Shown here piece by piece: positions 1 through 64,000 of a DNA stretch of 64,000 nucleotides. The stretch covers positions 416,001 through 480,000 of the forward strand of contig CAWKHF010000006.1 of NCBI GenBank assembly GCA_963849325.1, read 5' to 3'. The notes under the pieces were generated by a model. The model had not been told where the DNA came from. It searched no databases and was given only the letters and a program-made list of their open reading frames with translations. A program made the translations under genes and the position numbers. Source of the DNA: an uncultured Planctomycetota bacterium (lineage in GTDB: Bacteria; Planctomycetota; Planctomycetia; Gemmatales; Gemmataceae). The first letter of the stretch is position 1, and the number at the start of each line of letters is the position of its first letter.

Positions 1-2723
1 CCCTTGGGCCAGCCAGCGGCCAGTCCTTCGAGCAACACGTCGGCATCGGCGGAATCGGCGTCCTTCAACTGGGCCAGCAACTCGGCAACGGAGCCGGAAG
101 CGTCGCCGCGGGCGTAGTGTTCGGCGACGATGCGAACCATGTGGCGAACGGTGTCGCTGTTCTTTTTCGCCGCGAGGGTCGCGGCGAGGAAGCCGATGTC
201 GTGGCGGGCCGCGGCGCTGGTGGCGGCCAGCGGAATCCAGCGATCCTTTTCGTTCTCGGGAACCAGCAGCAACGCATGAATGGCCGTCCCGGCGTCTCGG
301 GAGGAGGGCATTTCGCTGAGGGCCAGAAGCGCGGCACGACGGACGAGCGGTTCGCGGTCCTGGAGCAGATCGGCCCGGAGGATCGCCCCGACGGACTCCG
401 CCGAGCGCGGCAGGAAGCCGCACGCTGCACGCCGAACCCCGGCCGAGGCGTGTTTCAGGTCTTTGTGGAGTAAGGCCGTCGTTTCCGCCGTGGGTTTGAC
501 GAAGGCGCCCAGGCCGCTCAAGGCTCCAAGGGCATGGATGGCCGGCAGGTTCTCGCCGGTCGCATCGGTTTCGGGGTTGCCGGCCAATTCCGCCAGCGCC
601 GGCAACACATCCGATTTCCCGCGATCGACCAGCAGGCGTTGGGCCGTCACGCGCCAGAACATATTGTCCTGCTTGAGAGCGGCGACGAGCTGCGCCGGTG
701 TGGTGCTATCAAGGTTGAGGAGGGCGGGCGTCTTCGCGCTCTCATTGATGATGCGGTAAATGCGGCCGTGTTTCTTGTCGCGCAGCGGCGTGACGTAGGC
801 GGCGCCCTTGCCGGTCTCGAAACCGGGCGGCGTCGGGTTGTGCTGGACGATGTAGTTGTACCAGTCGAGCACCCAGACCGCGCCGTCCGGCCCAACCTCG
901 GCGGCGATGGGGGCCGTCCATTCGTCGCTGCTGGACAGCAGATTGAAACGGTCGTGCGTGACGAAATTGCTGCCCTGCTTGTCGAGCAGGCACATGGCGA
1001 CGAGGTGGCCGGTCGGCTCGGCCACGAGGGCGATGCGATTCCAGTAGGGCGAGGGAAACTGGCGAGCGGTGTAGACGGCGTGACCGGCGGCGGCGGTGAA
1101 GCCGTCATGGAAGTCTACTTGACGGATCGCCGTAATCGGATGATAGCGCCAGTAGTCGGCCATGCGCACCGTGCCCTTGCCGAGCCAGCCGCGCACCGAC
1201 TCGAAGTAGCGGTTCGGGATCGCCAAGTAGGAGGAGTGTTCGCCGTTGGCCGTCGAGTAGAAGATTTCGCCCGTCTCGCCCAGTCCCAGTCCCCAGGTGT
1301 TGTTGGTCGTCGAGCCGAGGAACTCCAGCTCCGAGCCGTCTGGCCTGAAGCGAAAAACGCCCTGGCGGAACTTGTGCTGTTTGCCGCCGACCATCCCCTC
1401 GAAGCCGGCGTAACCGACGGTGGCGTAAATCCAGTTGTCCAGTCCGAGGCGAAGATTACTCGGCCCGGCGTGGGTGTCGTGGATGTGGAAGCCGGTGAAG
1501 AGCACCTTACGGACATCGGCCTTGCCGTCGCCGTCGGTGTCCTTGAGGAACAGGATGTGCGGCGCCTGGGCCACGATCAGGCCGCCGTTGGCGAAGACCA
1601 TGCTGGTGGGGATGCTGAGCTTGTCGGCGAAGACCGTGAACTTGTCGGCCCGGCCGTCGCCGTCGCTGTCCTCGGCGATGACGATGCGGTCGTGCCCCTG
1701 GCCGTCGGGCTGCTTGTTGTTGGGATAGTCGAGCGTCTCGGCGATCCAGGCCCGGCCGCGAGCGTCCCAGGCGATGGCGATGGGCTTGACGATGTCCGGC
1801 TCGGCGGCGAACAGCTCGACGCGAAAGCCGCCCGGCACGCTCAGGTGTTTCATCGACTCGGCTGGCGCGACCGGCGCCTGCATCTGGTGCAGCCGGGCGG
1901 ACTTGCCGGCGCGATAATTCGGCAGTTCGCCGGGAAGATACGCGAACGGCTTGGTGACGTACTCGTGATCGGGCCGGCCGACCGCCCAGCGGACGGCCTG
2001 GATGACGAGGCGCTGATAGTCGGCGTTGCGGAAGACGCGCTCGTCGTGGCCGGAGGCGGTGTAAAAGACGCGGCCCTTGCCCTGCCGGCGCACCCACGTC
2101 CACGGCTCTTTCTTGTCGCCGTCCTCGCGGACCATGAGAACGTGGCGGTCCTCCATGACGCGATGATGGACGTAGGTTTCATCCCACGCCTCGAATTCCT
2201 GGACGCCCTTCAAGGCGGGGTGCTTCGGGTCCACGATGCGCGGACGAAACGTGCCGGTCTTGTGACTCTGGAACTGTCCGCCGACAAGCGAGATGTACTT
2301 AGGAGAATTCAAGAAGCAATACGAGGCGCAATGCAAGGCAATCAATCCCTTGCCGTTCTCGACGAAGGACAGCAAGGCCGCCTCCTGCCGCGGCGAAATC
2401 GTCGTGTGGTTGGCATAGATGATGAGGCCGTCGTAGCGAGCCAGGTTCGCCTTGTTGAGGTCGTTCAAATCGTCGGTGTAGGCCATGTCGATGCCGGCGC
2501 GGGCCAGCGCCGGCATCAAATCGCCGGCACGCTCGATCGGCTTGTGATGGCCATTATCGCCCAGAAACAGCACCTTGATCCGCGGCGACTCCGCGCGAAC
2601 GGGGAAGACCGTGCAGGTCAGCACGAAGCAGGCGACGACAAATGCCTTCATCGCCGTCCGCACTTCGACCGGCGCGGAGGCGATAGGTTGCGAGCTTGGA
2701 TCGAGGGATGGATGTCGCTTCAT
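1..2723 (-). CDS. PVC-type ThuA + membrane-bound dehydrogenase domain protein (heme-binding CxxCH family), C-terminus outside the window
   Basis: Manual minus-strand translation: signal-like N-terminus, ThuA-like KVLFLGDNGHH...GKGRVFYTASGHD, then GFRVELFAAEPDIVKPIAIAWDARGR, DSDGDGRADKFTVFAD, NTWGL, then HEAT-like helices; no stop before base 1. Confidence 0.85.
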   Translation of the reverse strand, partial: MKRHPSLDPSSQPIASAPVEVRTAMKAFVVACFVLTCTVFPVRAESPRIKVLFLGDNGHHKPIERAGDLMPALARAGIDMAYTDDLNDLNKANLARYDGLIIYANHTTISPRQEAALLSFVENGKGLIALHCASYCFLNSPKYISLVGGQFQSHKTGTFRPRIVDPKHPALKGVQEFEAWDETYVHHRVMEDRHVLMVREDGDKKEPWTWVRRQGKGRVFYTASGHDERVFRNADYQRLVIQAVRWAVGRPDHEYVTKPFAYLPGELPNYRAGKSARLHQMQAPVAPAESMKHLSVPGGFRVELFAAEPDIVKPIAIAWDARGRAWIAETLDYPNNKQPDGQGHDRIVIAEDSDGDGRADKFTVFADKLSIPTSMVFANGGLIVAQAPHILFLKDTDGDGKADVRKVLFTGFHIHDTHAGPSNLRLGLDNWIYATVGYAGFEGMVGGKQHKFRQGVFRFRPDGSELEFLGSTTNNTWGLGLGETGEIFYSTANGEHSSYLAIPNRYFESVRGWLGKGTVRMADYWRYHPITAIRQVDFHDGFTAAAGHAVYTARQFPSPYWNRIALVAEPTGHLVAMCLLDKQGSNFVTHDRFNLLSSSDEWTAPIAAEVGPDGAVWVLDWYNYIVQHNPTPPGFETGKGAAYVTPLRDKKHGRIYRIINESAKTPALLNLDSTTPAQLVAALKQDNMFWRVTAQRLLVDRGKSDVLPALAELAGNPETDATGENLPAIHALGALSGLGAFVKPTAETTALLHKDLKHASAGVRRAACGFLPRSAESVGAILRADLLQDREPLVRRAALLALSEMPSSRDAGTAIHALLLVPENEKDRWIPLAATSAAARHDIGFLAATLAAKKNSDTVRHMVRIVAEHYARGDASGSVAELLAQLKDADSADADVLLEGLAAGWPK

Positions 2724-2984
2724 AAGGCAATCACCTTGGAAAAGGTTGGAGGGCAACTCGCCAATCCGGCCCCAGCACCCTAAGCCCGGCTGGAAGACGT
2801 TCCGCCCGATCACGGCCCGGTGAAAATATCGCCGGCGTTGTGCGTCATCAGGGCCGAGATGGCGCCCGTGCTCTCGTAATTGATCAGGCGCACGCTTCCA
2901 TCATACATGCCAAAGGGGGCGCCGCCAGAGAATGCCGAGCCCCAGAAGGGGCCACCGTTGGAGGGCAAGTTGGGGGCATTCTTA

Positions 2985-3854
2985 TCAATAATCGACGTTG
3001 ATGTCCCCCGCGTTCGGGGTCAGGAAAGGTTGGAGCAAGCCGTTGGTCATCGTGTAATGCAGCATGCGTACGCTGCCGTCGAAGAACACGAACGGACACC
3101 CGCCGGTAAACGGCGAACCCCAGTTGTTGTCAACCTCTGCGGTATCCCCAGCCGAGGCGGGCGGATCCTGGATGACCCACCAGCCCGAGCGGGAGGAACC
3201 GCCCCAGGAGATGAACGCGGGATCATCCCAGGAGGTGCCGGTGTTGGTATTGTAGCGATATTGGGCCAACCCCTTCTCCCCCACTGCGGCCGTGTTCGAC
3301 GTCCCGTCGGCGATCTGCGTCAGGGTGGCCTGCACCAGGGTGGCCTGGGTGTTACTCCACAGCAGGTTGCCGTTGGTCGGCGAGGAACCGTACGCGACGC
3401 CGTTGATCGCATAATCGGTCAAGGCCGTGAACGGCGCCCGGTCGCTGCTGTTGGCCAGAGTCCGCCCGCGGCCGGGGCACAGGAGGGCCTTGACGGGGGT
3501 GGTTTGCCAGTTGCCCTGGCCGCTGAAGATGGCGTTCTGTTCGAGGTACGGCAAGATCTGGAACGCCCAGGATCCCTGCTGCTGGGACGGGGCCGCGCCG
3601 GCGACTGGGATTGCCCCGCCGCCGATGCCCGGGGTCGGCAGCCCGTTTGTCGAATCGTGGCAGTTCTGGAAAGCAAGACCTATCTGTTTGAGGTTGTTGA
3701 CGCCCTGGGTGCGGGCGGCGGCCTCGCGCACTTTCTGCACGGCCGGCAGCAGCAGGCCGATGAGGATGGCAATGATGGCGATCACCACCAACAGCTCGAT
3801 CAGGGTGAAGGCGATCCGCGACGCGAGACGAACCGAGGGGGAGGAAGGAAACAT
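2985..3854 (-). CDS. DUF1559 prepilin-type N-terminal cleavage/methylation domain protein
   Basis: [40 protein letters not shown] and C-terminal FFDGSVR. Confidence 0.95.
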
Positions 3855-4061
3855 GGCGAACTCCAAAGATTCGGGAGACGAGGTAGCAATACCCAATAAA
3901 ACGTACCCATTTCGTCTCCGTCCCTCCATGAGATATTGCGCAAAAAACTTAAGATATTTTACCGGGAGCGGCGCGACCGTTTCCGTGAACTTTCTCGGCT
4001 GCCGTGCGTCTCATCGAAAGGACACCGAAGATTTTTTTCGCCTCCGCCTCGGGTTCGCACC

Positions 4062-5241
4062 ATGCCTACGGTTGCCCTTCGCCGACCGGCCGTCGCCCTG
4101 CTCATCGAGACCTCCAACGCCTACGCGCGGGCTGCTGCAGGGGATCATCTCCTACGTCCGGGCCCACCAGCCCTGGTCCATTTACCTGCCGGAGCAGGGC
4201 CGCGGCGATCCCTCGGCCGATTGGCTGCCGCGCTGGCGCGGCGACGGCCTGATCGCCCGCATCGAGAATGCGCGCATCGCCGCCCTCGTGGACCAGACGG
4301 GACTGCCCGTCGTGGACGTCAGCGCCGGCCGCTATCTACCGCGGGCTCCCTGCGTCGAGACGGACAACCGAGCCATCGCCGAGGCAGCCGTCGATCATTT
4401 CCTGGAACGCGGCTTTCGCAACTTGGCCTTTTGTGGCGAACCCGTCTTTGCCTGGTCCAACGAGCGGCAGCATTTCTTCCAGCAGATCGCCGCGCAAAGG
4501 GGGCTGCACTCTTTTCTGTTCACGCTCTCCTCTGCTCGAGGCCGCAAGAAAGTCCTGTTGGCGCGGCAACAGCAGGAGTTGGCGGAATGGGTGCGTTCTC
4601 TGCCCAAGCCGGCCGGCGTGTTCGCCTGCTACGACATCAAGGCGCAGCAATTGCTTGAAGCGTGCCGGACGATCGATGTGGCCGTCCCCGAGGAGCTGGC
4701 GGTGCTGGGCGTCGATAACGATGAACTGCTCTGCAACCTGGCGACGCCGCCGCTGTCGAGCATCATCCCCAATTCGCACCGCACCGGCTACGAGGCGGCC
4801 GCCCTTCTGGATCGCCTTCTGACCGGCCACAAGGTCTCGCCGGAGGTCGTTCCCATCGCACCGCTCGGCATTCAGACGCGCCAATCGACCGACACCTTGG
4901 CCCTCGACAACCGCGACGTGGCCGCCGCCGTCCGCTTCATTCGCGAGCACGCCTGCGCCGGCATCAACGTGGAGGACGTTCTCTCGGCGGTGCCGCTGTC
5001 GCGGCGCGTCCTCGAGAGCTTGTTCCGCAAATACCTGGGCCGCACGCCCCACGAGGAGATCGTGCGGCTCAAGATCGAGCGCGTCAAATTGCTGCTGGCC
5101 GAAACAGACCTGAGCATGGCGGAGATCGCCCGTCGCGCGGGATTTCCCTACGTCGAATATCTGAGCGCCGCCTTCAAAAAGGCCGTGGGCATGGCTCCCC
5201 GCCAATATCGCCGCCAGAGCCAGACCGTCGAGGGAAAGTAG
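4062..5241 (+). CDS. XylR-type (periplasmic-binding fold + AraC HTH) transcriptional regulator; frameshift near 4128
   Basis: VALLIETSNAYAR in one frame continues as GLLQGIISY; VPEELAVLGVDND, PPLSSI, C-terminal AraC HTH. Confidence 0.9.
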
Positions 5242-5271
5242 AAGCGTAAGGACTACCGGACAAAACTCGAA

Positions 5272-5331
5272 GCGGGGGGCGTCAGCCCCTGAGTTTCCCG
5301 AATGCTCAGGAGGCTGACACCCCCCGCTCCG
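5272..5331. repeat. REP-like imperfect palindrome (GCGGGGGGCGTCAGCCCCTG family)
   Basis: Inverted repeat between convergent genes; related copy at 11743-11808. Confidence 0.7.
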
Positions 5332-5356
5332 GGAGTTTTTTCCGTTACCTCTTTTC

Positions 5357-6487
5357 TCAAGACAACGTGAATGCGGGTAGCTTGACGATCTCTCCGCCCT
5401 TGAGGGCCGATTCGTGGGCGCAGATGCCGACGCACGTCCAGTTGGCCGACTGCACCGCGTTGGGGTACGGATCGCGGCTCTGCGCCAGCGCCGACAAGAA
5501 CTCGTTAGCCAGGTGTGGGTGCGAGCCGCCGTGTCCGCCGCCCTGGACGAAGGACAGGTGAGCGTGTTCGCCGGCATCGTAGACGCCGCGCGTCGTGAAG
5601 CGCTGAATCTCCGGCGGCAACAGGTGAGCGTAGTCTGGCACCTTCACGCGCTGCGGAATTTCCGGCTCCGGTTTCTTGGCCGTGTGAACCACCGGCTCCT
5701 CGCCCTCGATCAACTGCCACTCGAACGATTTCTTGGTGCCGTACACGTCGAAGCTCTCGCGGTACTGGCGGGCCGTGTCGAACAGCGAGCGGGAGATACG
5801 GGCCGTCAGGTCGGAGTTGCGTAGCTTGACGTGTGCCGTTTCGACGGCGAACGGTGAATTGTATTTGCCGATCAGCTCTTGCCGGATGGTGCCCGAGCCG
5901 AAGCAGGAGACGTACTCGGCCTCGGCCTTCGTCAGCGCCAGGCACGGGCCGACGCAGTGAGTGGCGTAGTGCATCGGCGGCAGGCCCGGCCAGTAGTTCG
6001 GCCAGCCGTCCATGTCTTGCTGATGGCTCGCCTGCAAGAACTGAACCTTGCCCAGCTCACCCTTCTCGTACAGTTCCTTGACGAACAGGAACTCCCGAGC
6101 GTAGACGACCGTTTCGGCCATCATGTACTTCAGGCCGGTCTTCTTGACCAGCTCGACGATCTGCTGGCACTCCTCGATGGTGGTGGCCATCGGTACGGTA
6201 CACAGGACATGCTTGCCGGCCTTGAGAGCGGCGATGGCCTGCGGAGCGTGGTCGGGAATCGGCGTGTTGATGTGGACGAAATCGACGTTGCGGTCGGCCA
6301 GCACGTCCTCGTATTTCCGGTAGCGCGTGGCGATGCCGAAGGCGTCGCCGACCTGCTTGAGCTTGCCCTCGCCGCGCTGGCAAATGGCGTACATCTCGGC
6401 CAGCGGATGCTTCTGATAGATGGGGATGAACTCGGCGCCAAAACCTAGACCGATGATCGCCACCTTGAACTGCTTCTTGTCGGCCAT
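5357..6487 (-). CDS. Gfo/Idh/MocA family oxidoreductase
   Basis: KVAIIGLGFG Rossmann motif, ALKAGKHVLCTVPMA. Confidence 0.9.
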   Translation of the reverse strand: MADKKQFKVAIIGLGFGAEFIPIYQKHPLAEMYAICQRGEGKLKQVGDAFGIATRYRKYEDVLADRNVDFVHINTPIPDHAPQAIAALKAGKHVLCTVPMATTIEECQQIVELVKKTGLKYMMAETVVYAREFLFVKELYEKGELGKVQFLQASHQQDMDGWPNYWPGLPPMHYATHCVGPCLALTKAEAEYVSCFGSGTIRQELIGKYNSPFAVETAHVKLRNSDLTARISRSLFDTARQYRESFDVYGTKKSFEWQLIEGEEPVVHTAKKPEPEIPQRVKVPDYAHLLPPEIQRFTTRGVYDAGEHAHLSFVQGGGHGGSHPHLANEFLSALAQSRDPYPNAVQSANWTCVGICAHESALKGGEIVKLPAFTLS

Positions 6488-6851
6488 GCCTGTTGCCTCG
6501 CTGGAGGGGAAAGTGAGCCGCCGGCGGGAGGCGGTATTTAGGCTCTTTTGGTTAGAGCTTCTGAGGGAGAAACGCAAGGGATAAAATAATTTTTTCCGCG
6601 CACCGGCAAGACGGGGACCATGATGGAGACGACACGAAAGACCGACGGGCAGCGGTACGGCGAGGACTTGAAACAACGGCTGGGGCTGGAGACGGCCATC
6701 TTGCAGGAATCGCACGCCCTCCGCCTGGCGGAACGAACCTACGGCGCCGCCCGCGACGTGGCCGACTTCGCCATGCTCGACATCGTTGTGCCGCACTACA
6801 ATAATGCGGGCCACGTCAGAGCGGCGGGCGTCGGCAACCGGAGGGAGCCTC

Positions 6852-8142
6852 ATGGATTCGAGTCATCGGGTGGTGATCGTCGGCGGCGGCTTCGGCGGGT
6901 TGTACGCGGCGCAGGCGCTGGGCAAGGCCGACGTGCGCGTGACGCTGATTGATCGCCGCAACTTCCACCTGTTCCAGCCGCTGCTCTACCAGGTGGCGAC
7001 CGGCGGCCTCTCGCCGGCCAACATCGCCGCGCCGCTCCGCGACGTGCTCAAGCGTCAGAAGAACACTCGCGTCCTGCTCGCCGAGGCGGTCGGCTTCGAC
7101 CTCGACCGCCGGCTCGTACACCTCAAGGACGGCAGCGAGCCGTATGACTCGCTGATCGTCGCCACCGGGGCGCGCCATCACTACTTTGGACATCCGGAAT
7201 GGGAGACATACGCGCCGGGCCTGAAGTCCATCGAGGACGCCACGACGATGCGACGGCGCATCCTGTCGGCGTTCGAGCGGGCCGAGCGCTGCACGGACCC
7301 CGAGGAATGCCGGGCCTTGTTGACGTTCGTCGTCGTGGGCGGCGGACCGACCGGCGTCGAGCTGGCCGGCACTCTCGGCGAGGTCGCCCACACCACGCTG
7401 CGCGGCAACTTCCGCGTCATCAACCCGGCCAGCGCCGCGCATCCTCCTGCTCGAAGGACTCGACCGCATCCTCAACGGCTACCCGCCGAAATTGTCGGCC
7501 AAGGCGGTTCGATCGCTCAACCGACTCGGCGTCACCGTGCGCACCGGGACGACGGTGACGGACGTGCAGCCCGGCCGCGTGACGGTGCGCTCGGGCGAAA
7601 CAACCGAGGTGATTGGCGCCTGTACCGTGCTGTGGGGAGCAGGCGTCGATGCGTCGCCGCTGGCCAGGGCGCTGGCGCAGGCCACGGGCGCTCCGCTCGA
7701 TCGCCAGGGGCGCGTCGTCGTACAGCCGGACATGACGCTGCCGGGACATCCGGAAGTGTTCGTCCTCGGCGACATGGCCAATTATCCGCATTATGACGGC
7801 AAGCCGCTGCCGGGCCTGGCGCCGGTGGCCATGCAGCAGGGACGCTACGTCGCCGACCTGATTCAGCGACGCCTGCGCGGCGCCGAGCCGGTGGCGTTTC
7901 GCTTCCACGATCGCGGCAAAATGGCGACCATCGGCCGCGCCGCCGCCGTCGCCGACCTCGGCTGGATCACCTTCTCCGGCTTGCTCGCCTGGCTGACCTG
8001 GCTGCTCATTCACATCCTCTACCTGATCGAGTTCCAGAATCGCATCCTGGTGGTGTTGCAATGGGCGTGGAACTACTTCACGCGCAACCGCTCGTCGCGT
8101 CTGATCACCGGAGGAGATTTGTCCAAAAGTGACTCCGTTTAG
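6852..8142 (+). CDS. ndh: Type II NADH dehydrogenase (NAD(P)/FAD-dependent oxidoreductase); frameshift near 7437
   Basis: VVIVGGGFGG, FQPLLYQVATG, VVVGGGPTGVELAG, GDMA, APVAMQQG, GKMATIGR. Confidence 0.9.
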
Positions 8143-8195
8143 CCGCGACGCGCAGCGGAGCGCATCGCGCGCTCCGCTGCGCGTCGCGGCTAAAC
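8137..8195. repeat. REP-like palindrome (GTTTAGCCGCGACGCGCAGCGGAG family)
   Basis: Long-armed hairpin; near-identical copies at 49145-49207 and 61864-61918. Confidence 0.85.
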
Positions 8196-8286
8196 TCTGG
8201 CGTAGGAGTGCCCGTCCGGAGTATGATGAGGTCCATCACGGCCGCGGCGCCGTGACGGAATCGGGGTTCTCCCGCGGAGGTTCGCC

Positions 8287-9027
8287 ATGTCTCGCTTCGC
8301 CGTCATCCTGCCGGCCGCCGGCAAATCGTCGCGTTTCCGCGACCGCGAGAAGAAGCCGTTCGTCAACCTCGATGGCCGGGCCGTCTGGCTTCGCTGCGCC
8401 GAACTGTTCATCACCCGCGACAACGTCTGTCAGTGTCTTGTCGTTGTCGCGCCCGAGGACCAGGAGACGTTTCGCCGCCGTTACCAGGCCAACCTCGCCT
8501 TCATGAACGTGCAGATCGCCGACGGCGGCGCCGAGCGCTTCGAGTCGGTCGCCAATGCGCTGGCGCTGGTCAAGGCCGAGGCCAACTTCGTCGCCATCCA
8601 CGACGCGGCCCGGCCCTGTTTGACCAAGGAGCTGATCGACACTGTCTTCGGCTGCGCCGCCAAGAGCGGGGCGGCCATGCTGGCCGTGCCGGTAGCGGAC
8701 ACCATCAAACGTGCCGACAACAAGGGAGTGGTGCAGGAGACGGTGCCGCGTTCCAATCTGTGGCTGGCACAGACGCCGCAGGTGTTCCGCCGCGATTGGT
8801 TGGTCGAGGCTTATGCTCGGCGGGCGCAGCTCGGCCGCGACATCACCGACGACGCCCAGCTGATCGAGGCGGCCGGCCATCCCGTCTATCTCGTCCAGGG
8901 ATCGACCGGCAACATCAAGATCACCGCACGCGAGGACCTGGCCCTGGCCGAGGCGATCCTGAAAGCCCGGCCCAAGCCGAAGGCGGCCCGGCCCATCCAC
9001 CCCTTCCAGGACGAGCATCAATGGTGA
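8287..9027 (+). CDS. ispD: 2-C-methyl-D-erythritol 4-phosphate cytidylyltransferase
   Basis: ILPAAGKSSRF, IHDAARP, AQTPQVF, ITDDA, NIKIT. Confidence 0.93.
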   Translation: MSRFAVILPAAGKSSRFRDREKKPFVNLDGRAVWLRCAELFITRDNVCQCLVVVAPEDQETFRRRYQANLAFMNVQIADGGAERFESVANALALVKAEANFVAIHDAARPCLTKELIDTVFGCAAKSGAAMLAVPVADTIKRADNKGVVQETVPRSNLWLAQTPQVFRRDWLVEAYARRAQLGRDITDDAQLIEAAGHPVYLVQGSTGNIKITAREDLALAEAILKARPKPKAARPIHPFQDEHQW

Positions 9028-9036
9028 GCCGCCCTC

Positions 9037-9672
9037 ATGGCCGAGCCTGATCGCGTTGTCGTTTCGCGTCATCCGCTGGTGGCGCACAAGCTGGCCCGGC
9101 TGCGCGAGCGGACGACGGGACCCGAACCGTTCCGCGTCCTGGTGCGCGACCTGTCGCAGCTGCTTTTGTACGAGGCCACGCACGATTTGCGTCTGGAGCC
9201 GTGGACGGTGCGGACGCCGCTGGGTGAGTGTACCGGCCAGCGCCTCGCCGAACACATCGGTCTGGCGCCGATCCTGCGGGCGGGACTGGGCATGGCCGAC
9301 GCCATCCTGGAGTTGATTCCGTCGGCGTGCGTCTGGCACCTCGGCCTGTACCGCGATCACGAGACGCTGCGGCCGGTGACGTATTACAACAAGCCGCCGG
9401 CAAACCTGGCCATCGACCTGGCGCTGGTGGTCGATCCCATGCTGGCCACCGGCGGCTCGGCGGCCGCCGCCATCACCATCCTCAAGGAGGCCGGCCTGCG
9501 CCGCATCAAGTTCCTCGGCCTGATCGCCGCCCCGGAAGGAGTACGCTTGCTGACGCAAACGCACCCCGACGTTCCCATTCATCTGGCGGAGATCGACAGT
9601 CATCTCGACGAGCGGTCGTACATTGTGCCGGGCCTGGGCGACGCCGGCGATCGCCAGTTCGGCACGCATTGA
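9037..9672 (+). CDS. upp: Uracil phosphoribosyltransferase
   Basis: PILRAGLGM, DPMLATGGS, YIVPGLGDAGDRQFGT. Confidence 0.96.
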   Translation: MAEPDRVVVSRHPLVAHKLARLRERTTGPEPFRVLVRDLSQLLLYEATHDLRLEPWTVRTPLGECTGQRLAEHIGLAPILRAGLGMADAILELIPSACVWHLGLYRDHETLRPVTYYNKPPANLAIDLALVVDPMLATGGSAAAAITILKEAGLRRIKFLGLIAAPEGVRLLTQTHPDVPIHLAEIDSHLDERSYIVPGLGDAGDRQFGTH

Positions 9673-9681
9673 GAGGCGGTA

Positions 9682-9933
9682 TCAGGAGCCGGGGTCTTCC
9701 GTGCGCCGCACCAGTCGCGGATCGATGGCGCCGCTGATTTCCTCGCCAATTTTCTCCAGGCGTTCGCCGAGGCGATCCAATTCCAGGAGCAGCTGCGCCT
9801 GCGTCGAGACGGGCAGCAGGACGGCCCCGGCGGCCTCGGTCTGTTCGGCTTCCGCAGCCAGGTCGGCCAGCTCATCCACGGCCGCACGGAGGGCGGCCAA
9901 CCGCTGCCGGACGAGCGCGAGAGTGGTGAACAT
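9682..9933 (-). CDS. Small helical hypothetical protein
   Basis: 83-aa ORF with a GGAG-type RBS upstream; no recognisable motif. Confidence 0.45.
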   Translation of the reverse strand: MFTTLALVRQRLAALRAAVDELADLAAEAEQTEAAGAVLLPVSTQAQLLLELDRLGERLEKIGEEISGAIDPRLVRRTEDPGS

Positions 9934-10177
9934 CGCGGGTTCTCCCATGAGGGCCGTCGCCTGGTCCTTCCAGCATACCACGGAAGGGGCTGAAGGTGGG
10001 CCTTGTCTGCTTTTCCTGTCTTCCCCCGAGCACCAACATTTCGCATCCGCCGCGCAAATCTGCCGATAATCCTTGGGTGCGCTCGTGGGACGCGATTGCA
10101 TTTCTCCGTGCTTTCGCTATAGTCGCCAACCGGATCGGCGGATTCGATCTCGGGTGAGCACGAGCAAGGAGGCGGTG

Positions 10178-11243
10178 ATGGTCTTGCAGGTCCACCTGCC
10201 CAGTCCGACTCCCCAGGCCGGCCGGCGTCTCGACCACGCCCGGCAGGTCGTCCGCGCCGAGGCGGCCGCCCTGGAATCGGTCGCCCAGCGGCTGGACGAC
10301 TCCTTTTTGCAAGCCGTCGATCTGTTGCAGCGACTGACCGGCCGCGGCGCCGGCCGCGTCTGCGTCACCGGCACCGGCAAGTCGGCCGACGTCGGCCAGA
10401 AGATCGCCGGCACCCTCAGCTCGACCGGGACGCGCGCCTACGTCCTCGACGCCACTCGCGCCTTGCACGGCGATCTCGGCATGACTCATCCCGACAACGT
10501 CGCCCTGATCCTGTCGCACAGCGGCGAGAGTGAGGAGATTGTGCGCCTGCTGGGACCGCTGCGGCCGCTGGTGCGCGGCGTCGTGGCGTTGACCGGCAAT
10601 GCCAAAAGCACGCTGGCGCGCAAGGCCGACGTGGCCGTCGTGTACGGGCCGCTGGAAGAGGTGTGTCCGCTCGGGCTGGCGCCCAGCGCCAGCACCACGG
10701 CCATGATCGCCCTGGGCGACGCCCTGGCCTTCGTGCTCAGTCAGGAACGCGCCTTCACGCACGAGGACTTCGCGCGTTTCCATCCGGCCGGCAGCCTGGG
10801 ACGCAAGCTGCTCAAGGTCGAGGGCGTCATGCGGCAGGGCAGCGAGCTGCGCCTCGCCGCCGTCGGCGCGACGGTGCGAAGCGTGTTCGCCCAGTCGCGC
10901 CATCAAGGGCGGCGCACCGGGGCCGTCATGCTGGTGGACGACGACGGCCGGCTGTGCGGCCTGTTCACCGACAGCGACCTGGCCCGTCTCATCGAAGCGC
11001 GGCGCGACGAGGCGCTGGATCGGCCCATCGGCGAAGTGATGACGGCCGACCCTATCACGGTGCCGCTTGGGCGTCCGCGTCGGTGACGCCATTGAGTTGC
11101 TGCGGCGGCACAAGATCAGCGAATTGCCGGTCGTCGATGACGACGGCCGGCCGGCGGGCCTGCTCGACATTACCGACCTCATCGGCGTCGCCCCGGCCGA
11201 CAGCGCGGCACCGCCCTCCGCGCCGCGGAGGATCGGCGCGTGA
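10178..11243 (+). CDS. kdsD: KpsF/GutQ arabinose-5-phosphate isomerase (SIS + CBS); frameshift near 11070
   Basis: VTGTGKS, HGDLGM, SHSGESEE, LAPSASTT, FHPAGSLG, CBS pair. Confidence 0.92.
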
Positions 11244-11743
11244 AAACGCTGCAACAGCGCTGCGCCGCCATCGACATGCTCGTCGTCGATGTCGATGGCG
11301 TCCTGACGGCGGGCGGCATCGTTTACGGCGGCGCCGAGTTGGAACACAAGCAGTTTCACGTCCGCGATGGCTCCGGTCTCAAAATGTGGCACCAAGCCGG
11401 CAAGCGGACAGGACTGATCACGGGTCGGCGTTCGGTGGTGGTCGATCGTCGGGCGGCGGAGCTGGGCATCGCCTTCGTCCTCCAGGGAGCGGCGGAGAAA
11501 CTGCCGGCCTTTCGGCGCCTGCTGGCCGATGCCGGTGTCGGACCCGAGGCGGTGTGCTACCTCGGCGATGATCTGCCCGATCTGCCGCCGATGCGTGCCT
11601 GCGGCCTGGCCGTGGCCGTGGCCGACGCCTGTGCCGAGGCGCGGGCCGACGCCCACTACATCACGCGCACGCCGGGCGGCCATGGCGCCGTCCGCGAGAC
11701 CATCGAGTTGATCCTGCGTTGTCAGGGGCAATGGAAGATTTAG
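11240..11743 (+). CDS. kdsC: KDO 8-phosphate phosphatase (HAD)
   Basis: DVDGVLT, FHVRDG, GDDLPDL, GGHGAVRE. Confidence 0.93.
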   Translation: MKTLQQRCAAIDMLVVDVDGVLTAGGIVYGGAELEHKQFHVRDGSGLKMWHQAGKRTGLITGRRSVVVDRRAAELGIAFVLQGAAEKLPAFRRLLADAGVGPEAVCYLGDDLPDLPPMRACGLAVAVADACAEARADAHYITRTPGGHGAVRETIELILRCQGQWKI

Positions 11744-11808
11744 GCGAGCGGGGGGCGTAAGCCCCCTGTTCTTCGTCGAGAACAGGGGGCTTACGCCCCC
11801 CGCTCGCC
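11743..11808. repeat. REP-like palindrome
   Basis: GGCGAGCGGGGGGCGTAAGCCCCCTGTTCT...AGAACAGGGGGCTTACGCCCCCCGCTCGCC. Confidence 0.85.
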
Positions 11809-11831
11809 CTGCATCCTGTAGGGGAACGACC

Positions 11832-14800
11832 ATGTGGACCCCCAAACGGATCTTGCTGCTGGCCGTTGGCTTCGTGCTATTCACGCTGGTGTATCTCCTT
11901 TATTCGGCGACGTCGCTGGGCCGCATCAATACGCTGCCGCCGCTGCCGGAACAGTACAGCGAAGGCAATTCGTCGTCGTCCGGCGATCGGCCGCCGCGGA
12001 GTCGGTCCGACCCCCCTGGAACGCAAGATGGAATTGGCGTTCGGCATCGGCTGCAAGGAACTGAAGTGGCCGGTCCTGCTCGGAGCTGAACGCCAAGAGC
12101 ATGGTGATGGCCGCCGGCAATTTCTCGGTCGAGGACGACGGCCGCGTCAAGCTGGAGCCGATGAGCATCGGCCTGTTCGGCAAGAAAAAGAACGACGGCC
12201 GGGACATCGAAATCAATACCCTCAAATGTAAGCAAGCCTTCATCACCTTCGACCGGCCCGTTGCCTCCCTGAGTCCGAGCGAACTGAACGGCCGCAAGGT
12301 CGTCAAGGCGGAACTGTACGGCAGCCATACCCCATTGAAATCATCAACAATCGCCGCACGGCGCTGCGCGATGACGATTTGACGGTCATTATCGATACGG
12401 GTCCGCTGCACTACCTGGAGAAGAAGCAACTCATCTGGACGACCGACGTCGTCCACCTGCAGGACGGCCAGCTGACGCCGCCCAAGGCCGACATCGTCGC
12501 CAAGGGGATGGAGATGGAGCTGACAACGTCGTCGCCGCCGCCCAAGCCGGGGGCCATCGTCCACAAGCCCAAGAACGAGAGCATCTCCGGCGTCAAGCGC
12601 ATCGTGCTGAAGCAGGACGTGACCATGCACCTGTACATCGCCGGGGCGATGCCGTTCCCCGGCGGCGACAAGACGCGCCCCGCCGGCGGCGGTCAAGGGC
12701 AAGAATGAGCCGCCGCGCCGGAACCCTCGCACGTCATCATCCGCACGCCGGGGCGCTTCCAGTACGACCTGTACAAGGACCACGACATGGCTCGTTTCGA
12801 CGTGCCGGAGGGCCAGGACCAGCCCAATTCGCCGCAGGACGTCACGGTGCAACGCATCAACGAGCGGTTGGGCACGAACGACCAGCTGGTGTGCAAGCAC
12901 TTGCAATTGCGCGTCAAGCGGCGTGACGGGCCAACGCCGCCGGCCGGGGCGCCGGCGTCCTCGACGGAGCAATCGCTGGAAATCGAGACCGCTCACGCCA
13001 CCGGCCCGGAAGTCACGCTGACCTCCGACGCCGAGAAACTCGACGCCCACGGCAACGATTTCTTCTACGACGCGGCCCAGAAGCTCACCATCCTCAAAGG
13101 CGTCCCGTACATGGAGGCCGAGAAGGAGGGGAGCCTCATCCAGGCGCCCGAGCTGCGCATCCGGGACGTGCCGCTGTCTCCTTCTGCTCCGGGCAGCGAG
13201 AAAGGCGGGGCCAATCCGCCAAGGACCTATCAGCAGATCCACGCCAACGGACCCGGCAGCATTCACATGCTCAACAAAGCCACCGACAAGAGGAACATAC
13301 ACGCCTTCTGGAACGATCAGCTCATTTCAACGCGCGACGGCGAGCTGGATCTGCTGATCCTGATCGGATCGGCGCGCTTCGTGGACGATGAGCACGAACA
13401 GTTGCTGAAGGCGGAGACCCTCAAGGTTTGGCTGCTCGCCGACGACAAGAAACCTCCGCTTTCTCCCTCGCCGGCGGTGAAGGCGAAGACGGCGGGGGCG
13501 CCGGCGAGTCCCGAGTCGTCGCGCCGGCCGCACCACGTCGAGGCGCTGCGCAACGTCGTGGCCCGATCGGCCGAGCTGAACGTCCACGATACGAGCCGGC
13601 TCCTCGTCCGCTTCACGGACGTGCCGCCGTCGCGCATGCCCCCTCCCGCGTCGGGCAGTGCGAAGCCCGAAGGCCGGCCGCCGGAGAGCAAGACGTCCGC
13701 TCCCACCGTAATAGCCAAACCCGTCTCCTCCGCGGCGCCGGCAGTCGTGGCGCAGCCGAACAAGCTCGCCGCCGCGTCTCCGGTGGCCAACGTCCGGGGT
13801 TCCGCCGGAGCGCCGATGCCTGCCGGACCCGCAATGCCGGCCACCGGAGCAATGGGCAAGCCGGCGAGTGCGTCCGGAGCCGCGCAACCGGGGGCGTCCG
13901 CCAAGACCGGCCCAGCGCCGGCGCGGCCGATCGATCTGACGGCGCGCTCGGTCGAGGCGGAGGTGCTGCGCTGTGGCGAACGCAACGTCCTGGACCACCT
14001 GTGGACCGAGGGCGACGTCAAGGTGCGGCAGGAGCCGGCCAAGCCGGGCGAAAAAGGCGTCTACATTGAGGGCGATACGCTGGACATGAAGGCGTACCCC
14101 GAGGGCAACCTGCTTGTCGTCACCGGCGACATGGCCCAGCTGCAAATGGACAAGATGCTCATCTTCGGGCCGGAGGTGAACATCGATCAAGCCAAGAACA
14201 AGGCGTGGGTCTACGGCAGCGGCGCCATGCGCATGGAGAGCAACACCACCCTGGAGGGCAAGCCGCTGGGCCGTACCGTGCCGCTCACCATCCACTGGAG
14301 CCAGGACATGCTCTTCCAGGGCGATCACGCCGAATTCCGAGGCAACATCAATGCCGAGCAGGAAAGCGCTCTGTTGGCCTGCCAGTTCCTGCAAGTGTTT
14401 TTCGATCGGCCCATCTCGCTGAAAGAGGGCAATCGCGGCGATCATCCGCCCAAGGTCCGCAATCTCGTCGGCGACAAGGAAGTGCGGGTGGAAGACAAGG
14501 TGGTCGAGCGCGACCGTCTGCAGAAGTACCAGCTGCTGGAGGGCCGGTCGATCACCATGAATACCGTGCCGCGCGATGACGCGCCTCCCTCTTTATCCAC
14601 TCCTGGAGCAAGAGGCGAGAAAGGAGGGGGCCGCGGCAGCGATGCCAGCGAGGTGCATCTGTCCGGCCCCGGCAGCGTGCGCATCCTGCAGCGCGGAGGG
14701 ACGGACCTCGCTACGCCGTCCGGCAAGCCGGCGCCGGGCAAACCCGGCACTCGACCGCCGGCGGCCGCCGACCAGGAGATGAAGCTGACCTACGTGAGCT

Positions 14801-15255
14801 TCGAGCATTCGATGCAGGCCAGCAATCGGACGAACACGGCGGTTTTCTGGAAATCGGTGCGCCTCCTCAATTTGCCCTGCGAGAACCCGTACCGCGAGAT
14901 TGACCTCGACGCCATGCTGGCCTCGGAACTGCCGCCCGGAGCGATGTACCTGCGCTGCAACCGGCTCAAGGTGCTCAGTCAGCCGGCGCCGGACGGCAAG
15001 AGCCATCAGGAGATGGAGGCCAACGGCCAGGTCATCGTGCAGGCCAAGGAGTTCACGGCCCAGGCCGACCACATGACCTACAACGAGGCCAAGGACCAAA
15101 TCATCTTCATCGGCGAGGGCGGCAACCACGCAACGCTATCGAAGATCATCGCCAAGGGCGTCGAGCCGCAGGTACTGCGGGCGCGGAAAATCATCTATAT
15201 TCGCAGCACCGGCTATGCCTGGGTGGATAAAGGCGAGGAGTTGAACGGCAATTGA
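11832..15255 (+). CDS. Large membrane-anchored beta-rich protein, probable LptC/LptA (OstA-like) jellyroll repeats; several frameshifts
   Basis: N-terminal TM helix, beta-strand-rich segments with Pro/Ala linkers, C-terminal QADHMTYNEAKDQIIFIG; follows kdsD-kdsC. Confidence 0.55.
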
Positions 15256-15268
15256 GAAGCAATCTCCC

Positions 15269-15311
15269 AAGCCGCTTGCGGCTTAGCGGCCAAGCTAAGC
15301 CGCAAGCGGCG
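15269..15311. repeat. REP-like palindrome (AAGCCGCAAGCGGC family)
   Basis: GCCGCTTGCGGCTTAGC...GCTAAGCCGCAAGCGGC between convergent genes. Confidence 0.75.
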
Positions 15312-15321
15312 TCGAGGCCGC

Positions 15322-16082
15322 TTACTCCTTCTTGCTCGGCAGCTCGATGACCTCGACCTTGCGATACTTGACGACGGTGCCGGGATCGTGTCCTTGCAGG
15401 GCGAAGTGCCCCTTGCTGTAGTTGTTGTTCTCGTCCACGAAGTCCACCGTCGTCTTGTCGTTGACCTTGATGACGATGTGATTGCCCTTGGCGATCACTT
15501 CCTGGGTGAACCACTCGTCGGGCTTGACCAGCTGCTCCTTGATCAAAATCTTGTCGTGCGCTCCGGGGGTGAGCTTGATCGACGGATACAGGCTGCCGGT
15601 GCGGATGGGGTCGCGGTGCGTGCTGTTGATCTGGGCCTCGTAGCCCTTGGGGAAGTCGGCGCCGAACTGCGGTGCGGAAATACTGGCCGCTGTTGCCGTG
15701 GTCGTTGATCTTGGCCTCGACGCGGTAGCGGAAATTCTCGTAATCGCCGCGTTCGGTGAACAAATGGCTGTGAGGACCGCTGCCGATGAGGATGCCTTCC
15801 TCGACGTGCCACAGCGGCACTTCCTGCCCTTGTCCTCCCTTTTTCAGCTTGCCGTGGTAGGCGATCACCTTGCCGTCCTGCTCTTTCTTGACGATCTCTT
15901 CGATGTCTCCGGGATTGGGATTGGAGTACATTTTCCATCCGGTCAGATCCTTGCCGTTGAAGAGTGGCGTCCACTTGCCGTCGTCCAGGCCCTTGGAATC
16001 GGCGGCGGCCGGCAGGGACGCGAAAGCCAGCGCCGCCAGGCCGGCCAGCAGCACGGCGAAACTCAGCAGATGTCGTAGGCAT
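15322..16082 (-). CDS. DUF1080 (3-keto-disaccharide hydrolase-like) protein; frameshifted
   Basis: WTPLFNGKDLTGW, GNSGQYFR, KGHFALQGHDPG. Confidence 0.88.
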
Positions 16083-16117
16083 GTCCAGATGCTCCTTCGT
16101 CGGAGAAATTCGGATCT

Positions 16118-16152
16118 CAGCGTAAGCGAGGGAATGTCCCTCGCTTACGCTG
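16118..16152. repeat. REP-like palindrome (CAGCGTAAGCGAGGG)
   Basis: CAGCGTAAGCGAGGGA...TCCCTCGCTTACGCTG. Confidence 0.7.
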
Positions 16153-16166
16153 CGGGCTGTTAGCCC

Positions 16167-17088
16167 TTACTTCTTCGACTTCTGGGGCGGCGTGGGCAAT
16201 TCGCTGGCGTGGGGGGCGGCGGATCTTCAGGTTGGGCGTAACGTCGGCCTCGACGCGGCCCAGCGTCCACGCCAGGGCGCCTGAGAGCAAGGTTTGCATG
16301 ACCGGACTCTCCCAGACGTCCTCGCGGTGGCCCATCGACGTGTAGAAGACACGGCCCTTCTCGTGCTTGCGCGCCCAGGTGGCCGGGTAATTCGGCCGTT
16401 CGTAATCGAAATTCTTCATGCCCTTGGTGTCCTGCACGAGGATGACGTGCAGGTCCGGCGCGAAGTTCTTCAGCGAATACCACTCCTCGTTCAGCTCAAA
16501 ATCCTTGGCGTCCTTGATGCCGGGGAAGTGGGGATCGACCACGCGCATCCAGGCTTTTTGCTGCTGGCCGTGCTTGATGAACTCGCCGCCGAGCATGGCG
16601 ATGTAGGGATCGACCTTGTCGCGCTCCTGGTTCTGCCACTGGCCGCCCTTGCTGTGGAAGGTATCGCTGGCGCAGTGGCAGCCGACGAAGCCCTTGCCGC
16701 CGGCGACGGCGTCGAGCAGCGCCTTCTTGCCGGCCTTCGACATCGGCGGCGAACCGTCCTTGCACTTTTCGCTGAGCAGATCGCCCTGCGTCTCGAACAG
16801 GAAGCCGTCGAACGTGGGGAAGTCCTTCGACTCGAAGACGCGGCCATCCTTTTCGCAAAGGACGTCGAGGTTGAACTTGGCGCCGAACTCGGTGACGATC
16901 CGCTCGGCCAGCGACGGCTTGCCGCCCTTGCGCTCGACCACGGAGTGCTGGAAGCCGACCGAGCGCGTGTACATGAGGAGGCGGCGTTTGGCGGCGTCGG
17001 CCCCGGCCGTCCAGCCTTGCGGCAGGCGGGCGGCGCCCAAGAGCAGCGCGGCGAGACTCGATTGTTGCAGCCATTGACGTCGATTCAT
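16167..17088 (-). CDS. Tat-exported ThuA domain protein; frameshift near the 3' end
   Basis: MNRRQWL twin-arginine leader; GKGFVGCHCASD, EEWY, KGRVFYTSMGHREDVW. Confidence 0.88.
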
Positions 17089-17265
17089 GGGTGTTCTCCT
17101 GTGAGCGGCGCGGGTTGGGGGATCGGGGTCAGTGTAAGAGATGATGCCGTGGACTGCCAGGGGATAACGGCCTTGACGCCGCCAAGGCGGTCCTTATGCT
17201 GCCGGACTGCCCGGAAGGCACTGGAGGCTCCCTAGCGTTTCCGAGGTAGCGGAGGTCGGCAACAC

Positions 17266-19346
17266 ATGGCAGCCGTCGGCTCATCCCGCACGGCTCGGCT
17301 CGGGGCGTGCTTTGTCATCCTGATGCTGGCAGCCCTGCCGGGCTGCGCCTCGATCCGCGTCGATCGGACGCATCAATCCGGCCTGCTTGCCGACTGGCAC
17401 GCCAGCGCCGTCGGCCGCGACGAGTTGTCGCCGCGCACGGCGCAGACGCTGCGACAATGGGATCTTGCCGACCTGTATGCGCGCTCTGCCGACGAGGCCG
17501 AGGCGCGGCTGCACGACGAGGCCGTGCGCGAATCCGCAGCCGGACCTGGTGTTCGCCCTGGCCGAGATCAACTATGTCCGGGGTCGAAAGGCCGAGCGGC
17601 ACGACTGCGCCCACGCCACTGCCTACTACTACCTCTGCGCCGGCTACGCCTACCACTACCTGTTCGACGAGCCGCCGCGTCCGGCCCCGGACATGGAGTG
17701 CAACCTGAGAACGGTCGGCAACCCGCCGGGTCCGCTGCCCGACCGCTTCTCTCCACGCGCGTCCATCTTCGACCCGCGCTTCCGCCTGGCCTGCGAGCTG
17801 TACAACGCCGGCCTGGCCAAGTGCATCGCCGCCGCTCAGCGGGTCGGCCAGCTCGACCCGCGCCATGAGCTGCGCCTGCCGACGCCGGACGGCAAGGGCT
17901 TCACGCTCTCGGTCGCCCACACCGGCTTCACCTGGACGCCAGAGGAGTTCGGCCGGCTACTCATCTGCGCCGACTACGAAGTCATCGGCGTGGCCAACCA
18001 CCATCGCAACTATGGCCTGGGTGTGCCGCTCATCGCCACGCGCGCCGCCGGCACCGGCGACGACGAACCGGGACAAACCTTCTATCCGCGCGATGCCAGC
18101 TTCGCGGCCACCGCCTTCTTCCGCTTCGCGGGCAGCCTGGCCGACCTCGGTACCCAGCGCTGCGGCCGACTCGAACTGTACAATCCGCTCACCGTCAAGA
18201 CCGTTGAGACGGCCGGCCAGACCGTGCCGCTGGAGACCGACCTGACGACGCCGCTGGCCTACTTCCTGGCCAACAGTGACCTCGGCAACCTCGCCGACTT
18301 GAAGGGCTTCGTCTACGGCGAGCACATCCGCGGCCAGACCGGCATCCGCATGATTTCCCCCTATCAGCCCGGCAAAGTGCCCGTCGTCCTGGTCCACGGT
18401 CTGCTGTCGTCGCCCTTGACCTGGGCGCCGGTCATCAACGACTTGCAGGCCGACCCGGTGCTGCGCGAGCGCTACCAGTTCTGGTACTACTACTATCCGA
18501 CGGGCGCTCCCTACCTGGCCTCCGCCGCCGAGCTGCGCCGCCAACTGAACCAGCTGCGCGACGAGGTCGATCCGCGCCATCAGGACTCGGCCCTGGACAA
18601 CATGGTGTTTGTCGGCCACAGCATGGGCGGGCTAATCTCGAAGCTGATGACGGTCAACTCCGGCAACGACTTCTGGAAGCTGGTCAGCAACGATCCGTTC
18701 GACAAGGTGAATCTGCCCGAGGCGGCGCGGGCGGACCTGGAGCAGACGTTTTTCTTTCGCCGCGAGAGCTGCGTGACGCGCTGCATTTTCATCGGCACGC
18801 CGCACCACGGCTCGAAGCTGAGTCCGTCGCCCCTGGGCCGGCTGGCGGTCCACCTGATCCATCTGCCCGAAGACCTGATGACGGCGAGCCAGGATCTCAT
18901 CAAGGACAATTCGGAGCTGCCAACGCTATTGCGGCCGCGGCCGCTGCCGACCAGCGTCGATTTGCTGGACCCCAACGCGCCGGCCCTGGTGCTGATGGCC
19001 AACCGCCCGCGACCGGAGCGCGTTCACTATCACACCATCGCCGGCGTCGTCTCGACGGCGACGACCGACTTCGAGCGCTGGCTGGCCGGCGACCGCCGCG
19101 ACCCCGGCGACGGCGTCGTGCCCTACAAGAGCCCACATCGACGACGCCGATTCCGAGTTGGTGGTGCCGGCCGATCACTTCCACGTCCATCATCATCCGC
19201 TGGCGGTGCAGGAAGTACGGCGGATCTTGCTGGAGCACTACCAAATGTTCATCCGCCAGAAGGACGCTCAGAGGGAATTGCAGCTAACGTCCTCAAATGC
19301 GGACAAAGATGCCACGCCGGTACATCCACAAGCAGATCAGCCATAG
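17266..19346 (+). CDS. Alpha/beta hydrolase (lipase/esterase) lipoprotein; frameshifted
   Basis: Lipobox-like LPGC; VVLVHGLLSS, VGHSMGG nucleophile elbow, IGTPHHGS, GDGVVPY. Confidence 0.85.
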
Positions 19347-20633
19347 CACAAGTAACACCGCGCCCGCCTCCGTAATTGGCCCAAAGGTGTTGTTGAGCCA
19401 CACCGGATCGACGGCAACGTGGAACATGCCCAACAGCGGCTTGACGACGTGCGCCAGGCTGGGCATGGCGAGCGGTCCCAGGTGAATGCGCAGCGTCGAA
19501 CGGGTCCAGCCCTTGATGAGCTGGGCCATGCAATACATGGCGATGGAGTTCATGCCGACGACGATCAGCGGAAACGCCCAGCGTTTCCAGCCCTGAATGT
19601 CGAGCACCCAGAAGAAACCGGCCAGCATCCAGAACGTCCAGCCGGCGCTGTACAGCGCCCACGACGGCGTCCAGATGCGCTTGACGATCGGACAGATCGT
19701 CTCGCCCGCTGCCCAGCCGAGAACCAGGCAGACCGCGCCGGCGGCGACGAGCCAGGCCAGCTTGCGCCATTTGCTCCGCGGCGTGCGCAGCATCTCGCCG
19801 GCCATGAGGCCGAGGAGCATGGTCGCCAGCGACGGCACGAAGTTGAGCGTCTGATAGCCGCCCGCGTTGAAGCGGAAGGGTTTGTCCGCTTCGGCCGGCG
19901 GGAAGAGGTTGAGGAACCACGAATCGAACGCCGCCGCCGCGTTCGTGTTCTTGTCCCAGTGGGCGAACCAGCCTCCCAGGCTTTGCCAATCGTCCTTCCA
20001 GCCGACCGCATGAGCATCGAACCCCGACGCCGGAAGCGGCCAGAGGAAGAACAGCAGCCAGTAGCCAATTAGGATACCGGCCAGCGCCGCCAGCTGCACG
20101 CGCAGCCCGCGCCCCAGCAGCAGATACAGAAAGGCGTAGCCGAGACCAATCTGGGAGAGCACGTTGGTGAAGGTAAAGTAGGTGCTGCCCTTGCTCCCGT
20201 TGGAGGACAGGAAGATGCCCAGCAGCACCAGAAAGACGGCCCGATAGAGGACGTGGGCGACGATCTTCGTCGGGGAGTCGCCTTTGGCCCGGCGGCTGGC
20301 GATGGAGTAGGGCATGGCCACGCCGACCATGAACATGAACGACGGCTGAATGAGGTCCCACAGCGAACAGCCGATCCACGGCACGTGATCGGTGTTGAAG
20401 GCGAGGAGCTGCCAGGTACGGTTGTCGGGGAAGTTCCGAGCCACGGCCGGCAGCGCCAGACCGCCGGAGGCCATGAAGAGCATGATCGCGCCGCGGTAGG
20501 CGTCCAGCGACGCCAGCCGGGCCGGTTTCTCGCGCGGGGCCGGCATCGCCATCGGCGTTTCCCGATGCGCCGGTTGTTCGACCTGTTCGAGTGGCGGAGA
20601 GGTGGTCAGAAGCGAAGTCATGGTAGGTATCAC
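19293..20633 (-). CDS. DUF5009/HGSNAT-like membrane acyltransferase
   Basis: RLASLDAYRG, DLIQPSFMFMVG, PIVKRIWTPS, VGMNSI; polytopic. Confidence 0.88.
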   Translation of the reverse strand: MIPTMTSLLTTSPPLEQVEQPAHRETPMAMPAPREKPARLASLDAYRGAIMLFMASGGLALPAVARNFPDNRTWQLLAFNTDHVPWIGCSLWDLIQPSFMFMVGVAMPYSIASRRAKGDSPTKIVAHVLYRAVFLVLLGIFLSSNGSKGSTYFTFTNVLSQIGLGYAFLYLLLGRGLRVQLAALAGILIGYWLLFFLWPLPASGFDAHAVGWKDDWQSLGGWFAHWDKNTNAAAAFDSWFLNLFPPAEADKPFRFNAGGYQTLNFVPSLATMLLGLMAGEMLRTPRSKWRKLAWLVAAGAVCLVLGWAAGETICPIVKRIWTPSWALYSAGWTFWMLAGFFWVLDIQGWKRWAFPLIVVGMNSIAMYCMAQLIKGWTRSTLRIHLGPLAMPSLAHVVKPLLGMFHVAVDPVWLNNTFGPITEAGAVLLVLWLICLWMYRRGIFVRI

Positions 20634-20835
20634 GGTCTTGGGTGGGAAGAGCGAACAGCATCAAGGAAACCACTTCCGCCAGGCGTTGTCAATCGTGTTC
20701 AACAAACGCTTCCGAGCCTGAAGCGTGAGTGAAGGAAAAGAAACTTCTGCTTAGCTTGACATTTGTTCACAAGAAGAGTATCTTCCGGCCCGTGTTTCGC
20801 CAACTATCCAGAGTTTTTGAGAAGGAGGAAGAGCC

Positions 20836-21291
20836 ATGTCGAAGCGACCCGCGCGGCCGCAAAGTTATCCGTGGTTGTCTCCGTACCTGACCGTGAAGGA
20901 TGCGGATGCCGCCATCGACTTTTATCAAAAGGCGTTCGGCTTCGAGAAACGCATGTCTCTGCACGGGCCGGATGGCCGAACCGGCCACGCCGAGATGACG
21001 TGGAAGGAGGCGATGATTATGTTTGGGGCGGTCCCGGAGTCGAAGCGCGACGAATGGCCCTGTCGGCCTCCGGCCGAGAAGGGGATCCACTCGCCGATCA
21101 CGCTGTACGTTTATTGCGAGGACGTGGACGCCCTGTTCACCCGCGCCGTCGCGGCGGGCGCCAAGGCGATCAAGCCGCCGCAGGACGTTTTCTACGGCGA
21201 CCGAATGTGTACGCTGGAAGACCCGGACGGCTACTGGTGGAGTTTCGCCACCAATGTCGCCGACTTCGATCCGAGCAAGGTGCCCGGATAA
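20836..21291 (+). CDS. VOC/glyoxalase (PhnB-like) protein
   Basis: PYLTVKDADAAIDFYQKAFG, DVFYGDR, DPDGYWW. Confidence 0.9.
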   Translation: MSKRPARPQSYPWLSPYLTVKDADAAIDFYQKAFGFEKRMSLHGPDGRTGHAEMTWKEAMIMFGAVPESKRDEWPCRPPAEKGIHSPITLYVYCEDVDALFTRAVAAGAKAIKPPQDVFYGDRMCTLEDPDGYWWSFATNVADFDPSKVPG

Positions 21292-21295
21292 CGAC

Positions 21296-22098
21296 TCAGG
21301 TTTCCACGACCGCCGACTGCAACGCATGCAGCAGGTGGTCCAACCAGGCGACCAGGGTATCGGGGTTGGGGACGTGGGCCGCGGCCGACAGCGGCGCCTG
21401 CGGGCCGACGCCCAGGGTGATGCCGCCCAGGGACGTCACGGCCGCGAAGGCGTCGCTGTCGTTGTCGGCATCGCCGGCGTAGAAGACGAAGGCCGGTTCG
21501 CCAACGTGGTCCACGATCTTCTGTACGGCCTCACTCTTGGTCCCCGCGCCGGCCACGGTAACCTCCAGGGCCCGTGGGACATCGACGATGCGCAGCTCCT
21601 TGGTCCAGCGCTCCAGGAAACCCAGGACGCGCGAACGCACTTCCTCCGTCTGAGACGGCGCGACGCCGCGATAATGGACCGTGAAGCCGTAGCGCTTGTG
21701 TTCGACCCACGCTCCGGGATAGACCTGCTCGATGGTCGCCAGCCGCCGCGTCACCTCGTCGATCAGCTGGACGCTCTGCAGGGCGGCGGGGTGGACAAAG
21801 GAGGAGCCGTCATGCAGCTTCAGTTCGATGCCGCTCAGGCCGCCGTACAGTAGGTCGGGAATGTCGATCAGCTTCTCAACGTCTTCGAGCCGTCGGCCGC
21901 TGAGGACGCCGACGTGCGTGCGCGGGAGGGCGGCGAACTGCCCGAGCAAGTCGCGCGTCCGGGCGCGATCTTCGCCAACCACGGAAACTCGACGAGCGGC
22001 GTCAAGGTGCCGTCGTCGTCGAAGAGCAGGACCAACTTTTCACCGGCGTGATGGGCGGCAACCAGGGGCACCAAAACGTCCGGCAGAGATTCGTCCAC
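21296..22098 (-). CDS. otsB: Trehalose-6-phosphate phosphatase; frameshift near 21965
   Basis: LLFDDDGTLTPLV, VLSGR, WVEHK, TVHYR, YAGDADNDSDAF. Confidence 0.85.
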
Positions 22099-22266
22099 GT
22101 TTCACTCCTGTTCTGTTGCCGTGGACGTGTCCGTGTCGCGGCGCCACAAAGGGGCCGGCGTCGAAGGAGGGCAAGCCAGCCCAGCAATAGGTGAAGGGTG
22201 TCGGCGGTTTGCTGGGTATCCGCCTCCACGGATGGGAAATAACAACCTTTGTTCAATGTATCATTT

Positions 22267-22283
22267 TGCAAACGAGATGCCAA
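22267..22283 (-). promoter_or_regulatory. sigma54 (-24/-12) promoter upstream of otsB
   Basis: Minus strand TTGGCATCTCGTTTGCA matches TGGCAC-N5-TTGCW with correct GG/GC spacing, about 170 bp upstream of the start. Confidence 0.65.
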
Positions 22284-22309
22284 CGCCGCGATGGATACGA
22301 GGGGCCTCC

Positions 22310-22363
22310 TCCGAGCCTGAAGCGTAAGCGAAGAGATGCTCTTCGCTTACGCTTCAGGCTCGG
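22310..22363. repeat. REP-like palindrome (CCGAGCCTGAAGCGTAAGCGAAG family)
   Basis: Perfect arms; related copies at 57291-57342 and 63196-63266, half copy near 20712. Confidence 0.85.
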
Positions 22364-22388
22364 ATAAACACGTTTTGTCCTCTCGCTC

Positions 22389-24245
22389 CTAATCGTTATC
22401 GGGATGATGATTGAGGGCGCGCGAGCTGAGACGCGCCAGGAAGCGTCTTTTCTGCTCGCCGGTCAGCTCCTTGGTGTAGCGTTTGCGCGTCGCGTCGAGC
22501 CAGCGGACAGGACGCTCGCCGTAGTCGGTCACGACGCGCGTCAGCACCGGGCCGGGGTGATCGAGGGCGGCGTGGAGTCCGCCGCACAAATCGCCCGGCC
22601 CGGTGATCTCCACGTATTCCAGCCCGAAGGCGTGAGCCAGGGCGGCGTAATCCAGGTGGGCCAGCATTGTCGCCGTCGTGCGGCGGTACGCCTTGAGCTG
22701 CAACGCCTGCATGTAGTGAAACGCCCGATCGTCCAGGATGAAGAACTTGACCGGCAGACCCTCGCGCGCCGCCGTGGACAGTTCCATCGCCGTCATGAGG
22801 AAACAGCCGTCGCCGGTGAGGGTCACGACCTGCCGGCCGAAATGGACGCGCTGCGCGCCGATGGCGGCGGGGACCGACCAGCCCATCGACTGATTGTCGG
22901 TTGGGTTGAAGTAAGTGCGCGGCTGGAGCACCGTGAACGCCTCGGCGGCCCAGTGCTCCGAACAGCTGACATCGACGAAGACGAGGGCGTCCGGGCAGGT
23001 GGCCTTGCGCAGCGCCAGGATGAAGGCCATCGGATCGACGCCGCAACGGTTGTAGCATTTGGCGTGCTCGGCGGCGTCCTCGCCCTTCCATTTGTGGATG
23101 CAGGCGACGAGGTCGTTATTGGGCGGACGGCGGATGTCGTCGGCATGGTCGAGAAGGCGGTCGAGGAAGACGCCGGCGTCGGCGTTGACGCACACCTCGG
23201 TCTTGAGGATGCGGCCGATGTTCTTGGGATTGATGTCCACGTGGATGATGTGCGGACTCTGCGGGATCGAGTAGAAGGCGGTCGAGACCTCGCTGTAGCG
23301 GACGCCGATGGCCAGTACCACGTCCACCTTGTTGAAGGCGTTCTCGGCCGTGTGAGTGCCCTGCGGGCCGTAGCCCCAGCCGACGGCCAACGGATGACAC
23401 TCGCTGACGACGCCCTTGCCCGAAACGCTGGTGGCGATCGGCGCTTGCAGCACCTCGGCCACATTCACCAGTGACTCCGTGTAGTCCATGCAGCCCATGC
23501 CGGCGTAGATGCCGACCTTCCAGACGCGATTGCTGAGCAATTGCAAGGCGCAGTGAAAGGCGCCCTCGTCGAAGGGCAGATCGCACGGGGCCAGCGGCAG
23601 GCAATCGTACTTGCACGTGTCGATCAGCAGCGTGTACGGCACGACGACGGCGGTCGGACCCGGTTCGCCGCACATCGCCAGACGAAAAGCCTGGCGCACC
23701 GCGTTGGGAATCTCACAGGCATGGCAAACCTCGAAGACGCCCTTGCACACCTGCTGGAGCAGACCGACCTGCGGCAGTTCGTGGACCTGGAAGGGGCGAT
23801 ACTTGTCGCCTCGGGCCACGTCGCCGACGATGGCCACGATCGGCACGCTGTCCAGCAGCGCCTCGCCAAGTCCGCTGAGCGAATTGGTGACGCCCGGTCC
23901 CGGAACAATGGCGATGACACCGGGCCGGCCGGTGCTGCGCGCAACGCCGTCGGCCATGTACGCGGCCGACATCTCATGCGTCACCAGCAGATAAGGGAGG
24001 TGCTGGCTCTTCATTTCGTCCCACAGTTCGTTCTCCTGGGCGCCGGGGATGCCGAAGACACAGGGCACGCCTTCGGTTTTCAGGGTCGCCACCAGCGCCG
24101 CCGCTCCGGTCATCTTGCCGGCGATGACTTCCGGCGGCGCCTTGTGGGCGGCGTCGGCCGGTCCCGGCCGCCCCGCCGGCAGCGAAACCAGGCATCCGGC
24201 GGCCATCGATTTCAGGACGGTTCGGCGCGAAACGGGCTGTGGCAT
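22389..24245 (-). CDS. Thiamine pyrophosphate-dependent enzyme (acetolactate synthase-like) with Tat-like leader
   Basis: FGIPG, HEMSAAYMADG, PGPGVTN, SMGWSVPAAIG, GDGCFLM. Confidence 0.9.
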   Translation of the reverse strand: MPQPVSRRTVLKSMAAGCLVSLPAGRPGPADAAHKAPPEVIAGKMTGAAALVATLKTEGVPCVFGIPGAQENELWDEMKSQHLPYLLVTHEMSAAYMADGVARSTGRPGVIAIVPGPGVTNSLSGLGEALLDSVPIVAIVGDVARGDKYRPFQVHELPQVGLLQQVCKGVFEVCHACEIPNAVRQAFRLAMCGEPGPTAVVVPYTLLIDTCKYDCLPLAPCDLPFDEGAFHCALQLLSNRVWKVGIYAGMGCMDYTESLVNVAEVLQAPIATSVSGKGVVSECHPLAVGWGYGPQGTHTAENAFNKVDVVLAIGVRYSEVSTAFYSIPQSPHIIHVDINPKNIGRILKTEVCVNADAGVFLDRLLDHADDIRRPPNNDLVACIHKWKGEDAAEHAKCYNRCGVDPMAFILALRKATCPDALVFVDVSCSEHWAAEAFTVLQPRTYFNPTDNQSMGWSVPAAIGAQRVHFGRQVVTLTGDGCFLMTAMELSTAAREGLPVKFFILDDRAFHYMQALQLKAYRRTTATMLAHLDYAALAHAFGLEYVEITGPGDLCGGLHAALDHPGPVLTRVVTDYGERPVRWLDATRKRYTKELTGEQKRRFLARLSSRALNHHPDND

Positions 24246-24434
24246 GGGAGCCTCCTGACAGGCGGGTCGCTTGCACGGCAGCGCGAAGCCATGAGTAGCT
24301 ACCACCTTTATCGGCTTTTCCGGTCTCGCCCTTTATGCGGAGTTTGCCGATTTGTCGATGCCAGGTATGCCTTTCGAGGGTCTGGTTAGGCGCCAGGGAG
24401 GATCGCTCCTACAATCACGGTAGGAGGTGCAGCC

Positions 24435-24659
24435 ATGACACCCGTATCGTCCGTGGTCCATAGTGACCCCGACATCCTGGGCGGCGTGCCGGTGTTCGTT
24501 GGCACCCGCGTGCCCGTCCGGGCGCTGATCGACTACCTCGGCGGCGGCCAGCCGCTCTCCGAGTTTCTAGAGGACTTCCCGTCTGTCAGCCGCGAACAGG
24601 CGGTGGCTGCCCTGCGGCTGGCTGCTGAGGCACTGATGGCCCATGCGAATTCTGCTTGA
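24435..24659 (+). CDS. DUF433 antitoxin
   Basis: DPDILGGVPVFVGTRVPV...FLEDFPSV. Confidence 0.92.
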   Translation: MTPVSSVVHSDPDILGGVPVFVGTRVPVRALIDYLGGGQPLSEFLEDFPSVSREQAVAALRLAAEALMAHANSA

Positions 24660-24965
24660 CGAGTGTGTGCCCCAGCGGCTGGGCCGGGAGCTGACCGGCC
24701 ACGCCGTCCAGACGGTCCCGCAGCAGGGCTGGTCGGGCAAGAAGAACGGAGAGTTGCTCGGCCTCATGGCGGCGGCCGGGTTCGAGGTGCTGCTGACGGT
24801 GGACCAGGGCATCCCGCACCAGCAGAACCTGCCGCGGCCGGGGTGGCGGTGGTGGTGATGGCCGGCCCGAGCAACCAACTCGTGGATCTGGTGCCGCTAG
24901 TGCCTGGCGTAGTGGCCGCGCTGGGAACGATTCAGCCAGGCGATGTGGTCGAGATCCGCACCTAA
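24643..24965 (+). CDS. DUF5615 PIN-like toxin; frameshift near 24832
   Basis: MRILLDECVP, GWSGKKNGELL, LLTVDQGIPHQQNL; overlaps DUF433. Confidence 0.88.
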
Positions 24966-25100
24966 CAAGTTGTTGCAGTAGACCCGCCATGCAGCTTTGC
25001 CACGCATTAGCGGTTTTTTAGCTCAATGCGTGGCAACTTTCCTCAATGCGTTGCAGGAAACGCGCCAGAACTGTAGTTCCAAAAAGCGAACATTTTTTGC

Positions 25101-25129
25101 TTGACAGGTGTCAACATTCCGGCTATCGT
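25101..25129 (+). promoter_or_regulatory. sigma70-like promoter with palindromic operator; probably leaderless mRNA
   Basis: TTGACA-17-TATCGT, palindrome TTGACAGGTGTCAA over the -35, ATG 6 nt after the -10. Confidence 0.6.
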
Positions 25130-25135
25130 TCCTGA

Positions 25136-25981
25136 ATGGGAAGGCCACGGCATCCGAATAAGCACATCGAGAAGGCCGTCCAATACGCGGAGGCTCTCGG
25201 ATGGCGCGTCGAGCTATCAAATGGTCATGCTTGGGGCCATTTGCTCTGCCCACAGAGTACCCGTGAAGGGTGCATTGTCGGGGTCTGGTCTACTCCCAAA
25301 AACGCTGAAAACCACGCTCGCCACATCCGGCGTGAAGTTGATATTTGTCCTCATGGAACACCTAGCAAAGGCAACGTTGAAGAACTACAGTGTGCAAGAA
25401 AAAAGGGGAGGGAAATGAAAACCGGGAAGCCGTGTGAGCGGGAGCACGACTTTGTCCTGGTCCTGACTGGCATTAACGAGTTGACGCCATCAGTGGAGGA
25501 AGCTCTGTTTGAGGCCGGCTGCGATGACGCTACGCCTAGCGTCCGATTCGGTCGAGTATACCTAACCTTCTCGCGTTGTGCCGCATCTCTGAAAGATGCA
25601 ATCCTGAGCGCAATTCAGGACGTGAGGGCGGCCAAGATCGGGGCAGATGTACTCCGAGTCGATCACTGCAACCTTGTCACGCAGGCCGACATTGCCCGTA
25701 AAATCAACCGAAGTCGGCAGCTTGTTCATCAATACTACACTGGAGTCCGTGGCCCTGGCAACTTCCCGCCCCCGGTTTGTCACATATGCGATGAGTCGCC
25801 ACTTTGGTATTGGTGCGAGGTTGCCTATTGGCTTTGGGAGAACGACATGATTACAGAGGATGTGTGTCGGGAGGCTGAACATGTCGCCTTCATCAATACT
25901 GTACTAGAGCTTAAAAACCAACGAGAGATTGATCCGAAGTTAGCAGAAGAGGTACTCCAATCAATCGGTGCAGCTCAGTAA
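25136..25981 (+). CDS. HicA-like toxin domain + HicB-like/HTH antitoxin domain (one ORF as sequenced; internal RBS+ATG at 25415)
   Basis: HPNKHIEKAVQYAEALGWRV...GHAWG...VWSTPKN; second half EALFEAGCDDA, LVTQADIARKINRSRQLVHQY, FPPP. Confidence 0.65.
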   Translation: MGRPRHPNKHIEKAVQYAEALGWRVELSNGHAWGHLLCPQSTREGCIVGVWSTPKNAENHARHIRREVDICPHGTPSKGNVEELQCARKKGREMKTGKPCEREHDFVLVLTGINELTPSVEEALFEAGCDDATPSVRFGRVYLTFSRCAASLKDAILSAIQDVRAAKIGADVLRVDHCNLVTQADIARKINRSRQLVHQYYTGVRGPGNFPPPVCHICDESPLWYWCEVAYWLWENDMITEDVCREAEHVAFINTVLELKNQREIDPKLAEEVLQSIGAAQ

Positions 25982-25999
25982 GTTTTTGCTTCCAGTATG

Positions 26000-26034
26000 C
26001 GGCAAGTCCCAGTCTAATAAGCCGGGACTTGCCG
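26000..26034. terminator. Hairpin between convergent genes
   Basis: CGGCAAGTCCC...GGGACTTGCCG followed by TTT. Confidence 0.6.
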
Positions 26035-26035
26035 T

Positions 26036-27321
26036 TTAACTAGGTCGCTGCATTCTTAGGATCATCCCCGCGCCGTCCTGTCGCTCCTCCGGCTCCTCAT
26101 CCTTCCAGAATACCGGCACGATGCCAAGCGTTTCTTGCTCCTGAATCAAGCAGGACAGGTTGTGGCAGAGGATTTTGCACAGCACTTCGTTGACCATCGA
26201 CATTTCGTTCTTGCTCGCCACCCTGTCGCCGAACTTCCGCTTGATGGCGCGAGAAGGTGATCTCGACGTTGCTGCGCTTGTGATAATGGGTCATGTACTC
26301 TTCCTGGTTGCACTGAAAGTAGTGGTAGGCTTTCTCGAAAGCGCCGCCAATCGCGCCCGTGCTGTTGGACTTGAAGGCAATGAACGCCTGCCCGCCGCAA
26401 GCTGCAACCTCTTCAAAGTTCTCCACGGAAAGGTAAGCCTTGTCGGCGCTCACTTCGCCGATCTCAAAATGCGTCTTCGTCTCGCGGACCAGCGGGACGA
26501 ACTGAGGGCAATCATGGGCATCCTTGTCCAGAATGCGGACGGCAGTAACGACATTCGTTTTCACGCCGGAGGCGATATGCGTCTTGACCCAGATGCCGCG
26601 CGTCCGCGTGACGCCGTACTTGTGGTCGTACCAGCGCTCGTAGACGGCAAGTGCTGAACCCGCTGCTGTCGATGGCGAAGTCTTTTTCGACCGGATCGCA
26701 ACGGACGGGCCTTTCGCCGACGAGCTGCTTGAGAACCGGCGTGTAGTACGGGTCTTCCATGAACGTTGTCGCCTTCATGCCGGGAATCAGCTTGCGGGTG
26801 AATCCTTTCTCGTAGGCTTCCTGCAAGGTCTGTGGAGAAGCGGCGGGCGCTGTAAACCGCAGTAAACCTTGTAGGCCATCGTGAAGACGGCATCACTAGA
26901 ACGCGTGCGGCTTCGTGCCCGTCGTGCTTGCCGGCCGCTGCGCGATCTGGCACGACGGCGAGCAGAGGTCGTGCAAGAGGACGCGGAGGCGGCGCTTCTC
27001 CGTGGCTTGCGCCATGTTGTACTTCGGCCAGTCCTGCTTGTAGGTCTTCCGCTCGGTGAGCGTAATCGTCTTCGTCTCAATCACGGTGCCATCCGGCAGC
27101 ACATCCCTCTTGTGGACGATGGACGCGGCGTAGAAGTGCTTGCAGGTGTTGCCGCCGTCAACGTGATCCAGGCAAGTGCAGGTCTTCGCTTCCAGGTTGA
27201 CGCGGTACGTCGCGTTACCGCTCTTGTTGGACTGGCTCGGCACAAGCCAGGTGCCGTCGTTCATGCGGTTCAGCCGACAGGTCGCCGCGATGATGAGTCC
27301 ACGCTGCTCTCTGGCGTCCAT
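26036..27321 (-). CDS. Transposase: N-terminal SWIM zinc finger + IS4/IS5-clan DDE domain; frameshifted
   Basis: CTCLDH...CKH (SWIM); FAIDSSGF, HDCPQF, ADKAY, YHKRSNVE.TFS (YREK-like). Confidence 0.85.
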
Positions 27322-27357
27322 TTTCTCAATCTCCGGGACAACGCTCTTGTCCACATT

Positions 27358-27386
27358 ATTGTATACACCGGAGACAGATTTGTAAA
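27358..27386 (-). promoter_or_regulatory. sigma70-like promoter of transposase 1
   Basis: TTTACA-17-TACAAT on the minus strand, embedded in repeated TGTNNAC motifs. Confidence 0.55.
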
Positions 27387-27443
27387 CATATTGGTAGACA
27401 GTTTTCCTAGTTTTTCTCGGCTTTTTTCGTAATCGCTTGCCAG

Positions 27444-27677
27444 TTACAGAAGGTCTTTCAGGTTCCGGTTGATGGCCCAAGCAAAGTCGAGAAGAGTGGA
27501 AAGACGGGGATCGTAGTCCGATTCAGGATTGAGCAGGCGAGACACTGCCTGCCGTGCCCCTCCCTTAGCAAGCCCCATGCGGAGGCCGATCTCTTCCTGC
27601 GTCATGCCGCTTTCTTCGGCTGCCTGACGCATTCTCTGTCGGACAGAGGCGACCGCGAGATGGTTCACCTTCCCCAT
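27444..27677 (-). CDS. XRE-family HTH regulator
   Basis: GMTQEEIGLRMG...AVSRLLN...DPRLSTL. Confidence 0.85.
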   Translation of the reverse strand: MGKVNHLAVASVRQRMRQAAEESGMTQEEIGLRMGLAKGGARQAVSRLLNPESDYDPRLSTLLDFAWAINRNLKDLL

Positions 27678-27808
27678 GTTGTAAGTCTACACCTTCGTAG
27701 TCATTCGGGCAACATGAACGTTGGCAACAGTAACTGCCACGAAAAGACACCCTGCTGTGGAGAATGGTCCTCGTAACTCCTTTTGCGTCACCGTCTTGCG
27801 ATGTTCTA

Positions 27809-27837
27809 TTGACATAAGCCCTTATCGAGCTTACAAT
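27809..27837 (+). promoter_or_regulatory. sigma70-like promoter for the methyltransferase-PIN genes
   Basis: TTGACA-17-TACAAT. Confidence 0.6.
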
Positions 27838-27888
27838 TAGGACGAGTGTAGGAGCACTAGATGCCCCCGTCCTCAGCTGAGGTCCGGT

Positions 27889-30445
27889 GTGAAATTCACA
27901 AGCGCAGTGCAGGAGCAATCATTCCGCGCGGTGCTGCGCGCGTTGGAGCGGTTGGGTTACACTCGCGACGTTTTGTTGAAAGAGGAGTATCCCTTCGACG
28001 ACTGGTTCTTGCCCGGCAACCAAGAGCGAGTCGCCCCAGCCGTGGCCTTCGGCCAGACCCCTCTCGCTTACGACAGCGCTTGCTTCGCGGTGGTGGTGTC
28101 CAACGGCCAGCAAGGCCCCGAACTGGTCAACCAGTATCGTGCCTTGGGTGCCCCCCTCGCTATCGAAGTTCGCCCTGACAAGGTAGTACACTGGCGAGTC
28201 AGCCGAGCCATGTCGGCTGGAGATGAGCAGTTCGTCATCCCCCCGGATCGGGTAGAGGATGCCTTCCAGGAGAATGCGCACAAGTGGAACCCGGAAAGTG
28301 TTTTTCGGGCAAAGAACATCGCCGCAACATCTCCCCGCCAAGCCGACTTCGTGGACCTCGGCTTAATCCCTGCACTGGAGCAACACGTTCGCGCCAAACT
28401 CGATCCCTTGCTGCGGGAGGTATTGCACGCGGGGAAGAAGGAGTATGAATACCGCAAGGGAGGACCGCCGGACCCAGACAAACTGTACCGCCTTGTATTC
28501 CGGACCCTCGCGGGGAAGATGATGTCTGAGCGGGGGGTGTTAGGCTTCCACTCGGCCAACGGTGCGCCGAACGCCCCGGATCTCTAGACAAGGTTGCCAA
28601 ATTCTACAGTGATTCCCAGCCGGTCGTTGCCGATGTGTCAACCCAACGGGTTGTCGTGGAAAGGCTGTGGCAGAGCATCAGCCTGAGAAATCTGTCCGTC
28701 GAAGTGCTGGCGTTCGTCTGGGAGAACACCCTTGTAACCAGGGATATTCGCGAGGAACGAGGCATTCACGCCACCCCGCCCAGCATCGCCCGATACCTCG
28801 TTCACCGCCTGCCTATCCAAGACATTCCACAGGCTGAGCGGCGCATTGTCGAACCTTGCTGTGGGAGCGGCACGTTCTTGGTTGCGGCCCTCCAGCGACT
28901 GCGTGAACTGCTACCGCCTTCGATTGACCCGCGGAGTCGGCACAAGTATTTCACCGACATGCTCAGCGGGTTCGACAATGAAACCTTCGGCTTGGAGGTG
29001 GCGCGTCCAGCCTAATGCTTGCCGACTTCCCGAACCCGAACGGGTGGGCGCTCGTCGAGGAAGACGTTTTTGGGACGCCCGAGCAGTCGCCGCAGTTCCA
29101 CGCCGCTTTGCAAGCAGCCCGCGTGGTTCTGTGCAACCCGCCATTCGAGCCGTTCAAGCCACGGGACCGCGCTTTGTACGAGTTACGCTCCGTCCATAAG
29201 CCGGTGGAACTATTGCAGCGAGTCCTCGACCAACTCGGAAATCAGGGGCTTCTTGGCTTCGTACTTCCCCAGCAACTACTCAATGGGGTGAGTTACCGCA
29301 GCATTCGAGAGAGACTGGCCGAGCGGTATGAAGAAATCGAGTTGGTCGGCTTGCCGGATAAGGTCTTCGAGAAGTCTGAACACGAAACAGCTCTCCTGCT
29401 GGCGAAGGTCCCGCGAACCCATCGGGGGCCGCTGTCCATTCTCCACCGCAAGGTCGAGGACAGGGGTTGGCCTCTCTTTAACGCTTACTCCCAGGTCAGC
29501 CGAGAAGACGCCGGAGCCAAGACCCCAGCGCAAGCATCCGACAACATCGGGATACCCGACCTCCAAAGCATCTGGACGCGCACTGGCCGGATCACCCACG
29601 GTCGGCGATGTTACGGGCGGGAACGTCCACCGCGGCATCGAATGGAATCTTCCACTGGACGAGAACAAGTGAGCTGTTGATCTCCAAGGCTGCACAGCCC
29701 GAATATGGCGCGGCGTGCCGCGTGCGCGAAGAGGCTTTTACTCCTACCAGTGCCCATCTCTCTCATACCTCTGCATGAAGGAGGAGTACCGAAGAAGGAA
29801 CGCTTTCAACTTGCCTTGGAATCTACCCAAGGTAATCATGAACGCGAAGCGGAAGTGCGCGGTCCCTGGCGGATTGCGGCATACGCCGACGAGGCCGGAC
29901 TGGTTTGCTACCAGACGTACACCGCCCTGTGGCCGTCTGGGGATTGGACTGCGACGGCTCTGGCCGCAGTCCTCAACGGGCCGGTTGCGAATGCGTTCGT
30001 TGCGTCCCACGAAGGCAATCGTGACATCACCGTCGAGACAGTCAAGGCAATTCCGGTTCCGCCGCTGACGAATGCCCTGAAAGGGGGGCTTACGAAGTTG
30101 GTAGCCGAGTATCGGACAGCCGCCGAGCGAATGGAGCTTGAAGTCAGGTCGGGCGAGCGCTCAGCGCGCGACATCCTTCGCGAGATTGACGCGGCCATCC
30201 TGAGAGCCTACGACCTCTCGCCTAGGCTCGAACATGAACTGCTCAACTATTTCAGCGGGTATGGCACGAAGAGGCCAGTGCCCTTCAACTTCGGCGACTA
30301 CTACCCGGCCGACTTTAGCTCGCATATCCCCTTATGGATGTTTCTCTCGCCAGAGTTCCAGAGAGGCAACCCGCAGGACATCTTGTCGAAAGCTCCTAAG
30401 ATCACCGATCCGGCATTGATCGACGCATTCCGTGAAGTGGAGTAA
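27889..30445 (+). CDS. N6-adenine DNA methyltransferase, type IIG/Eco57I-like architecture; several frameshifts
   Basis: GIHATPPSIARYLV, motif I EPCCGSGTFL, motif IV NPPF, GFVLP, TRD-like LAAVLNGPVAN...IPVPP, EIDAAILRAYDL. Confidence 0.8.
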
Positions 30446-30451
30446 CCTGCT

Positions 30452-31010
30452 TTGCCAAACGGAAAACTGCTCGACAATAACGTGATTTCGGTTCTTGCGA
30501 GTGCCAAGGACCCAAGGAGGCCGATAGCGGAGGCACACCTAGCCGCGTCTGGTTTCGGGCCGATTGTCTTTCCGTGCATCGCTATCGGCGAAATCGAATT
30601 TGGGATGATGAAGGCGACAAACCCAGACGCGGCACAACAGGCGAGCATGAGGGCATTCCTTAAGCGCTATCCGATTCTCCCTTTCGACCATCACACCGTC
30701 GAACCGTATGCGATGATTCGCGCAAAAACTCTGGCTCATGTTCGGCACTGCGAAGGTGCGCGGTCACGCCGAAAAACTCCCAGAAGAGTTGAAAGACCGC
30801 GCAACAGGACTCTGCCTAGGTATCGATGAACGAGACTTACTCATCGCCAGCATCGCGGTAGCGTTTAACCTATTCCTGGCGACGATGGATCGCAATGACG
30901 GGATGCGGCGGATTGAGGCAGCTGCGGCGGTCCTTGAAGCAGAAGGCAAGCCTGTTTGCCTCCGGATTGAGGATTGGTCGAAACCGTTGCCCGGCGCGTC
31001 TGACTATTGA
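30452..31010 (+). CDS. PIN-domain (VapC-like) nuclease; frameshift near 30728
   Basis: LLDNNVIS, IAIGEIEFG, GIDERDLLIASIA, LATMD, IEDW. Confidence 0.82.
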
Positions 31011-31126
31011 GTCAAAACGTTGCAGACCGCCTCAAAACGTTGCAGCTCGCCAATGCGTTGCAAAGCTCCGCCATGCAGCTTTGCCACGCATTGACACTTT
31101 TTCACGTCAATGCGTGGCAACTTGCC

Positions 31127-32428
31127 TCAATCCGTTGCAGGCGGCGAAAACCGTAGGACCATCCGCGCGCTGTCCTGTCGCTCCTCTAGCTCCTCATCTT
31201 TCCAGAAACCGGGCACGATGCCAAGCGTTTCCTGCTCCATGAATCAGGCAGGACAGGTTGTGGCAGAGGATCTTGCAAAGCACTTCGTTGACCATCGACA
31301 CGTTCGTTCTTGCTCGCCACGTCTGCCCCGAACTTCCGCTTGATCGCGGAGAAAGTGCGTTTCGACGTTCCACCGCTTGTGGTAGTGCGCCATGTACTCT
31401 TCCTGGTTGAACTGGAAGAAGTGAAACGCCTTCTCGAAAGTGCCGCCAACCGCGCCCGTGCGCGTTGGACTTGAAGGCGATGAACGCCTGCCCGCCGCAC
31501 TCGGCGACCGCCTCAAAGTTCTCCACGGATGGCGTAAGCCTTGTCCGCGCATCACTTCGCCGATCTCGAAGTGCTTCCGCGTCTCGCTTGACCAGCGGGA
31601 CGAACTGCGGGCAATCGTGGGCGTCCTTGTCGAGAATGCGGACGGCCGTAACGACGTTCGTTTTGACGCCGGAGGCGATGTGCGTCTTGACCCAGACGCT
31701 GCGCGTCCGCGTGACGCCGTACTTGTGGTCGTACCAGCTTCTCGTAGCCGCGAGCTGCCGAAGCCGCTGCTGTCGATGGCGAAGGCCGTTTCGAGGGAGC
31801 GGAGCGGGCGGGCGCTGTCGCCGATCGAGTTGCTCTGAGGATCGGCGTGTAGTACGGGTCTTCCGCGAACGACGTCGCCTTCATGCCGGGAATCGGCTTG
31901 CTGACGAAACCCATCTCGTAGGCTTCGTGCAGGTCCGTGGTGAAGCGGCGGGCGCTGCAGGCCGCAGTAGACCTTGTAGGCCATCGTGAAAAGGGCATCG
32001 CGAACGGCAGTGCGGCTTCCTGCCGGTCGTGCTTGCCGGCCCGGTCGCGGGCCGGGAGACGGGAGCAGAGGTCGTGCAAGAGGACGCGGAAGACGGCGTT
32101 TCTCCGTCGCCTGCGCCACGTTGTACTTCGGCCAGTCCTGCTTGTAGACCTTCTTTTCGGTGAGGGTGATGGTCTTCGTTTCGATGACGGTGCCGTCGGG
32201 CAGAACGTCGCGCTGGTGGACGATGGAGGCGGCGTAGAAGTGCTTGCAGGTGAAGCCCGCCCTCGGTGTGGTCCGGGCAAGTGCAGGTCTTCGCTTCCAG
32301 GTTGACGTGATAGGTAGCGCGTCGCCGCCTTGGTGGACTGGCTCGGCACAAGCCAGGTGCCGTCAGGCCAGGCGGTTGAGCCGACAGGTCGCCGCGATAA
32401 TCAGGCCGCGCTGCTCTCTGGCATCCAT
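31127..32428 (-). CDS. SWIM-DDE transposase, second diverged copy; many frameshifts
   Basis: MDAREQRGLIIAATCRL, CTCPDH...CKH, FAIDSSGF, YHKRWNVE; stop codon lies in the left-end repeats. Confidence 0.85.
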
Positions 32429-32563
32429 AGCGATTGCCTTCCATTGAAGGGCGGAATCGCGTAGAATGAATCTTATGCGAGGTCGCATTCTGGCGCTGAT
32501 CCGCCGGACTGTGATCTGCTCAGCAGCCGTTAGCGCGGCTGCTGAGCGTTTCGGTTTCTGCAA

Positions 32564-32637
32564 GGTGCATGACGGGAATCGAACCCGCAACCCTCCGACC
32601 ACCAATCGGTTGCTCTGCCTGTTGAGCTACATGCACC
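32564..32637 (-). tRNA. Atypical tRNA: GGT at the anticodon position with His-like G-1:C73
   Basis: G-GTGCATG TA GCTC-AACAGGCA-GAGC A ACCGA-TTGGTGG-TCGGA GGGTT GCGGG-TTCGATT-CCCGT CATGCAC-C folds as a cloverleaf; no encoded CCA. Confidence 0.8.
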
Positions 32638-32698
32638 ATCGGGTTAGACGGAAGGCAGCACTTCCGTCTAACCCATCCTCCTCCCTTACCTTGATATG

Positions 32699-32726
32699 AT
32701 TATATCGCTATCAGGGTAAAAATCAA
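32699..32726 (-). promoter_or_regulatory. sigma70-like promoter for the tRNA and transposase 2
   Basis: TTGATT-16-TATAAT on the minus strand; direct repeat CTATCAG; divergent TTGACA-17-TAGGAT at 32768. Confidence 0.6.
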
Positions 32727-32820
32727 GCCTATCAGCCTTCTTTCTCAAGAATTTTTCGAGCCAGTTCTTGACATGGCCCGATTGCCTGGATAGGATTTAT
32801 CGAGAAAGGGGGATTTTGTC

Positions 32821-33619
32821 ATGGCGGCAAGCGAGGAAAAGAAACGCACGCGAAGCCCAGCCTACCCAAGCATTGATCTTAAGGAAGCGATCCATTACGC
32901 GGAGACGGCGTACAGCGAGGAAGACCACCACGCATTCACTCCAGAGGCGGCGGCGGAACACTGGGGCTACAAGTCCACCAGTACGCGCCGTGAGCCAAAT
33001 AATTTCGGCACTGAAGCAGTTTGGCTTGCTCATTGAAGAACACGGTAACGAGGTTCGACGGGTTCGACTATCGCCGCTAGCTCTTGATCTCATAGTCCAT
33101 GAAGACGAAAGCGATCTACAGAGGAGAGATTTGCTTAAGACTGCGGCCCTGAATCCGAAAATCCATCGAGAAATTTGGGACAAATACGGTGGCAAGTTGC
33201 CCTCCGATACTTCCCTGAGAATCTATCTTCTGCGGGAACGGGAAGGATCGCCCTTCAACAAAGATCAAGTCGATAGGTTTATCAGCCAGTTACGGGAAAC
33301 AATCGAGTTTGCAAAGCTCGCTCCGGGTGATAAAATGTCCGAAGGGGGTGCTGCTACGGTCGATTCAGTCGAGGAAGACAGCAACGGCGACGGTGACGTG
33401 GATGAAGGCAAGCAGCGCTCTCCGCAGCGGAGACGAGCGATGCAGACAGGGCTTAAAGAAGACGTTTACACATTGGATCAGGGGCAGGTCGTCGCCATCC
33501 AGTGGCCCGAAAAGATCGACGCGGGCGAGATTGAGGACGTAGCGGACTGGATGCAGTTGGTCATCAAGAAGATGAAACGCTCCGCTCAACAGGAAGAGAC
33601 AAAGGAATTTGCTGAATAA
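32821..33619 (+). CDS. Hypothetical protein, possibly winged-helix DNA-binding; frameshift near 32985
   Basis: RSPAYPSIDLKEAI then ISALKQFGLL; own promoter and RBS. Confidence 0.6.
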
Positions 33620-33889
33620 GCGGATGCGATCCACACAAGAAGTCCGGCCAAGCAGCCGGGCTTCTTCCTGCGCCTCTGCGTCCGCCCGCTCTGCGTGGCG
33701 GGCTAAGGGATCACCGGCGAGAGGTCTCAAAGTCCAGAAACGCCAATGATGCGGAGGGCGCAGTAGCAGAGGTAAGCTTGGATGGAGGAATCGCTCTTGC
33801 TGTACAGTCGTATCGGTGAGTAGACTAAGACAAAAGGAGAGCGTGGTAGCGCTCTCCTTGTCCCACACAAACCTGTTCAGGAGGTCGGT

Positions 33890-34666
33890 GTGACTACAAG
33901 TCATCCTATCGTTCGACGCCGTTTCGAGCAAGGTGTCCTTGTCTTCGACTACGGCGAAACACACGTCCGTTGCGGCGGAACTGCTGACAAGCCTTGGTTC
34001 GTCGCCAAGGACATGTGCGAGGTTCTTGGGATCTCCAACCACAGCGACGCCATCGGCGGGCTGGATGACGACGAGAAAGGTGAGGTCGCTATTGCCGACC
34101 CCATCGGCAGAAAGCAAAAGACGGCAATAGTTTACGAATCGGGTCTCTACCAACTTGTCTTCCGGTCCCGCAAACCCGAAGCCAAGGCGTTTCGCAAGTG
34201 GGTCACGTCCGAAGTCCTGCCTTCGATCCGCAAGACCGGCTCGTACCGCGCTCGGGAACGCCAACGGTATCAGCAGTTGGGTCTATCTCCTGAATGGATC
34301 GAAAAGCGCGAGGAAGGAATCGCTGCCCGGAATCAGTTCACAGACACCCTCAAAGAACATGGAGTAACGGAGGGGCGAGATTACGGTCGCATCACGAACA
34401 CGCTCTATTACCCAACGCTCGGCGGTGCGGCTGCCGCCGTCCGAAGTCGCCTAGGCATTCCCGTAAAAGCAAGCATTAGAGACAACTTGCCACTGCTGGA
34501 GTTGTTTAAGGTGGGCATGGCCGAATTGCTAGCTCAACGAAAGATCGAAGTAGAAAATCGACAAGGCTTCGATGAGTGCAATCAAGCCACGGCGATGGTG
34601 GCCAACAACGTCGCCAACGCCGTGAAGCAGACCGAAGAGGGCAAACGGCTGCCTCCTTCCGAGTGA
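33890..34666 (+). CDS. BRO-N domain (phage antirepressor-like) protein
   Basis: PWFVAKDMCEVLGISN, ESGLYQLVFRSRKPEAKAFRKWVTSEVLPSIRKTGSY. Confidence 0.92.
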   Translation: MTTSHPIVRRRFEQGVLVFDYGETHVRCGGTADKPWFVAKDMCEVLGISNHSDAIGGLDDDEKGEVAIADPIGRKQKTAIVYESGLYQLVFRSRKPEAKAFRKWVTSEVLPSIRKTGSYRARERQRYQQLGLSPEWIEKREEGIAARNQFTDTLKEHGVTEGRDYGRITNTLYYPTLGGAAAAVRSRLGIPVKASIRDNLPLLELFKVGMAELLAQRKIEVENRQGFDECNQATAMVANNVANAVKQTEEGKRLPPSE

Positions 34667-35035
34667 ATGAAAATCGGGCCGACCAGTTATGCTTGGCATA
34701 ACTGGTCGGCTCTTTCTCTTGCCGTCCGTGGATCGCCAATCCGTTGCAGCCGACCGAATTTCGTTGCAGGTGCCCAAAGCGTTGCAAAGACCCGCCATGC
34801 GATGGATGCTTGCGCGTCATCACAGCTCATCTCGCGTAAGCCGGTTGCTGGGCGCGGTGACGCCCTGGTTGAGGCATCTTCCACCTTTGTTGGCTTTGCC
34901 GTCTGCACGCTTCCCGCAGTCCTTGCTGCGAAAGCCTTATCCCGCGTCGTCCGCGCGGCCTTGTTCCGAGAGGCTGGAGAAGTTAAGTTAAATTTTCCGT
35001 CTCCGGCACTCCCCCTTCCTCATCGAGGAGAACCC

Positions 35036-37812
35036 ATGAAACGCACCTTGCTGGTCGTGCTGCCCTTGGCGGCGCTAACCCTCGGCCTGTTCGGCCACGC
35101 CGCTCCGTCGGGGCATTCGTCCGATGATCCGCCGAAGAAGTTCGAGGACTTCGACAAGGTCGTCAAGGGGGCCAAGCAATACGACGGCCTGTTCCGCCTG
35201 TTCCACAAGGACGAGCACCTGTACGCCGAGATCCGCACCGACCAGCTCGGCAAGCCGTTCCTCTGCCCCATCGCCATCGCGCGCGGCGCCGGCCTGGGCG
35301 GCTACACGCTCAACTTCGACGAGCAATGGGTGCTCCTCTTCAAGCGCGTCGGCGACAAGGTCCACCTGGTCCGCCGCAACGTCCACTTCCAGGCCAAGGC
35401 CGGCTCGCCGGCCGCTCACGCCGTCGAGACCACCTACACCGACTCGGTGCTGATGGCCCTGCCCATCAAGGCCATCAACCACGGCCACAACTCGCGTCCT
35501 GCTCGACTTCAACGACATCTTCATGACCGACTTCGCCCAGCTGAACCTGGGCTCGCTTCGACGCCAACCGCAGCACCTGGCACAAGATCAAGGCGTTCCC
35601 GCGCAACATCGAGCTGGAGGTGGCGGCCACCTTCGACGGCGGACGCGGCTTCTCGCTTCTTCGGCGACGACAGCGTCATCGACAGCCGCGGCAAGACCGT
35701 CGTCATCCACTACGGCCTGTGCCAGCTGCCCGAGCACGGCTATCAGCCGCGCCTGGCCGACGACCGCGTCGGCTACTTCCTCAGCGTCGTCAAGGACTTC
35801 AGCTCCGACAACGAGGACACGTCGTTCCTGCGCTACGTCAACCGCTGGCGGCTGGAGCGGGCCGAGCCGGTCGATCCCAAGCACCCCAACAAGCTGTCGC
35901 CGCCGAAAAAGAAGATCGTCTTCTGGATCGAGAAGTCGGTGCCCGACGAATACCGGGCGGCCGTGCGCGAGGGCATCCTCGAATGGAACAAGGCGTTCGA
36001 GAAGATCGGCTTCCGCGACGCCATCGAGGTGCGCCAGCAGGAGAACGAGGACTTCGATCCCGAGGACATCAACTACAACACGTTCCGCTGGATCACCACC
36101 GACCAGGGCTTCGCCATGGGGCCGTCGCGGGCCAACCCGCTGACCGGCGAGATCCTCGACGCCGACATCATCTTCGACGCCAGCATGGTCCGCTTCTGGC
36201 GCGAGGAGGCCAAGCTGTTCCGCGGCGACGGCAGCGCCGGCCAGCCTGATCCAGGCCACCCGCGCAGGGTTGGAGCCTGTTCGATCCGCCTGCGCGCCCG
36301 ATCGCCAGCGCGCAGGCTGTGATGGAAGGCTGGAACGATCCCAAGAAGGCGGAGCAGAACCGACTGCGCGCCCGCCTGCTGGCGACGCGGCAGGGTCTCT
36401 GCCAGTGCGGTGCCGCACATGCAGCTACGAGCTGGGCATGGCCGCCATGACGCTGGCCGCCAAGGGCGAGACCAAGCCCGGCGAGAAGCTGCCCGACGAG
36501 CTGATTCAGCAGGCCATCAAGGAAGTGACCATGCACGAGGTCGGCCACACGCTCGGCCTGCGGCACAACTTCAAGGCCAGCACCATGCTCAAGAACGAGC
36601 AGCTGCACGACACCAGCCATCACGCGCAAGCAAGGGCCTGGTCGGCTCGGTCATGGATTACGCCCCGATCAACCTCGCCCCCAAGGGCGTCAAGCAGGGC
36701 GACTACTTCAGCACGACCATCGGGCCCTACGACTACTGGGCCATCGACTACGCCTACAAGCCGCTGTCGGGCGGCACCGACGGCGAGGCTGGACAAGCTC
36801 AGGAGATCGCCACGCAAGGCGCCAAGCCCGGCCACGACTACGCGCACCGATGAGGACATGTTCAGCACGTCCGACCCGCTGGTCAACGTCTGGGACCTCG
36901 GCGCCGACCCGATGAAGTTCGCCCAGGACCGCATCCTGCTGGCCGAGGAGCTGCTCAAGGGGCTGGCCGACCGCGTCGTCGACAAGGGCGAGGGCTACCA
37001 GCGCGCCCGGCTGGCCTTCAACGTGCTGCTGGGGCAGTACGGCAACGGCGCCTACCTGATCGGCCAAGTTCATCGGCGGCGAGTACATGCACCGCGACCA
37101 CCGCGGCGACCCCAACGGCCGCGATCCGTTCGTCCCCGTCACGGCCGACAAGCAGCGCGAGGCGCTGAAGTTCTTGCAGGAGCACATCCTGTCGCGACAA
37201 GCACTTCCAGTTCTCGCCGCGGCTGCTGCGCCGTCTCGGCGCCGATCGCTGGCTGCACTGGGGCAACGAGATGGACGCGTTCGGCTCGGTCGATTACCCG
37301 CTGCACCAGCGCATCCTGAACATCCAGCGGATCGTGCTGGAGCACGTTTTCGACCGGCCGTGCTGTCGCGCATCCAGAACAACGCCGTGCAAGGCGGACA
37401 AGGACGAGAAGCCGCTGACGATCGCCGAGGTGTTCCGCGGCGTGACGGACGGCGTCTGGAGCGACGTGCCGGACAAGGACGGCAAGGAGGCCAAGCAGCC
37501 GCGTGTCCTCGTCGGTGATCCGCCGCAACTTGCAGCGCGAGCACCTGAAGAACCTGTACACCTTGGTGCTGGGCAAACGACAGCAGAACGATAGCTTCTT
37601 CTTCTTTTTCTTCGGCGGTGGCGACAGTTCGGTGCCGCCGGACGCCCGCAGCCTGGCGCGCATGCACCTGCGCGACATCGGCAAGCGCATTGACGCCACG
37701 CTCGGCGACAAGCAAGGCGACCGTGGACGACACGACCCGCGCTCACCTGGAGGAGTGCCGCGAGCGCATCGCCAAGGTGCTGGGCGCCTCGATGCAGGTG
37801 AATGAGCCGTAA
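35036..37812 (+). CDS. Zinc-dependent metalloprotease (DUF5117/DUF4953 type); many frameshifts
   Basis: Signal peptide, PRLADDRVGYF, WNKAFEKIGF, NPLTGEILDADI, HEVGHTLGLRHNF, SVMDY. Confidence 0.9.
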
Positions 37813-37870
37813 ATCGTTCGCGCCTCGCCCTCGGCTCCCCGAGGGCGAGGCCGCTTCTTGGAATCGAATC

Positions 37871-38656
37871 TCAGGGTTGTTGAGGCGGTAGCTGGCGGCG
37901 GAGCTGTTCGAGTTCTTGTCGCAGTTGCTCCACTTCCGCCTCGGCGCGACGGCGTGCATCTTCCTCCCGAGCGCGTCCTTCGTCGGCGCGTTGGCGTTCG
38001 ATCTCCGCCTGAAGACGGCCCTCATGCTCCTCGGGAGGGGTCGGCAGCCATCGCGCGGTTGCCGGATCATACAAACGCAAGAACCTGCCGCCGCGCTCCA
38101 GGTGCAGCCCCAGTCTTTCACTCGGCAGTCGTCCGTCCACGGGCTGGATCGCCTGGTACTGGCCTTCGATTAAACGATAACCCTGCAGCGATGGCTCCAT
38201 GTATTCCTCGTAGGGATCGAAGAGAAAATATTCCTTCACTCCCAGTGGGTCACGATACAGGGCCATCTTATCGTCGATGTCTTCCTCGCGCGTGGAGTCG
38301 GACGTCAACTCGATGACCACGTCGGGCACCTTGCCTCCTTCCTCCCAGACGAGATAGCTTCGTCGTTCCGGATCGGTGTGCTTGGGAACGCCGTGGACGA
38401 CGAACACATCCGGCGACAGGTGCTTCAAGCGATCGCCGGGAACGTAATAGAGGAACATATTGCCGGCGATGAACACCTGCGATTCTCGTTCGTACCACAG
38501 GCGCAGCATGTATACGAGATAGGCCAGGTTATCGGCGTGCAGAGGAGTTTCGCCCATGGGTCGTCCATCCGAATCGGGGTAATGGACGTTCGAGATGGTC
38601 CGCGCGGGAGGGACGGTTGCCTTCGTCGTCACCTTTTTTTTCACGCCCACTTGCAT
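37871..38656 (-). CDS. Uma2 family endonuclease
   Basis: YPDSDGRPMGET, PDVFVV, PDVVIELTSDST, GVKEYFLFDP, coiled-coil tail. Confidence 0.92.
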   Translation of the reverse strand: MQVGVKKKVTTKATVPPARTISNVHYPDSDGRPMGETPLHADNLAYLVYMLRLWYERESQVFIAGNMFLYYVPGDRLKHLSPDVFVVHGVPKHTDPERRSYLVWEEGGKVPDVVIELTSDSTREEDIDDKMALYRDPLGVKEYFLFDPYEEYMEPSLQGYRLIEGQYQAIQPVDGRLPSERLGLHLERGGRFLRLYDPATARWLPTPPEEHEGRLQAEIERQRADEGRAREEDARRRAEAEVEQLRQELEQLRRQLPPQQP

Positions 38657-38659
38657 GGC

Positions 38660-39268
38660 TCACCTCCGTTCGGTTCGGATGGCATTCACCGTCGTGTACT
38701 CGATGCCCAGACGACGTCCTTCTTCTTTCGCTTTCCCTTGATACAGGTTCGCCTGGGGCACATCAATCCCGGCGCTGGCGTCCTCAATGAGTAGCACACG
38801 AAAACCCGCCTGCCGTAGATCGCGAGCCGCGAAGAAACAGCAGATGTTCGCGGCCAGTCCGCACACGACGACCGTGGAGATGCCGCCGGCACGCAGCAGG
38901 TCCGCGAAGCCCGGATGCTGCGCCGTCAGGGCGTAGGCCTCGAAATCTCGATCGTAACCCTTGCGCCAGACTGCATGGAAGCGCTCGGTATGTAGGCCGG
39001 GCAGGAAGTCGGCGCCGGGCGTACCCTGGATGCAGTGCGGTGGATAAAGGTTGTCGCGCTGGCCGCGGAAGCTGCAATGATCGGGCGGATGCCAGTCCTG
39101 GCTGGCGTCGATGCGCGCCCACGGCCGTTCCAGCAAGCGATTGACGTTCGGCACGATCTCCAGTCCGCCGGGTACGGGCAACTCCGGGGGGCACAATTCC
39201 GTAAAGCCGCGCTGGGCATCGACCACCAGCAGACTGCTCGCGGCAAGGGGAATCGGCTCCACAATCAC
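38660..39268 (-). CDS. pncA: Nicotinamidase / isochorismatase family
   Basis: LLVVDAQRGF, SQDWHP, PPHCIQGTPGA, CGLAANIC. Confidence 0.85.
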   Translation of the reverse strand: MIVEPIPLAASSLLVVDAQRGFTELCPPELPVPGGLEIVPNVNRLLERPWARIDASQDWHPPDHCSFRGQRDNLYPPHCIQGTPGADFLPGLHTERFHAVWRKGYDRDFEAYALTAQHPGFADLLRAGGISTVVVCGLAANICCFFAARDLRQAGFRVLLIEDASAGIDVPQANLYQGKAKEEGRRLGIEYTTVNAIRTERR

Positions 39269-39324
39269 TCACTCTCTTACTTTTCCAGGGCGGCGAGAAC
39301 ACTCCGAGAGTCGCTAACCAAATA

Positions 39325-39412
39325 CCATTTTGACCACGGATAACACGGATGACACGGATAACGAAAACCAGAATGCTTCTTGTGTTTTATCCGTGTTATC
39401 CGTGGTCAAAAT
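39325..39412. repeat. Palindromic ACCACGGATAACACGGAT-type repeat
   Basis: CATTTTGACCACGGATAACACGGAT...ATCCGTGTTATCCGTGGTCAAAATG. Confidence 0.8.
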
Positions 39413-39463
39413 GCATTTGATTCCTGCCCCTTACGAGAAACGACTGCCGATGGAGACGATCCA

Positions 39464-42246
<2,783 letters not shown>

Positions 42247-42458
42247 GCTCGCCCGTCCACTTCACTGCAAGTCCACGAAACCCGTCCCGATTCGACGGGA
42301 CCACGTTGGCCTTATCCTATCAAAGGACGGCACGTCCTCGATACCGGGCGAGGTTTTCCTACCGAAAGGGAGCGAAGGGAGGGCGGCGAGGTTCACAGCG
42401 CAGGCGAACGGCCGGCGGGTGCCGGCCGTTCGCGGGGTTGGACGTGGCGGCGCGCCGA

Positions 42459-43541
42459 TCACGGCAGGGCGACCGTCTCCAGGTTGAGCTTCTTGTCCTG
42501 GGTCCGCATCAGCACCAGAGCATGTTCCTTGTCGAAGGCGTCCAGGTGTTCCGTCCCTTGTAGACTCTTGATCGTCTCATAGGGAAGGCCAGCCGTGCCC
42601 TTGACGGGCTTGGTAATGGCCTCGACCTTGTCGATGCCATCAGTGGGGATCTTCATGACGCCGCGCCGGTTGTTGGCCAGCAGGATGTAATCCTTGCCGT
42701 CCTTCTTGTAGACGATCATGTCCAGCGGCCGATTGCCGTTGCCCAGCTCGGCGATGGTCGTGCCCTTGACCTTGGCGCCGGGCTTGAGGTCGGCGACCGG
42801 CACCTTGACCAGCGGCGTGCAGGTGTAGGCGGCCAGCAGGTTCGCCTCGCCCTTGATCTCATAGGGCACGAAGGTACGGATGGGCGATTTCGTCTCGACC
42901 CGAGCGTGCGAGCCGTGGTAGATCTCGACGCCCGTGCCCGCGTCCACGTCCTTAAAGGGGAAGGAGAGGATACGGAAGCGCGAAGCGAACTCCTCGTTGG
43001 ACAGGCAAGCGACGTACAGCCGACCGTTGATATAGCCCATGTCGGTGATGGCTTCCTGACCGCCGCGGCCGCCGGACGGGTTGGGCAGTTTGGTGCGGGC
43101 GAAATTCACGTCCTTGAGCGATACCTCGGCGAGCTTGCCGGAGCGCTCGACACGCAGCAGAACAGGCTTGCCGTCGGCGCCCTTGCCGCGCGTCACCGAC
43201 AGGTAGGCGCTGCCCGACAGGGGATTGACGGCCAGGTCGTTGATGGCGAGTTGGCTGGACTCGATGCCCAGCAGCGAGGCGATTTTCTCATCGAGCGCCT
43301 CGACCTTGGGGCGCTCCGAGCCGGCGGCGGCGCGGTCCTGCGTGTCCACGGCGACGATGGCGGCGGTGCGCGGGTCGGCGAGGAACAGGATGCCTTCGGG
43401 TCCGAAGGTCAGGGCACCAATGGACTGTAGCTCCGGCGTCCCTTTCGTCAGGCTGTCCCTCGGGCCGGCGGCGCGGGCCGAGCCGGCGAGCAGGACGACG
43501 GCCAGCGCCAGCGGGGCGAGGCGGATTGGCGAGCAGGTCAT
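42459..43541 (-). CDS. Secreted conserved hypothetical protein (possibly beta-propeller)
   Basis: Signal peptide; EIYHGSH, LAAYTCTPLV, TIAELGNGNRPLDM. Confidence 0.7.
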   Translation of the reverse strand: MTCSPIRLAPLALAVVLLAGSARAAGPRDSLTKGTPELQSIGALTFGPEGILFLADPRTAAIVAVDTQDRAAAGSERPKVEALDEKIASLLGIESSQLAINDLAVNPLSGSAYLSVTRGKGADGKPVLLRVERSGKLAEVSLKDVNFARTKLPNPSGGRGGQEAITDMGYINGRLYVACLSNEEFASRFRILSFPFKDVDAGTGVEIYHGSHARVETKSPIRTFVPYEIKGEANLLAAYTCTPLVKVPVADLKPGAKVKGTTIAELGNGNRPLDMIVYKKDGKDYILLANNRRGVMKIPTDGIDKVEAITKPVKGTAGLPYETIKSLQGTEHLDAFDKEHALVLMRTQDKKLNLETVALP

Positions 43542-43709
43542 GCTGTCTACTCCTTGCACACGGGCGAAGCGGGGAATCGGGTGGATACGATGCTCCTTAT
43601 GATGCCGCTTCCGTGGCACAAAGCAAGTTAGAAATGGATGAAGGGCCGGGAAAAGGTTACGAAGGGAGCCTTGTCGTGACAGCGGACCTTTTGTGGACGC
43701 GGCCTCGTC

Positions 43710-44087
43710 TCAACTCACCCCCGCCAGGTCTTTGAGCTGCAGCGCCAGTTTGGCGATCACCAGTTGATTCAAACTGACGCCCTCCACGGCGGCTTCGCGT
43801 TCGAGGGCCGCGTGCAACGAACGCGGCAGACTCACGACCAAACGACCACTTCGTTTGGGCGTTGCGCCGGCCGACAAGCCGAATCGGTCCCGTGCCTCTT
43901 CCAGCAATTGCCGGATTTGTCGGTATTCTTCCGTTTGCATGAACGCTTCCCGCTCCGCGCGCGTCTCAAACGACCGAGAGACGATCCCTTCAAGCGGATC
44001 AAACAAAGCGTTGGACAAATCGGCCCAAGAGGTGACGGAGTGCGCCAACTCCTCGGCCGCACGCAGCAATTCCTCGGCTTTACTCAT
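43710..44087 (-). CDS. HicB-family RHH protein, orphan antitoxin-like
   Basis: SGRLVVSLPRSLHAALEREAAVEGVSLNQLV. Confidence 0.85.
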   Translation of the reverse strand: MSKAEELLRAAEELAHSVTSWADLSNALFDPLEGIVSRSFETRAEREAFMQTEEYRQIRQLLEEARDRFGLSAGATPKRSGRLVVSLPRSLHAALEREAAVEGVSLNQLVIAKLALQLKDLAGVS

Positions 44088-44240
44088 CGTTTCCCTTCCC
44101 CTCCCGGTATCGTGCTGCCGTCGTTGAACGTCAGGGGAATGAGGAGCGTGACCTTCTTGAGCATGTTCCCATATTACCATAGAGAGAGGCCGCCATGAAG
44201 AACTCGACCGTCCGGTTCTGCCGCTCTCTCGGAGATCGGC

Positions 44241-45722
44241 GTGGACGTGAGGTTTGAGACGAAACATCCGGGAGTGCATGTTGTGGGCGATGGCGACGGC
44301 GGCTTGCAGCGGCAGTTCGGCCTGTTGCAGGCGACGGCCCTGAACATGACCACGATCGTCGGCGCGGGCGTGTTCATCACCATCCCGCTGATGCTCGACA
44401 AAATGGCGGGACCATACGCTCTGCTCGGCTGGCTGGCCGCCGGCGTGCTGGTCCTCGTGGACAGCCTGGTCTGGAGCGAGTTGGGCGCGGCCCTGCCCGG
44501 CTCGGGCGGTTCGTACCTGTATCTGCTGGAGTGCTTCGGCCGTCCGCGTTGGGGCCGGCTGATGGCCTTCCTGTTCATCTGGCAATTCCTTCTCAGTGGG
44601 CCGCTCGAGTTGGCGTCCGGCCTCATCGCCATGGACTCGTTCTCGCAATCGCTCAGTCCGGCCTTCCAGGCGTACAACCGCGCTCACACTTTCCAATTCA
44701 TCCTCTCGGCGCGACAGGAGCTGGACCTGACCGTTAGCCCGGCTCGGCTGGGCTGCGTGGCCGTCGGCTTGCTCCTCATCGTCTTGCTGTATCGCCGCGT
44801 CGCCGTCCTTGGTCGCTTGACGGTGCTGCTCTGGCTCGGCGTCCTGGCCGTCATCGCCTGGATCGGTGTCGAGGGCATCCTGCACTTTGACGCGGCACGG
44901 GCGTTCGATTTCAGCCAGCCCGGGCCGGCGAACCCGGGGACCGCGCTGGGCGCGGTGATGATCCTGGCGCTGTACTCGTACCTGGGTTATTACAACATCT
45001 GCTATGTCGGCGAGGAGGTCCGCGATCCGGGACGGACGATCCCGCGCGCCATCCTGCTCAGCGCCGTCCTGGTGTGCGTGCTGTTCGCCGGTCTGCACCT
45101 GGCCATGCTGGGAACGGTGCCGTGGACCGAGGCGCTGGCCGGGCGCCAGACGTGGAAGGATGAGTACAGTCTGCCGGCGGACTTCATGGGACGCATTCAT
45201 GGGCCGTGGGCGGTGCGGCTGGTCACGGTGCTGCTGATGGGCAGTTGCTTCGGTTCCGCCTTCGCCGGACTGCTGGGCTATTCGCGCATCCCCTACGGGG
45301 CGGCGCGGGCCGGACATTTCTTCGAGGCGGTCGGGCGCGTCCATCCTCGGCATCGCATCCCGCACGTGTCGCTGCTGCTGGTCGGCGCACTGACGCTGTT
45401 CTGGAGTTTCTTCGATCTGCAAAACGTCATCAACGCCCTCATCACCACCCGCATCCTCGTGCAATTCCTGGGGCAGATCGTCGGCGTCTTTCTGCTGCGG
45501 CGATCGCAACCGAATCGGCCGCGACCGTTCCGCATCTGGTTCGCCCCGTTGCCGTGCGGCCTGGCGCTGGCCGGCTGGCTGTACGTCTTCGCGGCGTCGG
45601 GAACCTTGTATGTCGTGTTGAGTGTGCTGGTGCTGCTGGCCGGGACGGCCGCCTTCCTGTTCTGGTCGGGGCGCACCGGAGGCTGGCCGTTCGCCGACAG
45701 AGGGCCGAAGGTGGTACAATAG
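44241..45722 (+). CDS. APC family amino acid permease
   Basis: IVGAGVF, ELGAALPGSGGSY, GEEVRDPGRTIPRAI; polytopic. Confidence 0.92.
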   Translation: MDVRFETKHPGVHVVGDGDGGLQRQFGLLQATALNMTTIVGAGVFITIPLMLDKMAGPYALLGWLAAGVLVLVDSLVWSELGAALPGSGGSYLYLLECFGRPRWGRLMAFLFIWQFLLSGPLELASGLIAMDSFSQSLSPAFQAYNRAHTFQFILSARQELDLTVSPARLGCVAVGLLLIVLLYRRVAVLGRLTVLLWLGVLAVIAWIGVEGILHFDAARAFDFSQPGPANPGTALGAVMILALYSYLGYYNICYVGEEVRDPGRTIPRAILLSAVLVCVLFAGLHLAMLGTVPWTEALAGRQTWKDEYSLPADFMGRIHGPWAVRLVTVLLMGSCFGSAFAGLLGYSRIPYGAARAGHFFEAVGRVHPRHRIPHVSLLLVGALTLFWSFFDLQNVINALITTRILVQFLGQIVGVFLLRRSQPNRPRPFRIWFAPLPCGLALAGWLYVFAASGTLYVVLSVLVLLAGTAAFLFWSGRTGGWPFADRGPKVVQ

Positions 45723-45765
45723 ACGATGATCCGGCGTCCAGAAGGATCGACGCGGAGGAGGACGC

Positions 45766-46818
45766 TTGACTGCCAGGCTAAACGTGGTGACGGGAGCGAC
45801 GGGCTTGCTCGGCAGCCACATCGTCGAGCACCTGCGGAGACGCGGCGAACGGGTCCGCGCTCTGGTGCGTCCGGCCAGCGACACGAGCTTCCTGCGTTCC
45901 CTCGGCGTCGAGCTGGCCGTTGGCGACCTGACCAGGCCGAACAGCCTTCGCCGCGCCGTCGAGGGCGCCGATGTCGTTTATCACTGCGCCGCCCGCGTCG
46001 GCGATTGGGGTCCGTGGCGCGTCTTCCAACGCGAGGTCATCGACGCCACCGCCAACCTGCTCGATGCTTGCCGCGCCGCCGGCGTCGGCCGAGTGCTGCA
46101 CGTCAGCTCGATCATCGTCTATGGCCATCCCCACATCCGGCAGGAGCTGTTCACCGAGGACGAACCGCTCGGTCAGGATCTGTGGGTATGGGACCACTAC
46201 TGCCGGGCCAAGGTGCGGGCCGAGGAATTGTGTCGTCAGTATCCCGGCGAGTTGACCATCGTCCGCCCCAGCTGGATTTACGGCCCGCGCGACCGCACGA
46301 CGCTGCCGCGCATCCTCAAGGCGCTGGACGCCGGCCGAATGGGGATCATCGGCCCGGGCGACAATCTGCTGAACATCGTGTACGCTGGCGACGTGGCCGA
46401 AGGCGCTATCCGGGCGGCCAACCATCCGCGGGCCGCCGGCCAGGCATACAACCTCAGCAGCGAGGGCGAGATCACGCAACGCGACTTCCTCAATTTGCTC
46501 GCCGACGTGCTGGGCCGGCCGCGCATTCGCCGCCATGTCTCCTACCGGCTGGCCTTCTGGGCCGGGCTTCTGTCGGAGGTGATCGGTCGAATCATTCGCA
46601 TCCGCCGGCCGCCGCACCTGACGCGCTACGCCGTGGCCCTAATCGGCCGTTCGACGCGCTTCAGCATCGCCAAGGCCCGCGAGCAGCTCGGCTGGCAGCC
46701 GCGGATCGACGTCCGCGAAGGCGTGCGCCGCACCATCGACTGGTACAAAAAACAAGGTTTCGAGCCAGCGGACCACCGAGCCGCGACCGTTAGAGAGCGG
46801 GGTTTCTCCACTTCCTGA
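45766..46818 (+). CDS. NAD-dependent epimerase/dehydratase (3-beta-HSD-like)
   Basis: VTGATGLLG, YCRAK, RPSWIYGP. Confidence 0.9.
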   Translation: MTARLNVVTGATGLLGSHIVEHLRRRGERVRALVRPASDTSFLRSLGVELAVGDLTRPNSLRRAVEGADVVYHCAARVGDWGPWRVFQREVIDATANLLDACRAAGVGRVLHVSSIIVYGHPHIRQELFTEDEPLGQDLWVWDHYCRAKVRAEELCRQYPGELTIVRPSWIYGPRDRTTLPRILKALDAGRMGIIGPGDNLLNIVYAGDVAEGAIRAANHPRAAGQAYNLSSEGEITQRDFLNLLADVLGRPRIRRHVSYRLAFWAGLLSEVIGRIIRIRRPPHLTRYAVALIGRSTRFSIAKAREQLGWQPRIDVREGVRRTIDWYKKQGFEPADHRAATVRERGFSTS

Positions 46819-46840
46819 CGGTCGCGGCCCCGACCGAGTC

Positions 46841-47799
46841 ATGAGCATGAGCCACTTCGCCGACCGTCTGGCCGCCGCCGTGCGGGCCAAGGGCAACGCC
46901 GTGTGCGTCGGCCTCGATCCGCGCTGGGAATCGCTGCCGGCGAGCCTGCGCGATCGCCACGGCGGTGCGACGCTGGCCACGGTGGCCGCCGCCTTCGAGG
47001 AGTTTTGCGGCCGGGTGCTCGACATCGTGGCTCCGCTGGTGCCGGTGGTCAAGCCGCAGAGCGCCTTCTTCGAGGCGTGCGGCCCGGAGGGCATGGCCGT
47101 GCTGCAACGTCTGTTGCGCAAGGCCCGCGACCTCGGTCTGCTGACCATCCTCGACGGCAAGCGCAACGACATCGCCTCGACGGCGGCCGCCTACGCCGAC
47201 GCCGCCTTCGCCGGCACGCGCCTGGCCGGCCGTACCTATCCCGTCTGGGAGGCCGACGCGCTGACGATCAACCCCTATCTCGGCCGCGATGCCGTCGAGC
47301 CGTTCCTGGAGAGCGCCCGCCGCGCCTCGCGCCGGGCGTGTTCGTGCTGGTGCGGACCAGCAATCCAGGCGCCGGGCAGTTCCAGGATCTGCTCGTTTCC
47401 AGCGGTACGGAGCCGGCCCGACCGTTGTATCAGCACGTCGGCGCCGCCGTGTCGGCCTGGGCGCGGGAGAACCTCGGCGCCTGTGGCCTGGGCGACGTCG
47501 GCGCCGTGGTCGGTGCGACGTACCCGGCCGAACTGGCGATGCTGCGGGCGATTTTGCCGGAGGTGATCTTCCTGGTGCCCGGCTTCGGCGCTCAGGGGGG
47601 CACGGCCGCCGGCGTCGCCACCGCCTTCCGCTCCGACGGACTGGGCGCCGTCGTCAACAGCTCGCGCGGCATCCTCTTTCCCTTCTCGCCCACCGAGCCG
47701 AACTGGGAGGTGCGTATCGACGAAGCGGCTCGCGCCGCTGTCGCCGCCCTGGCGTCAATTGGCAAAGATGTCGGTGGCGGCGGCGCGCGGCGCTCGTAA
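46841..47799 (+). CDS. pyrF: Orotidine-5'-phosphate decarboxylase; frameshift near 47330
   Basis: VCVGLDP, KPQSAFFE, DGKRNDIAST, LVRTSNPG, LVPGFGAQGG, VNSSRGI. Confidence 0.93.
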
Positions 47800-47870
47800 C
47801 ATGAGAGGAATACGGATTCATCCCCCAAGCCGCCGGCGTCGGCGGTGCCATCACCCCAACGAGAGTTGCC

Positions 47871-49139
47871 GTGGTCTATCCCAAAATCGTTCGCATTCGT
47901 CAGAACTTCGAGCGGCCTCGGGTGGCCGACATCCCCGCGGCCGTCGCTTCGACCCTGGAGAAACTGGACCTGGGCCAACGCATCCGGCCCGGCCAGACCG
48001 TCGCGCTGACGGCCGGCAGCCGCGGCATCGCCAACATCCCGCTCATCCTGCGCAGCACGGCCGCCTTCCTCAAGAAACTCGGCGCCAAACCGTTCCTCGT
48101 CCCGGCGATGGGCAGCCACGGCGGCGGCACCGCCGAGGGACAGCGGCAGCATCCTCGAAAGCTACGGCATCACCGAGGAGTTCGTCGGCGTGCCGCATCC
48201 GCGCCTCGATGGACATCGTCGCAGGTCGGCGTCACGCCCGAGGGCTTTCCCGTCTTGCTCGACCGCATCGCCTCCGAGGCCGACCACATCGGCGTCGTCG
48301 GCCGCGTCAAGCCGCACACCGGCTACCACGGCCCCATCGAGAGCGGCCTGATGAAGATGATGATGATCGGCCTGGGCAAGCACGCCGGCGCCCTCGCCTA
48401 CCACCGCATCCTCCTCGAACACCCTTACGACCAGGTCGTCCGCTCGGTCGGCCGGACGCTGCTGGCCGCCGCCCCCATCGCCTTCGGCCTGGCCCTGGTC
48501 GAGAACGCCTACGACGAGACGGCCTCGATCGAAGCGGTCGCGCCCGGAGACGTTCGAGGCGCGCGAGGAGCAGCTGCTGGCCGAGGCGCGACGTCTGCTG
48601 GCCCGGCTGCCGTTGCGCGAGGCCGACCTGCTCATCGTGGACGAGATCGGCAAGAACATCAGCGGCTCGGGCATGGACACCAACGTCGTCGGCCGCAAAC
48701 GCGCCTTCCGCGCGCCAGCCGCCGCCCGGACGGACTCGCCGATCCTGCGACTGATCTTCGTCCGCGGCCTGACGCGCGAAGACGCACGGCAACGCCACCG
48801 GCATCGGCCTGGCCGACTTCACCACGACGCGCCTCGTCCGGCAAATGAACTACCGGGCCACCGTCATCAACTGCCTGACGGCCGGCTATCCCGATGGGGC
48901 GTTCCTGCCGGTCCATTTCGAGACCGACCGCGAAGTGCTCGACGCCGCCCTGGCGATCATCGGCACGCGGCACGCCGGAACAGGCGCGGCTCATGCGCAT
49001 CCGCAACACGCTGCACCTGGACGAAGTGGAGGTCTCCGAGGCGTGTCTGACCGAGCCGGATCGGCAAACCGATTTCACGCCGATCGGCCGGCCTCGAACG
49101 CTGGAGTTCGACGCGGCCGGCAATCTGCCACCCTTGTGA
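47871..49139 (+). CDS. LarA-like/DUF362 domain protein; frameshifted
   Basis: GSRGIANI, PAMGSHGGGTAEGQ, RVKPHT, IGLGKH, GKNISGSGMDTNV. Confidence 0.8.
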
Positions 49140-49144
49140 CCATC

Positions 49145-49207
49145 CTGTTTAGCCGCGACGCGCAGCGGAGCGCGGCATGCGCTCTGCTGCGCGTCGCGGC
49201 TAAACAG
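49145..49207. repeat. REP-like palindrome (same family as 8137)
   Basis: CTGTTTAGCCGCGACGCGCAGC...GCTGCGCGTCGCGGCTAAACAG. Confidence 0.85.
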
Positions 49208-49229
49208 AGAGAGGTTCTCGGACGAAATC

Positions 49230-49532
49230 TCATCGTCGGGACAGCTGCTCGCGGCGGGCGTGTTCGAGGATCTCGCTCAGTTCCTGGCCGAGATAGGCGA
49301 TCAGGTGCCGCGTTTCCTCGTTGGTCTGAATGGTCTTCTGCACGGCATTCTGCAAGGCGAGCAGCGTCGGATAATGGCTGCGCTTGCGGATGGGCCGGCT
49401 GAGATCGCGCAGGTCGGCGGTGCGGGCCAGCCAGGTGACGGTGAAGTGCTCGATCAGATCGCGCACCCGTTTCTCGGCATCCGTCATCAGATCGCGCAGG
49501 GGCAGACGGCGAAAGGATCGATCGGAGATCAT
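49230..49532 (-). CDS. Hypothetical helical protein
   Basis: 100-aa ORF with GGAGG RBS. Confidence 0.6.
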   Translation of the reverse strand: MISDRSFRRLPLRDLMTDAEKRVRDLIEHFTVTWLARTADLRDLSRPIRKRSHYPTLLALQNAVQKTIQTNEETRHLIAYLGQELSEILEHARREQLSRR

Positions 49533-49819
49533 GGCTCACTCCTCCCGCGTCGGCGGGGGAACAGCGAGGTACAGAGACGGCGCTCTCCTCCCGGAGACGC
49601 GCCTCGGCGTCCGGAGGTTCCGTGACGACCCACCGTCTCGCTTCCTCCGCGCGAGTCAACGGGAATAGCGTGGGGAGACGGCGAGCAATTTCGCAATGGT
49701 CCCGTCGAGGGTTGGGAAAATGGCAGCGGTTGTTCCCCTCAACGGATCTCTTTGTGTATACTCCATGAAGAGCCTCGGCGTCAAGCACGGCCTTCCCTTT
49801 TATCTCATAATTGTCCTCC

Positions 49820-50536
49820 ATGCGCATCCTGGTCATCGCGGACATTCACGGCAATTGGCCGGCCCTGCAAGCGGTGGCGGCCGAGCCGCACGACGTTTGC
49901 CTGTGCCTGGGCGACCTGGTCGATTACGGTCTGGAGCCAGCCCCGTGCATCGGCTGGGTGCGCGACAGGGTCCAGTACGCGGTGCGCGGCAACCACGACC
50001 ACGGCGTCGCCCAGAACGTCATCGTCCAGGGCCGCGCCGGCTTCAAGTACCTGACCGGCGTCACGCGGCCGCTGACACGCGAACGTCTGGGCGAGGGCGA
50101 CTTGCGCTTCCTGTCCCGTCTGCCGGTGACGCGCCTGGTGACCCTGGACAATACGCGCTTTTTGCTGGTCCATGCCACGCCGCGCGATCCGCTCGACGAG
50201 TACGCGCCGCCCGACGTCGAGTTCTGGACGCGGCGGCTGCAAAACGTCGAGGCCGACGTCGTCTGCGTCGGCCATACCCATCAGCCCTACGTGCTGGAAC
50301 TGGGCGACAAGCTGGTCATCAACCCCGGCAGCGTCGGCCAACCGCGCGACGGCGACCCGCGCGCCTCCTGCGCCATCATCGAAGATTATAAAGTCGATCT
50401 CAAAAGGATCGATTATCCTATCGAGGACACCGTCGCCGCCATCCAGGGCAGTTCGCTGCCGGAAAACGCCAAGGACATGCTGATCGACGTTTTCCGCACC
50501 GGCGCGCCGATGCCGAATGGACAAAAGAGTTCGTAG
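49820..50536 (+). CDS. Metallophosphoesterase (YfcE/calcineurin-like)
   Basis: DIHGN, GDLVDYG, GNHD, GHTH, NPGSVGQPRDGD. Confidence 0.93.
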   Translation: MRILVIADIHGNWPALQAVAAEPHDVCLCLGDLVDYGLEPAPCIGWVRDRVQYAVRGNHDHGVAQNVIVQGRAGFKYLTGVTRPLTRERLGEGDLRFLSRLPVTRLVTLDNTRFLLVHATPRDPLDEYAPPDVEFWTRRLQNVEADVVCVGHTHQPYVLELGDKLVINPGSVGQPRDGDPRASCAIIEDYKVDLKRIDYPIEDTVAAIQGSSLPENAKDMLIDVFRTGAPMPNGQKSS

Positions 50537-50640
50537 ACAAAACTTCTCGGAGCCCGCAGCGTCAGTGAGGGAACGTACACCCTTGCTCCCGCTGCGGCCC
50601 CTGTCCAAAATGCGCCTACCTGGCTTGGAGCGACGATCGC

Positions 50641-52391
50641 ATGGCTGGCCGATGCTTTTACGTCTCGTGGGTGGACCTTCGCACCGATCCGTGGCCGCAG
50701 TGGGAGAAGGTCCGACCCGGCACCGGGGAGATGATGCTGGAAGGGCAACGCATCCGCTGCCTGCCGGTCGACCATCCCCACTGGCCGGCCGTCCCGCTGC
50801 TGGAGCAGGCGGGGCCGCCGATGGTGGCCGACCCGCGCCTCGGCCGCTACGTCTGGCCGGGCATCCCGCTTGTGCTCGACGGCCGACCATGCCGCCTCTA
50901 CACCGGCCCGACGCTCAGCGCCCTGTTCCATCCGGGCAGTCGATTCTGCAATCTCGAAGGACTCGATGTCGTCTACCTCTTGTATCAGCCCGAACGCGCG
51001 GACGGATCGCACGAGCTGTTGCGCAACGTCCTCGCCCGACTCTGCCAGGCCCGCGACATCCAGAACGCGGACAAGCGAATCCAGTTCGTGGACGTCAAGG
51101 GCATCGCCGACCCAACCGACCACGCCGCCATCATTCGAGCGATCGAACAATGGCTGGGGCGGGACGACCCGTTCGATCTCGGCCGCCGCGGCTCGGCGAA
51201 AAACCCGCCGCGCATCGTCATCAACCTGAGTCCGGGCACGCCGTCCATGCACGCCGCCTGGCTGATGCTGCGCTGGAATGGAGCGCTGGGCGGGCGGAGA
51301 GTATCGTCGAATTCGTCCAGGGCGACGGCGGACTGGTCGAGCGCTGCCGTCGAGGGACCGCCGCCCAACCCGCTGCGCATCGTGCCGATCGACGTGCTGG
51401 CTCAGTGGTCGGCCGCAACGGGGGCTGGCGCCGCAGCCGGCCCTCGGCCCGGAAGAACCGAGCGTGCCGCTGGAAGAGCTGAACGGCCCGCCCTTCGACG
51501 ACCTGCGCCAGAAGATCGACCACGCCGCCATGCTCGGCCTGCCGATCCTCTTGCAGGGCGAGCGCGGCACCGGCAAGACGTTCCTGGCCCACTACTACCA
51601 TCAGCGCCGACAATTCTACGCGCCTTCCAGGCGGAGCGAGGCCGCGCCGGCCAAGACCGGCGGCGCAAGGCGACGGCAAGGAGGCGATGCGAAAGGCCGC
51701 CGAACGCTTCCCGGAGAAGACCGGGCCGAGCAGCTTCGTCGGCGTCACGCTGTCGGAGTTCGCCGACCTCGATACGCTGCGCGACACGCTGTTCGGCTGG
51801 GCCAAGGGAACGCCTGGACCGGCGCCTACAAGGCGTACGACGGCCTGCTCGGCGAGGCGCACGGCGGCACGCTGTTCCTCGACGAGATCCACCACCTGAC
51901 CCGGCCGTTGCAGGCGGCGCTGCTCGGCCCGCTCAACGCCGCCGCTATCGCCCCAAGATGGCCGACCTACGAGGTCATCAGCCACTTCGACCTGGTCGTC
52001 GCCACCAACGATCCGCAAGTGGCGCGACAAGATGGCCGACGACTTCCGCGACCGCATCGAGCGGATCGTCCTGGAGGTGCCGTCGTTCCGCTCCTTTCAG
52101 CGACACGGGGCGGACATCATCTGGCGGTTCTGGGAGTTCACGCTCCGCCGCCGCTGCCGCGAGTGCGGCATCGAGTACAGCGGCGAGGGACGGGCTTGGC
52201 CGGAGTGCTGCGAGCAGCTGAAGGGCTGTTCCGACGTCACCCGCTGGCGCGGCAACTGGCGCGATCTGCAACGCCTGGCCGACAACTTGCTGCTGCATCT
52301 GACCTCGTCCCGCGACGGCCGGCCGTCGCCGATCCGCTGGGACCGCGACAAGCTGGAGCACGCCATCGCCGAGACGTTCGCGGAGACGTGA
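50641..52391 (+). CDS. sigma54-type enhancer-binding AAA+ ATPase with RtcR/CARF-like N-terminal domain, no C-terminal HTH; frameshifted
   Basis: DPTDH and IVINLSPGTPSMHAAW; Walker A GERGTGKT; LFGWAK..AWTGA (GAFTGA variant); GGTLFLDEI; VVATN; DFRDRI; WRGNWRDLQR. Confidence 0.8.
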
Positions 52392-52438
52392 GGGGGGAGC
52401 GACCGCCTCGGGAGGATATGCCGTTCGGAGGAATTGTC

Positions 52439-53458
52439 ATGGCCAGACGTGCCGGTGTGCGCAAGGGCATTCAGAAACAGGGACAGACGCAGGTGCAAAT
52501 TCAGACCACCATGCGGCGCCGGGCCGGCGTGGAGGAACTGAGTACCTGGCAGGAGACGGCAGTTCGCCCCGGCGTTTCCCCGCGCGGCGGCGACCTGGGT
52601 TACGATGAGGAGGCGGACGGCGATCAGCTGCTCGACGACGGCGAGGAATCCGGGTCCAGCGAACCGACGGGCGATGATTGCTTCCAACCCGAGGAGTCGG
52701 ACGATGAGCCGCAAATCCGTCATCGGCTGACAGTGGCCGATCTTCTCGGTTCACGACCTCCGGTAGTGCTTCTCCGTCTGAGCCTGGAAAACGGTGCGGT
52801 CGCCGTTCGGACCTGTGCGCGACCGGCTTCGCGCGATGCCGGCCAGGCTCTGGAGCTGCTGCGTGACTTCGTGACTCGATGCTTCCAGGATGGCCGCGCT
52901 CACTTCACGGACGCCGAGTGGGACCAGCTGCTCGGCAATGCGCGTCGCCGTTGGTCCGCCGTTTAACGCTGTTGCTACGACTGGCGGTCAAGGGCCGAGA
53001 GAAGGTCCGTCTCGACGAGGAGAGCGAGGCGGCATTCACGCCGCACGACATCGGCCTGGAGCGCTTCGCCAACAAGTTCGCCGCCCTGCCGGACGGCACG
53101 CCGTTCAGCATTCGTCTGCTCTTGTTGGACCAGCGCGGCCGCGAGCGCGGCGAGCACTTCTTCGATCAACTGCCCGAACGCCGTCAAGCTCCTGGCTCTG
53201 CGGCGGGCCTTGCAGCGCGAGCGGCAAAAGGGCGTGGCGGTCAGCGACCACGAATTCCGCGACGAGATCCAGCACGCCCTCGAAGAACTGCTCGGCATGG
53301 AAGTGCCCAAGCCCACCGAAGACCAGGTGCGGCGACGCCTGCGCGACAACTTCAAGCGCAAAGGTCTGGGCGACCTCTTCCCCAACCAGGCCGCCCGCCA
53401 GCGCGAGCACGACCGGATGGCGGCGACTGCCCCCGTCCGTACCGAGGAATCCGCATGA
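52439..53458 (+). CDS. Divergent sigma54 (RpoN)-like protein, about 340 aa; two frameshifts
   Basis: Gln-rich N-terminus, acidic linker, NKFAALPDGTPFSIRLLL, and VSDHEF...VRRRLRDNF...FPNQAARQR C-terminus in RpoN order. Confidence 0.55.
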
Positions 53459-56400
53459 GCGCCAGCCTGCTCGCGCATGTCGGTCTAGATCTTGTCACTC
53501 CTCGTGTCGCAGCCCTGCGGCTAGGGGAGTTGACCGTCGAGCCGGTGCAAACCGTTCTCGGCCGCGCCGACCTGGCGGGTAGCTCGCGCCCACTGCCATC
53601 TAGTGCCGTGCTCTTGAGGCTCGGCGATCAGTCGTTGTGGCTGCCCGCACCAGCCGCACCAGCCGCGCCGTCCGAGCCGGACGAAGGCCGAGCACCGATC
53701 TATCTGCACGGCGGACAAGAACTCGTCCTGCCCTTCGTCCGTCTCTTCGTTCTCCAAGCCGACCAGGAACCGGACAAGGCACGGGTCGAATACCTGGGTC
53801 TGTCCGATTGGTTGGACGACGCCGTTGCCGTGTGGCGCTTCGAGCCGGCACGGCGGGATGGCTCCCCCCGTCCGCTGCTGGACCATCTCGAACAAAACGC
53901 GACTTCGCCGGCCGAAGCCTTGCAAGCGATCAGCCGGGTACTTTGTTTCGCCTTGTTTGGCGCGGCAAGCCCGGCCGTGGTCGGTGGCCTGCGTCTGCCC
54001 GCCTGTCCGATGTGGCTCCGCCCCGTAGGAGAAACGCCATTCGCGCGCCGTATCGCCCGCGCGCTGGTGGTCACTGCTCGCCTCTCGGCCGATCCCGCCA
54101 AACCGACCGTGCCCTCCACGAACTTGCGGACATCGGCCTACCGCATTCGCCCCGCCGAGCCGCGCGATTGGGGTCTCGATCCCGTCCACACGCCGGAAGG
54201 CGCCGACATCCGCCTGACCGGCCGACTCGGCGTCGGTGTCGCTGTGCGCGGCCGGGCGCTGCACGCTCCGGAGACGGAACGGCCGCCGTTGTCGGCGTCC
54301 ACGGCCCGGCTGCCGTTCGCCGGCTACAACGACCCTCGCCGTCTGCTGATGGCCGCCAACATGCAGGCACACGCCGTGCCCCTGCCGCGACAGGAACCGC
54401 CTTGCGTCCGCATGACTCCCGAAGCGGATGACCCGCCCGGCGTCAACCTCCGCGTCGGCTACCTCGCCTGGCAGGGTTGGAATCACGAGGACGCCTGGGT
54501 GCTGTCCGAATCCGCAGCCCGGCGTCTCGGCACGCTCCAGGTTCTGGTGCAGACCATCGCCATCCGTGCCGTCGAGGTGGCTCCCGATCTGCTGGTGCAG
54601 TGCGGCCAGCCGGTCGAACGTGGCCAGCTGCTCGTCCGTCGTTTTGTGGCCCCGGCCTTGCTCTGCCCGTCGCTGGAACTGCTGGCGACGCTGGAAGACC
54701 TGGACGACAAGGTACCGCTTCGGCCGGAGGTCGATGACTCGGCTGCGGAGAGCGGCACCATCATCCGGCTTGAAGAATGGGACCTGCGCGACCGGCGCGG
54801 CCTTCCGATAGACTGGCAAGTGCCGGAAGCGGTGGCCGGGGCATTCCGGACTGTTTATCGCATCCACATCGAACGCGCGCTGCCGCTGAGCGTTGGCGAC
54901 AAGCTGGCCAACCGGCACGGCCACAAGGGCGTCGTCGGCGCCATCCTGCCCGATGACGACATGCCGCGCTGGCGCGGTCGGCCGCTGGAAGCCCTGATCG
55001 ACCCGATCAGCGTCCTCAACCGCTCTAACTGGGGACAGGTCTACGAGGCACTGGCCGGGGCGCTGGTGGAGCCGGGTCAGGTGCGCGACGTCAACGGTGT
55101 CTCCGGCGAAGAGGTGCGGGCGGAGGCACAACGGGCAGGGGCCGACGCACAGGGCCGTTGGCTCATCGAGCCTCCGATGGCGGCACGCTGGTTGACGAAG
55201 GAAGTGCGCGCCGTCGCCGGTGTCCAGTACGTCATGCGGATGCCGCATCACGCCGCCGACAAGATCTCCGGCAATCCTCCACCGCCGCCATCGTTGGGTT
55301 ATCGGGTGCGCCGCCGATCGCAGCGGCTAGGCGAGATGGAGCACTGGGCGCTGTGGGCGCACGGCATCGGTGCGCACGGCCTCCTCCGCGACCGAGGACG
55401 GCGGACAGAGGGCGCTGTCTCCCGCCGTGGCCCGTCTTCGCCGCTTGCTCGGGTCGGCCGGGTTCGGCATGGACGTCGAGGGCGGATCGCTGCTCGTTCG
55501 GAAGCTGGCGCTCGACGCGGAGCCACCCGCTGATAACAAGATATTATCTCTCCTTAAAGAGAATGAAACAAGCACCGCGGAGAGCGGCGTGGAGGGAAGC
55601 AAGGAAACGAAGTCCCCGCGATCCCTGGCCGAACTCTACGACGCCCTGGATGCGGTCGCGCCCGAAACGCCGACCGTACTCGTCTTCGATCCGCCGCTCC
55701 TCCGCCCATCCAAGGGGGATGACGTCGAGGTGGCGCTGCGCTGGATGCCCGTGTTGCCCGCCTGCGATCGCCCGCCGCGGCGTTGGTTCGACGGCTCGGA
55801 GGAGCCGCACGAATTGACCGCCGACCTGCGCCGCCTGGTCCGCCTGATTCGCAAACGTCGGCAAGCGCGGACGGAAGACGAGGACGCCGCCAACGCGGAA
55901 CTGTTCTACGCCGCTCGCCAGTTCCTATCCGATGCCTACATCGCGGCGGTAGGGCGCGGGGCGACCGGCCCATTCAGCAGTAAACTGGCTTACTTGCGTC
56001 GCGGTGTGCTGGGGCAGCGCTTGCCCCGCTCGGCACGGGCGACCGTCTCTCCCGGCGGTACGCGGCGTTTGGGACTGGACGAAATCGGTCTGCCGCCGGC
56101 GCTGGCCCACACTCTTTTCGGGCCAGGACTGCCGAGCGAGGAAAACCAGTTGGCCGAGGTCGTCGCCGGCCGCTGGGTGTGGCTCAAGCGCGATCCGGTA
56201 TTGCACCGCTGGGGTCTGCTGCCGGTGCGCGTCCGTGTCGTACCCGGCGTCACTATCCGCCTGCCGGCGTCGCTGCTGGGACCGCTGGGGGCCGATTTCG
56301 ACGGCAACACGGTCGCCCTCTTCGCCGCGTTGCCCGGTGCCCTCGCCGACCTCCACGCCTGTTCGCCGCCGGCGCTCGCCTGGCACCCGTTGCTCGACGA

Positions 56401-57307
56401 AGCCCTGTTCCAACCGAGCAAGCAGTATCAATACGGTCTTTTCCTTTTGTCACAAAGCAGAGAGCAAAAGGAACGATTGCAACTGGCGTTGCAAGCCGAG
56501 GGCGCCCTGACTTGGCCGGATGAGTCCGACCCCAAAAGGGCATTTTCAACCTGGGTCCGTCAGGCCATCCAGCAGGGACCGAAAGGACATTGGTGGGCCA
56601 TCCTCGAAGTATACGCCCTGCACGCCCTGGCCGACGATCCCGCGATGGGCTTCGGCCTAGGTGACGTGGACGAACTGGCGCGGTTGCCGGTGGTCCGTTG
56701 CGGAGCGGCCAAGGATCTGTATGGCGGTGTCGAGCCGCCGGCGTCCCCCGCGGCGCGGACGGACTGGGAGCGAAACCGGAAGGCGATGGCGGACATCTTG
56801 CACGGACAAAGCCTGACGATCTATCGGCGCCGCGGCGATTTGGGCGATCCTATCGCCGACGTCATGGTCGCCGCCAAGGCGTCCATCGGCCAGTTCGGCG
56901 GCGCCCTGCGCCGGCTGGTGTACTCCGCGGACCATCTTCGACCCGAGGACATCCAAATGGCCCAATGTCTGACCGAGCAGGTCACGCAAAAGGCGCTGAG
57001 CGTCAAAGCGGGCAAGCCTCCGCTGTTGTACGCCGACTTCGAGCGGCAGCTGCGGCAACTGCTCAAACGGCAAGAGTTGAATGAATCCGAGCGGGAGAAA
57101 CTGCAAACGCTGCTGGCTGAGATCGGCAAGAAACTGGAGCCGGTCTGGACGGCTTTGGGTTCGTTGATGCCGAGCGAACCCAAAGCCTGGTTGGAATGGC
57201 TGCGGAAGCCGCACGAATTGGACGAACTCGTCGCGGCGAAGGGCGAGATTCGTCTGCCGCTGGACGATTTACGCTTACGCGCGTTCCTGTCGGAGCCTGA
57301 AGCGTAA
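53455..57307 (+). CDS. Minimal two-barrel RNA polymerase with beta- and beta'-like parts, probably one chain (frameshift near 55370)
   Basis: beta motifs RLLMAANMQAHAVP, GWNHEDAWVLS, GDKLANRHGHKGVV, RSNWGQ, QRLGEMEHWAL; beta' motifs PVLPACDRP, LGQRLPRSAR, RDPVLHR, ADFDGN, LRRLV, EQVTQ. Confidence 0.88.
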
Positions 57308-57342
57308 GCGAAGAAATCCCTTCGCTTACGCTTCAGGCTCGG
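57291..57342. repeat. REP-like palindrome overlapping the RNAP stop codon
   Basis: GAGCCTGAAGCGTAAGCGAAG...CTTCGCTTACGCTTCAGGCTC. Confidence 0.85.
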
Positions 57343-57355
57343 AAAGAGGACCTTG

Positions 57356-58186
57356 CTAGGCGAGTCCGTCGGGGGCGTTGCTGAAAGTGCCGTGGCCGAA
57401 GCGGATTTTCGGCGGCGTCACCTTGGTGCGGTGATCGGGGGCGGCGTTGCGGCCGGCAGCGTCCTGGCCGTGGAAGTAGTCCTTCTGCCAGCCATCGCCC
57501 CGGACTTCGCCCTGGGCTTTCTGCTGGTGAAACATGTTACGCGATTTCTGCCACTCCAGGTAAGAGTTGTACACCTCGGGGTTGTCGGCCAGGCGGTTGT
57601 AATTGATGGTGGCCCCTTCGAGGTCGGCGCAGACGTTGCTGATCAGGGGGACCGCCTGGAAGAGCGGCTCGCCGACGTTGTAACGAACCGGCTCATTGGG
57701 CCGCATGATCTTGTAATTCATCGTGAACGACATGCTGATCCAGTCGCTCTCGACCAGCGCGGTGAGCGGGTGCAAATTGTGCTTGAAGTAGTTGACCGGC
57801 CCGAGGATCAGCAAGCGCGAGCCGGGAGGATTGGTGCGGAAGAGGAACGGTGTGTTCCAGGTGATGATGCCCTCGCCGAACTGGTTGTTGATCCAGCCCA
57901 TCCAGAACTCGGGGGCCGCGTCGAACCAGAACTCGATGGTGCCCGGCTCCATCCGGCCGCGCCAGATGGCGGTGAAGCCGACCGGGTTGTTGATCCAGAA
58001 GCCCGTCTGGTTCATGATGGTCAGGGGCAGGCAGCGGTAGGCGTGGTGGCTGGGCGTGGCGTCCATCCATTCGCGCCGCCTCTCGGCCCAGCCCCAGTCC
58101 CAACCCGTGCCGTCGCGGCGGTGCTTCTTCAGCGTCTCATCGCCGGCAATTTGATAAATGTTGATCTCAAAAGGCGGTTGTGACAT
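57356..58186 (-). CDS. DUF6065 family protein
   Basis: RREWMD...AYRCLPL, QFGEGIITW, LVESDW, FTMNY, WQKDYF. Confidence 0.8.
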   Translation of the reverse strand: MSQPPFEINIYQIAGDETLKKHRRDGTGWDWGWAERRREWMDATPSHHAYRCLPLTIMNQTGFWINNPVGFTAIWRGRMEPGTIEFWFDAAPEFWMGWINNQFGEGIITWNTPFLFRTNPPGSRLLILGPVNYFKHNLHPLTALVESDWISMSFTMNYKIMRPNEPVRYNVGEPLFQAVPLISNVCADLEGATINYNRLADNPEVYNSYLEWQKSRNMFHQQKAQGEVRGDGWQKDYFHGQDAAGRNAAPDHRTKVTPPKIRFGHGTFSNAPDGLA

Positions 58187-58370
58187 GGCTGCTCCAGGAT
58201 CGGGACCGGCCCGATGCCATCGAGAGGGAATCGTACTCGATAGCAAGTGCGCGGCCGGCTGAGACGGATCTCCCCTCAATCCCTAGCAAACGTCCAAGGC
58301 TTCGTCAAGCGAACGCCGCCGCTTTTGCGGGGCCGGTCCCGAGCCGCTTGCGGCTTCGCGGCAACGGGTC

Positions 58371-60632
58371 TCAGGCCGGCGGCGCCAACAGGTAGTCGTC
58401 GTAGGCCGTGGGGCCGGAGCGAACGCCGTTGACGACGGTGCCCAGCAGAGGAATGCGCAAGGACGCCAGACGCTCGAAGGCGGCGGACACCAGCGGGAAC
58501 TGGCTCACGGTCGGCCGAACCGAGAGCAACACGCCGTCCACGCGCTTGCCCAAGAGCAGGGCGTCGGCCACCGGCAGCACCGGCGAGGAATCCAGCAGGA
58601 TGAAATCGAACTCCTTGCGGGCGTCCTCCAGGAGCTGGCGCATCTGGGGGAGGACCTGGGCGAAGTTGAGCTGGTGGGAATCCTCGCCGGCGGTGAGGAT
58701 GGACAGCCCGTCCAGGGGCCCTGGACGGACGGCCTCCGCCACGGTCGCCTGTCCGCTCAGCACTTCGCTCAGGCCCGGCCCGCGCGGCAGGTCGAAAGCC
58801 CGGTGCATCTGCGGCCGGCGCAGATCGCCGTCGATGAGCAGGGTTCGCCGTCCGGCGTGGGCCACGCTCACCGCCAGGTGACTGGCGAGGGTCGTCTTGC
58901 CCTCGCGGGCGACGGCGCTGGTGACCATCAGCACCCGGCCGGTTTGCTGCTCCTCGGCCTCGCACAGCAGCCGGGCGCGCAGATCGTCCACCGATGCCGT
59001 CAATCGCACCAACGAATCGGGGACCGGGCCGTCGCCACGCCGGGCCGCCGCGTTCACCCACGGCAACACACCGACCACCCGGCAACCCAGCACCTCGACC
59101 ATTTCCTCCTTGGTCCGGATACGATGGGCGCGGGCTTCCACGTAACAGACGCCGAACAGGCCGAGCAAAAGCCCCAGGCCGCCGGCGAGACCGACGATGC
59201 GAGCCTGCGCCACCACGTTCTTTTTCGACGGCACCTCGGCGGCGTGCAGCACACTGACGCGCTGCTTGCTCGATTGAAGCTCCACTTGCAGACGTTCCTT
59301 CTCTTCGCGCAACCGTTTGATGACCGCCTCTGCTTGCTCCAGTTCGCCGCGCTTCAGCTCCAGCTCGAAGGTGGCGATGCCGATGTTCTGCGCCTCCTTC
59401 AACACGCGATCCACCTCGGCCTGGAGCAGCTTCTCCTGCTGCCGCCACACTTCCAGATTTTCTCGGGACTGCTGGTCCTTCAGGTCCCGATCGCCGCGTA
59501 TCCGGTCCTGCACCTGCTTGCCCAGGCTGGTCCGCAGTCGGGTACGTATCTCCTCGCGGGCTTTTTCCAGCCCCTGCCGTTCCTTCTCATACCGCGCGCG
59601 CATCGGGTGCCCCGGCTCGGTCAACTCGACCAGCTGGCTGATGCGGCTGTCAAACTGGGCCAGCTCGACATTCTTCTGGATAACCAGCGGGTCGACCTCG
59701 ACGGCCTGCTCCAACGCCGCCTCCGACACCACCGTGCCGGGGTTGTCGCCGTTGGTCTTGCGCACGGCCAGCGCGATCTCGGTGCCGCGCAGCTGCGCCT
59801 GCAAGAGCGACAACTCTCGGCGCAGCGAGGCATATTCATCGAGGATCGCCTTCTGCTTGACGCCCAGCGCCTGGGTGTCGCTCGATTGCAGTCGCTGGGC
59901 CAGGTCGCGCAGGGCCGACCGCTGGCCGCGGATTTTGGCGTCCGAGGACAGGTAGACTTTTTCCACGTCCTCGAGCTGGGTGAGCTTCTTGTTGCGCTGG
60001 GCGTTGACCTCGCCCTCCATGTAGGCGTCCTTGACGGCGTTGACGAGGGCGGCCAGTTCGTTGGGGTTGGTGCCGTCGAGGGAGACGTGGAGGATATCGG
60101 TCTTTTCGAGGAAGACAACGTGGAGATGTTGTTCCAACCAGGCGGCGGGGTCCGGCTCGGTGCGAACGAGGTCGAGGTCGGCGACCTCTGGCCGCTGCAG
60201 GGCGGCCAGGAGGATGGGCCGGCTCTTGATGAGCGCCATCTGTGTATTCTCGAAGTAGCGATCGGCCGGGGTGGCCGGCACGCGCTGATCGGGGATCAGG
60301 GGCAGCGGCTCGGCTTCGGCGACGCGGAGCAGAGCGGAGGCCGTGTACTTGGCGGGGAACCAATACCAGGCGGCGACGGCGAACAGACCGAACAAGGTCC
60401 ATCCGGCGGCGAGGGCCAGCAGCCAGCGATGGCGAAACGCTTTCACGAGACTGCCCAGGCTCAGGGGCGAGGCGATGCCCGTGGCGACGGGTTGCATCCC
60501 GTCCGACTCTTCCACTTCCAGGATCGGCGGGCCGAGGGGTGTCGCGGGGCGCTCGCCGGGGCCGGCCGGCGAAGCGGGCAGGTTGGCATCGGCATACGTC
60601 ATCGGTACGCTGCCGGCATCCGAAGTCGCCAT
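58371..60632 (-). CDS. Polysaccharide biosynthesis tyrosine autokinase (Wzc-like)
   Basis: Two TM helices around a coiled coil; VTSAVAREGKTT, LIDGDLRRP, LDSSPVL, YDDY tail. Confidence 0.92.
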   Translation of the reverse strand: MATSDAGSVPMTYADANLPASPAGPGERPATPLGPPILEVEESDGMQPVATGIASPLSLGSLVKAFRHRWLLALAAGWTLFGLFAVAAWYWFPAKYTASALLRVAEAEPLPLIPDQRVPATPADRYFENTQMALIKSRPILLAALQRPEVADLDLVRTEPDPAAWLEQHLHVVFLEKTDILHVSLDGTNPNELAALVNAVKDAYMEGEVNAQRNKKLTQLEDVEKVYLSSDAKIRGQRSALRDLAQRLQSSDTQALGVKQKAILDEYASLRRELSLLQAQLRGTEIALAVRKTNGDNPGTVVSEAALEQAVEVDPLVIQKNVELAQFDSRISQLVELTEPGHPMRARYEKERQGLEKAREEIRTRLRTSLGKQVQDRIRGDRDLKDQQSRENLEVWRQQEKLLQAEVDRVLKEAQNIGIATFELELKRGELEQAEAVIKRLREEKERLQVELQSSKQRVSVLHAAEVPSKKNVVAQARIVGLAGGLGLLLGLFGVCYVEARAHRIRTKEEMVEVLGCRVVGVLPWVNAAARRGDGPVPDSLVRLTASVDDLRARLLCEAEEQQTGRVLMVTSAVAREGKTTLASHLAVSVAHAGRRTLLIDGDLRRPQMHRAFDLPRGPGLSEVLSGQATVAEAVRPGPLDGLSILTAGEDSHQLNFAQVLPQMRQLLEDARKEFDFILLDSSPVLPVADALLLGKRVDGVLLSVRPTVSQFPLVSAAFERLASLRIPLLGTVVNGVRSGPTAYDDYLLAPPA

Positions 60633-60717
60633 GAGGGGGACTCCTTCGAGGTTTGAGCAACCCTCTCCGTTCGGGGGTGTGTTTTTAGATGCCGACGCAC
60701 ACCAGGGGGTTCAAAAA

Positions 60718-60929
60718 GGGAATAGGGAATAGGGAATAGGGAACAGGGAAGAAGACCGGAACACGCTCCCAGCCTGTGTATCACTTACCCTATTCCCTAT
60801 TCCCTACGAATCTTTTCCCGGCAGGGAGCATCTAACTTTTGCATCGAACAAGGCATTCCTCCGGCGAGGCGCTGGGAGCGTGTGCTGGTCTTCTTCCCTA
60901 GTCCCTAGTCCCTATTCCCTATTCCCTAC
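60718..60929. repeat. 7-bp tandem repeats (GGGAATA)n / (CCCTATT)n forming an inverted pair in the wzc/wzm divergent region
   Basis: GGGAATA run at 60718-60750; CCCTATT runs near 60788-60807 and 60896-60929. Confidence 0.75.
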
Positions 60930-60947
60930 GGTAGTATGGCGGGGACC

Positions 60948-61838
60948 ATGGCGAGCAGTGTTCTCTCGGATAACCGATCGCGCCCGTCCGTCGCCGCCGT
61001 CGCCTGCGAAACGACGGCCGTGCCGGCCATCCGCATTCGGCCGCCGAGCGGCTGGGTGTCGCTGGGTCTGGGTCAGCTATGGGCTTACCGAGAGCTGCTC
61101 TATTTCCTCGTCTGGCGCGACATCAAGGTGCGTTACAAACAGACCGTTCTGGGTGCGGCCTGGGCCATCCTCCAGCCGTTGTTGACCATGCTGGTTTTCA
61201 GCCTCTTTTTCGGACGGCTGGCACGGGTCGCCTCCGACGAACTGCCTTACGCTCTGTTCTGTTTCGCCGCCCTGGTGCCGTGGACCTTCTTCGCCAACGG
61301 CCTGACGCAGTCCTCCAGCAGCCTCGTCGGCAGCGCCAACCTCATCACCAAGGTTTACTTCCCGCGGCTGACCCTGCCCATCGCCGGCGTCACCGCCGGT
61401 TTGGTGGACCTGGCCCTGGGACTGATCGTGTTGGCCGGCATGATGGCCTATTACCGCGTTGTCCCGACCGTCAACGTGCTCTGGGCGCCTTTGTTCTTGC
61501 TGCTGGCCCTGGTCACCTGCCTGGGAGCGGGACTGTGGTTGTCGGCCCTCAACGTCCAGTATCGGGACGTTCGCTTCGCGGTGCCGTTCCTGACGCAGCT
61601 GTGGATGTTCGTCACGCCCGTCGCCTACCCCAGCAGTCTGTTGTCGGAGCCGTGGCGGACCTTGTTTGGACTCAACCCCATGACGGGCGTCGTGGAGGGT
61701 CTGCGCTGGGCCTTGCTCGATGCCAAGACGGCCCCCGGGCCGACCATCGCTGTCTCGTCCGCCGCCGCCGCGATCCTGCTCGTCAGCGGAGCGTTCTGGT
61801 TCCGGCGCATGGAGAAGACGTTCGCGGACCTGGTTTAA
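60948..61838 (+). CDS. wzm: ABC-2 polysaccharide export permease
   Basis: YRELLYFLVWRDIKVRYKQTVLG, LITKVYFPR, LNPMTGVVEG. Confidence 0.93.
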   Translation: MASSVLSDNRSRPSVAAVACETTAVPAIRIRPPSGWVSLGLGQLWAYRELLYFLVWRDIKVRYKQTVLGAAWAILQPLLTMLVFSLFFGRLARVASDELPYALFCFAALVPWTFFANGLTQSSSSLVGSANLITKVYFPRLTLPIAGVTAGLVDLALGLIVLAGMMAYYRVVPTVNVLWAPLFLLLALVTCLGAGLWLSALNVQYRDVRFAVPFLTQLWMFVTPVAYPSSLLSEPWRTLFGLNPMTGVVEGLRWALLDAKTAPGPTIAVSSAAAAILLVSGAFWFRRMEKTFADLV

Positions 61839-61863
61839 GGGGGCGTCCAAACCAAAGTTCCCA

Positions 61864-61918
61864 GTTTAGCCGCGACGCGCAGCGGAGCAGCGCGCTCCGC
61901 TGCGCGTCGCGGCTAAAC
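61864..61918. repeat. REP-like palindrome (same family as 8137)
   Basis: GTTTAGCCGCGACGCGCAGCGGAG...CTCCGCTGCGCGTCGCGGCTAAAC. Confidence 0.85.
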
Positions 61919-61932
61919 GAGAGAGAGGGGCC

Positions 61933-63205
61933 ATGAGCGACCTGGCGATCCGCGCCGAGGGGTTGGGCAAGCGCTACGGCATCGGCGGCCCGGCCACGGG
62001 TTATCGCACGCTCCGCGAGAGCATCACCGAGGCGGCCAGGGCGTCGGCGCGGGCCTTGCGATGGCGGCGTCGGCCCAAGCCGGGCGGAAACGGCGACACG
62101 TTCTGGGCCTTGAAGGACGTTCTCGTTCGAGGTGCGCCGCGGCGAGGTGGTCGGTCTCATCGGCCGCAACGGCGCGGGCAAGAGCACGTTGTTGAAACTC
62201 CTCTCCCGCATCACCGAGCCGACCGAGGGGCAGGCCGACATTCACGGCCGCGTCGGTTCGCTGCTGGAGGTCGGCACCGGCTTTCATCCCGAGTTGACCG
62301 GCCGCGAGAACGTCTACCTCAACGGGGCCATTCTGGGCATGCGCCGCGACGAGGTCCGCCGCAAATTCGACGCCATCGTCGCCTTCGCCGAGGTGGAGCG
62401 GTTCATCGACACGCCGGTGAAGCGTTACTCCAGCGGCATGTATCTGCGGCTGGCCTTCGCCGTGGCGGCGCACCTGGAGCCGGAAGTCCTCATCGTCGAT
62501 GAGGTGCTGGCCGTCGGCGACGCGGCGTTTCAGAAGAAGTGCCTGGGTAAGATGGAGACCGTGGCCGGCGAGGGCCGAACGGTCCTGTTCGTCAGCCACG
62601 ACATGACCAACATCGCCGTGCTCTGTGGCCGGGTGCTGTTGCTGGAAGGCGGCCGGATCAAGACAGCAGGTCCGCCGGCCACCGTCATCGAGGAGTACGT
62701 GCGGCAGGGCGCGTCCGCCTGTCCGTCCGTGTCGTGGGAGTTGGACGCGGCCCCCGGCGACGAGCAGGCGCGGATCGTCGGCGTGCGGGCGGCGGGCCGG
62801 CTCGACGGCGGCGATTCGTTCGCCCTACAAGGGCCGGTGTCGCTGACCATCGAGTTCGTGGTCCTGGCTGGTGGGATGCGTCTCAACCCGGTTTTCCTCG
62901 TCAAGAACGCCCTGGGCACGACGCTGTTCTCGACGGCCAACTACGGCGAGCCGGAGTGGGGGACGCGGTCCTACGAACCCGGTCGCTACCGCGCCGAGTG
63001 CCGGGTGCCGGCCCATCTGCTCAACGAGGGCCGCTACACGGTGGACGTCCTGTTGGTTCAGGACATGCGCGCCGTTCGCGCCTCGGCGGTGGGCGCCGTG
63101 GCTTTCGGGGCTTACGACGACGGCACGACTCGCGGCGATTACGTCGGCGCCTGGGTCGGCCTCGTCCGCCCCAAGTGTGAGTGGATCACCCGAGTCCGAG
63201 CCTGA
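61933..63205 (+). CDS. wzt: Polysaccharide ABC transporter ATPase with Wzt C-terminal domain; frameshift near 62122
   Basis: [34 protein letters not shown]. Confidence 0.93.
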
Positions 63206-63266
63206 AGCGTAAGCGAAGGAACGGCAACCTTGGGTTGCCGTTCCTTCGCTTACGCTTCAGGCTCCG
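63196..63266. repeat. REP-like palindrome
   Basis: GAGCCTGAAGCGTAAGCGAAGGAACGGCAACC...GGTTGCCGTTCCTTCGCTTACGCTTCAGGCTC. Confidence 0.85.
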
Positions 63267-63289
63267 AAAGAACCTCCCTGGAGGTACCC

Positions 63290-64000
63290 TTGATCCCGGA
63301 GCGACTGGTCCCTGGTACGCTGGAGTGGCGAGCTGTACCACCATGAACACGAGCAGCGCTACCGTTTCTTCGCCGAGCGTTACGTGGGCCTCGACGTGCT
63401 CGACGCGGCGTGCGGCGTGGGCTACGGCTCCGCCCTCATCGCCCGCGCCGGCGCCAAGTCGGTGCTCGGCATCGACATCGACCCGCGGACCATCGCCTAC
63501 GCCGGCGAGCACTTCGCCCGCCCCCGCGTTGGCTTCACCGAGGTCGCCGCCGAGCAACTCACGCAGCTGGGTCGGACCTTCGACGTGGTGGTCAGCTTCG
63601 AGACGATCGAGCACCTGCATGAGCCGGCGCGCTTTCTCGCCGAGGTCCGCCGTGTCCTGCGGCCGGGCGGCCTCTTCATCTGCAGCACACCCAACCGCGA
63701 CTTCGCCGGCAAGGAGGAGAAGAACGCCAATCCCTACCATCTATCCGAGATGAGCTTCGCGGAGTTGATCGAGGCGTTCTCGTTGCACTTCGACATTGAG
63801 GAGCAGTATCACCAGTCGCACTCGGAAGGCTACCGCCGTCACCTGCAGCTGGTCGAAGAAGTGAACCGTCTGTCGCAACGAGTGCGCCACAGCAAACTGC
63901 TCGGTCTGGAGAACTGGCTGCGGCGGCTGCTGGGCAAGCAGCCGTGGCCGTTGGACCCCCTCGCCGACGACCTGTCGCGGGTCGTGCCGGGCGATTACGT
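63290..64000 (+). CDS. Class I SAM-dependent methyltransferase, runs past window end; frameshift near 63330
   Basis: ERLVPG...HEQRYRF, VLDAACGVGYGS, VSFETIEH, STPN, NPYHLSE. Confidence 0.88.

Follow-up and report, generated by a model that had tools for sequence, protein, structure and literature searches.

The window analysed here, a stretch of 64,000 nucleotides from the genome G000, carries two related IS5-like DDE transposons (elA and elB) in tandem behind a toxin gene, and raises the question of what kind of site was struck and why it was struck twice. The first-pass annotation had proposed an integron attC site as the target. In the explanation regarded here as very probable, a decaying cassette attC received two IS5-like DDE transposons of a clade that prefers that exact position.

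Layout of the locus

Each element is bracketed by a 9-bp duplication, CCGCCATGC, which is present in three exact copies, one in each half of the interrupted site (Table 1) and a middle one at 31068-31076 that is common to both elements. Excision of elA and elB together with two of the copies gives the string that had been quoted as the empty site.

The transposase genes of elA and elB were traced by tblastn against the intact transposase of G268, a Planctomycetota MAG. The intact protein matches DDE_Tnp_1 (73.6 bits) and, among NCBIfam models, comes closest to transpos_IS5_2 (115 bits, below the cut-off of 140). In the transposase searches the IS1182 NCBIfam model reached only 53 bits (cut-off 270) and no IS110-family (DEDD) match was obtained. 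The transposase has a CxC...CxH motif and a weak N-terminal SWIM match, below the Pfam cut-off.

Table 1. Features of the interrupted cassette and of the two inserted elements (positions in the window)
Feature	Position	Strand	Remarks
R'-type box GTTAGGC (junction G/TTAGGC)	24385-24391	+	Upstream edge of toxin-antitoxin cassette
DUF433 antitoxin gene	24435-24659	+	Pfam PF04255, 64.3 bits, E 9e-18
DUF5615/PIN_10-like toxin gene	24643-24965	+	Two frames (frameshift near 24830-24860); stop in R''
Putative relic attC, left half	24960-24992	+	R'' ACCTAAC 24960-24966; L'' GTTGCAGTAGAC 24972-24983; 9-bp copy 24984-24992
elA	24993-31067	.	6075 bp; tips AGCTTTGC...GCAAAGCT; GTTGCA-type subterminal repeats
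elA passenger ORF	25136-25981	+	PADLOC PDC-M06A (residues 1-75) 97.4 bits, PDC-M06B (residues 115-263) 85 bits; candidate defence pair
elA transposase gene	26081-27480	-	Three broken reading frames; DDE_Tnp_1 33.6 bits, weak SWIM match
elA passenger, N6-adenine DNA methyltransferase-like gene	28635-30445	+	In pieces; Pfam N6_Mtase, MmeI_Mtase; PADLOC MTase_II, IIG
elA PIN-domain ORF	30452-30829		After methyltransferase-like gene; PIN 20.9 bits, below cut-off 23.6
elB	31077-34791	.	3715 bp; right tip GCAAAGAC; transposase DNA ~85% identical to that of elA
elB transposase gene	31157-32444	-	Frameshifted; reading frames, tblastn vs G268 transposase
tRNA-Thr(GGT) gene inside elB	32563-32637	-	Rfam tRNA 59.2 bits; ARAGORN
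elB passenger, Bro-N domain protein	33890-34666	+	Pfam Bro-N 82.6 bits; PADLOC PDC-S13 82.8 bits
Putative relic attC, right half	34792-34874	+	9-bp copy 34792-34800, variable centre, L' arm ~34840-34853
R' remnant in right half	GTTGAGG 34868-34874, or nothing	+	Displaced, degenerate

The interrupted site as an integron attC

The DUF433/DUF5615 pair upstream of the elements is, as judged from its sequence, an integron-type gene cassette, alone between two core genes. It shows 81% DNA identity to a cassette in G022 that lies between true attC sites. In G022, four attC sites at regular spacing surround the homologue, R'' again contains the toxin stop, and the attC upstream of this cassette ends in the same GTTAGGC box. 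In G002 the same two core genes flank a different toxin-antitoxin pair. The N-terminal piece of the window toxin matches PIN_10 (23.9 bits) and DUF5615 (18.8 bits), both under the cut-offs; homologues of the toxin are intact in G007 and G022.

An alignment of 19 true attC sites contained 21 pairs, nine of them with compensatory changes. The reference arrays were those beside IntI in G006, G093 and G016, plus G022:C715, whose own integrase was not located. Against a sequence HMM of the 19 sites, the rebuilt window site scored 15.7 bits, with positions 2-81 of the model aligned (E = 0.12 for a search of all 8.16 Mb of the genome; length-scaled, ~6e-6 for one 400-nt target). The left half alone was matched in the unspliced genome (12.9 bits, HMM positions 2-33). 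Moreover, the rebuilt site aligns base for base, in register, with the attC of an integron from the same genus.

The box R'' (RYYYAAC) is present directly after the cassette ORF as ACCTAAC and, as had been reported, the toxin stop codon lies within it (TAA, 24963-24965). On the true-attC alignment, the stretches that had been described as pairing imperfectly are the L'' and L' arms. By hand count, 13 of the 14 model pairs of the L stem are possible (nine Watson-Crick and four G.T, with one mismatch) and the extrahelical bases G and A are in place. An R' box (GTTRRRY) complementary to R'' is absent at the expected distance from L'; GTTGAGG, the nearest candidate, is displaced and has one extra base, and HMM positions 82-96 are unaligned, in agreement with the earlier remark that the closing box is degenerate and the site perhaps decayed. 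Cassette homology to G022, the HMM score and the register with the same-genus attC bear out the proposed target and support its identification as a decayed relic attC, in which R' alone appears to have decayed.

The best TIGR02249 (IntI) match in G000, a genome 84.7% complete, had 85.3 bits against a cut-off of 265; the window site would thus be a lone attC without an integrase. Despite this, 26 attC sites (E < 1e-4) are dispersed through G000.

Recurrence at one position of attC

A third copy of the element in G000, on contig C10, occupies the same place. Once rebuilt, the window and C10 sites both have the duplication at model positions 25-33, a position that is likewise occupied in G268 and at 11 junctions in metagenome contigs. 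In the window, C10 and G268 the duplication begins immediately 3' of the invariant GAC of L''. At C10 the score of the rebuilt site is a weak 10.9 bits, with an E of 3.8 across the genome and of 2e-3 within a 5-kb set, and the adjacent gene, a full Ada gene of 351 aa, would be long for a cassette. In G268 an intact element splits an attC of which both halves are present, with an exact 9-bp duplication; the L'' and the nine bases of this attC recur in two uninterrupted sites of the same array. Elements sit in attC in either orientation.

A scan of metagenomes gave 15 matches, of which 11 are true attC-IS junctions and four look like chance; as the pattern admitted only a gap of 9 and called for L'' as well as the tip, these matches show neither frequency nor position specificity. 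Five of the metagenome junctions hold a transposase 72-83% identical to that of G268. The 11 junctions include two kinds of miniature element (98 and 86 bp) with full duplications. In all, ten distinct duplications were observed, indicating independent insertion events.

When the gap was allowed to vary, a genome scan gave 92 matches with flat gap lengths, among which one was a real junction, with a gap of exactly 9; L186 alone of the 92 holds the transposase. Allowing one mismatch, the junction pattern had 16 matches in 252 genomes of the bacterial family versus 23 for a backwards control, and on inspection only the two loci of G000 were real junctions. By model counts, attC sites number ~5 to 56 per genome and make up ~0.01-0.05% of the DNA.

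One clade of the transposase family

In the transposase tree, a clade of 11 comprises nine attC-borne elements and two whose context is unknown, with every non-attC element outside it; support for this clade is moderate (SH-like 0.837), and five of its nine attC-borne members were chosen by an attC-based search. As attC-borne elements fall in one clade and sister elements insert elsewhere, it is the clade that would target attC, not the whole family. The earlier suggestion that this DDE family may be another attC-targeting lineage therefore stands for one clade, on its recurring position and the tree, but family-wide targeting was rejected, since, of the 21 elements whose ends are defined, 17 lie outside attC. 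The insertion sites of homologous elements, which it had been proposed to compare, divide in the same way, with C10, G268 and the 11 metagenome junctions on one side and those 17 on the other.

A search with the attC HMM (nhmmer) over 45 IS loci (274,659 nt) gave one weak match (L047, E = 0.14), located inside an element. At L215 in G253, a member of the clade with ill-defined ends, no attC was found. A common motif, G-Y-TGCA at fixed distance, was considered for non-attC insertions and discarded, being present in L056 and L216 and not in L055, L058 and L214.

Two sister elements outside attC (L056 and L230) were inserted at the centres of palindromes. Elsewhere, L225 abuts the tip of a relative and L066 is nested 9 nt inside a relative's tip.

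Recognition of the target

How the clade recognises attC can only be inferred. Each of elA and elB would have entered the attC by ordinary cut-or-copy transposition, making the 9-bp duplication, and it is probably the R''/L'' side of the site that is recognised. Near their ends the elements carry GTTGCA repeats, presumed transposase binding sites, and the L'' box (G-Y-TGCA-R-C) is similar to these; through this likeness, L'' may act as a pseudo-end. The resemblance of GTTGCAGTAGAC to the elB end GTTGCAAAGAC, noticed in the first-pass annotation, is indeed present. The likeness between L'' and the element end extends over 8 nt with a 1-nt offset, and the attC HMM found no significant likeness in IS ends. 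Insertion would leave L'' and one 9-bp copy intact, so a second element could land there, which would explain the tandem pair. A protein-only DDE clade that reads L'' as a mimic of its own end, always inserts at the same base and regenerates the target each time is put forward tentatively, with somewhat less than an even chance of being correct.

Alternatively, the transposase might read the folded attC hairpin or cruciform, perhaps via a SWIM-type zinc finger, and not the sequence of L''. This would suit the conservation of attC in structure more than in sequence, the palindrome-centre insertions of L056 and L230 and the CxC...CxH motif with its weak SWIM match. It is nevertheless unlikely, as one of the two tandem insertions came with the arms kilobases apart, or beside an element end, while the window relic folds poorly and the SWIM match is below the Pfam cut-off.

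It is quite improbable that the target is not an attC and is merely a chance palindrome 3' of a gene, such as a terminator. When the rebuilt site was folded as DNA, with three end definitions and on both strands, its minimum free energy was no better than that of dinucleotide shuffles (z from -0.3 to +0.64), which agrees with such a palindrome, as do the missing complementary GTTRRRY and IntI. Folding was set aside as a poor test of attC because it penalises bulges and G.T pairs; a structure score, which the first-pass annotation had named as the refuting test, would have misled here, since simple folding gave no signal. The lack of a match at the locus to the covariance model R1 in the window as it stands also fits a chance palindrome, but the site is split there. 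A chance palindrome is hard to reconcile with an HMM match of 15.7 bits over 80 model positions, with the register and extrahelical bases of the same-genus attC, with the true attC of the homologous G022 cassette and with the other attC sites of G000. The best R1 matches in the window, at 22310-22364 and 63195-63267, were rejected as a different palindrome.

Insertion at random, followed by survival only in dispensable cassette DNA, could also pile elements up in attC. Cassette arrays do hold many transposases (of the cassette-associated ones, IS5 makes up 49%, IS3 23% and IS110 10% in the figures taken from PMC11089894), and sister lineages insert at unrelated sites. However, selection could enrich arrays but not one base position, and the insertions in the window, C10 and G268 are all adjacent to GAC. 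Together with the ten differing duplications and the gap of exactly 9 at the sole real variable-gap junction, this makes such a safe haven very improbable.

Placement by an integron integrase, with the elements moving as cassettes, can be dismissed almost entirely, for although the elements lie in attC and many genomes of the bacterial family have IntI (above cut-off in 114 of 251), they have 9-bp direct duplications, which the same family also makes outside attC, as well as inverted tips and a DDE transposase, bring no attC with them at the boundary and are inserted within the L'' stem, not at G/TT of R'.

Comparison with known systems

Insertion by a DDE clade at one position of attC, the reading preferred here, can be set beside several described systems. 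To our knowledge, only two kinds of mobile element home to attC, an RNA-guided DEDD group of insertion sequences and group II introns. The former, the IS1111-attC insertion sequences, were reportedly found in attC sites by Tetu & Holmes in 2008 and by Post & Hall in 2009. According to the sections of PMC11187229 that deal with them, members of this group (ISKpn4, ISPst6, ISPa21 and others; IS110/IS1111 family) occupy a fixed place in attC; their DEDD transposase is guided by a seekRNA and targets one end of the site, whereas the transposase here is DDE_Tnp_1. In further contrast, the elements described here have inverted tips and a 9-bp duplication, lie just inside L'' in both orientations and carry passengers. 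We know of no such 9-bp duplication in the IS1111 group.

Group IIC-attC introns, in the portion of PMC3001079 concerned with them, are mobile elements homing to cassette attC sites. These retroelements combine a ribozyme with a reverse transcriptase, in contrast to the DDE transposase found here. No group II intron RNA was found at the Rfam gathering threshold in positions 20000-40000 of the window (tRNA only), and no RT domain was detected in the window ORFs scanned.

The IS903-like group of the IS5 family shares DDE_Tnp_1 and the 9-bp duplication, though the match to transpos_IS5_2 is below its cut-off. IS903 itself makes 9-bp duplications and has ends starting GGCTTTG. The elements here differ from this group in an N-terminal extension of ~200 residues that includes a SWIM-like finger, and in their length of 2.6-9 kb with passenger genes. 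No description of an attC preference of IS903-like elements was found in the literature searched.

IS30-type elements target inverted repeats. IS26 inserts beside another IS26, as a passage of PMC4196232 describes. Likewise, the present family inserts beside sequence resembling its own ends (elA/elB, L225 and L066), but the transposase families are different and the preferred pseudo-end here would be a host recombination site.

Implications

In the literature searched no DDE element targeting attC was found, and the recurrence of close relatives at the same spot of attC elsewhere, in genomes as well as metagenomes, suggests a type of attC-seeking transposon that has not been described before. 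It is by way of attC sites that gene cassettes are captured and shuffled. A classical DDE clade striking one base position of attC would open a third route for the invasion of integrons and for the inactivation or stranding of cassettes. If these elements do read L'' as a mimic of their own ends, they would be integron parasites of a third class, different in mechanism from IS1111-attC elements and group IIC-attC introns. They would break attC, strand single cassettes and stack in tandem, and such stranding may help to explain the dozens of scattered attC in the integrase-less G000. The cargo brought into arrays would include candidate phage-defence genes, a methyltransferase and a tRNA. The clade may also offer a simple protein-DNA system in which to see how a transposase gains a new, precise target. 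In this environmental lineage of large genomes, integron-type cassettes and their parasites are common.

The tandem transposons and their passenger genes

G+C content falls from 65% in the genome as a whole (8.16 Mb, 14 contigs) to about 56% across 24993-34791, the region occupied by two related transposons in tandem, elA and elB. Several GTTGCA-type repeats lie close to the ends of both elements, and the nucleotides CCGCCATGC (9 nt) are found in three exact copies, to the left of elA, at the elA/elB junction and to the right of elB. Each element has one transposase gene, and the pair is approximately 85% identical in DNA. The protein contains a DDE_Tnp_1 domain and its closest curated family is IS5, with a score below the cut-off; among about 200 additional N-terminal residues is a CxC...CxH motif that matches SWIM weakly. 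All transposase copies in this genome are frameshifted, as are the toxin gene beside elA and the methyltransferase gene. Indels in a long-read assembly and genuine pseudogene decay are equally likely causes, because the assembly has 14 contigs yet is only 84.7% complete. Carriage of a tRNA gene, as in elB, is unusual for an element resembling an insertion sequence.

Features in the window and in related loci
Feature	Location	Strand	Remarks
elA	24993-31067		Left tip AGCTTTGCC, right tip GCAAAGCT
elB	31077-34791		Left tip AGCTTTGCC, as in elA; right tip GCAAAGAC
Toxin gene	24643-24965		Frameshifted
PDC-M06A and PDC-M06B	25136-25981		One ORF; PADLOC match, candidate phage-defence families
Transposase gene, elA	26081-27480	-	Frameshifted
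N6-adenine methyltransferase	28635-30445		Fragmented
PIN-domain ORF	30452-30829		
Transposase gene, elB	31157-32444	-	Frameshifted
tRNA-Thr(GGT)	32563-32637	-	Carried by elB, a short distance upstream of the transposase
PDC-S13	33890-34666		PADLOC match with Bro-N domain, candidate phage-defence family
Palindrome, two copies	22310-22364; 63195-63267		55-73 nt, perfect (UCCGAGCCUGAAGCG...)
Miniature element, window genome	C7:194472-194566		~95 bp; GCTTTGCCACGCATT as inverted pair
attC examples, window genome	C9:297303-297398; C5:705993-706088; C12:1174037-1174133		
Ada gene, window genome	L211 (contig C10) 1536-2591	-	351 aa, full length
Toxin-antitoxin pair, G002	L020 (G002:C3) 460-1280		Toxin-like ORF and XRE-type antitoxin; same genus as window
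attC-like left half, G117	L047 (G117:C32) 2123-2162		E 0.14; inside sister element
Miniature derivative, metagenome	L235 1172-1310	-	In cassette array

Of 251 genomes of the same bacterial family, 75 gave a match to the transposase, against none of the 15 searched in the sister family. Multi-copy elements in these relatives gave exact boundaries, with tips GGCTTTGC...GCAAAGCC and 9-bp duplications unrelated in sequence. The miniature element in the window genome has the same tips and lies outside attC. In G117, the attC-like half has the transposase stop on one side and the tip of the element on the other, and is followed by a small ORF; this sister element may have acquired part of a cassette.

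The target is very probably a relic attC site

No integron integrase scored above the TIGR02249 cut-off in the window genome (84.7% complete), and the rebuilt site (the empty target after removal of the elements and surplus duplication copies) folded no better than shuffled sequence. On these results alone, an attC would have been rejected. The reading was revived by several observations on relatives and on the flanking genes. Integrases above the cut-off were found in 114 of the 251 genomes, including two of the ten other searched genomes of the window's genus. In G022, a copy of the toxin-antitoxin pair (81% identical) is flanked on its contig by regularly spaced 94- to 99-nt repeats that start with GCC(G/T)AAC and end with GTTAGGC; this stretch is a cassette array, and the toxin stop again lies within R''. 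A GTTAGGC cassette boundary is retained upstream of the window antitoxin. The two core genes that enclose the window's pair also flank a toxin-antitoxin pair in G002, but a different one. Its stop is followed by GCCTAAC and sequence resembling L'', so single cassettes may have settled repeatedly at this intergenic spot.

Many such sites were obtained from arrays beside integrase genes in G016, G093 and G006 (same genus) and from G022 contig C715 (own integrase not located). Nineteen of them align as canonical attC, with a 7-bp R''/R' stem and an L''/L' stem that has two extrahelical bases (21 pairs, compensatory changes in nine). In both arms, one site of G006 agrees with the rebuilt site at nearly every base.

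As a covariance model built from these 19 sites is blind to split attC, an HMM of the same alignment was used on rebuilt sites, with the whole window genome as background. The window site scored 15.7 bits (E 0.12 genome-wide; model positions 2-81) and that of a third copy, on contig C10, 10.9 bits (E 3.8 genome-wide); scaled by our arithmetic to a single 400-nt target, these become about 6e-6 and 2e-4. By hand count, 13 of 14 L-stem pairs are possible in the window site, four being G.T. The four-part observation of the first-pass annotation, which included the toxin stop within ACCTAAC, was confirmed, and its proposal that the transposon target is an attC is supported by the HMM score, the G022 cassette homologue and the G006 match. 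Its suspicion that the closing GTTRRRY is degenerate also proved right, as R' falls outside the HMM alignment and is thus decayed.

At C10, the stop codon of the Ada gene falls inside the R''-like box of the relic attC. With its zinc-binding, AraC HTH and O6-methylguanine methyltransferase domains, this gene would make an unusually long cassette. In the window, the highest-scoring but weak matches to the attC model were the two palindromes. Neither is an attC; they resemble a repeated palindromic element or a terminator.

When 150 of about 10,570 candidates in the window genome were scored with the covariance model, at least 37 attC were found at E ≤ 1 and at least 26 at E < 1e-4, scattered across many contigs, some alone and some in small groups, with no integrase above the cut-off (84.7% completeness).

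Insertion recurs at one position in attC

In both the window and C10, the duplication corresponds to model positions 25-33, immediately 3' of the invariant GAC of L'', with the elements in opposite orientations relative to attC. With each species represented by a single genome, a scan for L'' followed after 0-30 nt by an element tip gave 92 matches with evenly spread gap lengths; a transposase was present at only one, in G268 (a Planctomycetota MAG), where the gap is nine. G268 is the clearest case. Its cassette array has two unbroken attC, both with the L'' and the nine bases of a third that lies between them and is interrupted by an element of 4.64 kb. The transposase of this element (428 aa) is intact and its 9-bp duplication perfect, and the right half of the attC comes next, with L' and GTTAGGC complete.

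With the gap fixed at nine, metagenome contigs gave 15 matches. Four look like chance; the other 11 are an attC left half, nine bases and an element tip, several within arrays rich in intact attC. Five contigs encode a transposase 72 to 83% identical to that of G268. Two miniature types, of 98 and 86 bp, are flanked by the duplication on either side, and the right half of the attC comes after the 98-bp type. Such miniature non-autonomous derivatives occupy the same attC position in the metagenome cassette arrays L235, L236 and L239, and the 98-bp type is found in both orientations (L234 versus L235). All cases pooled, there are ten different duplications, and, relative to attC, seven elements have the transposase in antisense and two in sense orientation.

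Probable attC specificity of one transposase clade

Four of 21 elements with defined ends are in attC (elA, elB, C10 and G268) and 17 are elsewhere. With attC making up about 0.01 to 0.05% of the DNA of these genomes, chance would place well below 0.1 of the 21 there. In a tree of transposases aligned on the G268 protein, nine attC-borne elements (five recovered by the attC-based pattern search) group with two whose context is unknown in a single clade of 11 with SH-like support of 0.837, and all elements known to sit elsewhere lie outside it; the three sequences from the window genome were pieced together from frameshifted fragments. The suggestion that this DDE family is an attC-targeting lineage is therefore supported for one clade but does not extend to the family.

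A possible mechanism

L'' and the subterminal repeats have the common form G-Y-TGCA-R-C, five versus four bases from the cut, and because of this likeness L'' may act as a pseudo-end for the transposase. Sister elements likewise tend to insert next to sequence resembling an element end (L225, L066 and L065). Alternatively, the transposase could possibly recognize the hairpin structure and not the sequence. Each insertion preserves L'' together with a single copy of the nine bases, and a second element could then insert there, as seen in the window.

Elements of this sort in the literature searched are the IS1111-attC group, introns of the group IIC-attC type and one case of a group IIB intron (PMC11187229, PMC3001079, PMC7923331). 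IS5-type transposases are described as the commonest in cassette amplicons (PMC11089894). No DDE element targeting attC is described in the open-access article text searched. Taken together, the evidence supports DDE transposons of one clade that home to attC, a behaviour already known from other mobile elements.

Follow-up and report, generated by a model that had tools for sequence, protein, structure and literature searches.

The nearest annotated relatives of the transposases described here are those of ISPam1 and ISPko1 from Paracoccus, which are listed as IS5/IS903-group elements with 9-bp repeats (PMC3281130, Table 2). The identity is 25 to 26% over residues 93 to 385. As tabulated in that source, IS903-group elements are about 1.05 kb long, encode a transposase of about 309 amino acids, have single inverted repeats of 15 to 27 bp and carry no passenger genes. 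Integration of IS30 adjoins its own inverted repeats and is orientation-specific; according to the same account, an insertion beside a resident cognate inverted repeat, as in IS30 IR-targeting and in 'targeted' IS911 transposition, gives an end-to-end junction (PMC9333248). Tn7-like site-specific transposons have asymmetric ends with several transposase binding sites, carry cargo and re-use one position. A DDE transposase with a CxCxnCxH finger occurs in the eukaryotic MULE/FAR1-type SWIM transposases. These enzymes belong to the Mutator/IS256 superfamily, and the finger lies at the C-terminal side. In the 1998 work of Hu and Derbyshire on IS903 target choice, an IS903 end present in the target reportedly attracted insertions.

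Two cargo-carrying elements of one transposon family, E1 and E2, were found stacked at a single 9-bp sequence, CCGCCATGC, in a stretch of 64,000 nucleotides of planctomycete DNA (the window). Members of the family duplicate 9 bp of their target on insertion and are bound to no particular target sequence. The shared duplication probably arose from the second element landing beside an end of the first, not from recognition of the 9-base sequence.

The elements share with the IS903 group a DDE_Tnp_1 core with the Y-R-E-K signature, the 9-bp duplication and tips beginning with GGCTTTG. In contrast to that group, they are 2.6 to 9.3 kb long, always carry cargo and have three putative binding-site repeats at each end, and the transposase has a conserved C-terminal tail as well as about 95 extra N-terminal residues, in which a CxC...CxH finger lies. 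The stacks resemble the IS30- and IS911-type junctions in that the spacer equals the duplication length of the element. IS30, however, belongs to another family, moves by copy-out-paste-in via circles or dimers and forms highly reactive junctions with a 2-bp spacer, whereas the present stacks unite two cargo elements that differ from each other, and a new copy of the 9-bp duplication appears at the far side. Unlike the MULE/FAR1-type enzymes, the transposase combines an IS5/IS903-type core with an N-terminal finger. Asymmetric ends with several (here putative) binding sites, cargo and the re-use of one position are shared with Tn7-like transposons, but there is a single transposase gene, and the insertion sites of relatives are unrelated, with no conserved attachment site. 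A TnsD/TniQ-type selector or an ATPase was absent among the ORFs of E1, E2 and a third element of the same genome, E3.

The transposase family and its ends

The enzyme is an IS5-family DDE transposase of the IS903 type with about 425 amino acids, to which an N-terminal CxC...CxH (SWIM-like) finger has been added. Intact homologues had about 420 to 427 amino acids and a DDE_Tnp_1 domain (Pfam PF01609, E 2.7e-20 in homologue P0001), and the motif Y344-x2-R347-x3-E351-x6-K358 was invariant in them. Across 52 homologues D216, D291 (nearly invariant), E351, Y344, R347 and K358 were conserved. The motifs were found in both E1 and E2, in E1 as AIDSSGF, SADKAY and YHKRSNVE. The finger ligands C48, C50, C60 and H62 were invariant in the same 52 homologues. 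The proposal of a single IS4/IS5-clan DDE enzyme with a zinc finger, made in the first-pass annotation, was borne out for a SWIM-like finger. The predicted structure of the finger was a short beta-beta-alpha unit, with strands at residues 25 to 28 and 38 to 42 and a helix at 61 to 71 (pLDDT of the block 66 to 86).

Three of four homologues scored 16.8 to 18.6 bits with the SWIM profile PF04434 against a gathering score of 19.6, and the fourth had no match; the E1 fragment scored 18.2 bits, also below the cut-off. A precomputed PF04434 match was present in 8 among the 120 homologues listed. The NCBIfam IS5 models all stayed below their cut-offs, the best being NF033579 with 97 to 108 bits against 140 in all four intact homologues. 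A Foldseek search gave generic DDE matches only (best the ISCth4 transposase, E 1.2e-3 and TM 0.27; Tn5, E 0.6 to 1.3), and no clear fold-level link to the eukaryotic MULE/FAR1-type SWIM transposases was found in it.

At least 560 relatives were present in genomes of several phyla. A literature search found no description of a prokaryotic transposase combining SWIM and IS5/IS903 parts, and the family is widespread and apparently unnamed. These elements are currently annotated only as 'transposase' or 'hypothetical protein', and they score below every NCBIfam IS model.

Inverted ends of the GGCTTTGC type with an exact 9-bp duplication were defined in 33 of 79 related loci; tip variants near GGCTTTGC were AGC and GAC, and the corresponding tips of ISPam1 are GGCTTTGTTGCGCTA. 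The 33 defined elements measured 2.6 to 6.0 kb, E1 6.1 kb, and a pair on contig C14 of genome G431 8.1 and 9.3 kb. The finger precedes an otherwise complete IS903-type transposase and is found together with multi-site ends; binding to the subterminal repeats therefore appears at least as likely a role for it as target selection. If insertion beside a cognate end is real, the choice between end binding and targeting becomes a testable question for a SWIM finger in a prokaryotic transposase.

Anatomy of the stacked locus

Three copies of CCGCCATGC on the + strand exactly bound E1 and E2 (Table 1), and the element coordinates of the first-pass annotation were confirmed to the base. At the left junction (...GTAGAC / CCGCCATGC / AGCTTTGCCACGCATT) the 9-mer abuts the element tip, at the middle junction (...AATGCGTTGCAAAGCT / CCGCCATGC / AGCTTTGCCACGCATT) it abuts tips on both sides, and at the right junction (...AAAGCGTTGCAAAGAC / CCGCCATGC / GATGG) it abuts the tip of E2. 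The outer flanks are identical over 13 nt (AGACCCGCCATGC, of which the genome holds only two copies) because the last four bases of E2 equal the four chromosomal bases left of copy 1. The window held two further copies of the 9-mer, at 51525 (+) and 5114 (-), and the genome 261 copies on both strands. The five copies in the window compare with 1.89 expected, and five were reached in 3 of 100 shuffles. As this raw count is unremarkable, the placement of the copies is the informative part.

Table 1. Features of the stacked locus, with positions in the window
Feature	Position	Strand	Remarks
Toxin-antitoxin-like cassette, left flank	24406..24983	+	DUF433 gene, then PIN-like gene with 1-base frameshift
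9-bp duplication, copy 1	24984..24992	+	CCGCCATGC
E1	24993..31067	- (transposase strand)	6075 bp; tips AGCTTTGCCACGCATT / AATGCGTTGCAAAGCT, 9-mer at both sides
E1 left end	24993..25056	+	terminal repeat (site in - orientation) and two internal CGT[G/T]GCA in + orientation
E1 cargo ORF	25136..25981	+	281 aa
E1 transposase gene	26036..27321	-	SWIM-like finger and DDE; read through three private frameshifting indels
E1 cargo, N6-adenine DNA methyltransferase or type IIG-like gene	27889..30445	+	four ORF pieces; Pfam N6_Mtase, MmeI_Mtase
E1 cargo, PIN/VapC-like ORF	30452..30829	+	125 aa; Pfam PIN E 5.9e-4, NCBIfam VapC E 8e-8, both below cut-off
E1 right end	31012..31067	+	three CGTTGCA, all in + orientation, the last terminal
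9-bp duplication, copy 2	31068..31076	+	CCGCCATGC; spacer from E1 right tip to E2 left tip
E2	31077..34791	-	3715 bp
E2 left end	31077..31140	+	site layout as in E1 left end
E2 transposase gene	31127..32428	-	15 private frameshifting indels
tRNA-Thr(GGT)	32563..32637	-	ARAGORN; 135 bp upstream of E2 transposase start, same strand
E2 cargo ORF	32768..33619	+	283 aa
E2 cargo, Bro-N/anti-repressor-like protein	33890..34666	+	258 aa; Pfam Bro-N E 3.2e-23
E2 right end	34736..34791	+	three CGTTGCA in + orientation; tip GCAAAGAC
9-bp duplication, copy 3	34792..34800	+	CCGCCATGC

The two elements point the same way, head to tail, and each has its transposase gene on the - strand. They share the left end (74 nt, 88% identity), the right end (64 nt, 75%) and the transposase region (1284 nt, 85%), and have no common sequence outside these parts. 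The description of two distinct, like-oriented elements with related ends and transposases, unrelated cargo and a place in a cargo-carrying transposon family therefore stood, as did the end motif: CGT[T/G]GCA occurs six times per element, three times at each end, whereas the rest of the window has 0.31 per kb. The left end of E2 also contains a 15-nt palindrome. The G+C content fell from about 0.65 to 0.68 in the flanks to 0.52 to 0.64 between 25000 and 35000.

The 281-aa product of E1 matched the PADLOC candidate-defence models PDC-M06A (residues 1 to 75, E 1.2e-28) and PDC-M06B (115 to 263, E 1.4e-24) and PHROG 2620, 'excisionase and transcriptional regulator' (E 1.1e-32), and had no match in a Pfam search. 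The methyltransferase-like gene of E1 matched PADLOC MTase_II (E 2e-11) and REase_MTase_IIG (E 1.5e-8). In E2, the Bro-N protein matched PADLOC PDC-S13 (E 6.3e-24) and the PHROG anti-repressor Ant (E 2.2e-42), while the 283-aa ORF had no family match in Pfam, NCBIfam, PADLOC or PHROG.

When the whole genome was searched by blastn with E1 and E2, the only related sequences were E3 and three diverged or broken copies, none of which adjoins CCGCCATGC. E3, the closest relative of E1, lies at an unrelated locus on another contig and is flanked by GCTCCATCG/GCCCCATCG. The phylogeny was computed from nucleotides, as frameshifts spoil the protein comparison. The tree was (E2,(E1,E3)) with a support of 1.0, and E1 is thus closer to the copy on the other contig than to its neighbour E2. 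The source assembly is of the metagenome type (14 contigs, 84.7% completeness) and rich in indels; a chromosomal metalloprotease gene is split into at least six frame pieces, whereas its intact orthologues have 904 to 958 amino acids. The broken transposase frames are therefore no proof of decay.

Target sites and other stacks

The first-pass annotation had regarded the family as target-specific and had suggested a table of target sites for the homologues. That table gave the opposite result. The 9-mers of the 33 defined relatives were unrelated to one another, and in a logo of 34 reconstructed sites no position exceeded 0.4 bit. One element is present twice in a relative genome (L075 and L076), and its copies were flanked by TCGGCGGGT and TTGCGCCGC. 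Two loci from two genomes, L038 and L071, sit inside similar palindromes, with different 9-mers. A fixed target sequence was rejected on the unrelated 9-mers, the flat logo and the site of E3.

The empty site, which the first-pass annotation had suggested looking for in related genomes, was not found: neither an empty nor a singly occupied allele was present among 30 relatives and 200 genomes of the same bacterial family. The 150 bp to the right of the stack were present in no relative searched.

The layout T-element-T-element-T, with other 9-mers as T, was found twice in one other genome, G431. On contig C14, GGCCTGGCG at three places bounds two like-oriented elements, 9283 and 8105 bp long. 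Their common sequence is limited to the transposase (92% identity), the left end (89%) and the right end (65 nt, 100%). On contig C2, CATAAAAAT bounds the elements Y1 and Y2, also in the same orientation, with transposase regions that are 78% identical. The site of this 9-mer is within an outer element, 26 nt inward from the tip, and the 15-kb array has its own 9-bp duplication, CACGCCCGG. At locus L052, a tip is followed by a 9-bp spacer, which is the duplication of the element, and then by a solo end. An element was thus found directly beside a resident cognate inverted repeat in the window, at both G431 stacks and at L052. On contig C14 of genome G535, an element was inserted 10 nt inside the tip of an end of the same type. 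The position of insertion relative to the resident tip accordingly varied (0, 10 and 26 nt).

In all three full stacks the partners belonged to the same subfamily and had the same orientation, with the transposase genes on the same strand, although the number is small. All were in assemblies with few, long contigs. Stacks were rare, occurring in 2 of the 79 loci drawn regardless of stacking. Canonical tip-to-tip junctions among 83 loci had a spacer of 9 only (two loci); other spacers belonged to non-canonical chance matches. Two of six inspected close pairs of transposase genes had no junction. Pattern scans added little. In 401 genomes of the phylum, among them few carriers, tip-N{0,20}-tip matched in 34, about the level of a reversed-pattern control, and a spacer of 9 was absent among the matches listed. 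A looser tip pattern gave thousands of uninformative chance matches in 121 genomes of the same bacterial family. A metagenome scan with GCAAAGCC-N{5,13}-GGCTTTGC matched at least 80 loci. Among the 80 listed, 7 had a spacer of 9 (range 3 to 14 per spacer), which is no excess, and only 2 had a transposase relative; chance dominates. Comparison of flanks with ends for 34 elements gave a modest excess of scores of 7 or more, which came from non-independent loci (L050-52, L038/L071) and trivial stack rows.

Origin of the stack

The best explanation, to which we assign a probability of about 0.55, is that a cognate end was already resident and the second element inserted into the 9 bp next to it, in a manner comparable to the IR-targeting of IS30 and IS911. 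Attraction by the resident end is suggested by the anatomy of five loci from four genomes. We infer the following order of events, role of the resident end and chemistry. One element would have inserted first and duplicated CCGCCATGC. The second would then have entered the CCGCCATGC copy adjoining the resident tip and duplicated the 9-mer again. Transposase bound at the resident cognate end, with its three putative binding sites, would direct the incoming complex into the 9 bp next to it. Of the two staggered cuts in the target, one would then coincide with the phosphodiester bond at which the enzyme cuts that tip, and the spacer would equal the duplication length of the family. A 35-bp duplication in the G431 array on contig C2 has no account under such end-targeting. 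If insertion beside a cognate end is real, it would be a simple way to pile up and swap cargo, including many defence candidates, at one spot, and would bear on the origin of mosaic mobile elements and of defence islands. The IS5 family would then join the IS30 and IS3 families, for which end-targeting has been documented so far.

The same orientation and same-subfamily partners of all three stacks would be guaranteed by an in-place tandem duplication, in which unequal exchange between the 9-bp flanking repeats gives T-E-T-E-T and is followed by divergence and by replacement of cargo through recombination with relatives. The identical right ends on contig C14 of G431 also fit, and the tree (E2,(E1,E3)) is compatible if E3 later descended from E1. 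Nevertheless we consider this origin unlikely. The three stacks all combine wholly unrelated cargo with ends and transposases that are 78 to 92% alike. Every one of them, and E3 too, would need a cargo swap, and the solo end at L052 as well as the insertions within cognate ends, at 10 and 26 nt from the tip, would be left unexplained.

Still less probable is a local hot spot of the kind that IS903 has. The 9 bp and their surroundings would be strongly preferred and would have been struck two times, with no part played by the resident element. For IS903 a palindromic target motif around the 9-bp duplication is listed (PMC2577343, Table 1), and the palindromes around L038 and L071 point the same way. 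After the first insertion, however, each copy of the 9-mer keeps only one of its original flanks; moreover, the 34-site logo has no consensus and stacks recur at unrelated 9-mers.

The indel-rich, metagenome-type assembly described above would suit an artefact, in which two strains had different elements at one site and the assembler concatenated the alleles. Such a false join would need an overlap of only 9 bp, the same layout was found at two loci of another genome, and two insertions at one 9-mer would still be required, which makes an artefact very improbable. Recognition of CCGCCATGC or a close consensus through the SWIM finger, as first proposed, can practically be dismissed: the E3 duplication matches at 5 of 9 positions (C.CCAT), but the 33 relatives and their logo contradict it, and despite the 261 genome copies neither E3 nor the three other related copies ever adjoin the 9-mer.

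Insertion beside a resident end could tentatively be extended to a dedicated end-homing mode. Transposase on a resident multi-site end might guide incoming relatives into the adjoining 9 bp, so that different cargo modules, namely defence candidates, toxin-antitoxin genes and tRNAs, form ordered head-to-tail arrays at a single place in the chromosome; the arrays might be movable as a unit from their outermost ends, for which the separate 9-bp duplication of the 15-kb G431 array speaks, and cargo might be reshuffled by recombination between the like-oriented transposase genes. If true, this would be a transposon-based, integron-like accretion of genes, and would account for the unrelated cargo of close relatives.

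Under end-homing, the toxin-antitoxin cassette left of E1 could be a remnant of the first member of the stack, as its homology to a relative stops at 24983 and its tail, CAAGTTGTTGCAGTAGAC, resembles the right tip of the elements, with a score of 6 that is not significant (95th percentile of shuffles). That relative copy, on contig C3 of genome G407 (L122, 5014-5593), is 84% identical and lies at a different locus. Three other copies of the cassette had no transposase nearby. The intact G407 copy matched Pfam DUF433 (E 8.4e-18) and, below the cut-off, PIN_10 (E 9e-4). In G402, a relative of the same genus, the two flanks are separated by about 1 kb, which holds a different toxin-antitoxin pair.

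Anatomy of the stacked elements

The 9-mer CCGCCATGC was present three times on the + strand, and the three junction readings show that the two stacked elements, E1 and E2, are exactly bounded by it, as the first-pass annotation had observed. With 261 copies in the genome it is a common 9-mer, and the placement of three copies each against element tips cannot be chance. The G+C content was lower within E1 and E2. The left ends of the two elements were 88% identical over 74 nt, the right ends 75% over 64 nt and the transposase regions 85% over 1284 nt, and comparison of E1 with E2 revealed no likeness beyond both ends and this region. Each element contained six CGT[T/G]GCA sites. The left end had an inverted terminal site followed by two sites in + orientation, while all three sites of the right end were in + orientation; because of this difference the ends are asymmetric. 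The closest relative of E1, E3 on another contig of the same genome, had ends of identical plan. The outer repeats at 24980-24992 and 34788-34800 were identical over 13 nt, not 9, which may be due to chance or to sequence conversion across the repeat. Where other tips usually finish with AGCC or AGCT, that of E2 has AGAC, the same tetranucleotide that precedes the first CCGCCATGC.

Coordinates of features in the window, in the same genome (G000) and in related loci
Feature	Position	Strand	Remark
E1	24993-31067		
E2	31077-34791		
E1 transposase gene	26036-27321	-	
E2 transposase gene	31127-32428	-	
E2 tRNA-Thr(GGT) gene	32563-32637	-	135 bp upstream of transposase start, same strand
Left junction of stack	24984	+	GTAGAC / CCGCCATGC / AGCTTTGCCACGCATT
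Middle junction of stack	31068	+	AATGCGTTGCAAAGCT / CCGCCATGC / AGCTTTGCCACGCATT
Right junction of stack	34792	+	AAAGCGTTGCAAAGAC / CCGCCATGC / GATGG
DUF433/PIN-like cassette	24406-24983		84% identical to cassette at another locus in a relative
PIN-like gene	~24644-24965		1-base deletion vs genome G407
Metalloprotease gene	35027-37809		chromosomal
Imperfect direct repeats	24298-24326; 34877-34904		short
Similar repeats, L123	5243-5313; 6190-6260		same-genus relative
E3	C10:71028-74468		
Decayed family copy (L002)	C2:190690-194926		
98-bp miniature elements	C6:555210-555307; C4:46224-46321; C12:1479294-1479391		
35-bp duplicated piece, L129 (G431:C2:9000-28999)	7003-7046; 17602-17636		
Miniature piece, L129	13556-13680		115 bp, with 10-bp spacer
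tRNA-bearing related loci			L003, L004, L012, L013, L019, L024, L030, L033, L037, L045, L051, L061, L082

Target choice and origin of the stacks

Inverted ends and exact 9-bp repeats were sought by script at 79 loci. Ends of the GGCTTTGC type with an exact 9-bp repeat were found at 33 of them; the pairs at L047 and L063 were left out as chance matches, and so were two additional ones at L037. The elements defined in this way were 2.6-6.0 kb in size and therefore all carry cargo. Their 9-mers were unrelated, and a sequence logo of 34 reconstructed sites gave at most 0.4 bit at every position. In the same genome E3 was flanked by GCTCCATCG/GCCCCATCG, and a diverged intact paralogue was located at ACATTATTA. 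The first-pass annotation had proposed a target-specific cargo family using a DDE enzyme fused to a SWIM finger. The enzyme and the cargo were supported, but the sequence-specific target fails, because the 9-mers are unrelated, with a flat logo, and the sites of E3 and the paralogue differ; insertion of homologues at unrelated sites was the refuting outcome that the annotation itself had named. The empty site that it had suggested looking for was found neither in 30 relatives nor in 200 genomes of the family. At L038 and L071, from two Planctomycetaceae genomes, the elements were central in similar palindromes (CCGTAAGGGAGCGG...CCGCTCCCTTACGG) with different 9-mers. The palindrome arms are similar to the TAGGGAGC repeats found subterminally in these elements; the palindromes may derive from former end-to-end junctions or belong to a repeat family serving as target.

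Among 83 loci, canonical tip-to-tip junctions occurred only with a spacer of 9, at L016 and L052. In the L016 genome (G431:C14) the layout of the stack was repeated exactly, with GGCCTGGCG before the left tip, between right and left tips and after the right tip. The two elements, 9283 and 8105 bp with transposases on one strand, have nothing in common but the transposase (92%) and both ends (left 89%, right 100% of 65 nt). On a second contig of this genome (C2), CATAAAAAT bounds two elements, Y1 and Y2, of the same orientation and with transposase regions 78% identical. Both are nested in an outer element with its own duplication CACGCCCGG, and the native position of CATAAAAAT is 26 nt inside the tip of that element. 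In this 15-kb nested stack the last 26 nt of the outer element plus CATAAAAAT were duplicated as a 35-bp piece, of which a simple 9-bp insertion gives no account. A miniature piece also lies in this locus. At L052 a solo end, about 60 bp long, came after the right 9-mer of the element, and a degenerate tip preceded its left 9-mer. In G535:C14 an element with the duplication CCGGTAAGG lay within an end of the same type, 10 nt inward from the tip. Two further pairs of closely spaced transposase genes were inspected and had no junction.

Insertion beside a resident cognate end is the mechanism we favour, at slightly better than even odds (about 0.55). The closest behaviour, as described in PMC9333248, is the IR-targeting of IS30 and IS911. 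In-place duplication of one element would yield partners of one orientation and one subfamily, as seen. All cargo would then have to be replaced in each stack, however, and the insertions inside cognate ends are left unaccounted for. In the nucleotide tree, (E2,(E1,E3)) with support 1.0, E1 was nearer to E3 than to its neighbour E2, a topology which does not exclude duplication. A local hot spot hit twice fits poorly with the flat logo, and also with the fact that the first insertion takes away one flank. An assembly artefact seems unlikely, as the join would be just 9 bp and the layout is replicated elsewhere.

Transposase and family

Of 906 candidates from a search with the N-terminal piece of E3, 301 proteins had E ≤ 1e-3; most of the 120 matches listed were 415-435 aa long, and nearly all of these 120 had PF01609. 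In intact members DDE_Tnp_1 was matched (E 2.7e-20 in one), SWIM slightly below the Pfam cut-off, and all NCBIfam IS models under cut-off (best IS5_2, 108 vs 140 bits). C48, C50, C60, H62 and a Y-R-E-K signature were invariant in 52 sequences. An AlphaFold model (pLDDT 73) predicts a beta-beta-alpha unit at the finger, and a Foldseek search gave generic DDE matches only. The nearest annotated plasmid proteins were the ISPam1 and ISPko1 transposases, which align to residues 93-385 with 25-26% identity. The first ~95 residues, where the finger lies, are thus added to what is by itself a complete IS903-type enzyme. ISPam1 and ISPko1 are listed as IS5/IS903-group elements with 9-bp repeats in Table 2 of PMC3281130, and the tips of ISPam1 are GGCTTTGTTGCGCTA. 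The IS903 group is the closest family. The elements share three of its defining features and differ in two, namely its size without cargo and its curated score cut-offs. Literature searches gave no description of a prokaryotic SWIM finger with an IS5/IS903 transposase. A scan of species-representative genomes gave at least 560 relatives in Planctomycetota, Acidobacteriota, Chloroflexota and other phyla.

Single-base indels break the transposase genes of both E1 and E2, and private frameshifting indels numbered 3 in E1, 15 in E2 and 7 in E3. The metalloprotease gene was in at least six frame pieces, with intact ORFs of 904-958 aa in four relatives, and the PIN-like gene was also affected. The whole assembly is rich in single-base indels, and frameshifts have to be allowed for when its genes are called. 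Because of this, and because near-identical transposase copies in a same-genus relative are broken too, the transposase frameshifts were not taken as proof of decay. The excess in E2 may be real or may result from read cross-mapping between paralogues.

Cargo and surroundings

In E1 the cargo is a PDC-M06A/B-like ORF, a methyltransferase gene of type II/IIG-like kind that is split into four pieces, and a PIN-like ORF. The cargo of E2 comprises the tRNA gene, a 283-aa ORF without family match and a Bro-N/PDC-S13-like protein, and that of E3 a Schlafen AlbA_2 plus HATPase_c_4 protein. At 13 of 57 related loci a tRNA gene preceded the start of the transposase gene by 146-451 bp, on the same strand. 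The anticodons differed (Thr, Ser, Ala, Gly, Leu, Cys, Tyr, Asn, one 'stop' TTA and one without call), and several of these genes were unusually long (88-94 nt).

The stack starts 18 nt past the stop codon of the PIN-like gene, which belongs to the DUF433/PIN-like cassette, and the homology of the cassette to the relative stops exactly at 24983. The same outer genes enclose a different toxin-antitoxin pair in a same-genus relative. The direct repeats flank the whole variable region, which extends from the upstream gene to the metalloprotease gene, and those at L123 surround a toxin-antitoxin pair, Gp49-like plus HTH, that differs from the cassette here; the region may be a cassette-exchange spot. 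Elsewhere in the genome, at least two other insertion-sequence-like ORFs interrupted the decayed copy. The three miniature elements were 100% identical and had family tips (AGCTTTGCAACG...CGTTGCAAAGCC); one had a perfect 9-bp duplication, CTCTTTTGT, and the other two had none.

Follow-up and report, generated by a model that had tools for sequence, protein, structure and literature searches.

A transposon-borne tRNA with a threonine body and a histidine acceptor end in the leader of a Gemmataceae transposase

A tRNA gene that joins a threonine-like body and the threonine anticodon GGU to a histidine-type acceptor end was found on the minus strand, at 32564–32637, of the window, i.e., the whole 64,000-nucleotide stretch of Gemmataceae DNA that was analysed. 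Judged from its own sequence and those of its relatives, it is a genuine tRNA gene with a structure maintained by selection. By its layout, it is internal cargo of a transposon, lying between the divergent gene X and the transposase gene behind its own sigma-70-like promoter. We are highly confident that it represents a real, conserved cargo tRNA of mixed identity. Our favoured reading, which we hold tentatively, is that this functional cargo tRNA arose from a threonine tRNA and acquired histidine identity, that it is transcribed with the transposase leader, and that it is probably charged with histidine while reading ACY codons. The histidylation and mis-decoding step, taken by itself, would fall somewhat short of probable.

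ARAGORN predicted Thr(ggt) at 32563–32637 on the minus strand as the sole tRNA in the window. Rfam matched RF00005 to 32564–32636 on the same strand with 59.2 bits (cut-off 29, E = 2.9e-10), which was the only gathering-level Rfam match in the window. The numbering used here follows the Rfam register, with U at position 8. The gene runs from G-1 (32637) to C73 (32564) and has an acceptor stem GUGCAUG/CAUGCAC, a D arm GCUC/GAGC, a T arm GCGGG-UUCGAUU-CCCGU and an anticodon stem ACCGA/UCGGA, in which A27·A43 is a mismatch. A 4-bp anticodon stem is given for 5.6% of bacterial tRNAs in the available text of PMC13092985. The usual tertiary positions are all canonical (U8, A14, G18G19, A21, A15/U48, G46, U54-U55-C56 and A58). 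The loop is UUGGUGG, in which the anticodon GGU at positions 34–36 is followed by G37 and G38. Because G37 replaces the A37 typical of tRNA-Thr, the loop reads GUG at positions 35–37, i.e., the histidine anticodon lies one place 3' of the normal position. These analyses bore out the cloverleaf, the G-1:C73 pair, the GGT loop, G37 and the A:A mismatch that a first-pass annotation of this DNA had claimed. The gene encodes no CCA, which the same annotation had regarded as an oddity, but a rough register script found a 3' CCA after none of the 92 tRNAs of the genome.

In a search of 41 related genomes, the best matches outside the tRNA's own family were tRNA-Thr(UGU) genes with 81–83% identity. 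The body resembles that of the tRNA-Thr of the genus and the anticodon is a threonine anticodon (GGU), which points to a threonine origin. At the acceptor end, the signature of bacterial tRNA-His is complete, with both G-1:C73 and G1-U2-G3. Among the 92 tRNAs of the genome, the G-1:C73 pair occurs in two, the window tRNA and the housekeeping tRNA-His, and both begin with G-1 G1 U2 G3. Work on E. coli has defined G1:C72, C2:G71, A37 (t6A) and the lack of G-1 as features of bacterial tRNA-Thr. The window tRNA has an NGU anticodon, as expected of a tRNA-Thr, but departs from the acceptor and position-37 features with U2:A71, G37 and G-1:C73. Similarly, it encodes the G-1:C73 of a tRNA-His but does not have GUG at positions 34–36. 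It is of dual identity in the sense that a histidine acceptor set is combined with a threonine anticodon. With G37 following U36, t6A cannot be formed and the site is not one for TrmD; therefore, decoding of ACY codons may be weak.

Five further sequences have the loop UU-N-GUGG on a Thr-like body, one from a related genome (G006) and four from soil-metagenome contigs (L025, L026, L027 and L028), giving an alignment of six members with the window. The metagenome search used the exact pattern and returned 11 loci. Several of these were rejected as family members: no tRNA is present in L030, L031 or L033, L032 and L035 proved to be Asn tRNA arrays, and in L034 a G37 G38 loop sits on the body of an ordinary Thr(UGU). 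Among the 252 genomes of the Gemmataceae searched, the loop-plus-body pattern was present in two, the window's own (G000) and G006, and viral contigs gave no match to it. In the six-member alignment, 93.9% of the stem cells were paired compared with 83.9% in shuffled alignments, and none of 500 shuffles scored as high. Double (compensatory) changes were found in 8 of the 22 pairs, a number reached by one of 500 shuffles. The acceptor stem was 100% paired, with covariation in five of its seven pairs, and the D stem was invariant. The loop UU-N-GUGG was found in all six members, with N being G, G, C, A, C and G; G35-U36-G37-G38 was invariant and every anticodon was NGU. All six members have G-1 and four have U2:A71, and five have C73 and the G-1:C73 pair, the exception being G006 with A73. 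The anticodon stem of L026 has two mismatches. RF00005 scores of the relatives were 49–62 bits. The first-pass annotation had named presence in related elements as a check, and the features indeed recur in five independent sequences with compensatory changes. The mis-decoding tRNA it proposed gains weight from the conservation of both the loop UU-N-GUGG and the His-type acceptor end (G-1, G1-U2-G3 and C73) in relatives.

The element that carries the tRNA is a transposon of ~3.7 kb (31077–34791), bounded by 17-bp inverted repeats and flanked by a 9-bp target duplication. The duplication, CCGCCATGC, at 31068–31076 is common to two tandem transposons, and more copies lie at 24984–24992 and 34792–34800. 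The left inverted repeat of transposon 2, AGCTTTGCCACGCATTG, is at 31077–31093 on the plus strand, and the same repeat is found at 24993–25009 for transposon 1. By reading, the right inverted repeat (34775–34791, plus strand) matches the reverse complement of the left one at 13 of 17 positions; three GTTGCA-type subterminal repeats (34737–34789) precede it, and a similar subterminal block occurs 3' of gene X in L027. In a sister element on contig C10, the 17-bp inverted repeats, of the AGCTTTGCCACGCATTG type, are perfect, and the 9-bp flank repeat matches at eight of nine positions. The window tRNA lies within the inverted repeats and no second copy of its 3' half was found in the window, in agreement with the earlier view that it is internal and not an integration remnant. 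A complementarity of 6 nt (with one G·U) between the tRNA loop and CCGCCATGC was dropped because it would arise by chance about one time in four, by a rough estimate, and because the flank of L027 differs.

The transposase gene (31154–32428, minus strand) encodes, by homology, an IS5-like DDE enzyme with an N-terminal SWIM finger, and is a pseudogene with several frame breaks. The open reading frame from the ATG at 32428 meets a stop after 21 codons and continues in other frames; the breaks were read from the open reading frame list and single-base alignment gaps, since tblastn gave no frame resolution. An intact homologue is present in L026 (PF01609, 9.9e-18; SWIM, 0.0015). The transposase of transposon 2 is ~85% identical to that of transposon 1 (26057–27321), solely from the ATG onwards, and position 32428, previously proposed as the transposase start, was confirmed as a homologous start. 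A tRNA region common to both transposase copies was rejected, as the homology begins exactly at the ATG and copy 1 has no tRNA. The transposon also carries a Bro-N/anti-repressor-like cargo gene (33890–34666, plus strand; PF02498, 3.2e-23; phrog_130, anti-repressor Ant, 2.2e-42). The transposase is broken in several frames and gene X is frameshifted; therefore, the tRNA could be a relic in this decayed copy.

A sigma-70-like promoter, TTGATT-16-TATAAT (32699–32726, minus strand), faces the tRNA and matches 10 of 12 positions. A divergent one, detected by promoter match at 32768–32796 on the plus strand, faces gene X. Equivalent promoter-like sites face the tRNA in L027, L005 and L025, each with its divergent partner, so that promoter pairs are present in four of four loci. 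The interval from the tRNA to the transposase ATG in the window yielded no promoter-like site. Hairpin 1 (32641–32674, minus strand), a perfect 14-bp stem in the predicted fold, ends 3 nt before G-1, and hairpins of different sequence occupy its place in G006, L025, L026, L027 and L028. The promoter and both hairpins described in the first-pass annotation were thus found. The Met-Gly-stop micro-ORF it reported in hairpin 1 (ATG-GGT-TAG, 32668–32676, minus strand) does exist, but L027 and L025 lack it at the corresponding position, and on this comparison it is probably a chance feature. Hairpin 2 (32518–32546, minus strand) was predicted by folding 17 nt 3' of the tRNA end. Its stem covaries while the loop is kept in L027, L025 and L026 (CGCTAA/CTGAAA/CTGTAA), and on the plus strand it scores as terminator-like. 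It is followed by a conserved transposase leader (5' UTR; 32429–32517, minus strand), aligned in the window, L027, L025 and L026, in which a stem folds over the ribosome-binding region; a related leader occurs in copies C5 and C6b of the same genome. Both flanking hairpins are part of the minimum-free-energy fold, and the 271-nt stretch has z = -5.0, with none of 200 shuffles folding as well.

According to our favoured reading, transcription would start at the promoter and proceed across hairpin 1, the tRNA and hairpin 2 and on into the transposase leader, all in one primary transcript. Cleavage by RNase P and by a 3' endonuclease would free the tRNA with G-1 retained, and the remaining transposase mRNA would start with hairpin 2. 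Once mature, the tRNA would be charged mainly by HisRS, because G-1:C73 is the main HisRS determinant and G-1 repels ThrRS. On the ribosome, GGU would pair with ACC/ACU, and histidine would therefore be inserted at threonine codons at some low level. Such a His-for-Thr mistranslator should harm its host, which counts against mis-decoding. In each of five genomes searched (G000, G006, G009, G001 and G005), a single hisS match passed the cut-off, and no match lay close to the element. A dedicated HisRS paralogue was thus rejected, and a special synthetase of the kind that accompanies tRNAProX (see below) does not appear to be involved. We also rejected the idea that the tRNA recodes its own transposase: there is no threonine at the seven His-conserved columns in L026, L027 (N-terminal part) and L029, and none was found at any other column conserved at ≥80% in these three linked transposases, two of which are partial.

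A first alternative, in our estimate possible but rather unlikely, is that the sequence acts in cis, as a tRNA-like module within the transcript of the transposase. Its cloverleaf would be kept only for cutting by RNase P and a 3' nuclease, the RNA would be untranslated and its anticodon irrelevant. The cut would, with the same modest likelihood, set a hairpin-capped 5' end of the transposase mRNA and/or insulate it from outside read-through. This agrees with the position and orientation of the tRNA upstream of the transposase, which are fixed in the subfamily: in five of five loci with downstream sequence (window, L025, L026, L027 and L029), the tRNA is followed by the conserved leader and the same IS5-like/SWIM transposase. 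The processing signal suggested in the first-pass annotation was strengthened by this invariant order of tRNA, hairpin 2, leader and transposase. The closeness of hairpin 2 to the tRNA end also favours such a module, as does an equivalent hairpin, identified by reading, that starts the leader in C5 and C6b, where a separate promoter-like site lies between tRNA and leader. Among further transposase loci, 4 of 30 and another 3 of 39 have a same-strand tRNA-like gene upstream, as do three of seven other transposase copies in the window's genome. However, the majority of transposase-family copies have no tRNA, and G006, a derivative without transposase, keeps the tRNA and gene X (blastn matches were used for this genome comparison, as tblastx was too noisy). 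RNase P and 3' processing require the acceptor and T arms alone, yet the D stem, the canonical tertiary positions, U33, the 7-nt loop and G35-U36-G37-G38 are all maintained in the tRNA family, and G-1:C73 has no obvious role in such processing.

The tRNAs linked to other copies have widely differing anticodons, and some of their loops are defective, as a processing module would allow. Anticodons that mismatch the body are found among them. In one lineage of Leu-like class II tRNAs associated with this transposase family, the triplets are AGC, UUA, CCC and UCC, i.e., Ala, Gly or ochre-stop anticodons, in a loop frame Y-U-NNN-A-A kept in four of four members, and the lineage thus looks like a set of decoding-competent loops with switched anticodons. 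Linked Arg-like tRNAs carry the Ser anticodon GCU. Loop defects were seen in other copies, C33 in L045, a 6-nt loop in L049 and C55 in L062, and these linked tRNAs are therefore a misfit with decoding. It is conceivable, although doubtful, that IS5-like/SWIM transposons of the Gemmataceae carry and diversify decoding-capable tRNAs whose identity and anticodon disagree, with the window tRNA placing histidine at ACC/ACU. Such misfit tRNAs in front of a transposase would then let transposons spread programmed mistranslation or stop suppression.

An improbable alternative is that the gene is an ordinary extra tRNA-Thr(GGU) on a mobile element, charged by ThrRS and reading ACC/ACU, with G-1:C73 and G37 as tolerated quirks. 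Mobile elements often carry tRNAs, and E. coli ThrRS reads G35 and U36 strongly; both points are in line with an ordinary tRNA-Thr, as are the Thr-like body with its Thr anticodon and the case of L034, where the body of an ordinary Thr(UGU) with U73 bears this G37 G38 loop. Against this, the threonine determinant C2:G71 is replaced by U2:A71 in four of six members while G-1:C73 is kept in five of six. The host genome already has its own Thr(GGU) gene, and the loop on such a body was found in none of 400 other genomes of the phylum and none of the 250 remaining genomes of the family. G-1 was a strong ThrRS anti-determinant where tested: as described in the available part of PMC3113583, adding G-1 to a yeast mitochondrial threonine tRNA lowered threonylation 150-fold and brought histidylation to 7% of wild type.

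It is also quite improbable that the product is an untranslated trans-acting RNA, for example a decoy or sponge that captures a tRNA-targeting nuclease or HisRS, or some other cofactor of the element. Conservation of the full L-shape, the invariant GUGG and the free position 34 would suit such a role, and a PIN-domain gene lies in the neighbouring transposon (30452–30829; weak Pfam match, 5.9e-4). However, in none of the six loci is a nuclease or any other partner linked to the tRNA. Gene X (32812–33619, plus strand) has matches in two frames with one frameshift in the window, whereas intact versions are found in G006 (286 aa) and L027 (271 aa). It gave no Pfam, NCBIfam or PHROG match, and its ESM Atlas neighbours are unnamed. 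A weak match to the winged-helix region of Csa3 (E = 0.11) makes it look like a DNA-binding regulator at best, which also argues against a trans-acting RNA. Gene X was matched in 5 of 151 genomes of the family, and was rejected as an obligatory partner of the tRNA, as its homologues occur without a tRNA in seven loci (L013–L015 and L017–L020); in G071, gene X adjoins the transposase and there is no tRNA.

That the gene is a decaying pseudogene, or that its loop contains an assembly error, as the frameshifts in every protein gene from ~25 to 37 kb of the window might suggest, is very improbable and already largely refuted: five other independent assemblies share the loop, which excludes an indel there, the stem changes are compensated and the Rfam scores are high.

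The mis-decoding tRNA that we favour can be compared with several known systems. It resembles the bacterial tRNA-His (GUG) in G-1 paired with C73, which gives an 8-bp acceptor helix, in the G1-U2-G3 shared with the host tRNA-His, and in G37. In contrast to the host tRNA-His, it has GGU at positions 34–36 and a Thr-like D arm, variable loop and T arm, with 70% identity overall. With bacterial tRNA-Thr it shares the anticodon and the similarity of its body to the Thr(UGU) genes of the same genus, but it differs in G-1:C73, compared with U73 in the host Thr(UGU) and the chromosomal Thr(CGU), in U2:A71 instead of C2:G71, in G37 G38 instead of A37 A38, and in the unpaired positions 27 and 43. To our knowledge, natural tRNAs that misread the code are confined to very few systems; tRNAProX is the main bacterial case, and we know of none that is transposon-borne. 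The tRNAProX of Streptomyces and Kitasatospora (ProA, ProT and ProN) are dual-identity tRNAs, some with threonine anticodons, for which mistranslation has been shown, according to the available text of PMC10404621. Like the present tRNA, they have identity elements for one amino acid but the anticodon of a different one. Unlike them, with their Pro body and usually adjoining special ProRS, the present tRNA would combine His with Thr, and it has a single HisRS gene in the genome and a transposon as carrier. The yeast mitochondrial tRNA-Thr1(UAG), derived from tRNA-His, offers another parallel in a His/Thr identity switch that depends on G-1 and the anticodon loop; experiments described in PMC3113583 indicate that G-1 makes a tRNA inaccessible to ThrRS and acceptable to HisRS. 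There, however, the change went from histidine to threonine by loss of G-1, and involves an 8-nt loop, an organelle and a fixed codon reassignment.

If the tRNA is charged with histidine and reads threonine codons, it would represent a second, independent type of bacterial dual-identity tRNA, and code-altering tRNAs would be shown to travel on mobile elements. Should it turn out to be a processing module, it would add a novel mechanism by which insertion sequences shape the mRNA of their transposase. In both cases, the locus is a compact, testable system with a single promoter, a single tRNA and a single transposase, and a natural experiment on the discrimination between histidine and threonine identity. 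Like the tRNAs and tRNA arrays of phages and mobile elements, it is cargo and redundant with host genes, and three tRNA arrays are also present in the window's genome. Unlike those, it is a single tRNA at a fixed place in the DDE transposase leader of a small transposon, with identity elements that disagree with the anticodon; our literature searches found no description of a tRNA of discordant identity in a transposase leader. The transposon itself shows the DDE_Tnp_1 domain, terminal inverted repeats and target duplication of the IS5 family. It differs in its N-terminal SWIM finger, 9-bp duplication, cargo genes and structured leader, and the transposase is below the NCBIfam IS5 cut-off (102.5 bits vs 140). 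Its identity to annotated plasmid IS5 transposases was at most 26.5% among the 10 records listed.

ARAGORN found a single tRNA in the whole window, Thr(ggt) at 32563-32637 on the minus strand, and the sole gathering-level Rfam match in the window was RF00005 at 32564-32636 on the same strand (59.2 bits, E 2.9e-10). The two registers differ by one base owing to the 8-pair acceptor helix, and we took the Rfam register as correct because it places U at position 8. Read in this register, the acceptor consists of G-1 and the 5' strand GUGCAUG with the 3' strand CAUGCAC and C73; UA precedes the D arm (GCUC-AACAGGCA-GAGC, then A), which is followed by the anticodon arm (ACCGA-UUGGUGG-UCGGA), the variable loop (GGGUU) and the T arm (GCGGG-UUCGAUU-CCCGU). 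The G-1:C73 pair, the GGU anticodon (also called by ARAGORN), G37 (with G38 beside it) and the A:A mismatch atop the anticodon stem (A27·A43), all described in the first-pass annotation, were borne out by this reading. Both proposed hairpins, at 32641-32674 before the tRNA and 32518-32546 after it, are present in the minimum-free-energy fold, and the 271-nt stretch containing them and the tRNA has a folding z of -5.0. The proposed promoter-like site facing the tRNA, TTGATT-16-TATAAT, matches at 10 of 12 positions; a second such site points in the opposite direction. The Met-Gly-stop micro-ORF suggested within the upstream hairpin is not conserved among relatives.

The G+C content at 25-35 kb is 0.52-0.60, compared with about 0.65 elsewhere in the window. 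This region carries two transposase gene copies that are about 85% identical, with the similarity limited to ATG-to-stop. Transposon ends were defined by reading three GTTGCA-rich repeat blocks. The 9-bp word CCGCCATGC occurs at 24984-24992, 31068-31076 and 34792-34800; the left inverted repeat AGCTTTGCCACGCATT(A/G) follows the first two copies, and its inverted forms CAATGCGTTGCAAAGCT (16/17) and CAAAGCGTTGCAAAGAC (13/17) precede the copies at 31068-31076 and 34792-34800, respectively. Tn1 (24993-31067) and Tn2 (31077-34791) are tandem insertions in the same 9-bp target, and the tRNA lies within Tn2, in agreement with its earlier description as internal to a transposon. In a sister element on contig C10, the 17-bp inverted repeats are perfect and the 9-bp repeats at the flanks agree at 8 of 9 positions. 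The gene order of Tn2 is transposase (-), tRNA (-), the uncharacterised gene X (+) and a Bro-N/anti-repressor gene (+). The transposase is an IS5-like DDE enzyme whose N-terminus bears a SWIM finger. Its relation to annotated IS5 transposases is distant, identity reaching no more than 26.5% across the 10 plasmid records listed, and 73 of 251 family genomes carry homologues. Gene X and both copies of the transposase gene are disrupted in the window, so the Tn2 copy here is decayed.

Tn1 belongs to the same transposon family and holds no tRNA. Besides its broken transposase, it contains a phrog_2620-like regulator/excisionase gene (25136-25981), a small HTH gene, an N6-methyltransferase-like gene with a frameshift (about 27889-30445) and one for a PIN-domain protein (30452-30829). 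Immediately right of Tn2 lies a large zinc-metalloprotease-like gene with an HExxH motif (34667-37733), split across at least three reading frames; it is either a true pseudogene or the product of local indel errors in the assembly.

The tRNA with its flanks has no second copy in its own genome. Its best match in 41 related genomes is a gene in G006 (87% identity over 68 nt), and the next best are tRNA-Thr(UGU) genes at 81-83%; because these are the best matches outside its own family, the tRNA body, judged from sequence, is of threonine origin. The G006 gene has a loop of the same type (UUCGUGG), the A27·A43 mismatch and an upstream hairpin, and an intact gene X homologue diverges from it. 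An exact pattern combining loop and body matched 2 of 252 genomes of the family, 0 of 400 other genomes of the phylum, no viral contig and 11 metagenome loci. Four of these loci (L025-L028) are complete members and L029 is a member truncated by the contig end; five were unrelated and set aside, and L034 was rejected as an ordinary Thr(UGU) body sharing G37 G38. The L034 tRNA (3346-3418, loop UUUGUGG) has a tRNA-Lys as its neighbour on a contig whose ORFs are small and phage-like.

In an alignment of the six complete members (window, G006, L025-L028), 93.9% of stem cells are paired, a value equalled by 0 of 500 shuffles, and double changes occur in 8 of 22 pairs, matched by 1 of 500; adding L034 gives 94.2% and 12 of 22. 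The acceptor stem is fully (100%) paired with covariation in 5 of 7 pairs, and the D stem is invariant. G-1:C73 is present in five members, the exception being G006 with A73. All six have the loop UU-N-GUGG (N = G, G, C, A, C, G), and 27:43 is unpaired in five; anticodon stems of four base pairs are a common feature, recorded in 5.6% of bacterial tRNAs (PMC13092985). Presence in related elements, raised in the first-pass annotation, is established by the loop and structure that G006 and the metagenome members share, and the original observation is confirmed and extended.

The tRNA joins a Thr anticodon to a tRNA-His-type acceptor end. Among the 92 tRNAs of its genome, a rough register script found G-1 with C73 only in this tRNA and the housekeeping tRNA-His, both of which start G-1 G1 U2 G3. 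U2:A71 replaces the C2:G71 of host Thr tRNAs in four of six members, and G in place of A37 makes G35-U36-G37 a GUG, the His anticodon one position off register. The chief determinants of bacterial HisRS are G-1 and C73, and ThrRS recognises the first two acceptor pairs together with G35 and U36. When G-1 was added to a Thr tRNA in yeast mitochondria, threonylation fell 150-fold and histidylation reached 7% of the wild-type level, in a study of the His-to-Thr identity switch documented there (PMC3113583). By analogy with these data and from the synthetase determinants, histidylation would be the more likely outcome. Because the loop has 7 nt and U33, the triplet decoded would be GGU, reading ACC/ACU codons.

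The mis-decoding reading proposed at first gains weight from the His-type acceptor joined to a Thr anticodon in five of six members, and several points count against it. G37 should weaken the reading of codons starting with A, such a tRNA should harm the host, and the Tn2 copy is decayed. Each of the five genomes searched has one HisRS gene and no second, the linked transposases have no Thr at conserved His columns, and the L026 anticodon stem is weakened. Mistranslation by dual-identity tRNAs is documented for tRNAProX of Streptomyces and Kitasatospora, which has a Pro body (PMC10404621). A full-text literature search found no tRNA in a transposase leader and no bacterial His/Thr hybrid tRNA; supplementary files, outside its scope, might hold cases.

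Gene X diverges from the tRNA in the window, G006, L025 and L027. A transposase with a conserved leader of about 135 nt lies 3' of the tRNA in the window, L025 (running to the contig end), L026 (intact, 441 aa), L027 (interrupted by another IS) and L029 (a single in-frame TGA), and is absent downstream in G006 and L028. By our reading, inverted-repeat-like words stand directly 3' of the tRNA in G006, and the locus resembles a derivative whose transposase has been lost. In each of the 4 loci examined, a divergent pair of promoter-like sites separates X from the tRNA. Between the tRNA and the transposase ATG of the window no such site was found, so the simplest reading would be that the two are co-transcribed. 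At a locus in another genome (L018, G071:C4), X adjoins the transposase across a 546-nt gap without a tRNA by ARAGORN or Rfam. The transposases of L029, L046, L063 and L038 each have one in-frame stop (TGA, TAG, TAA and TGA) at positions 136-148 of 441 aa, between the SWIM and DDE domains; these are four of nine in-frame stops in homologues, and the cluster might mark a programmed site of read-through or frameshifting that separates a DNA-binding product from the full transposase.

The main rival to mis-decoding is that the tRNA is a cis-acting, tRNA-like processing module. Its position upstream of the transposase is fixed, tRNA 3' processing would leave the downstream hairpin as the 5' end of the transposase mRNA, and other transposase-linked tRNAs have varied anticodons. 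However, such a module does not account for G-1:C73, U33, the canonical tertiary positions or the invariance of the D stem and of GUGG. A dead pseudogene is disfavoured because all six members keep the loop, and a loop assembly error is ruled out by the same sharing.

The window's genome contains nine copies or fragments from the transposase family, three of which (L036-L038) also have a same-strand tRNA upstream, with RF00005 scores of 52.7-60.3 bits. The tRNA at C5:716835-716912 has anticodon GCU on a class I body, closest to host Arg(ACG) and an array Asn(GTT) (77% each), with an Arg-type D loop by our reading. That at C6:234192-234279 has AGC, and its class II body most resembles host tRNA-Leu, and that at C2:189639-189710, about 1 kb upstream of the transposase, has the ochre suppressor-type UUA on a Glu-like body. 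The anticodons of all three mismatch their bodies, and the C2 locus has an additional, unscored class II tRNA-like sequence. In other genomes, 4 of 30 loci have a same-strand tRNA no more than about 1.3 kb before the transposase, one being the C5 copy again, as do 3 of 39 in a further set, where L109 lies outside the scan. Four loci in three genomes (L071, L074, L093 and L037) form a single Leu-like class II lineage upstream of transposases, with A73 and anticodons UUA, UCC, CCC and AGC, and all four keep the loop frame Y-U-NNN-A-A; other linked tRNAs show defects in their loops (a C33, a C55 or a loop of 6 nt). Decoders with switched anticodons and tRNA-shaped elements whose anticodon is free are both consistent with the pattern, and it is this wider pattern that makes the locus deserve an experiment. 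In another genome, an Rfam int-alpA RNA match (L045 351-419, 55.2 bits) precedes a transposase-linked tRNA by about 700 nt. The window's genome also has three dense tRNA arrays (C1:515629-516193, C4:433741-435175 and C12:838476-839555; 7-13 genes each), probably on mobile elements; a second tRNA-His, lacking G-1, and a Thr(CGU) bearing C73 are among the array genes.

Follow-up and report, generated by a model that had tools for sequence, protein, structure and literature searches.

To our knowledge, bacteria have a single initiation pathway that requires ATP, that of sigma54 and its bEBP, and it has so far been known only on the single RNA polymerase of the cell. FlgR, CtcC and FleT, three of its activators, keep the GAFTGA motif in loop 1. 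All three are described as bEBPs without a D domain, FlgR and CtcC as members of group 5 and FleT as lacking both the R and the D domain (excerpts of PMC7175178). Within GAFTGA, residues F85 and T86 have been given a role in the contact with sigma54 region I (excerpts of PMC3467059). RtcR combines such an ATPase with a CARF domain in which the K/R residue after strand 4 is absent (excerpts of PMC4012209).

Here we describe a relative of RtcR without a helix-turn-helix (HTH) domain, encoded in a window of 64,000 nucleotides from an uncultured Planctomycetota bacterium. Its gene is followed by that of a candidate mini sigma54-like factor and by that of a single-chain mini RNA polymerase. All coordinates are those of the window, and all features lie on its + strand.

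The activator gene and its reading frame

The activator gene, encoding a CARF domain and a sigma54-type AAA+ core without HTH, spans 50641..52391, as delimited by its open reading frames, three-frame translation, frameshift-aware alignment and 38 homologues. According to the ORF list and the three-frame translation, it starts with ATG at 50641 and stops with TGA at 52389-52391; in the translation, GIADPTDHAAII and IVINLSPGTPSMHAAWLMLRW both fall in frame 1. Frameshift-aware alignment with intact homologues revealed 10 (against P0002) or 11 (against P0004) frame changes, which are of both -1 and +1 types and confined to 51295-52247. Several of them form compensating pairs spaced 25-50 nt apart, and the GC3 track is concordant. 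A first-pass annotation of the sequence had assumed one frameshift just before loop 1; a frame change does occur there, at 51813, but the total is 10-11 and not one.

The corrected translation has no in-frame stop, shares 72-75% identity with the intact homologues and retains every family-invariant residue of the family alignment (A1). Since 37 of the 38 homologues found have intact frames and the invariant residues survive frame correction, we see more than a chance reading in this feature. Essential genes of the same assembly (14 contigs, 8.16 Mb, completeness 84.69%) are also split: rpoB and rpoC each lie in 4 pieces, each of two uvrA genes is broken into about 6 pieces with in-frame TGA, rtcB lies in 3 pieces, and pyrF is split as well. 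Because rpoB, rpoC, uvrA and rtcB are split too, the frame breaks of the activator are probably assembly indels. This is a real gene from a rare family, but its present sequence is too error-laden for use as is.

A CARF sensor nearest to the RtcR type

The CARF sensor domain (50641..51410) carries a beta-rich insert after strand 1 and holds DPTDH and NLSPGTPSMHAAW; it was delimited with an AlphaFold model of an orthologous domain, fold searches and a PADLOC profile. The model (pLDDT 87.5) matched Csm6 best in Foldseek (E 5.3e-5, probability 1.00), with rows 1-10 all Csm6 or Can2, and in a VIA-wide fold search rows 1-21 were all CARF proteins, with Z from 12.5 to 7.6 (best row: Z 12.5, rmsd 3.3, 138 aligned). 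The PADLOC profile RtcR_PspF1--CARF_AAA_HTH matched residues 88-553 at 5.4e-59, and since this match spans profile positions 19-389 of 468, only the HTH part of the profile is left unmatched. The PADLOC model names reportedly go back to the CARF classification of Makarova et al. 2020. Both the profile match and the lead of CARF proteins in the two fold searches bear out the first-pass suggestion of a CARF-like sensor, nearest to the RtcR type.

The RtcR CARF chain itself was absent from the Foldseek and VIA-wide results, which does not show the two folds to be different. The Pfam model of the RtcR N-domain was unmatched by the activator at E up to 1-5, and the family profile, when compared with sequences of solved structures, gave matches to the AAA+ part and none to the N-domain. 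After strand 4 of the CARF domain, N232, L233, S234, G236, T237 and M240 are invariant in A1, and this stretch yields weak Pfam Cas_Csm6_CARF matches (E 0.039-0.17). The K/R residue typical of cOA binders is absent from this motif. Cas10 was not found with TIGR02578 or TIGR02577 in the source genome, which is 84.69% complete.

The AAA+ core, loop 1 and the missing HTH

The AAA+ core of bEBP type (51480..52300; PF00158, NCBIfam and solved relatives) comprises Walker A, an insert of ~40 aa, loop 1, Walker B, sensor I, R fingers and a lid with sensor II. Pfam Sigma54_activat matched pieces of the window at E 4.2e-6 and 7.7e-11 and the frame-2 ORF at 1.1e-17, and PF00158 matched intact homologues at 7.8e-24 and 3.3e-27. 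The frame-corrected activator contains Walker A GERGTGKT, Walker B LFLDE, VVATN, FRDRIERI and GNWRDL; these motifs follow one another in bEBP order and are invariant in A1. The best solved relatives of the core are LuxO, NtrC1 and PspF (about 1e-19). Among NCBIfam models, that of RtcR (NF038308) was best by 9-11 orders of magnitude, with scores of 96, 101.8 and 81 bits against a curated cut-off of 650 and with the AAA+ part alone matched.

Loop 1, at the GAFTGA position (51804..51826, frameshift-aware alignment), reads KG(T/N)-AWTGA, within the longer stretch GWAKG(T/N)-AWTGA, and contains the frame change at 51813. Its aromatic position is Trp in 21, Phe in 16 and His in 1 of the 38 homologues; the exact GAFTGA is found in 6, WN[LR]A in 10, and [SA]FTG or FTD in another 10. 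The departure from GAFTGA seen in the first-pass annotation is therefore present in the window (AWTGA), while the Trp, whose conservation was in question, proved to be a clade trait (21/38) and not a family invariant.

GNWRDL (52251..52268; translation and family alignment) is the counterpart of GNVREL in sensor II, and the reading frame ends 46 aa beyond its first residue. The tail behind this motif measures 43-49 aa in 37/37 homologues having it (39 rows were examined, of which P0001 is frameshifted and P0041 duplicates P0014). No HTH family of Pfam was matched by the activator or its intact homologues. The lack of a Fis-type HTH is thus shared by 37/37 intact homologues, and correction of the window frame brings back neither GAFTGA nor an HTH.

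Spread and phylogeny of the activator family

The family is rare, with 38 proteins among 5.8 billion. We obtained 1 weak match in 400 other Planctomycetota genomes and 1 positive genome (G020) among 40 related ones. The 37 intact homologues are 541-668 aa long and all lack an HTH; most of nine remoter CARF-AAA+ relatives end in a Fis-type HTH (GNKxxAAxLLGLPRKTFEYRL). The phylogenetic tree groups 33 HTH-less rows in a single clade (support 100/100), which branches from within the HTH-bearing RtcR-like CARF-AAA+-HTH proteins and whose stem measures 3.7 changes per site. The frameshifted P0001 and the N-truncated P0019, P0021 and P0030 were left out of this tree, as was P0032, which reads GNWRAL and was removed by the motif filter. 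Read from these sequences, the tree shows that the family ancestor lost its C-terminal enhancer-binding HTH, with a single origin of the HTH-less form.

Gene linkage and genomic setting

The gene for the middle protein lies directly downstream of the activator gene in the window, in L024, in L025 and in L027=L028=L029, that is, in three to four lineages beyond the window. P0033 and P0043 are probably encoded on one contig as well, since each has a longest contig of 12602 nt. The polymerase gene follows the middle gene in the window and in one other lineage (L027-29), and in G041 all three genes are present, dispersed over three contigs. In L025, the polymerase was not found within 10 kb. Two L025 ORFs (12998-14131 and 14154-16814) were considered as divergent polymerase genes and rejected, having no similarity to P0040; they are probably antisense ORFs. 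In the L026 clade, the activator gene is followed by a convergent response regulator-PP2C gene.

Neighbouring genes in the window encode a metallophosphoesterase, the sigma-like protein and the mini polymerase, with housekeeping and polysaccharide-export genes around them. The sole RtcB match of the genome is on contig C10, and the window is on C6. No conserved effector gene was found beside the trio, PADLOC recognised neither the middle protein nor the polymerase, and pattern scans of IMG/VR viral contigs found no relatives of the activator or the middle protein. An anti-phage role, raised in the first-pass annotation, gains nothing from these comparisons.

A candidate mini sigma54-like factor

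The middle gene (52439..53458; tblastn, frameshift-aware alignment and model) encodes a candidate mini sigma54-like factor of ~340 aa, with 2-3 frame changes in the window. An acidic linker joins its basic/Gln-rich N-terminal helix to a globular C-terminal half, and the relatives of the protein comprise 109 cluster representatives. With the structural model (pLDDT 82.3), 16 of the first 25 Foldseek rows were sigmaN/sigma54 chains, as assigned from entry titles and chain lengths of 316-455; the best E was 0.17, and values of E >=0.17 lie in the range of unrelated rows and of the BFVD search. We note that these sigma54 rows derive from just two or three proteins, each solved many times. The top row of the VIA-wide search was Aquifex sigmaN 5ui5_V (Z 5.8, rmsd 5.9, 157 aligned), with model residues 106-318 matched to chain residues 204-397. 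It was the sole chain of 48,161 with Z >=5, yet its Z of 5.8 is below the tool's caution line of 8.

Alignment of the middle protein with 18 planctomycete sigma54 sequences by hhalign gave E 0.0024, a score of 32.4 and a probability of 12%, over columns 200-313 against 398-486 of 489, and the C-terminal register agrees with that of the fold match. Six negative controls scored 14.7-19.0 (E 0.032-0.58), and with both alignments reversed, where a true similarity should survive, the score was 24.2 over the same columns. The hhalign columns do not conserve the RpoN-box residues, and nothing corresponding to the core-binding domain of sigma54 was detected. The sigma54 models of Pfam had no match in 48 members of the middle-protein family at E up to 10, NCBIfam had no match, the ESM Atlas gave a best feature score of 0.80 with no named family, and Foldseek against BFVD gave nothing below E 0.3. 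Complex prediction for the two proteins, from the P0032 alignment for the activator and the P0042 alignment for the middle protein, scored 0.00 in two control-free runs and is no evidence either way.

By Foldseek, VIA-wide and hhalign alike, the C-terminal half of the middle protein resembles the DNA-binding region of sigma54 weakly but consistently. The protein may accordingly be a homologue of sigma54, and the earlier reading of the adjacent gene as a sigma factor is plausible.

The mini RNA polymerase

The third gene (53461..57307; Pfam domains and identity to P0040) encodes a fused beta/beta' mini RNA polymerase of ~1280 aa, in which one frame change, near 55372, is certain. Pfam Rpb2_6 and Rpb1_2 match it at 2.9e-22 and 2.2e-11, compared with 2e-20 and 1.8e-8 for the intact, 1300-aa P0040, to which it is 53% and 42% identical. 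The motif GDKxANRHGHKG is present. The metal-binding motif (56288..56308, DNA GGGGCCGATTTCGACGGCAAC) translates as GADFDGN, where the homologues have GADFDGD (P0040, G020) or GADYDGD (G041).

Promoter searches

No module promoter was found in the window. The pattern TGGCAC-N5-TTGC (<=2 mismatches) gave 68 matches in the window when 70.5 were expected, with none in the intergenic DNA of the module. A second pattern, WGCRR-N4-TSCRGAC(T), is present in one or two copies in the 250 nt preceding the activator gene in L012, L025, L028 (=L027=L029) and L030, that is, in 4/6 activator upstream regions; its exact form is missing upstream in the window and in L024. The whole 8.16-Mb genome holds 89 matches, and a scan of the window with a pattern one base longer gave 22 matches (22.75 expected). 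An extra copy in L012 lies in a duplicated segment facing a convergent gene. As evidence for a private promoter, this motif was set aside because it was derived from the same sequences, L012 and L025 are close kin, and the extra L012 copy has this setting.

Proposed function and alternative explanations

The reading to which we incline, with modest confidence, is that the activator is ligand-gated, enhancer-independent and dedicated to a private sigma54-like polymerase. The module would consist, in order, of the activator, the ~340-aa sigma54-like factor and the single-chain beta/beta' mini polymerase. Mini polymerase and mini sigma would form a closed promoter complex that, like the sigma54 holoenzyme, is incapable of opening by itself. 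A nucleotide-type signal or a damaged-RNA end on the CARF domain would cause the ATPase ring to assemble, loop 1 (AWTGA) would engage the mini sigma at its N-terminal helix, and hydrolysis of ATP would open the complex. Under this proposal, the activator would need neither enhancer nor HTH because it serves a single dedicated partner. While domain architecture, HTH loss, loop 1 variants, gene linkage and polymerase homology are observed, we infer the sigma54 homology of the middle protein (on weak evidence), the physical partnership of the three proteins, as well as the nature of the CARF ligand (nucleotide-type or damaged RNA) and the target genes. The weak resemblance to sigma54, the non-universal linkage, the six members with exact GAFTGA, the host target at hand, the negative promoter searches in the window and the broken state of this copy count against a dedicated activator.

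More tentatively, the trio could be a complete orthogonal, ligand-gated system of sigma54 type, with its own single-chain polymerase, a stripped-down sigma54, an enhancer-free activator and a CARF domain that makes firing depend on a nucleotide or damaged-RNA signal inside the cell, such as may arise when a phage attacks or the host polymerase is shut off; we would put this a little short of an even chance. If so, the long stem (3.7 changes per site), together with HTH loss and the change from GAFTGA to WTGA/WNLA, would record how a bEBP was re-aimed from the sigma54 of the cell to a private one.

It is conceivable, although we consider it rather unlikely, that in this genome the activator gene is a decaying pseudogene, perhaps together with the rest of the module, so that the frame breaks would be true mutations and nothing would work. 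This would be consistent with the density of indels (10-11 per 0.95 kb of activator vs 1-3 per 3.85 kb of the adjacent polymerase gene), with the DFDGN metal motif of the window polymerase, and with the state of the sole relative among 40 related genomes (G020), a clear remnant in which a CARF piece of 155 aa is left, the AAA+ domain and the middle gene are missing and the polymerase is split into three ORFs. However, decay does not give indels without substitutions, and the activator keeps all family-invariant residues, 72-75% identity and a corrected path free of in-frame stops, in an assembly that is indel-ridden in essential genes (rpoB, rpoC, two uvrA, rtcB, pyrF) and only 84.69% complete. 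Given its 10-11 frame breaks and DFDGN metal site, the window copy may nonetheless be dead.

The activator could also be an ordinary bEBP without a DNA-binding domain that, like FlgR, CtcC or FleT, acts from solution on the host sigma54-RNA polymerase, perhaps firing the module genes from a -24/-12 promoter. A sigma54 target is available to it, since the host genome has a normal rpoN (above the curated cut-off) and about 17 ordinary bEBP genes (23 Sigma54_activat matches); G041 likewise has rpoN. D-domain-less bEBPs are established (excerpts of PMC7175178), and 6/38 homologues have the exact GAFTGA, with [SA]FTG or FTD in ten more. The promoter search nevertheless found no enrichment of TGGCAC-N5-TTGC (68 vs 70.5 expected) and no copy in the module's intergenic DNA; the Phe that contacts sigma54 region I is replaced in 22/38 homologues, in ten of them together with Thr-Gly (WN[LR]A), and the long stem (3.7 changes per site) and the tight operon with a sigma-like protein suggest a change of partner, which leaves this explanation improbable in our view. 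We regard as very unlikely that the ATPase is a CARF-gated remodeller or effector of a conflict system whose mini polymerase makes another RNA (primer, decoy or signal) instead of mRNA. RtcR-like CARF-ATPases have indeed been tied to restriction and CoCoNuT defence loci (excerpts of PMC4012209 and PMC11090510), the family is very rare and patchy (38 in 5.8 billion; 1/400; 1/40), and no target genes are known for the module. Yet all AAA+ features specific to sigma54 activators are retained, PADLOC matches neither the middle protein nor the polymerase, no effector gene is conserved beside the trio, and the window locus sits amid housekeeping and polysaccharide-export genes.

Should the dedicated, orthogonal reading be true, promoter opening by a ring ATPase could be studied in a minimal setting, with a polymerase of 1300 aa and a sigma of 340 aa, and the natural series GAFTGA, WTGA and WNLA would reveal the co-evolution of loop 1 with its sigma target. 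CARF signalling would gain a transcriptional output besides RtcR and Csa3, and the trio could be used as an orthogonal expression module gated by a small molecule.

Comparison with known systems

RtcR and the RtcR-like proteins (PADLOC RtcR, RtcR_PspF1 and RtcR_PspF2; NF038308) share with the activator a divergent CARF domain without a basic residue after strand 4 (NLSPGTPxM), followed by an AAA+ core of NtrC/PspF type, and the family nests among them in the tree. It differs in having no HTH (RtcR_PspF1 profile positions 390-468 are unmatched), in scoring 96 bits, far under the RtcR cut-off of 650, in a beta-rich CARF insert of ~65 aa and an ATPase insert of ~40 aa after the Walker A helix, and in a loop 1 that often has Trp. 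Whereas RtcR has adjacent divergent rtcBA, the activator is linked to a sigma-like gene and a mini polymerase.

FlgR (Helicobacter), CtcC (Chlamydia) and FleT (Rhodobacter) have in common with the activator the sigma54-type AAA+ core, the lack of a D domain and enhancer independence (excerpts of PMC7175178). They have a receiver domain or none and work with the only RNA polymerase of the cell and a genuine sigma54, whereas the activator family has a CARF domain and, as proposed, a private set of partners.

Two-barrel RNA polymerases (YonO of SPbeta, phiKZ/AR9, crAss-like phage and yeast killer-plasmid enzymes) likewise have a shrunken beta/beta' core outside the rpoBC operon (excerpts of PMC2919709 and PMC5467207). 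We found no report in which such an enzyme is paired with a sigma54-like factor or with an ATPase of bEBP type, and the term 'AAA' is absent from the excerpt of PMC2919709. In the literature searched, no paper connects an ATPase of CARF or bEBP type with either a mini polymerase or a sigma54-like mini factor; the tables of Makarova et al. 2020 or Supplementary File 4 of PMC4012209 may list the family.

With initiation by sigma54 (RpoN) and bEBP, the trio would share the logic of a closed complex that is opened by a ring ATPase via loop 1. Like sigma54, the middle protein combines a helix at its N-terminus with an acidic linker, and its C-terminal half aligns with the DNA-binding region of sigma54, but it is only ~340 aa long, with no core-binding domain detected, no conserved RpoN box and no Pfam match. 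The polymerase of the trio, in contrast to the alpha2-beta-beta'-omega enzyme of the sigma54 holoenzyme, is a single chain of 1300 aa.

Reading frames of the activator gene

The activator joins a CARF sensor to a complete ATPase of the bEBP type and lacks a DNA-binding domain; in the same operon lie the genes of a sigma-like protein and of a minimal two-barrel polymerase. The activator gene (50641-52391, + strand) extends from an ATG at 50641 in frame 1, which contains GIADPTDHAAII and IVINLSPGTPSMHAAWLMLRW, to a TGA at 52389-52391 in a different frame, and no single frame joins the two. Along the gene the coding frame shifts 1 > 2 > 0 > 2 > 0 (GC3 track). Frameshift-aware DNA alignment to intact homologues placed 10 single-base events (vs P0002) or 11 (vs P0004), all within 51295-52247, with -1 and +1 changes mixed and several compensating pairs spaced 25-50 nt apart. 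The features listed in the first-pass annotation are all present, but the single frameshift it described has become 10-11 breaks. One event, at 51813, lies immediately 5' of loop 1 (the GAFTGA position of bEBPs), which therefore reads GWAKG(T/N)-AWTGA; the earlier reading of AWTGA with a frame change just before it was confirmed. The corrected translation retains all invariant residues of the family alignment (A1) and shares 72-75% identity with P0002 and P0004 in the N-terminal domain. The closest database homologue, P0001 (80% identity, 533 aa), likewise comes from a frameshifted gene call, which beyond LLGEAHGGT runs in the same wrong frame as frame 1 of the window and has the same ...SAASS stop.

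Relation of the sensor to CARF domains and RtcR

Pfam returned only weak Cas_Csm6_CARF matches on the N-domain, at the NLSPGT motif (E 0.039-0.17), and a family profile search of solved structures recovered no N-domain of known structure by sequence. A structural model was built from an intact orthologue (L024:301-1110; 35-row alignment; pLDDT 87.5, pTM 0.86). Using this model, rows 1-10 of a Foldseek search against PDB were Csm6 and Can2 (best E 5.3e-5), and rows 1-21 of the Foldseek-independent VIA-wide search were all CARF proteins (Can2, Csm6, Cdn1, Card1, VC1899, Csa3, Cad1, Csx1, a ring nuclease, and Cami1; best Z 12.5, rmsd 3.3, 138 residues). The PADLOC profile RtcR_PspF1--CARF_AAA_HTH matched homologue P0004 at 5.4e-59 (residues 88-553, profile positions 19-389 of 468), spanning CARF and AAA+ and stopping short of the HTH end, and the best NCBIfam model was RtcR, at 96 bits vs a 650-bit cut-off. 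With these results, the description of an RtcR/CARF-like sensor proved right, and the activator is a relative of RtcR, not RtcR. The CARF pocket of the family is without the basic residue of cOA binders, as is that of RtcR according to PMC4012209, and no Cas10 was found in the host genome (84.69% complete). RtcR is described (PMC7790460 and PMC9650030) as responding to tRNA fragments with cyclic-phosphate ends and binding RtcAB.

HTH loss and variation in loop 1

The intact 218-aa N-terminal piece, used as query in a word-indexed search, recovered 38 longer proteins, all except P0001 in one frame (505-668 aa). In A1, they share an N-domain of ~260 aa in which NLSxGTxxM and several Trp are invariant; Walker A GERGTGKT and then a ~40-aa insert; TLSEFxxxxxLRDxLFGW directly before loop 1; Walker B GTLFLDE; VVATN; DDFRDRIERI; a lid carrying two invariant Cys; and GNWRDLQRLADN, colinear with the sensor II stretch GNVRELxNxIERA of ordinary bEBPs. 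In every homologue having the GNWRDL motif (37/37), the protein terminates 43-49 aa from the first residue of that motif, which leaves no room for an HTH, and Pfam detected none in the window pieces or the intact homologues, so that the claim of a missing C-terminal HTH held. More distant CARF-AAA+ proteins (L014-16, L034-36, L038, and L057) carry GAFTGA, GAYTGA, GSFTGA or GTYSGA in loop 1, and most of them terminate in a Fis-type HTH. In a tree of the AAA+ core (51 rows; P0001, P0019, P0021, and P0030 omitted, P0032 lost to the motif filter), the 33 HTH-less proteins group in one clade (100/100 support) that sits within the HTH-bearing CARF proteins and has a stem of 3.7 changes per site. The tree implies that the HTH was lost once and that this loss came with a burst of change.

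In loop 1, the residue corresponding to the Phe of GAFTGA is Trp in 21 of the 38 proteins, Phe in 16 and His in a single one; the loop reads [AGS]WN[LR]A in ten members, and six retain exact GAFTGA. The Trp thus characterises the window's clade and not the family at large. For PspF, PMC3467059 describes contacts of the GAFTGA Phe and Thr with sigma54 region I.

The trio is very rare. Only 1 of 40 related genomes has it, as a remnant, and 400 other Planctomycetota genomes yielded one weak, HTH-bearing match. A pattern scan with one genome per species gave 12 loci, and this family accounts for only two of them, L012 and the remnant L013.

Neighbouring genes and upstream motifs

The middle gene (52439-53458, + strand; ~340-aa product; two to three frame breaks) starts 48 bases past the activator stop, and the fused beta/beta' polymerase gene (53461-57307, + strand) comes directly after it. 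The polymerase matched Rpb2 domain 6 at 2.9e-22 and Rpb1 domain 2 at 2.2e-11, and carries the motifs GDKLANRHGHKG and GADFDGN. An intact series of activator, middle gene and 1300-aa polymerase is also present in L027=L028=L029 (one sequence from three metagenomes). The middle gene also lies 3' of the activator in L024 and L025, with no polymerase found within 10 kb in L025; P0033 and P0043, both from contigs of 12,602 nt, are probably on one contig. All three genes occur in genome G041, on three separate contigs, and its Alcaligenaceae label or its binning may be off; its lone sigma-like gene (L085, G041:C267, 5943-6914) sits between ScpB-like and DUF1501 genes, the latter of a type that we take to be typical of planctomycetes. 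Downstream of the activator there is an unrelated convergent gene in the L026 clade and an IS transposase in L031. Another Gemmataceae MAG has a remnant of the module (L004, G020:C288, 5581-9896), with a CARF piece of 155 aa that runs into a stop, neither the AAA+ part nor the middle gene, and a polymerase in three ORFs (619, 326, and 175 aa). In the window, a gene for a DUF6065 protein (57356-58279, - strand; Pfam 1.4e-63) faces the polymerase gene in convergent orientation; it was not found beside the module in other loci.

No sigma54-type promoter for the module and no convincing private promoter were found in the window. A motif near TGCRR-N4-TGCGGACT lies 5' of the activator, often in two copies, in the four other loci from which it was derived (L012 4250-4470 and 9639-9900; L025 9811 and 9871; L028 9816 and 9921; L030 1235 and 1474). 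In L012 a second copy of the entire ~200-nt upstream segment lies 5.5 kb away. The motif could serve as a private promoter or as an operator, or could be a mere repeat element. The host genome has two intergenic copies of TAAGCGAyrwTTGCGGAC, 273 nt apart (G000:C2:957222 and 957495, - strand; L086 8223 and 8496), which closely resemble the L030 copies, with no module gene near and no obvious same-strand downstream gene. Elsewhere in the window, GC falls to 0.56-0.60 at 24000-34000 (vs ~0.65), and the same sequence occurs at 26962-27256 and 32065-32362, ~5.1 kb apart with identical motif matches. The window's only tRNA, tRNA-Thr (32563-32637), adjoins this stretch, possibly a mobile element or a duplicated region.

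The middle protein as a candidate sigma54-like factor

Despite matching no Pfam, NCBIfam, PADLOC or PHROG family, the middle protein belongs to a real family of 109 cluster representatives at E <=1e-3 (58 at <=1e-30), nearly all of 300-360 aa. A model from 48 sequences (pLDDT 82.3) has three parts: a confident, basic, Gln-rich N-terminal helix (residues 7-35), a disordered acidic linker (36-95) and a globular alpha/beta part (96-330). SigmaN/sigma54 chains made up 16 of the first 25 Foldseek rows (best E 0.17), these rows being two or three proteins solved repeatedly, with E-values no better than those of noise rows or of a BFVD search. The top VIA-wide row was Aquifex sigmaN 5ui5_V (Z 5.8, rmsd 5.9, 157 aligned; model 106-318 vs chain 204-397), the only one of 48,161 chains with Z of at least 5, still under the tool's caution line of 8. 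When the 48-row alignment was compared with 18 planctomycete sigma54 sequences by hhalign (E 0.0024, score 32.4, probability 12%), columns 200-313 paired with 398-486 of 489, in the C-terminal register that the fold match also shows. Six negative controls, in which one of the two alignments was reversed or an unrelated one was used, gave scores of 14.7-19.0; the pair with both sides reversed, in which real similarity should survive, reached 24.2 over those columns. These three results, weak but concordant, tentatively connect the globular part with the sigma54 end that binds DNA, and we lean slightly towards homology. In their layout the helix, acidic linker and DNA-binding part mirror sigma54 regions I, II, and III, and no counterpart of the core-binding domain was detected.

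Discussion

The frame breaks of the activator are, in our judgement, probably assembly artefacts, because indels that keep conserved residues are the pattern of consensus errors and not of decay. The host assembly (8.16 Mb) splits housekeeping genes alike (G000:C1:334967-343005; C2:476809-482562; C10:46269-47539), with rpoB in four frame pieces, rpoC in four, two tandem uvrA genes in ~six each with in-frame TGA codons, and rtcB in three. The same indel problem affects ordinary genes of the window, namely pyrF (orotidine-5'-phosphate decarboxylase; 46841-47799, two frame pieces) and, 3' of it, a LarA/DUF2088-like gene (47871-49100) split over several frames. The whole assembly is indel-rich, which explains a completeness score of 84.69% despite only 14 contigs. 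That the copy is truly decaying seems rather unlikely given these split housekeeping genes and the intact conserved residues of the corrected activator. It keeps some weight because breaks are dense in the activator (10 events/0.95 kb, against a single certain one in the 3.85-kb polymerase gene), the third metal-binding Asp of the polymerase is Asn, and the only relative among 40 related genomes, G020, is a clear remnant. The Asn ends the catalytic motif GADFDGN (56288-56308; last codon AAC; GADFDGD or GADYDGD in homologues) and reflects either an error in the consensus or a substitution that inactivates the enzyme.

If the module works as a unit, the polymerase and mini sigma would form a closed complex, a ligand on the CARF domain would release or assemble the ATPase ring, loop 1 would engage the mini sigma at its N-terminal helix, and promoter opening would be driven by ATP hydrolysis; with one dedicated partner, an enhancer would be unnecessary. 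It is possible, since rpoN is present in the host genome, that the activator is instead FlgR/CtcC-like and works on the host's own sigma54 holoenzyme. This main alternative, however, leaves the operon, the long stem branch and the replaced Phe unexplained. The first-pass interpretation, an enhancer-independent activator co-evolved with the adjacent sigma, is partly supported: the RtcR/CARF-like sensor and the missing HTH stand, and the sigma54 homology of the neighbour is weak.

In the literature searched, we found no HTH-less CARF-AAA+ protein linked with both a sigma54-like mini factor and a single-chain polymerase. Such a system is unexpected and open to direct test, but the window copy is damaged or badly assembled and the sigma homology weak. 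Activators of the bEBP class without a D domain are textbook knowledge (PMC7175178), and RtcR-like CARF-ATPase-HTH proteins at defence loci have already been described (PMC4012209 and PMC11090510).
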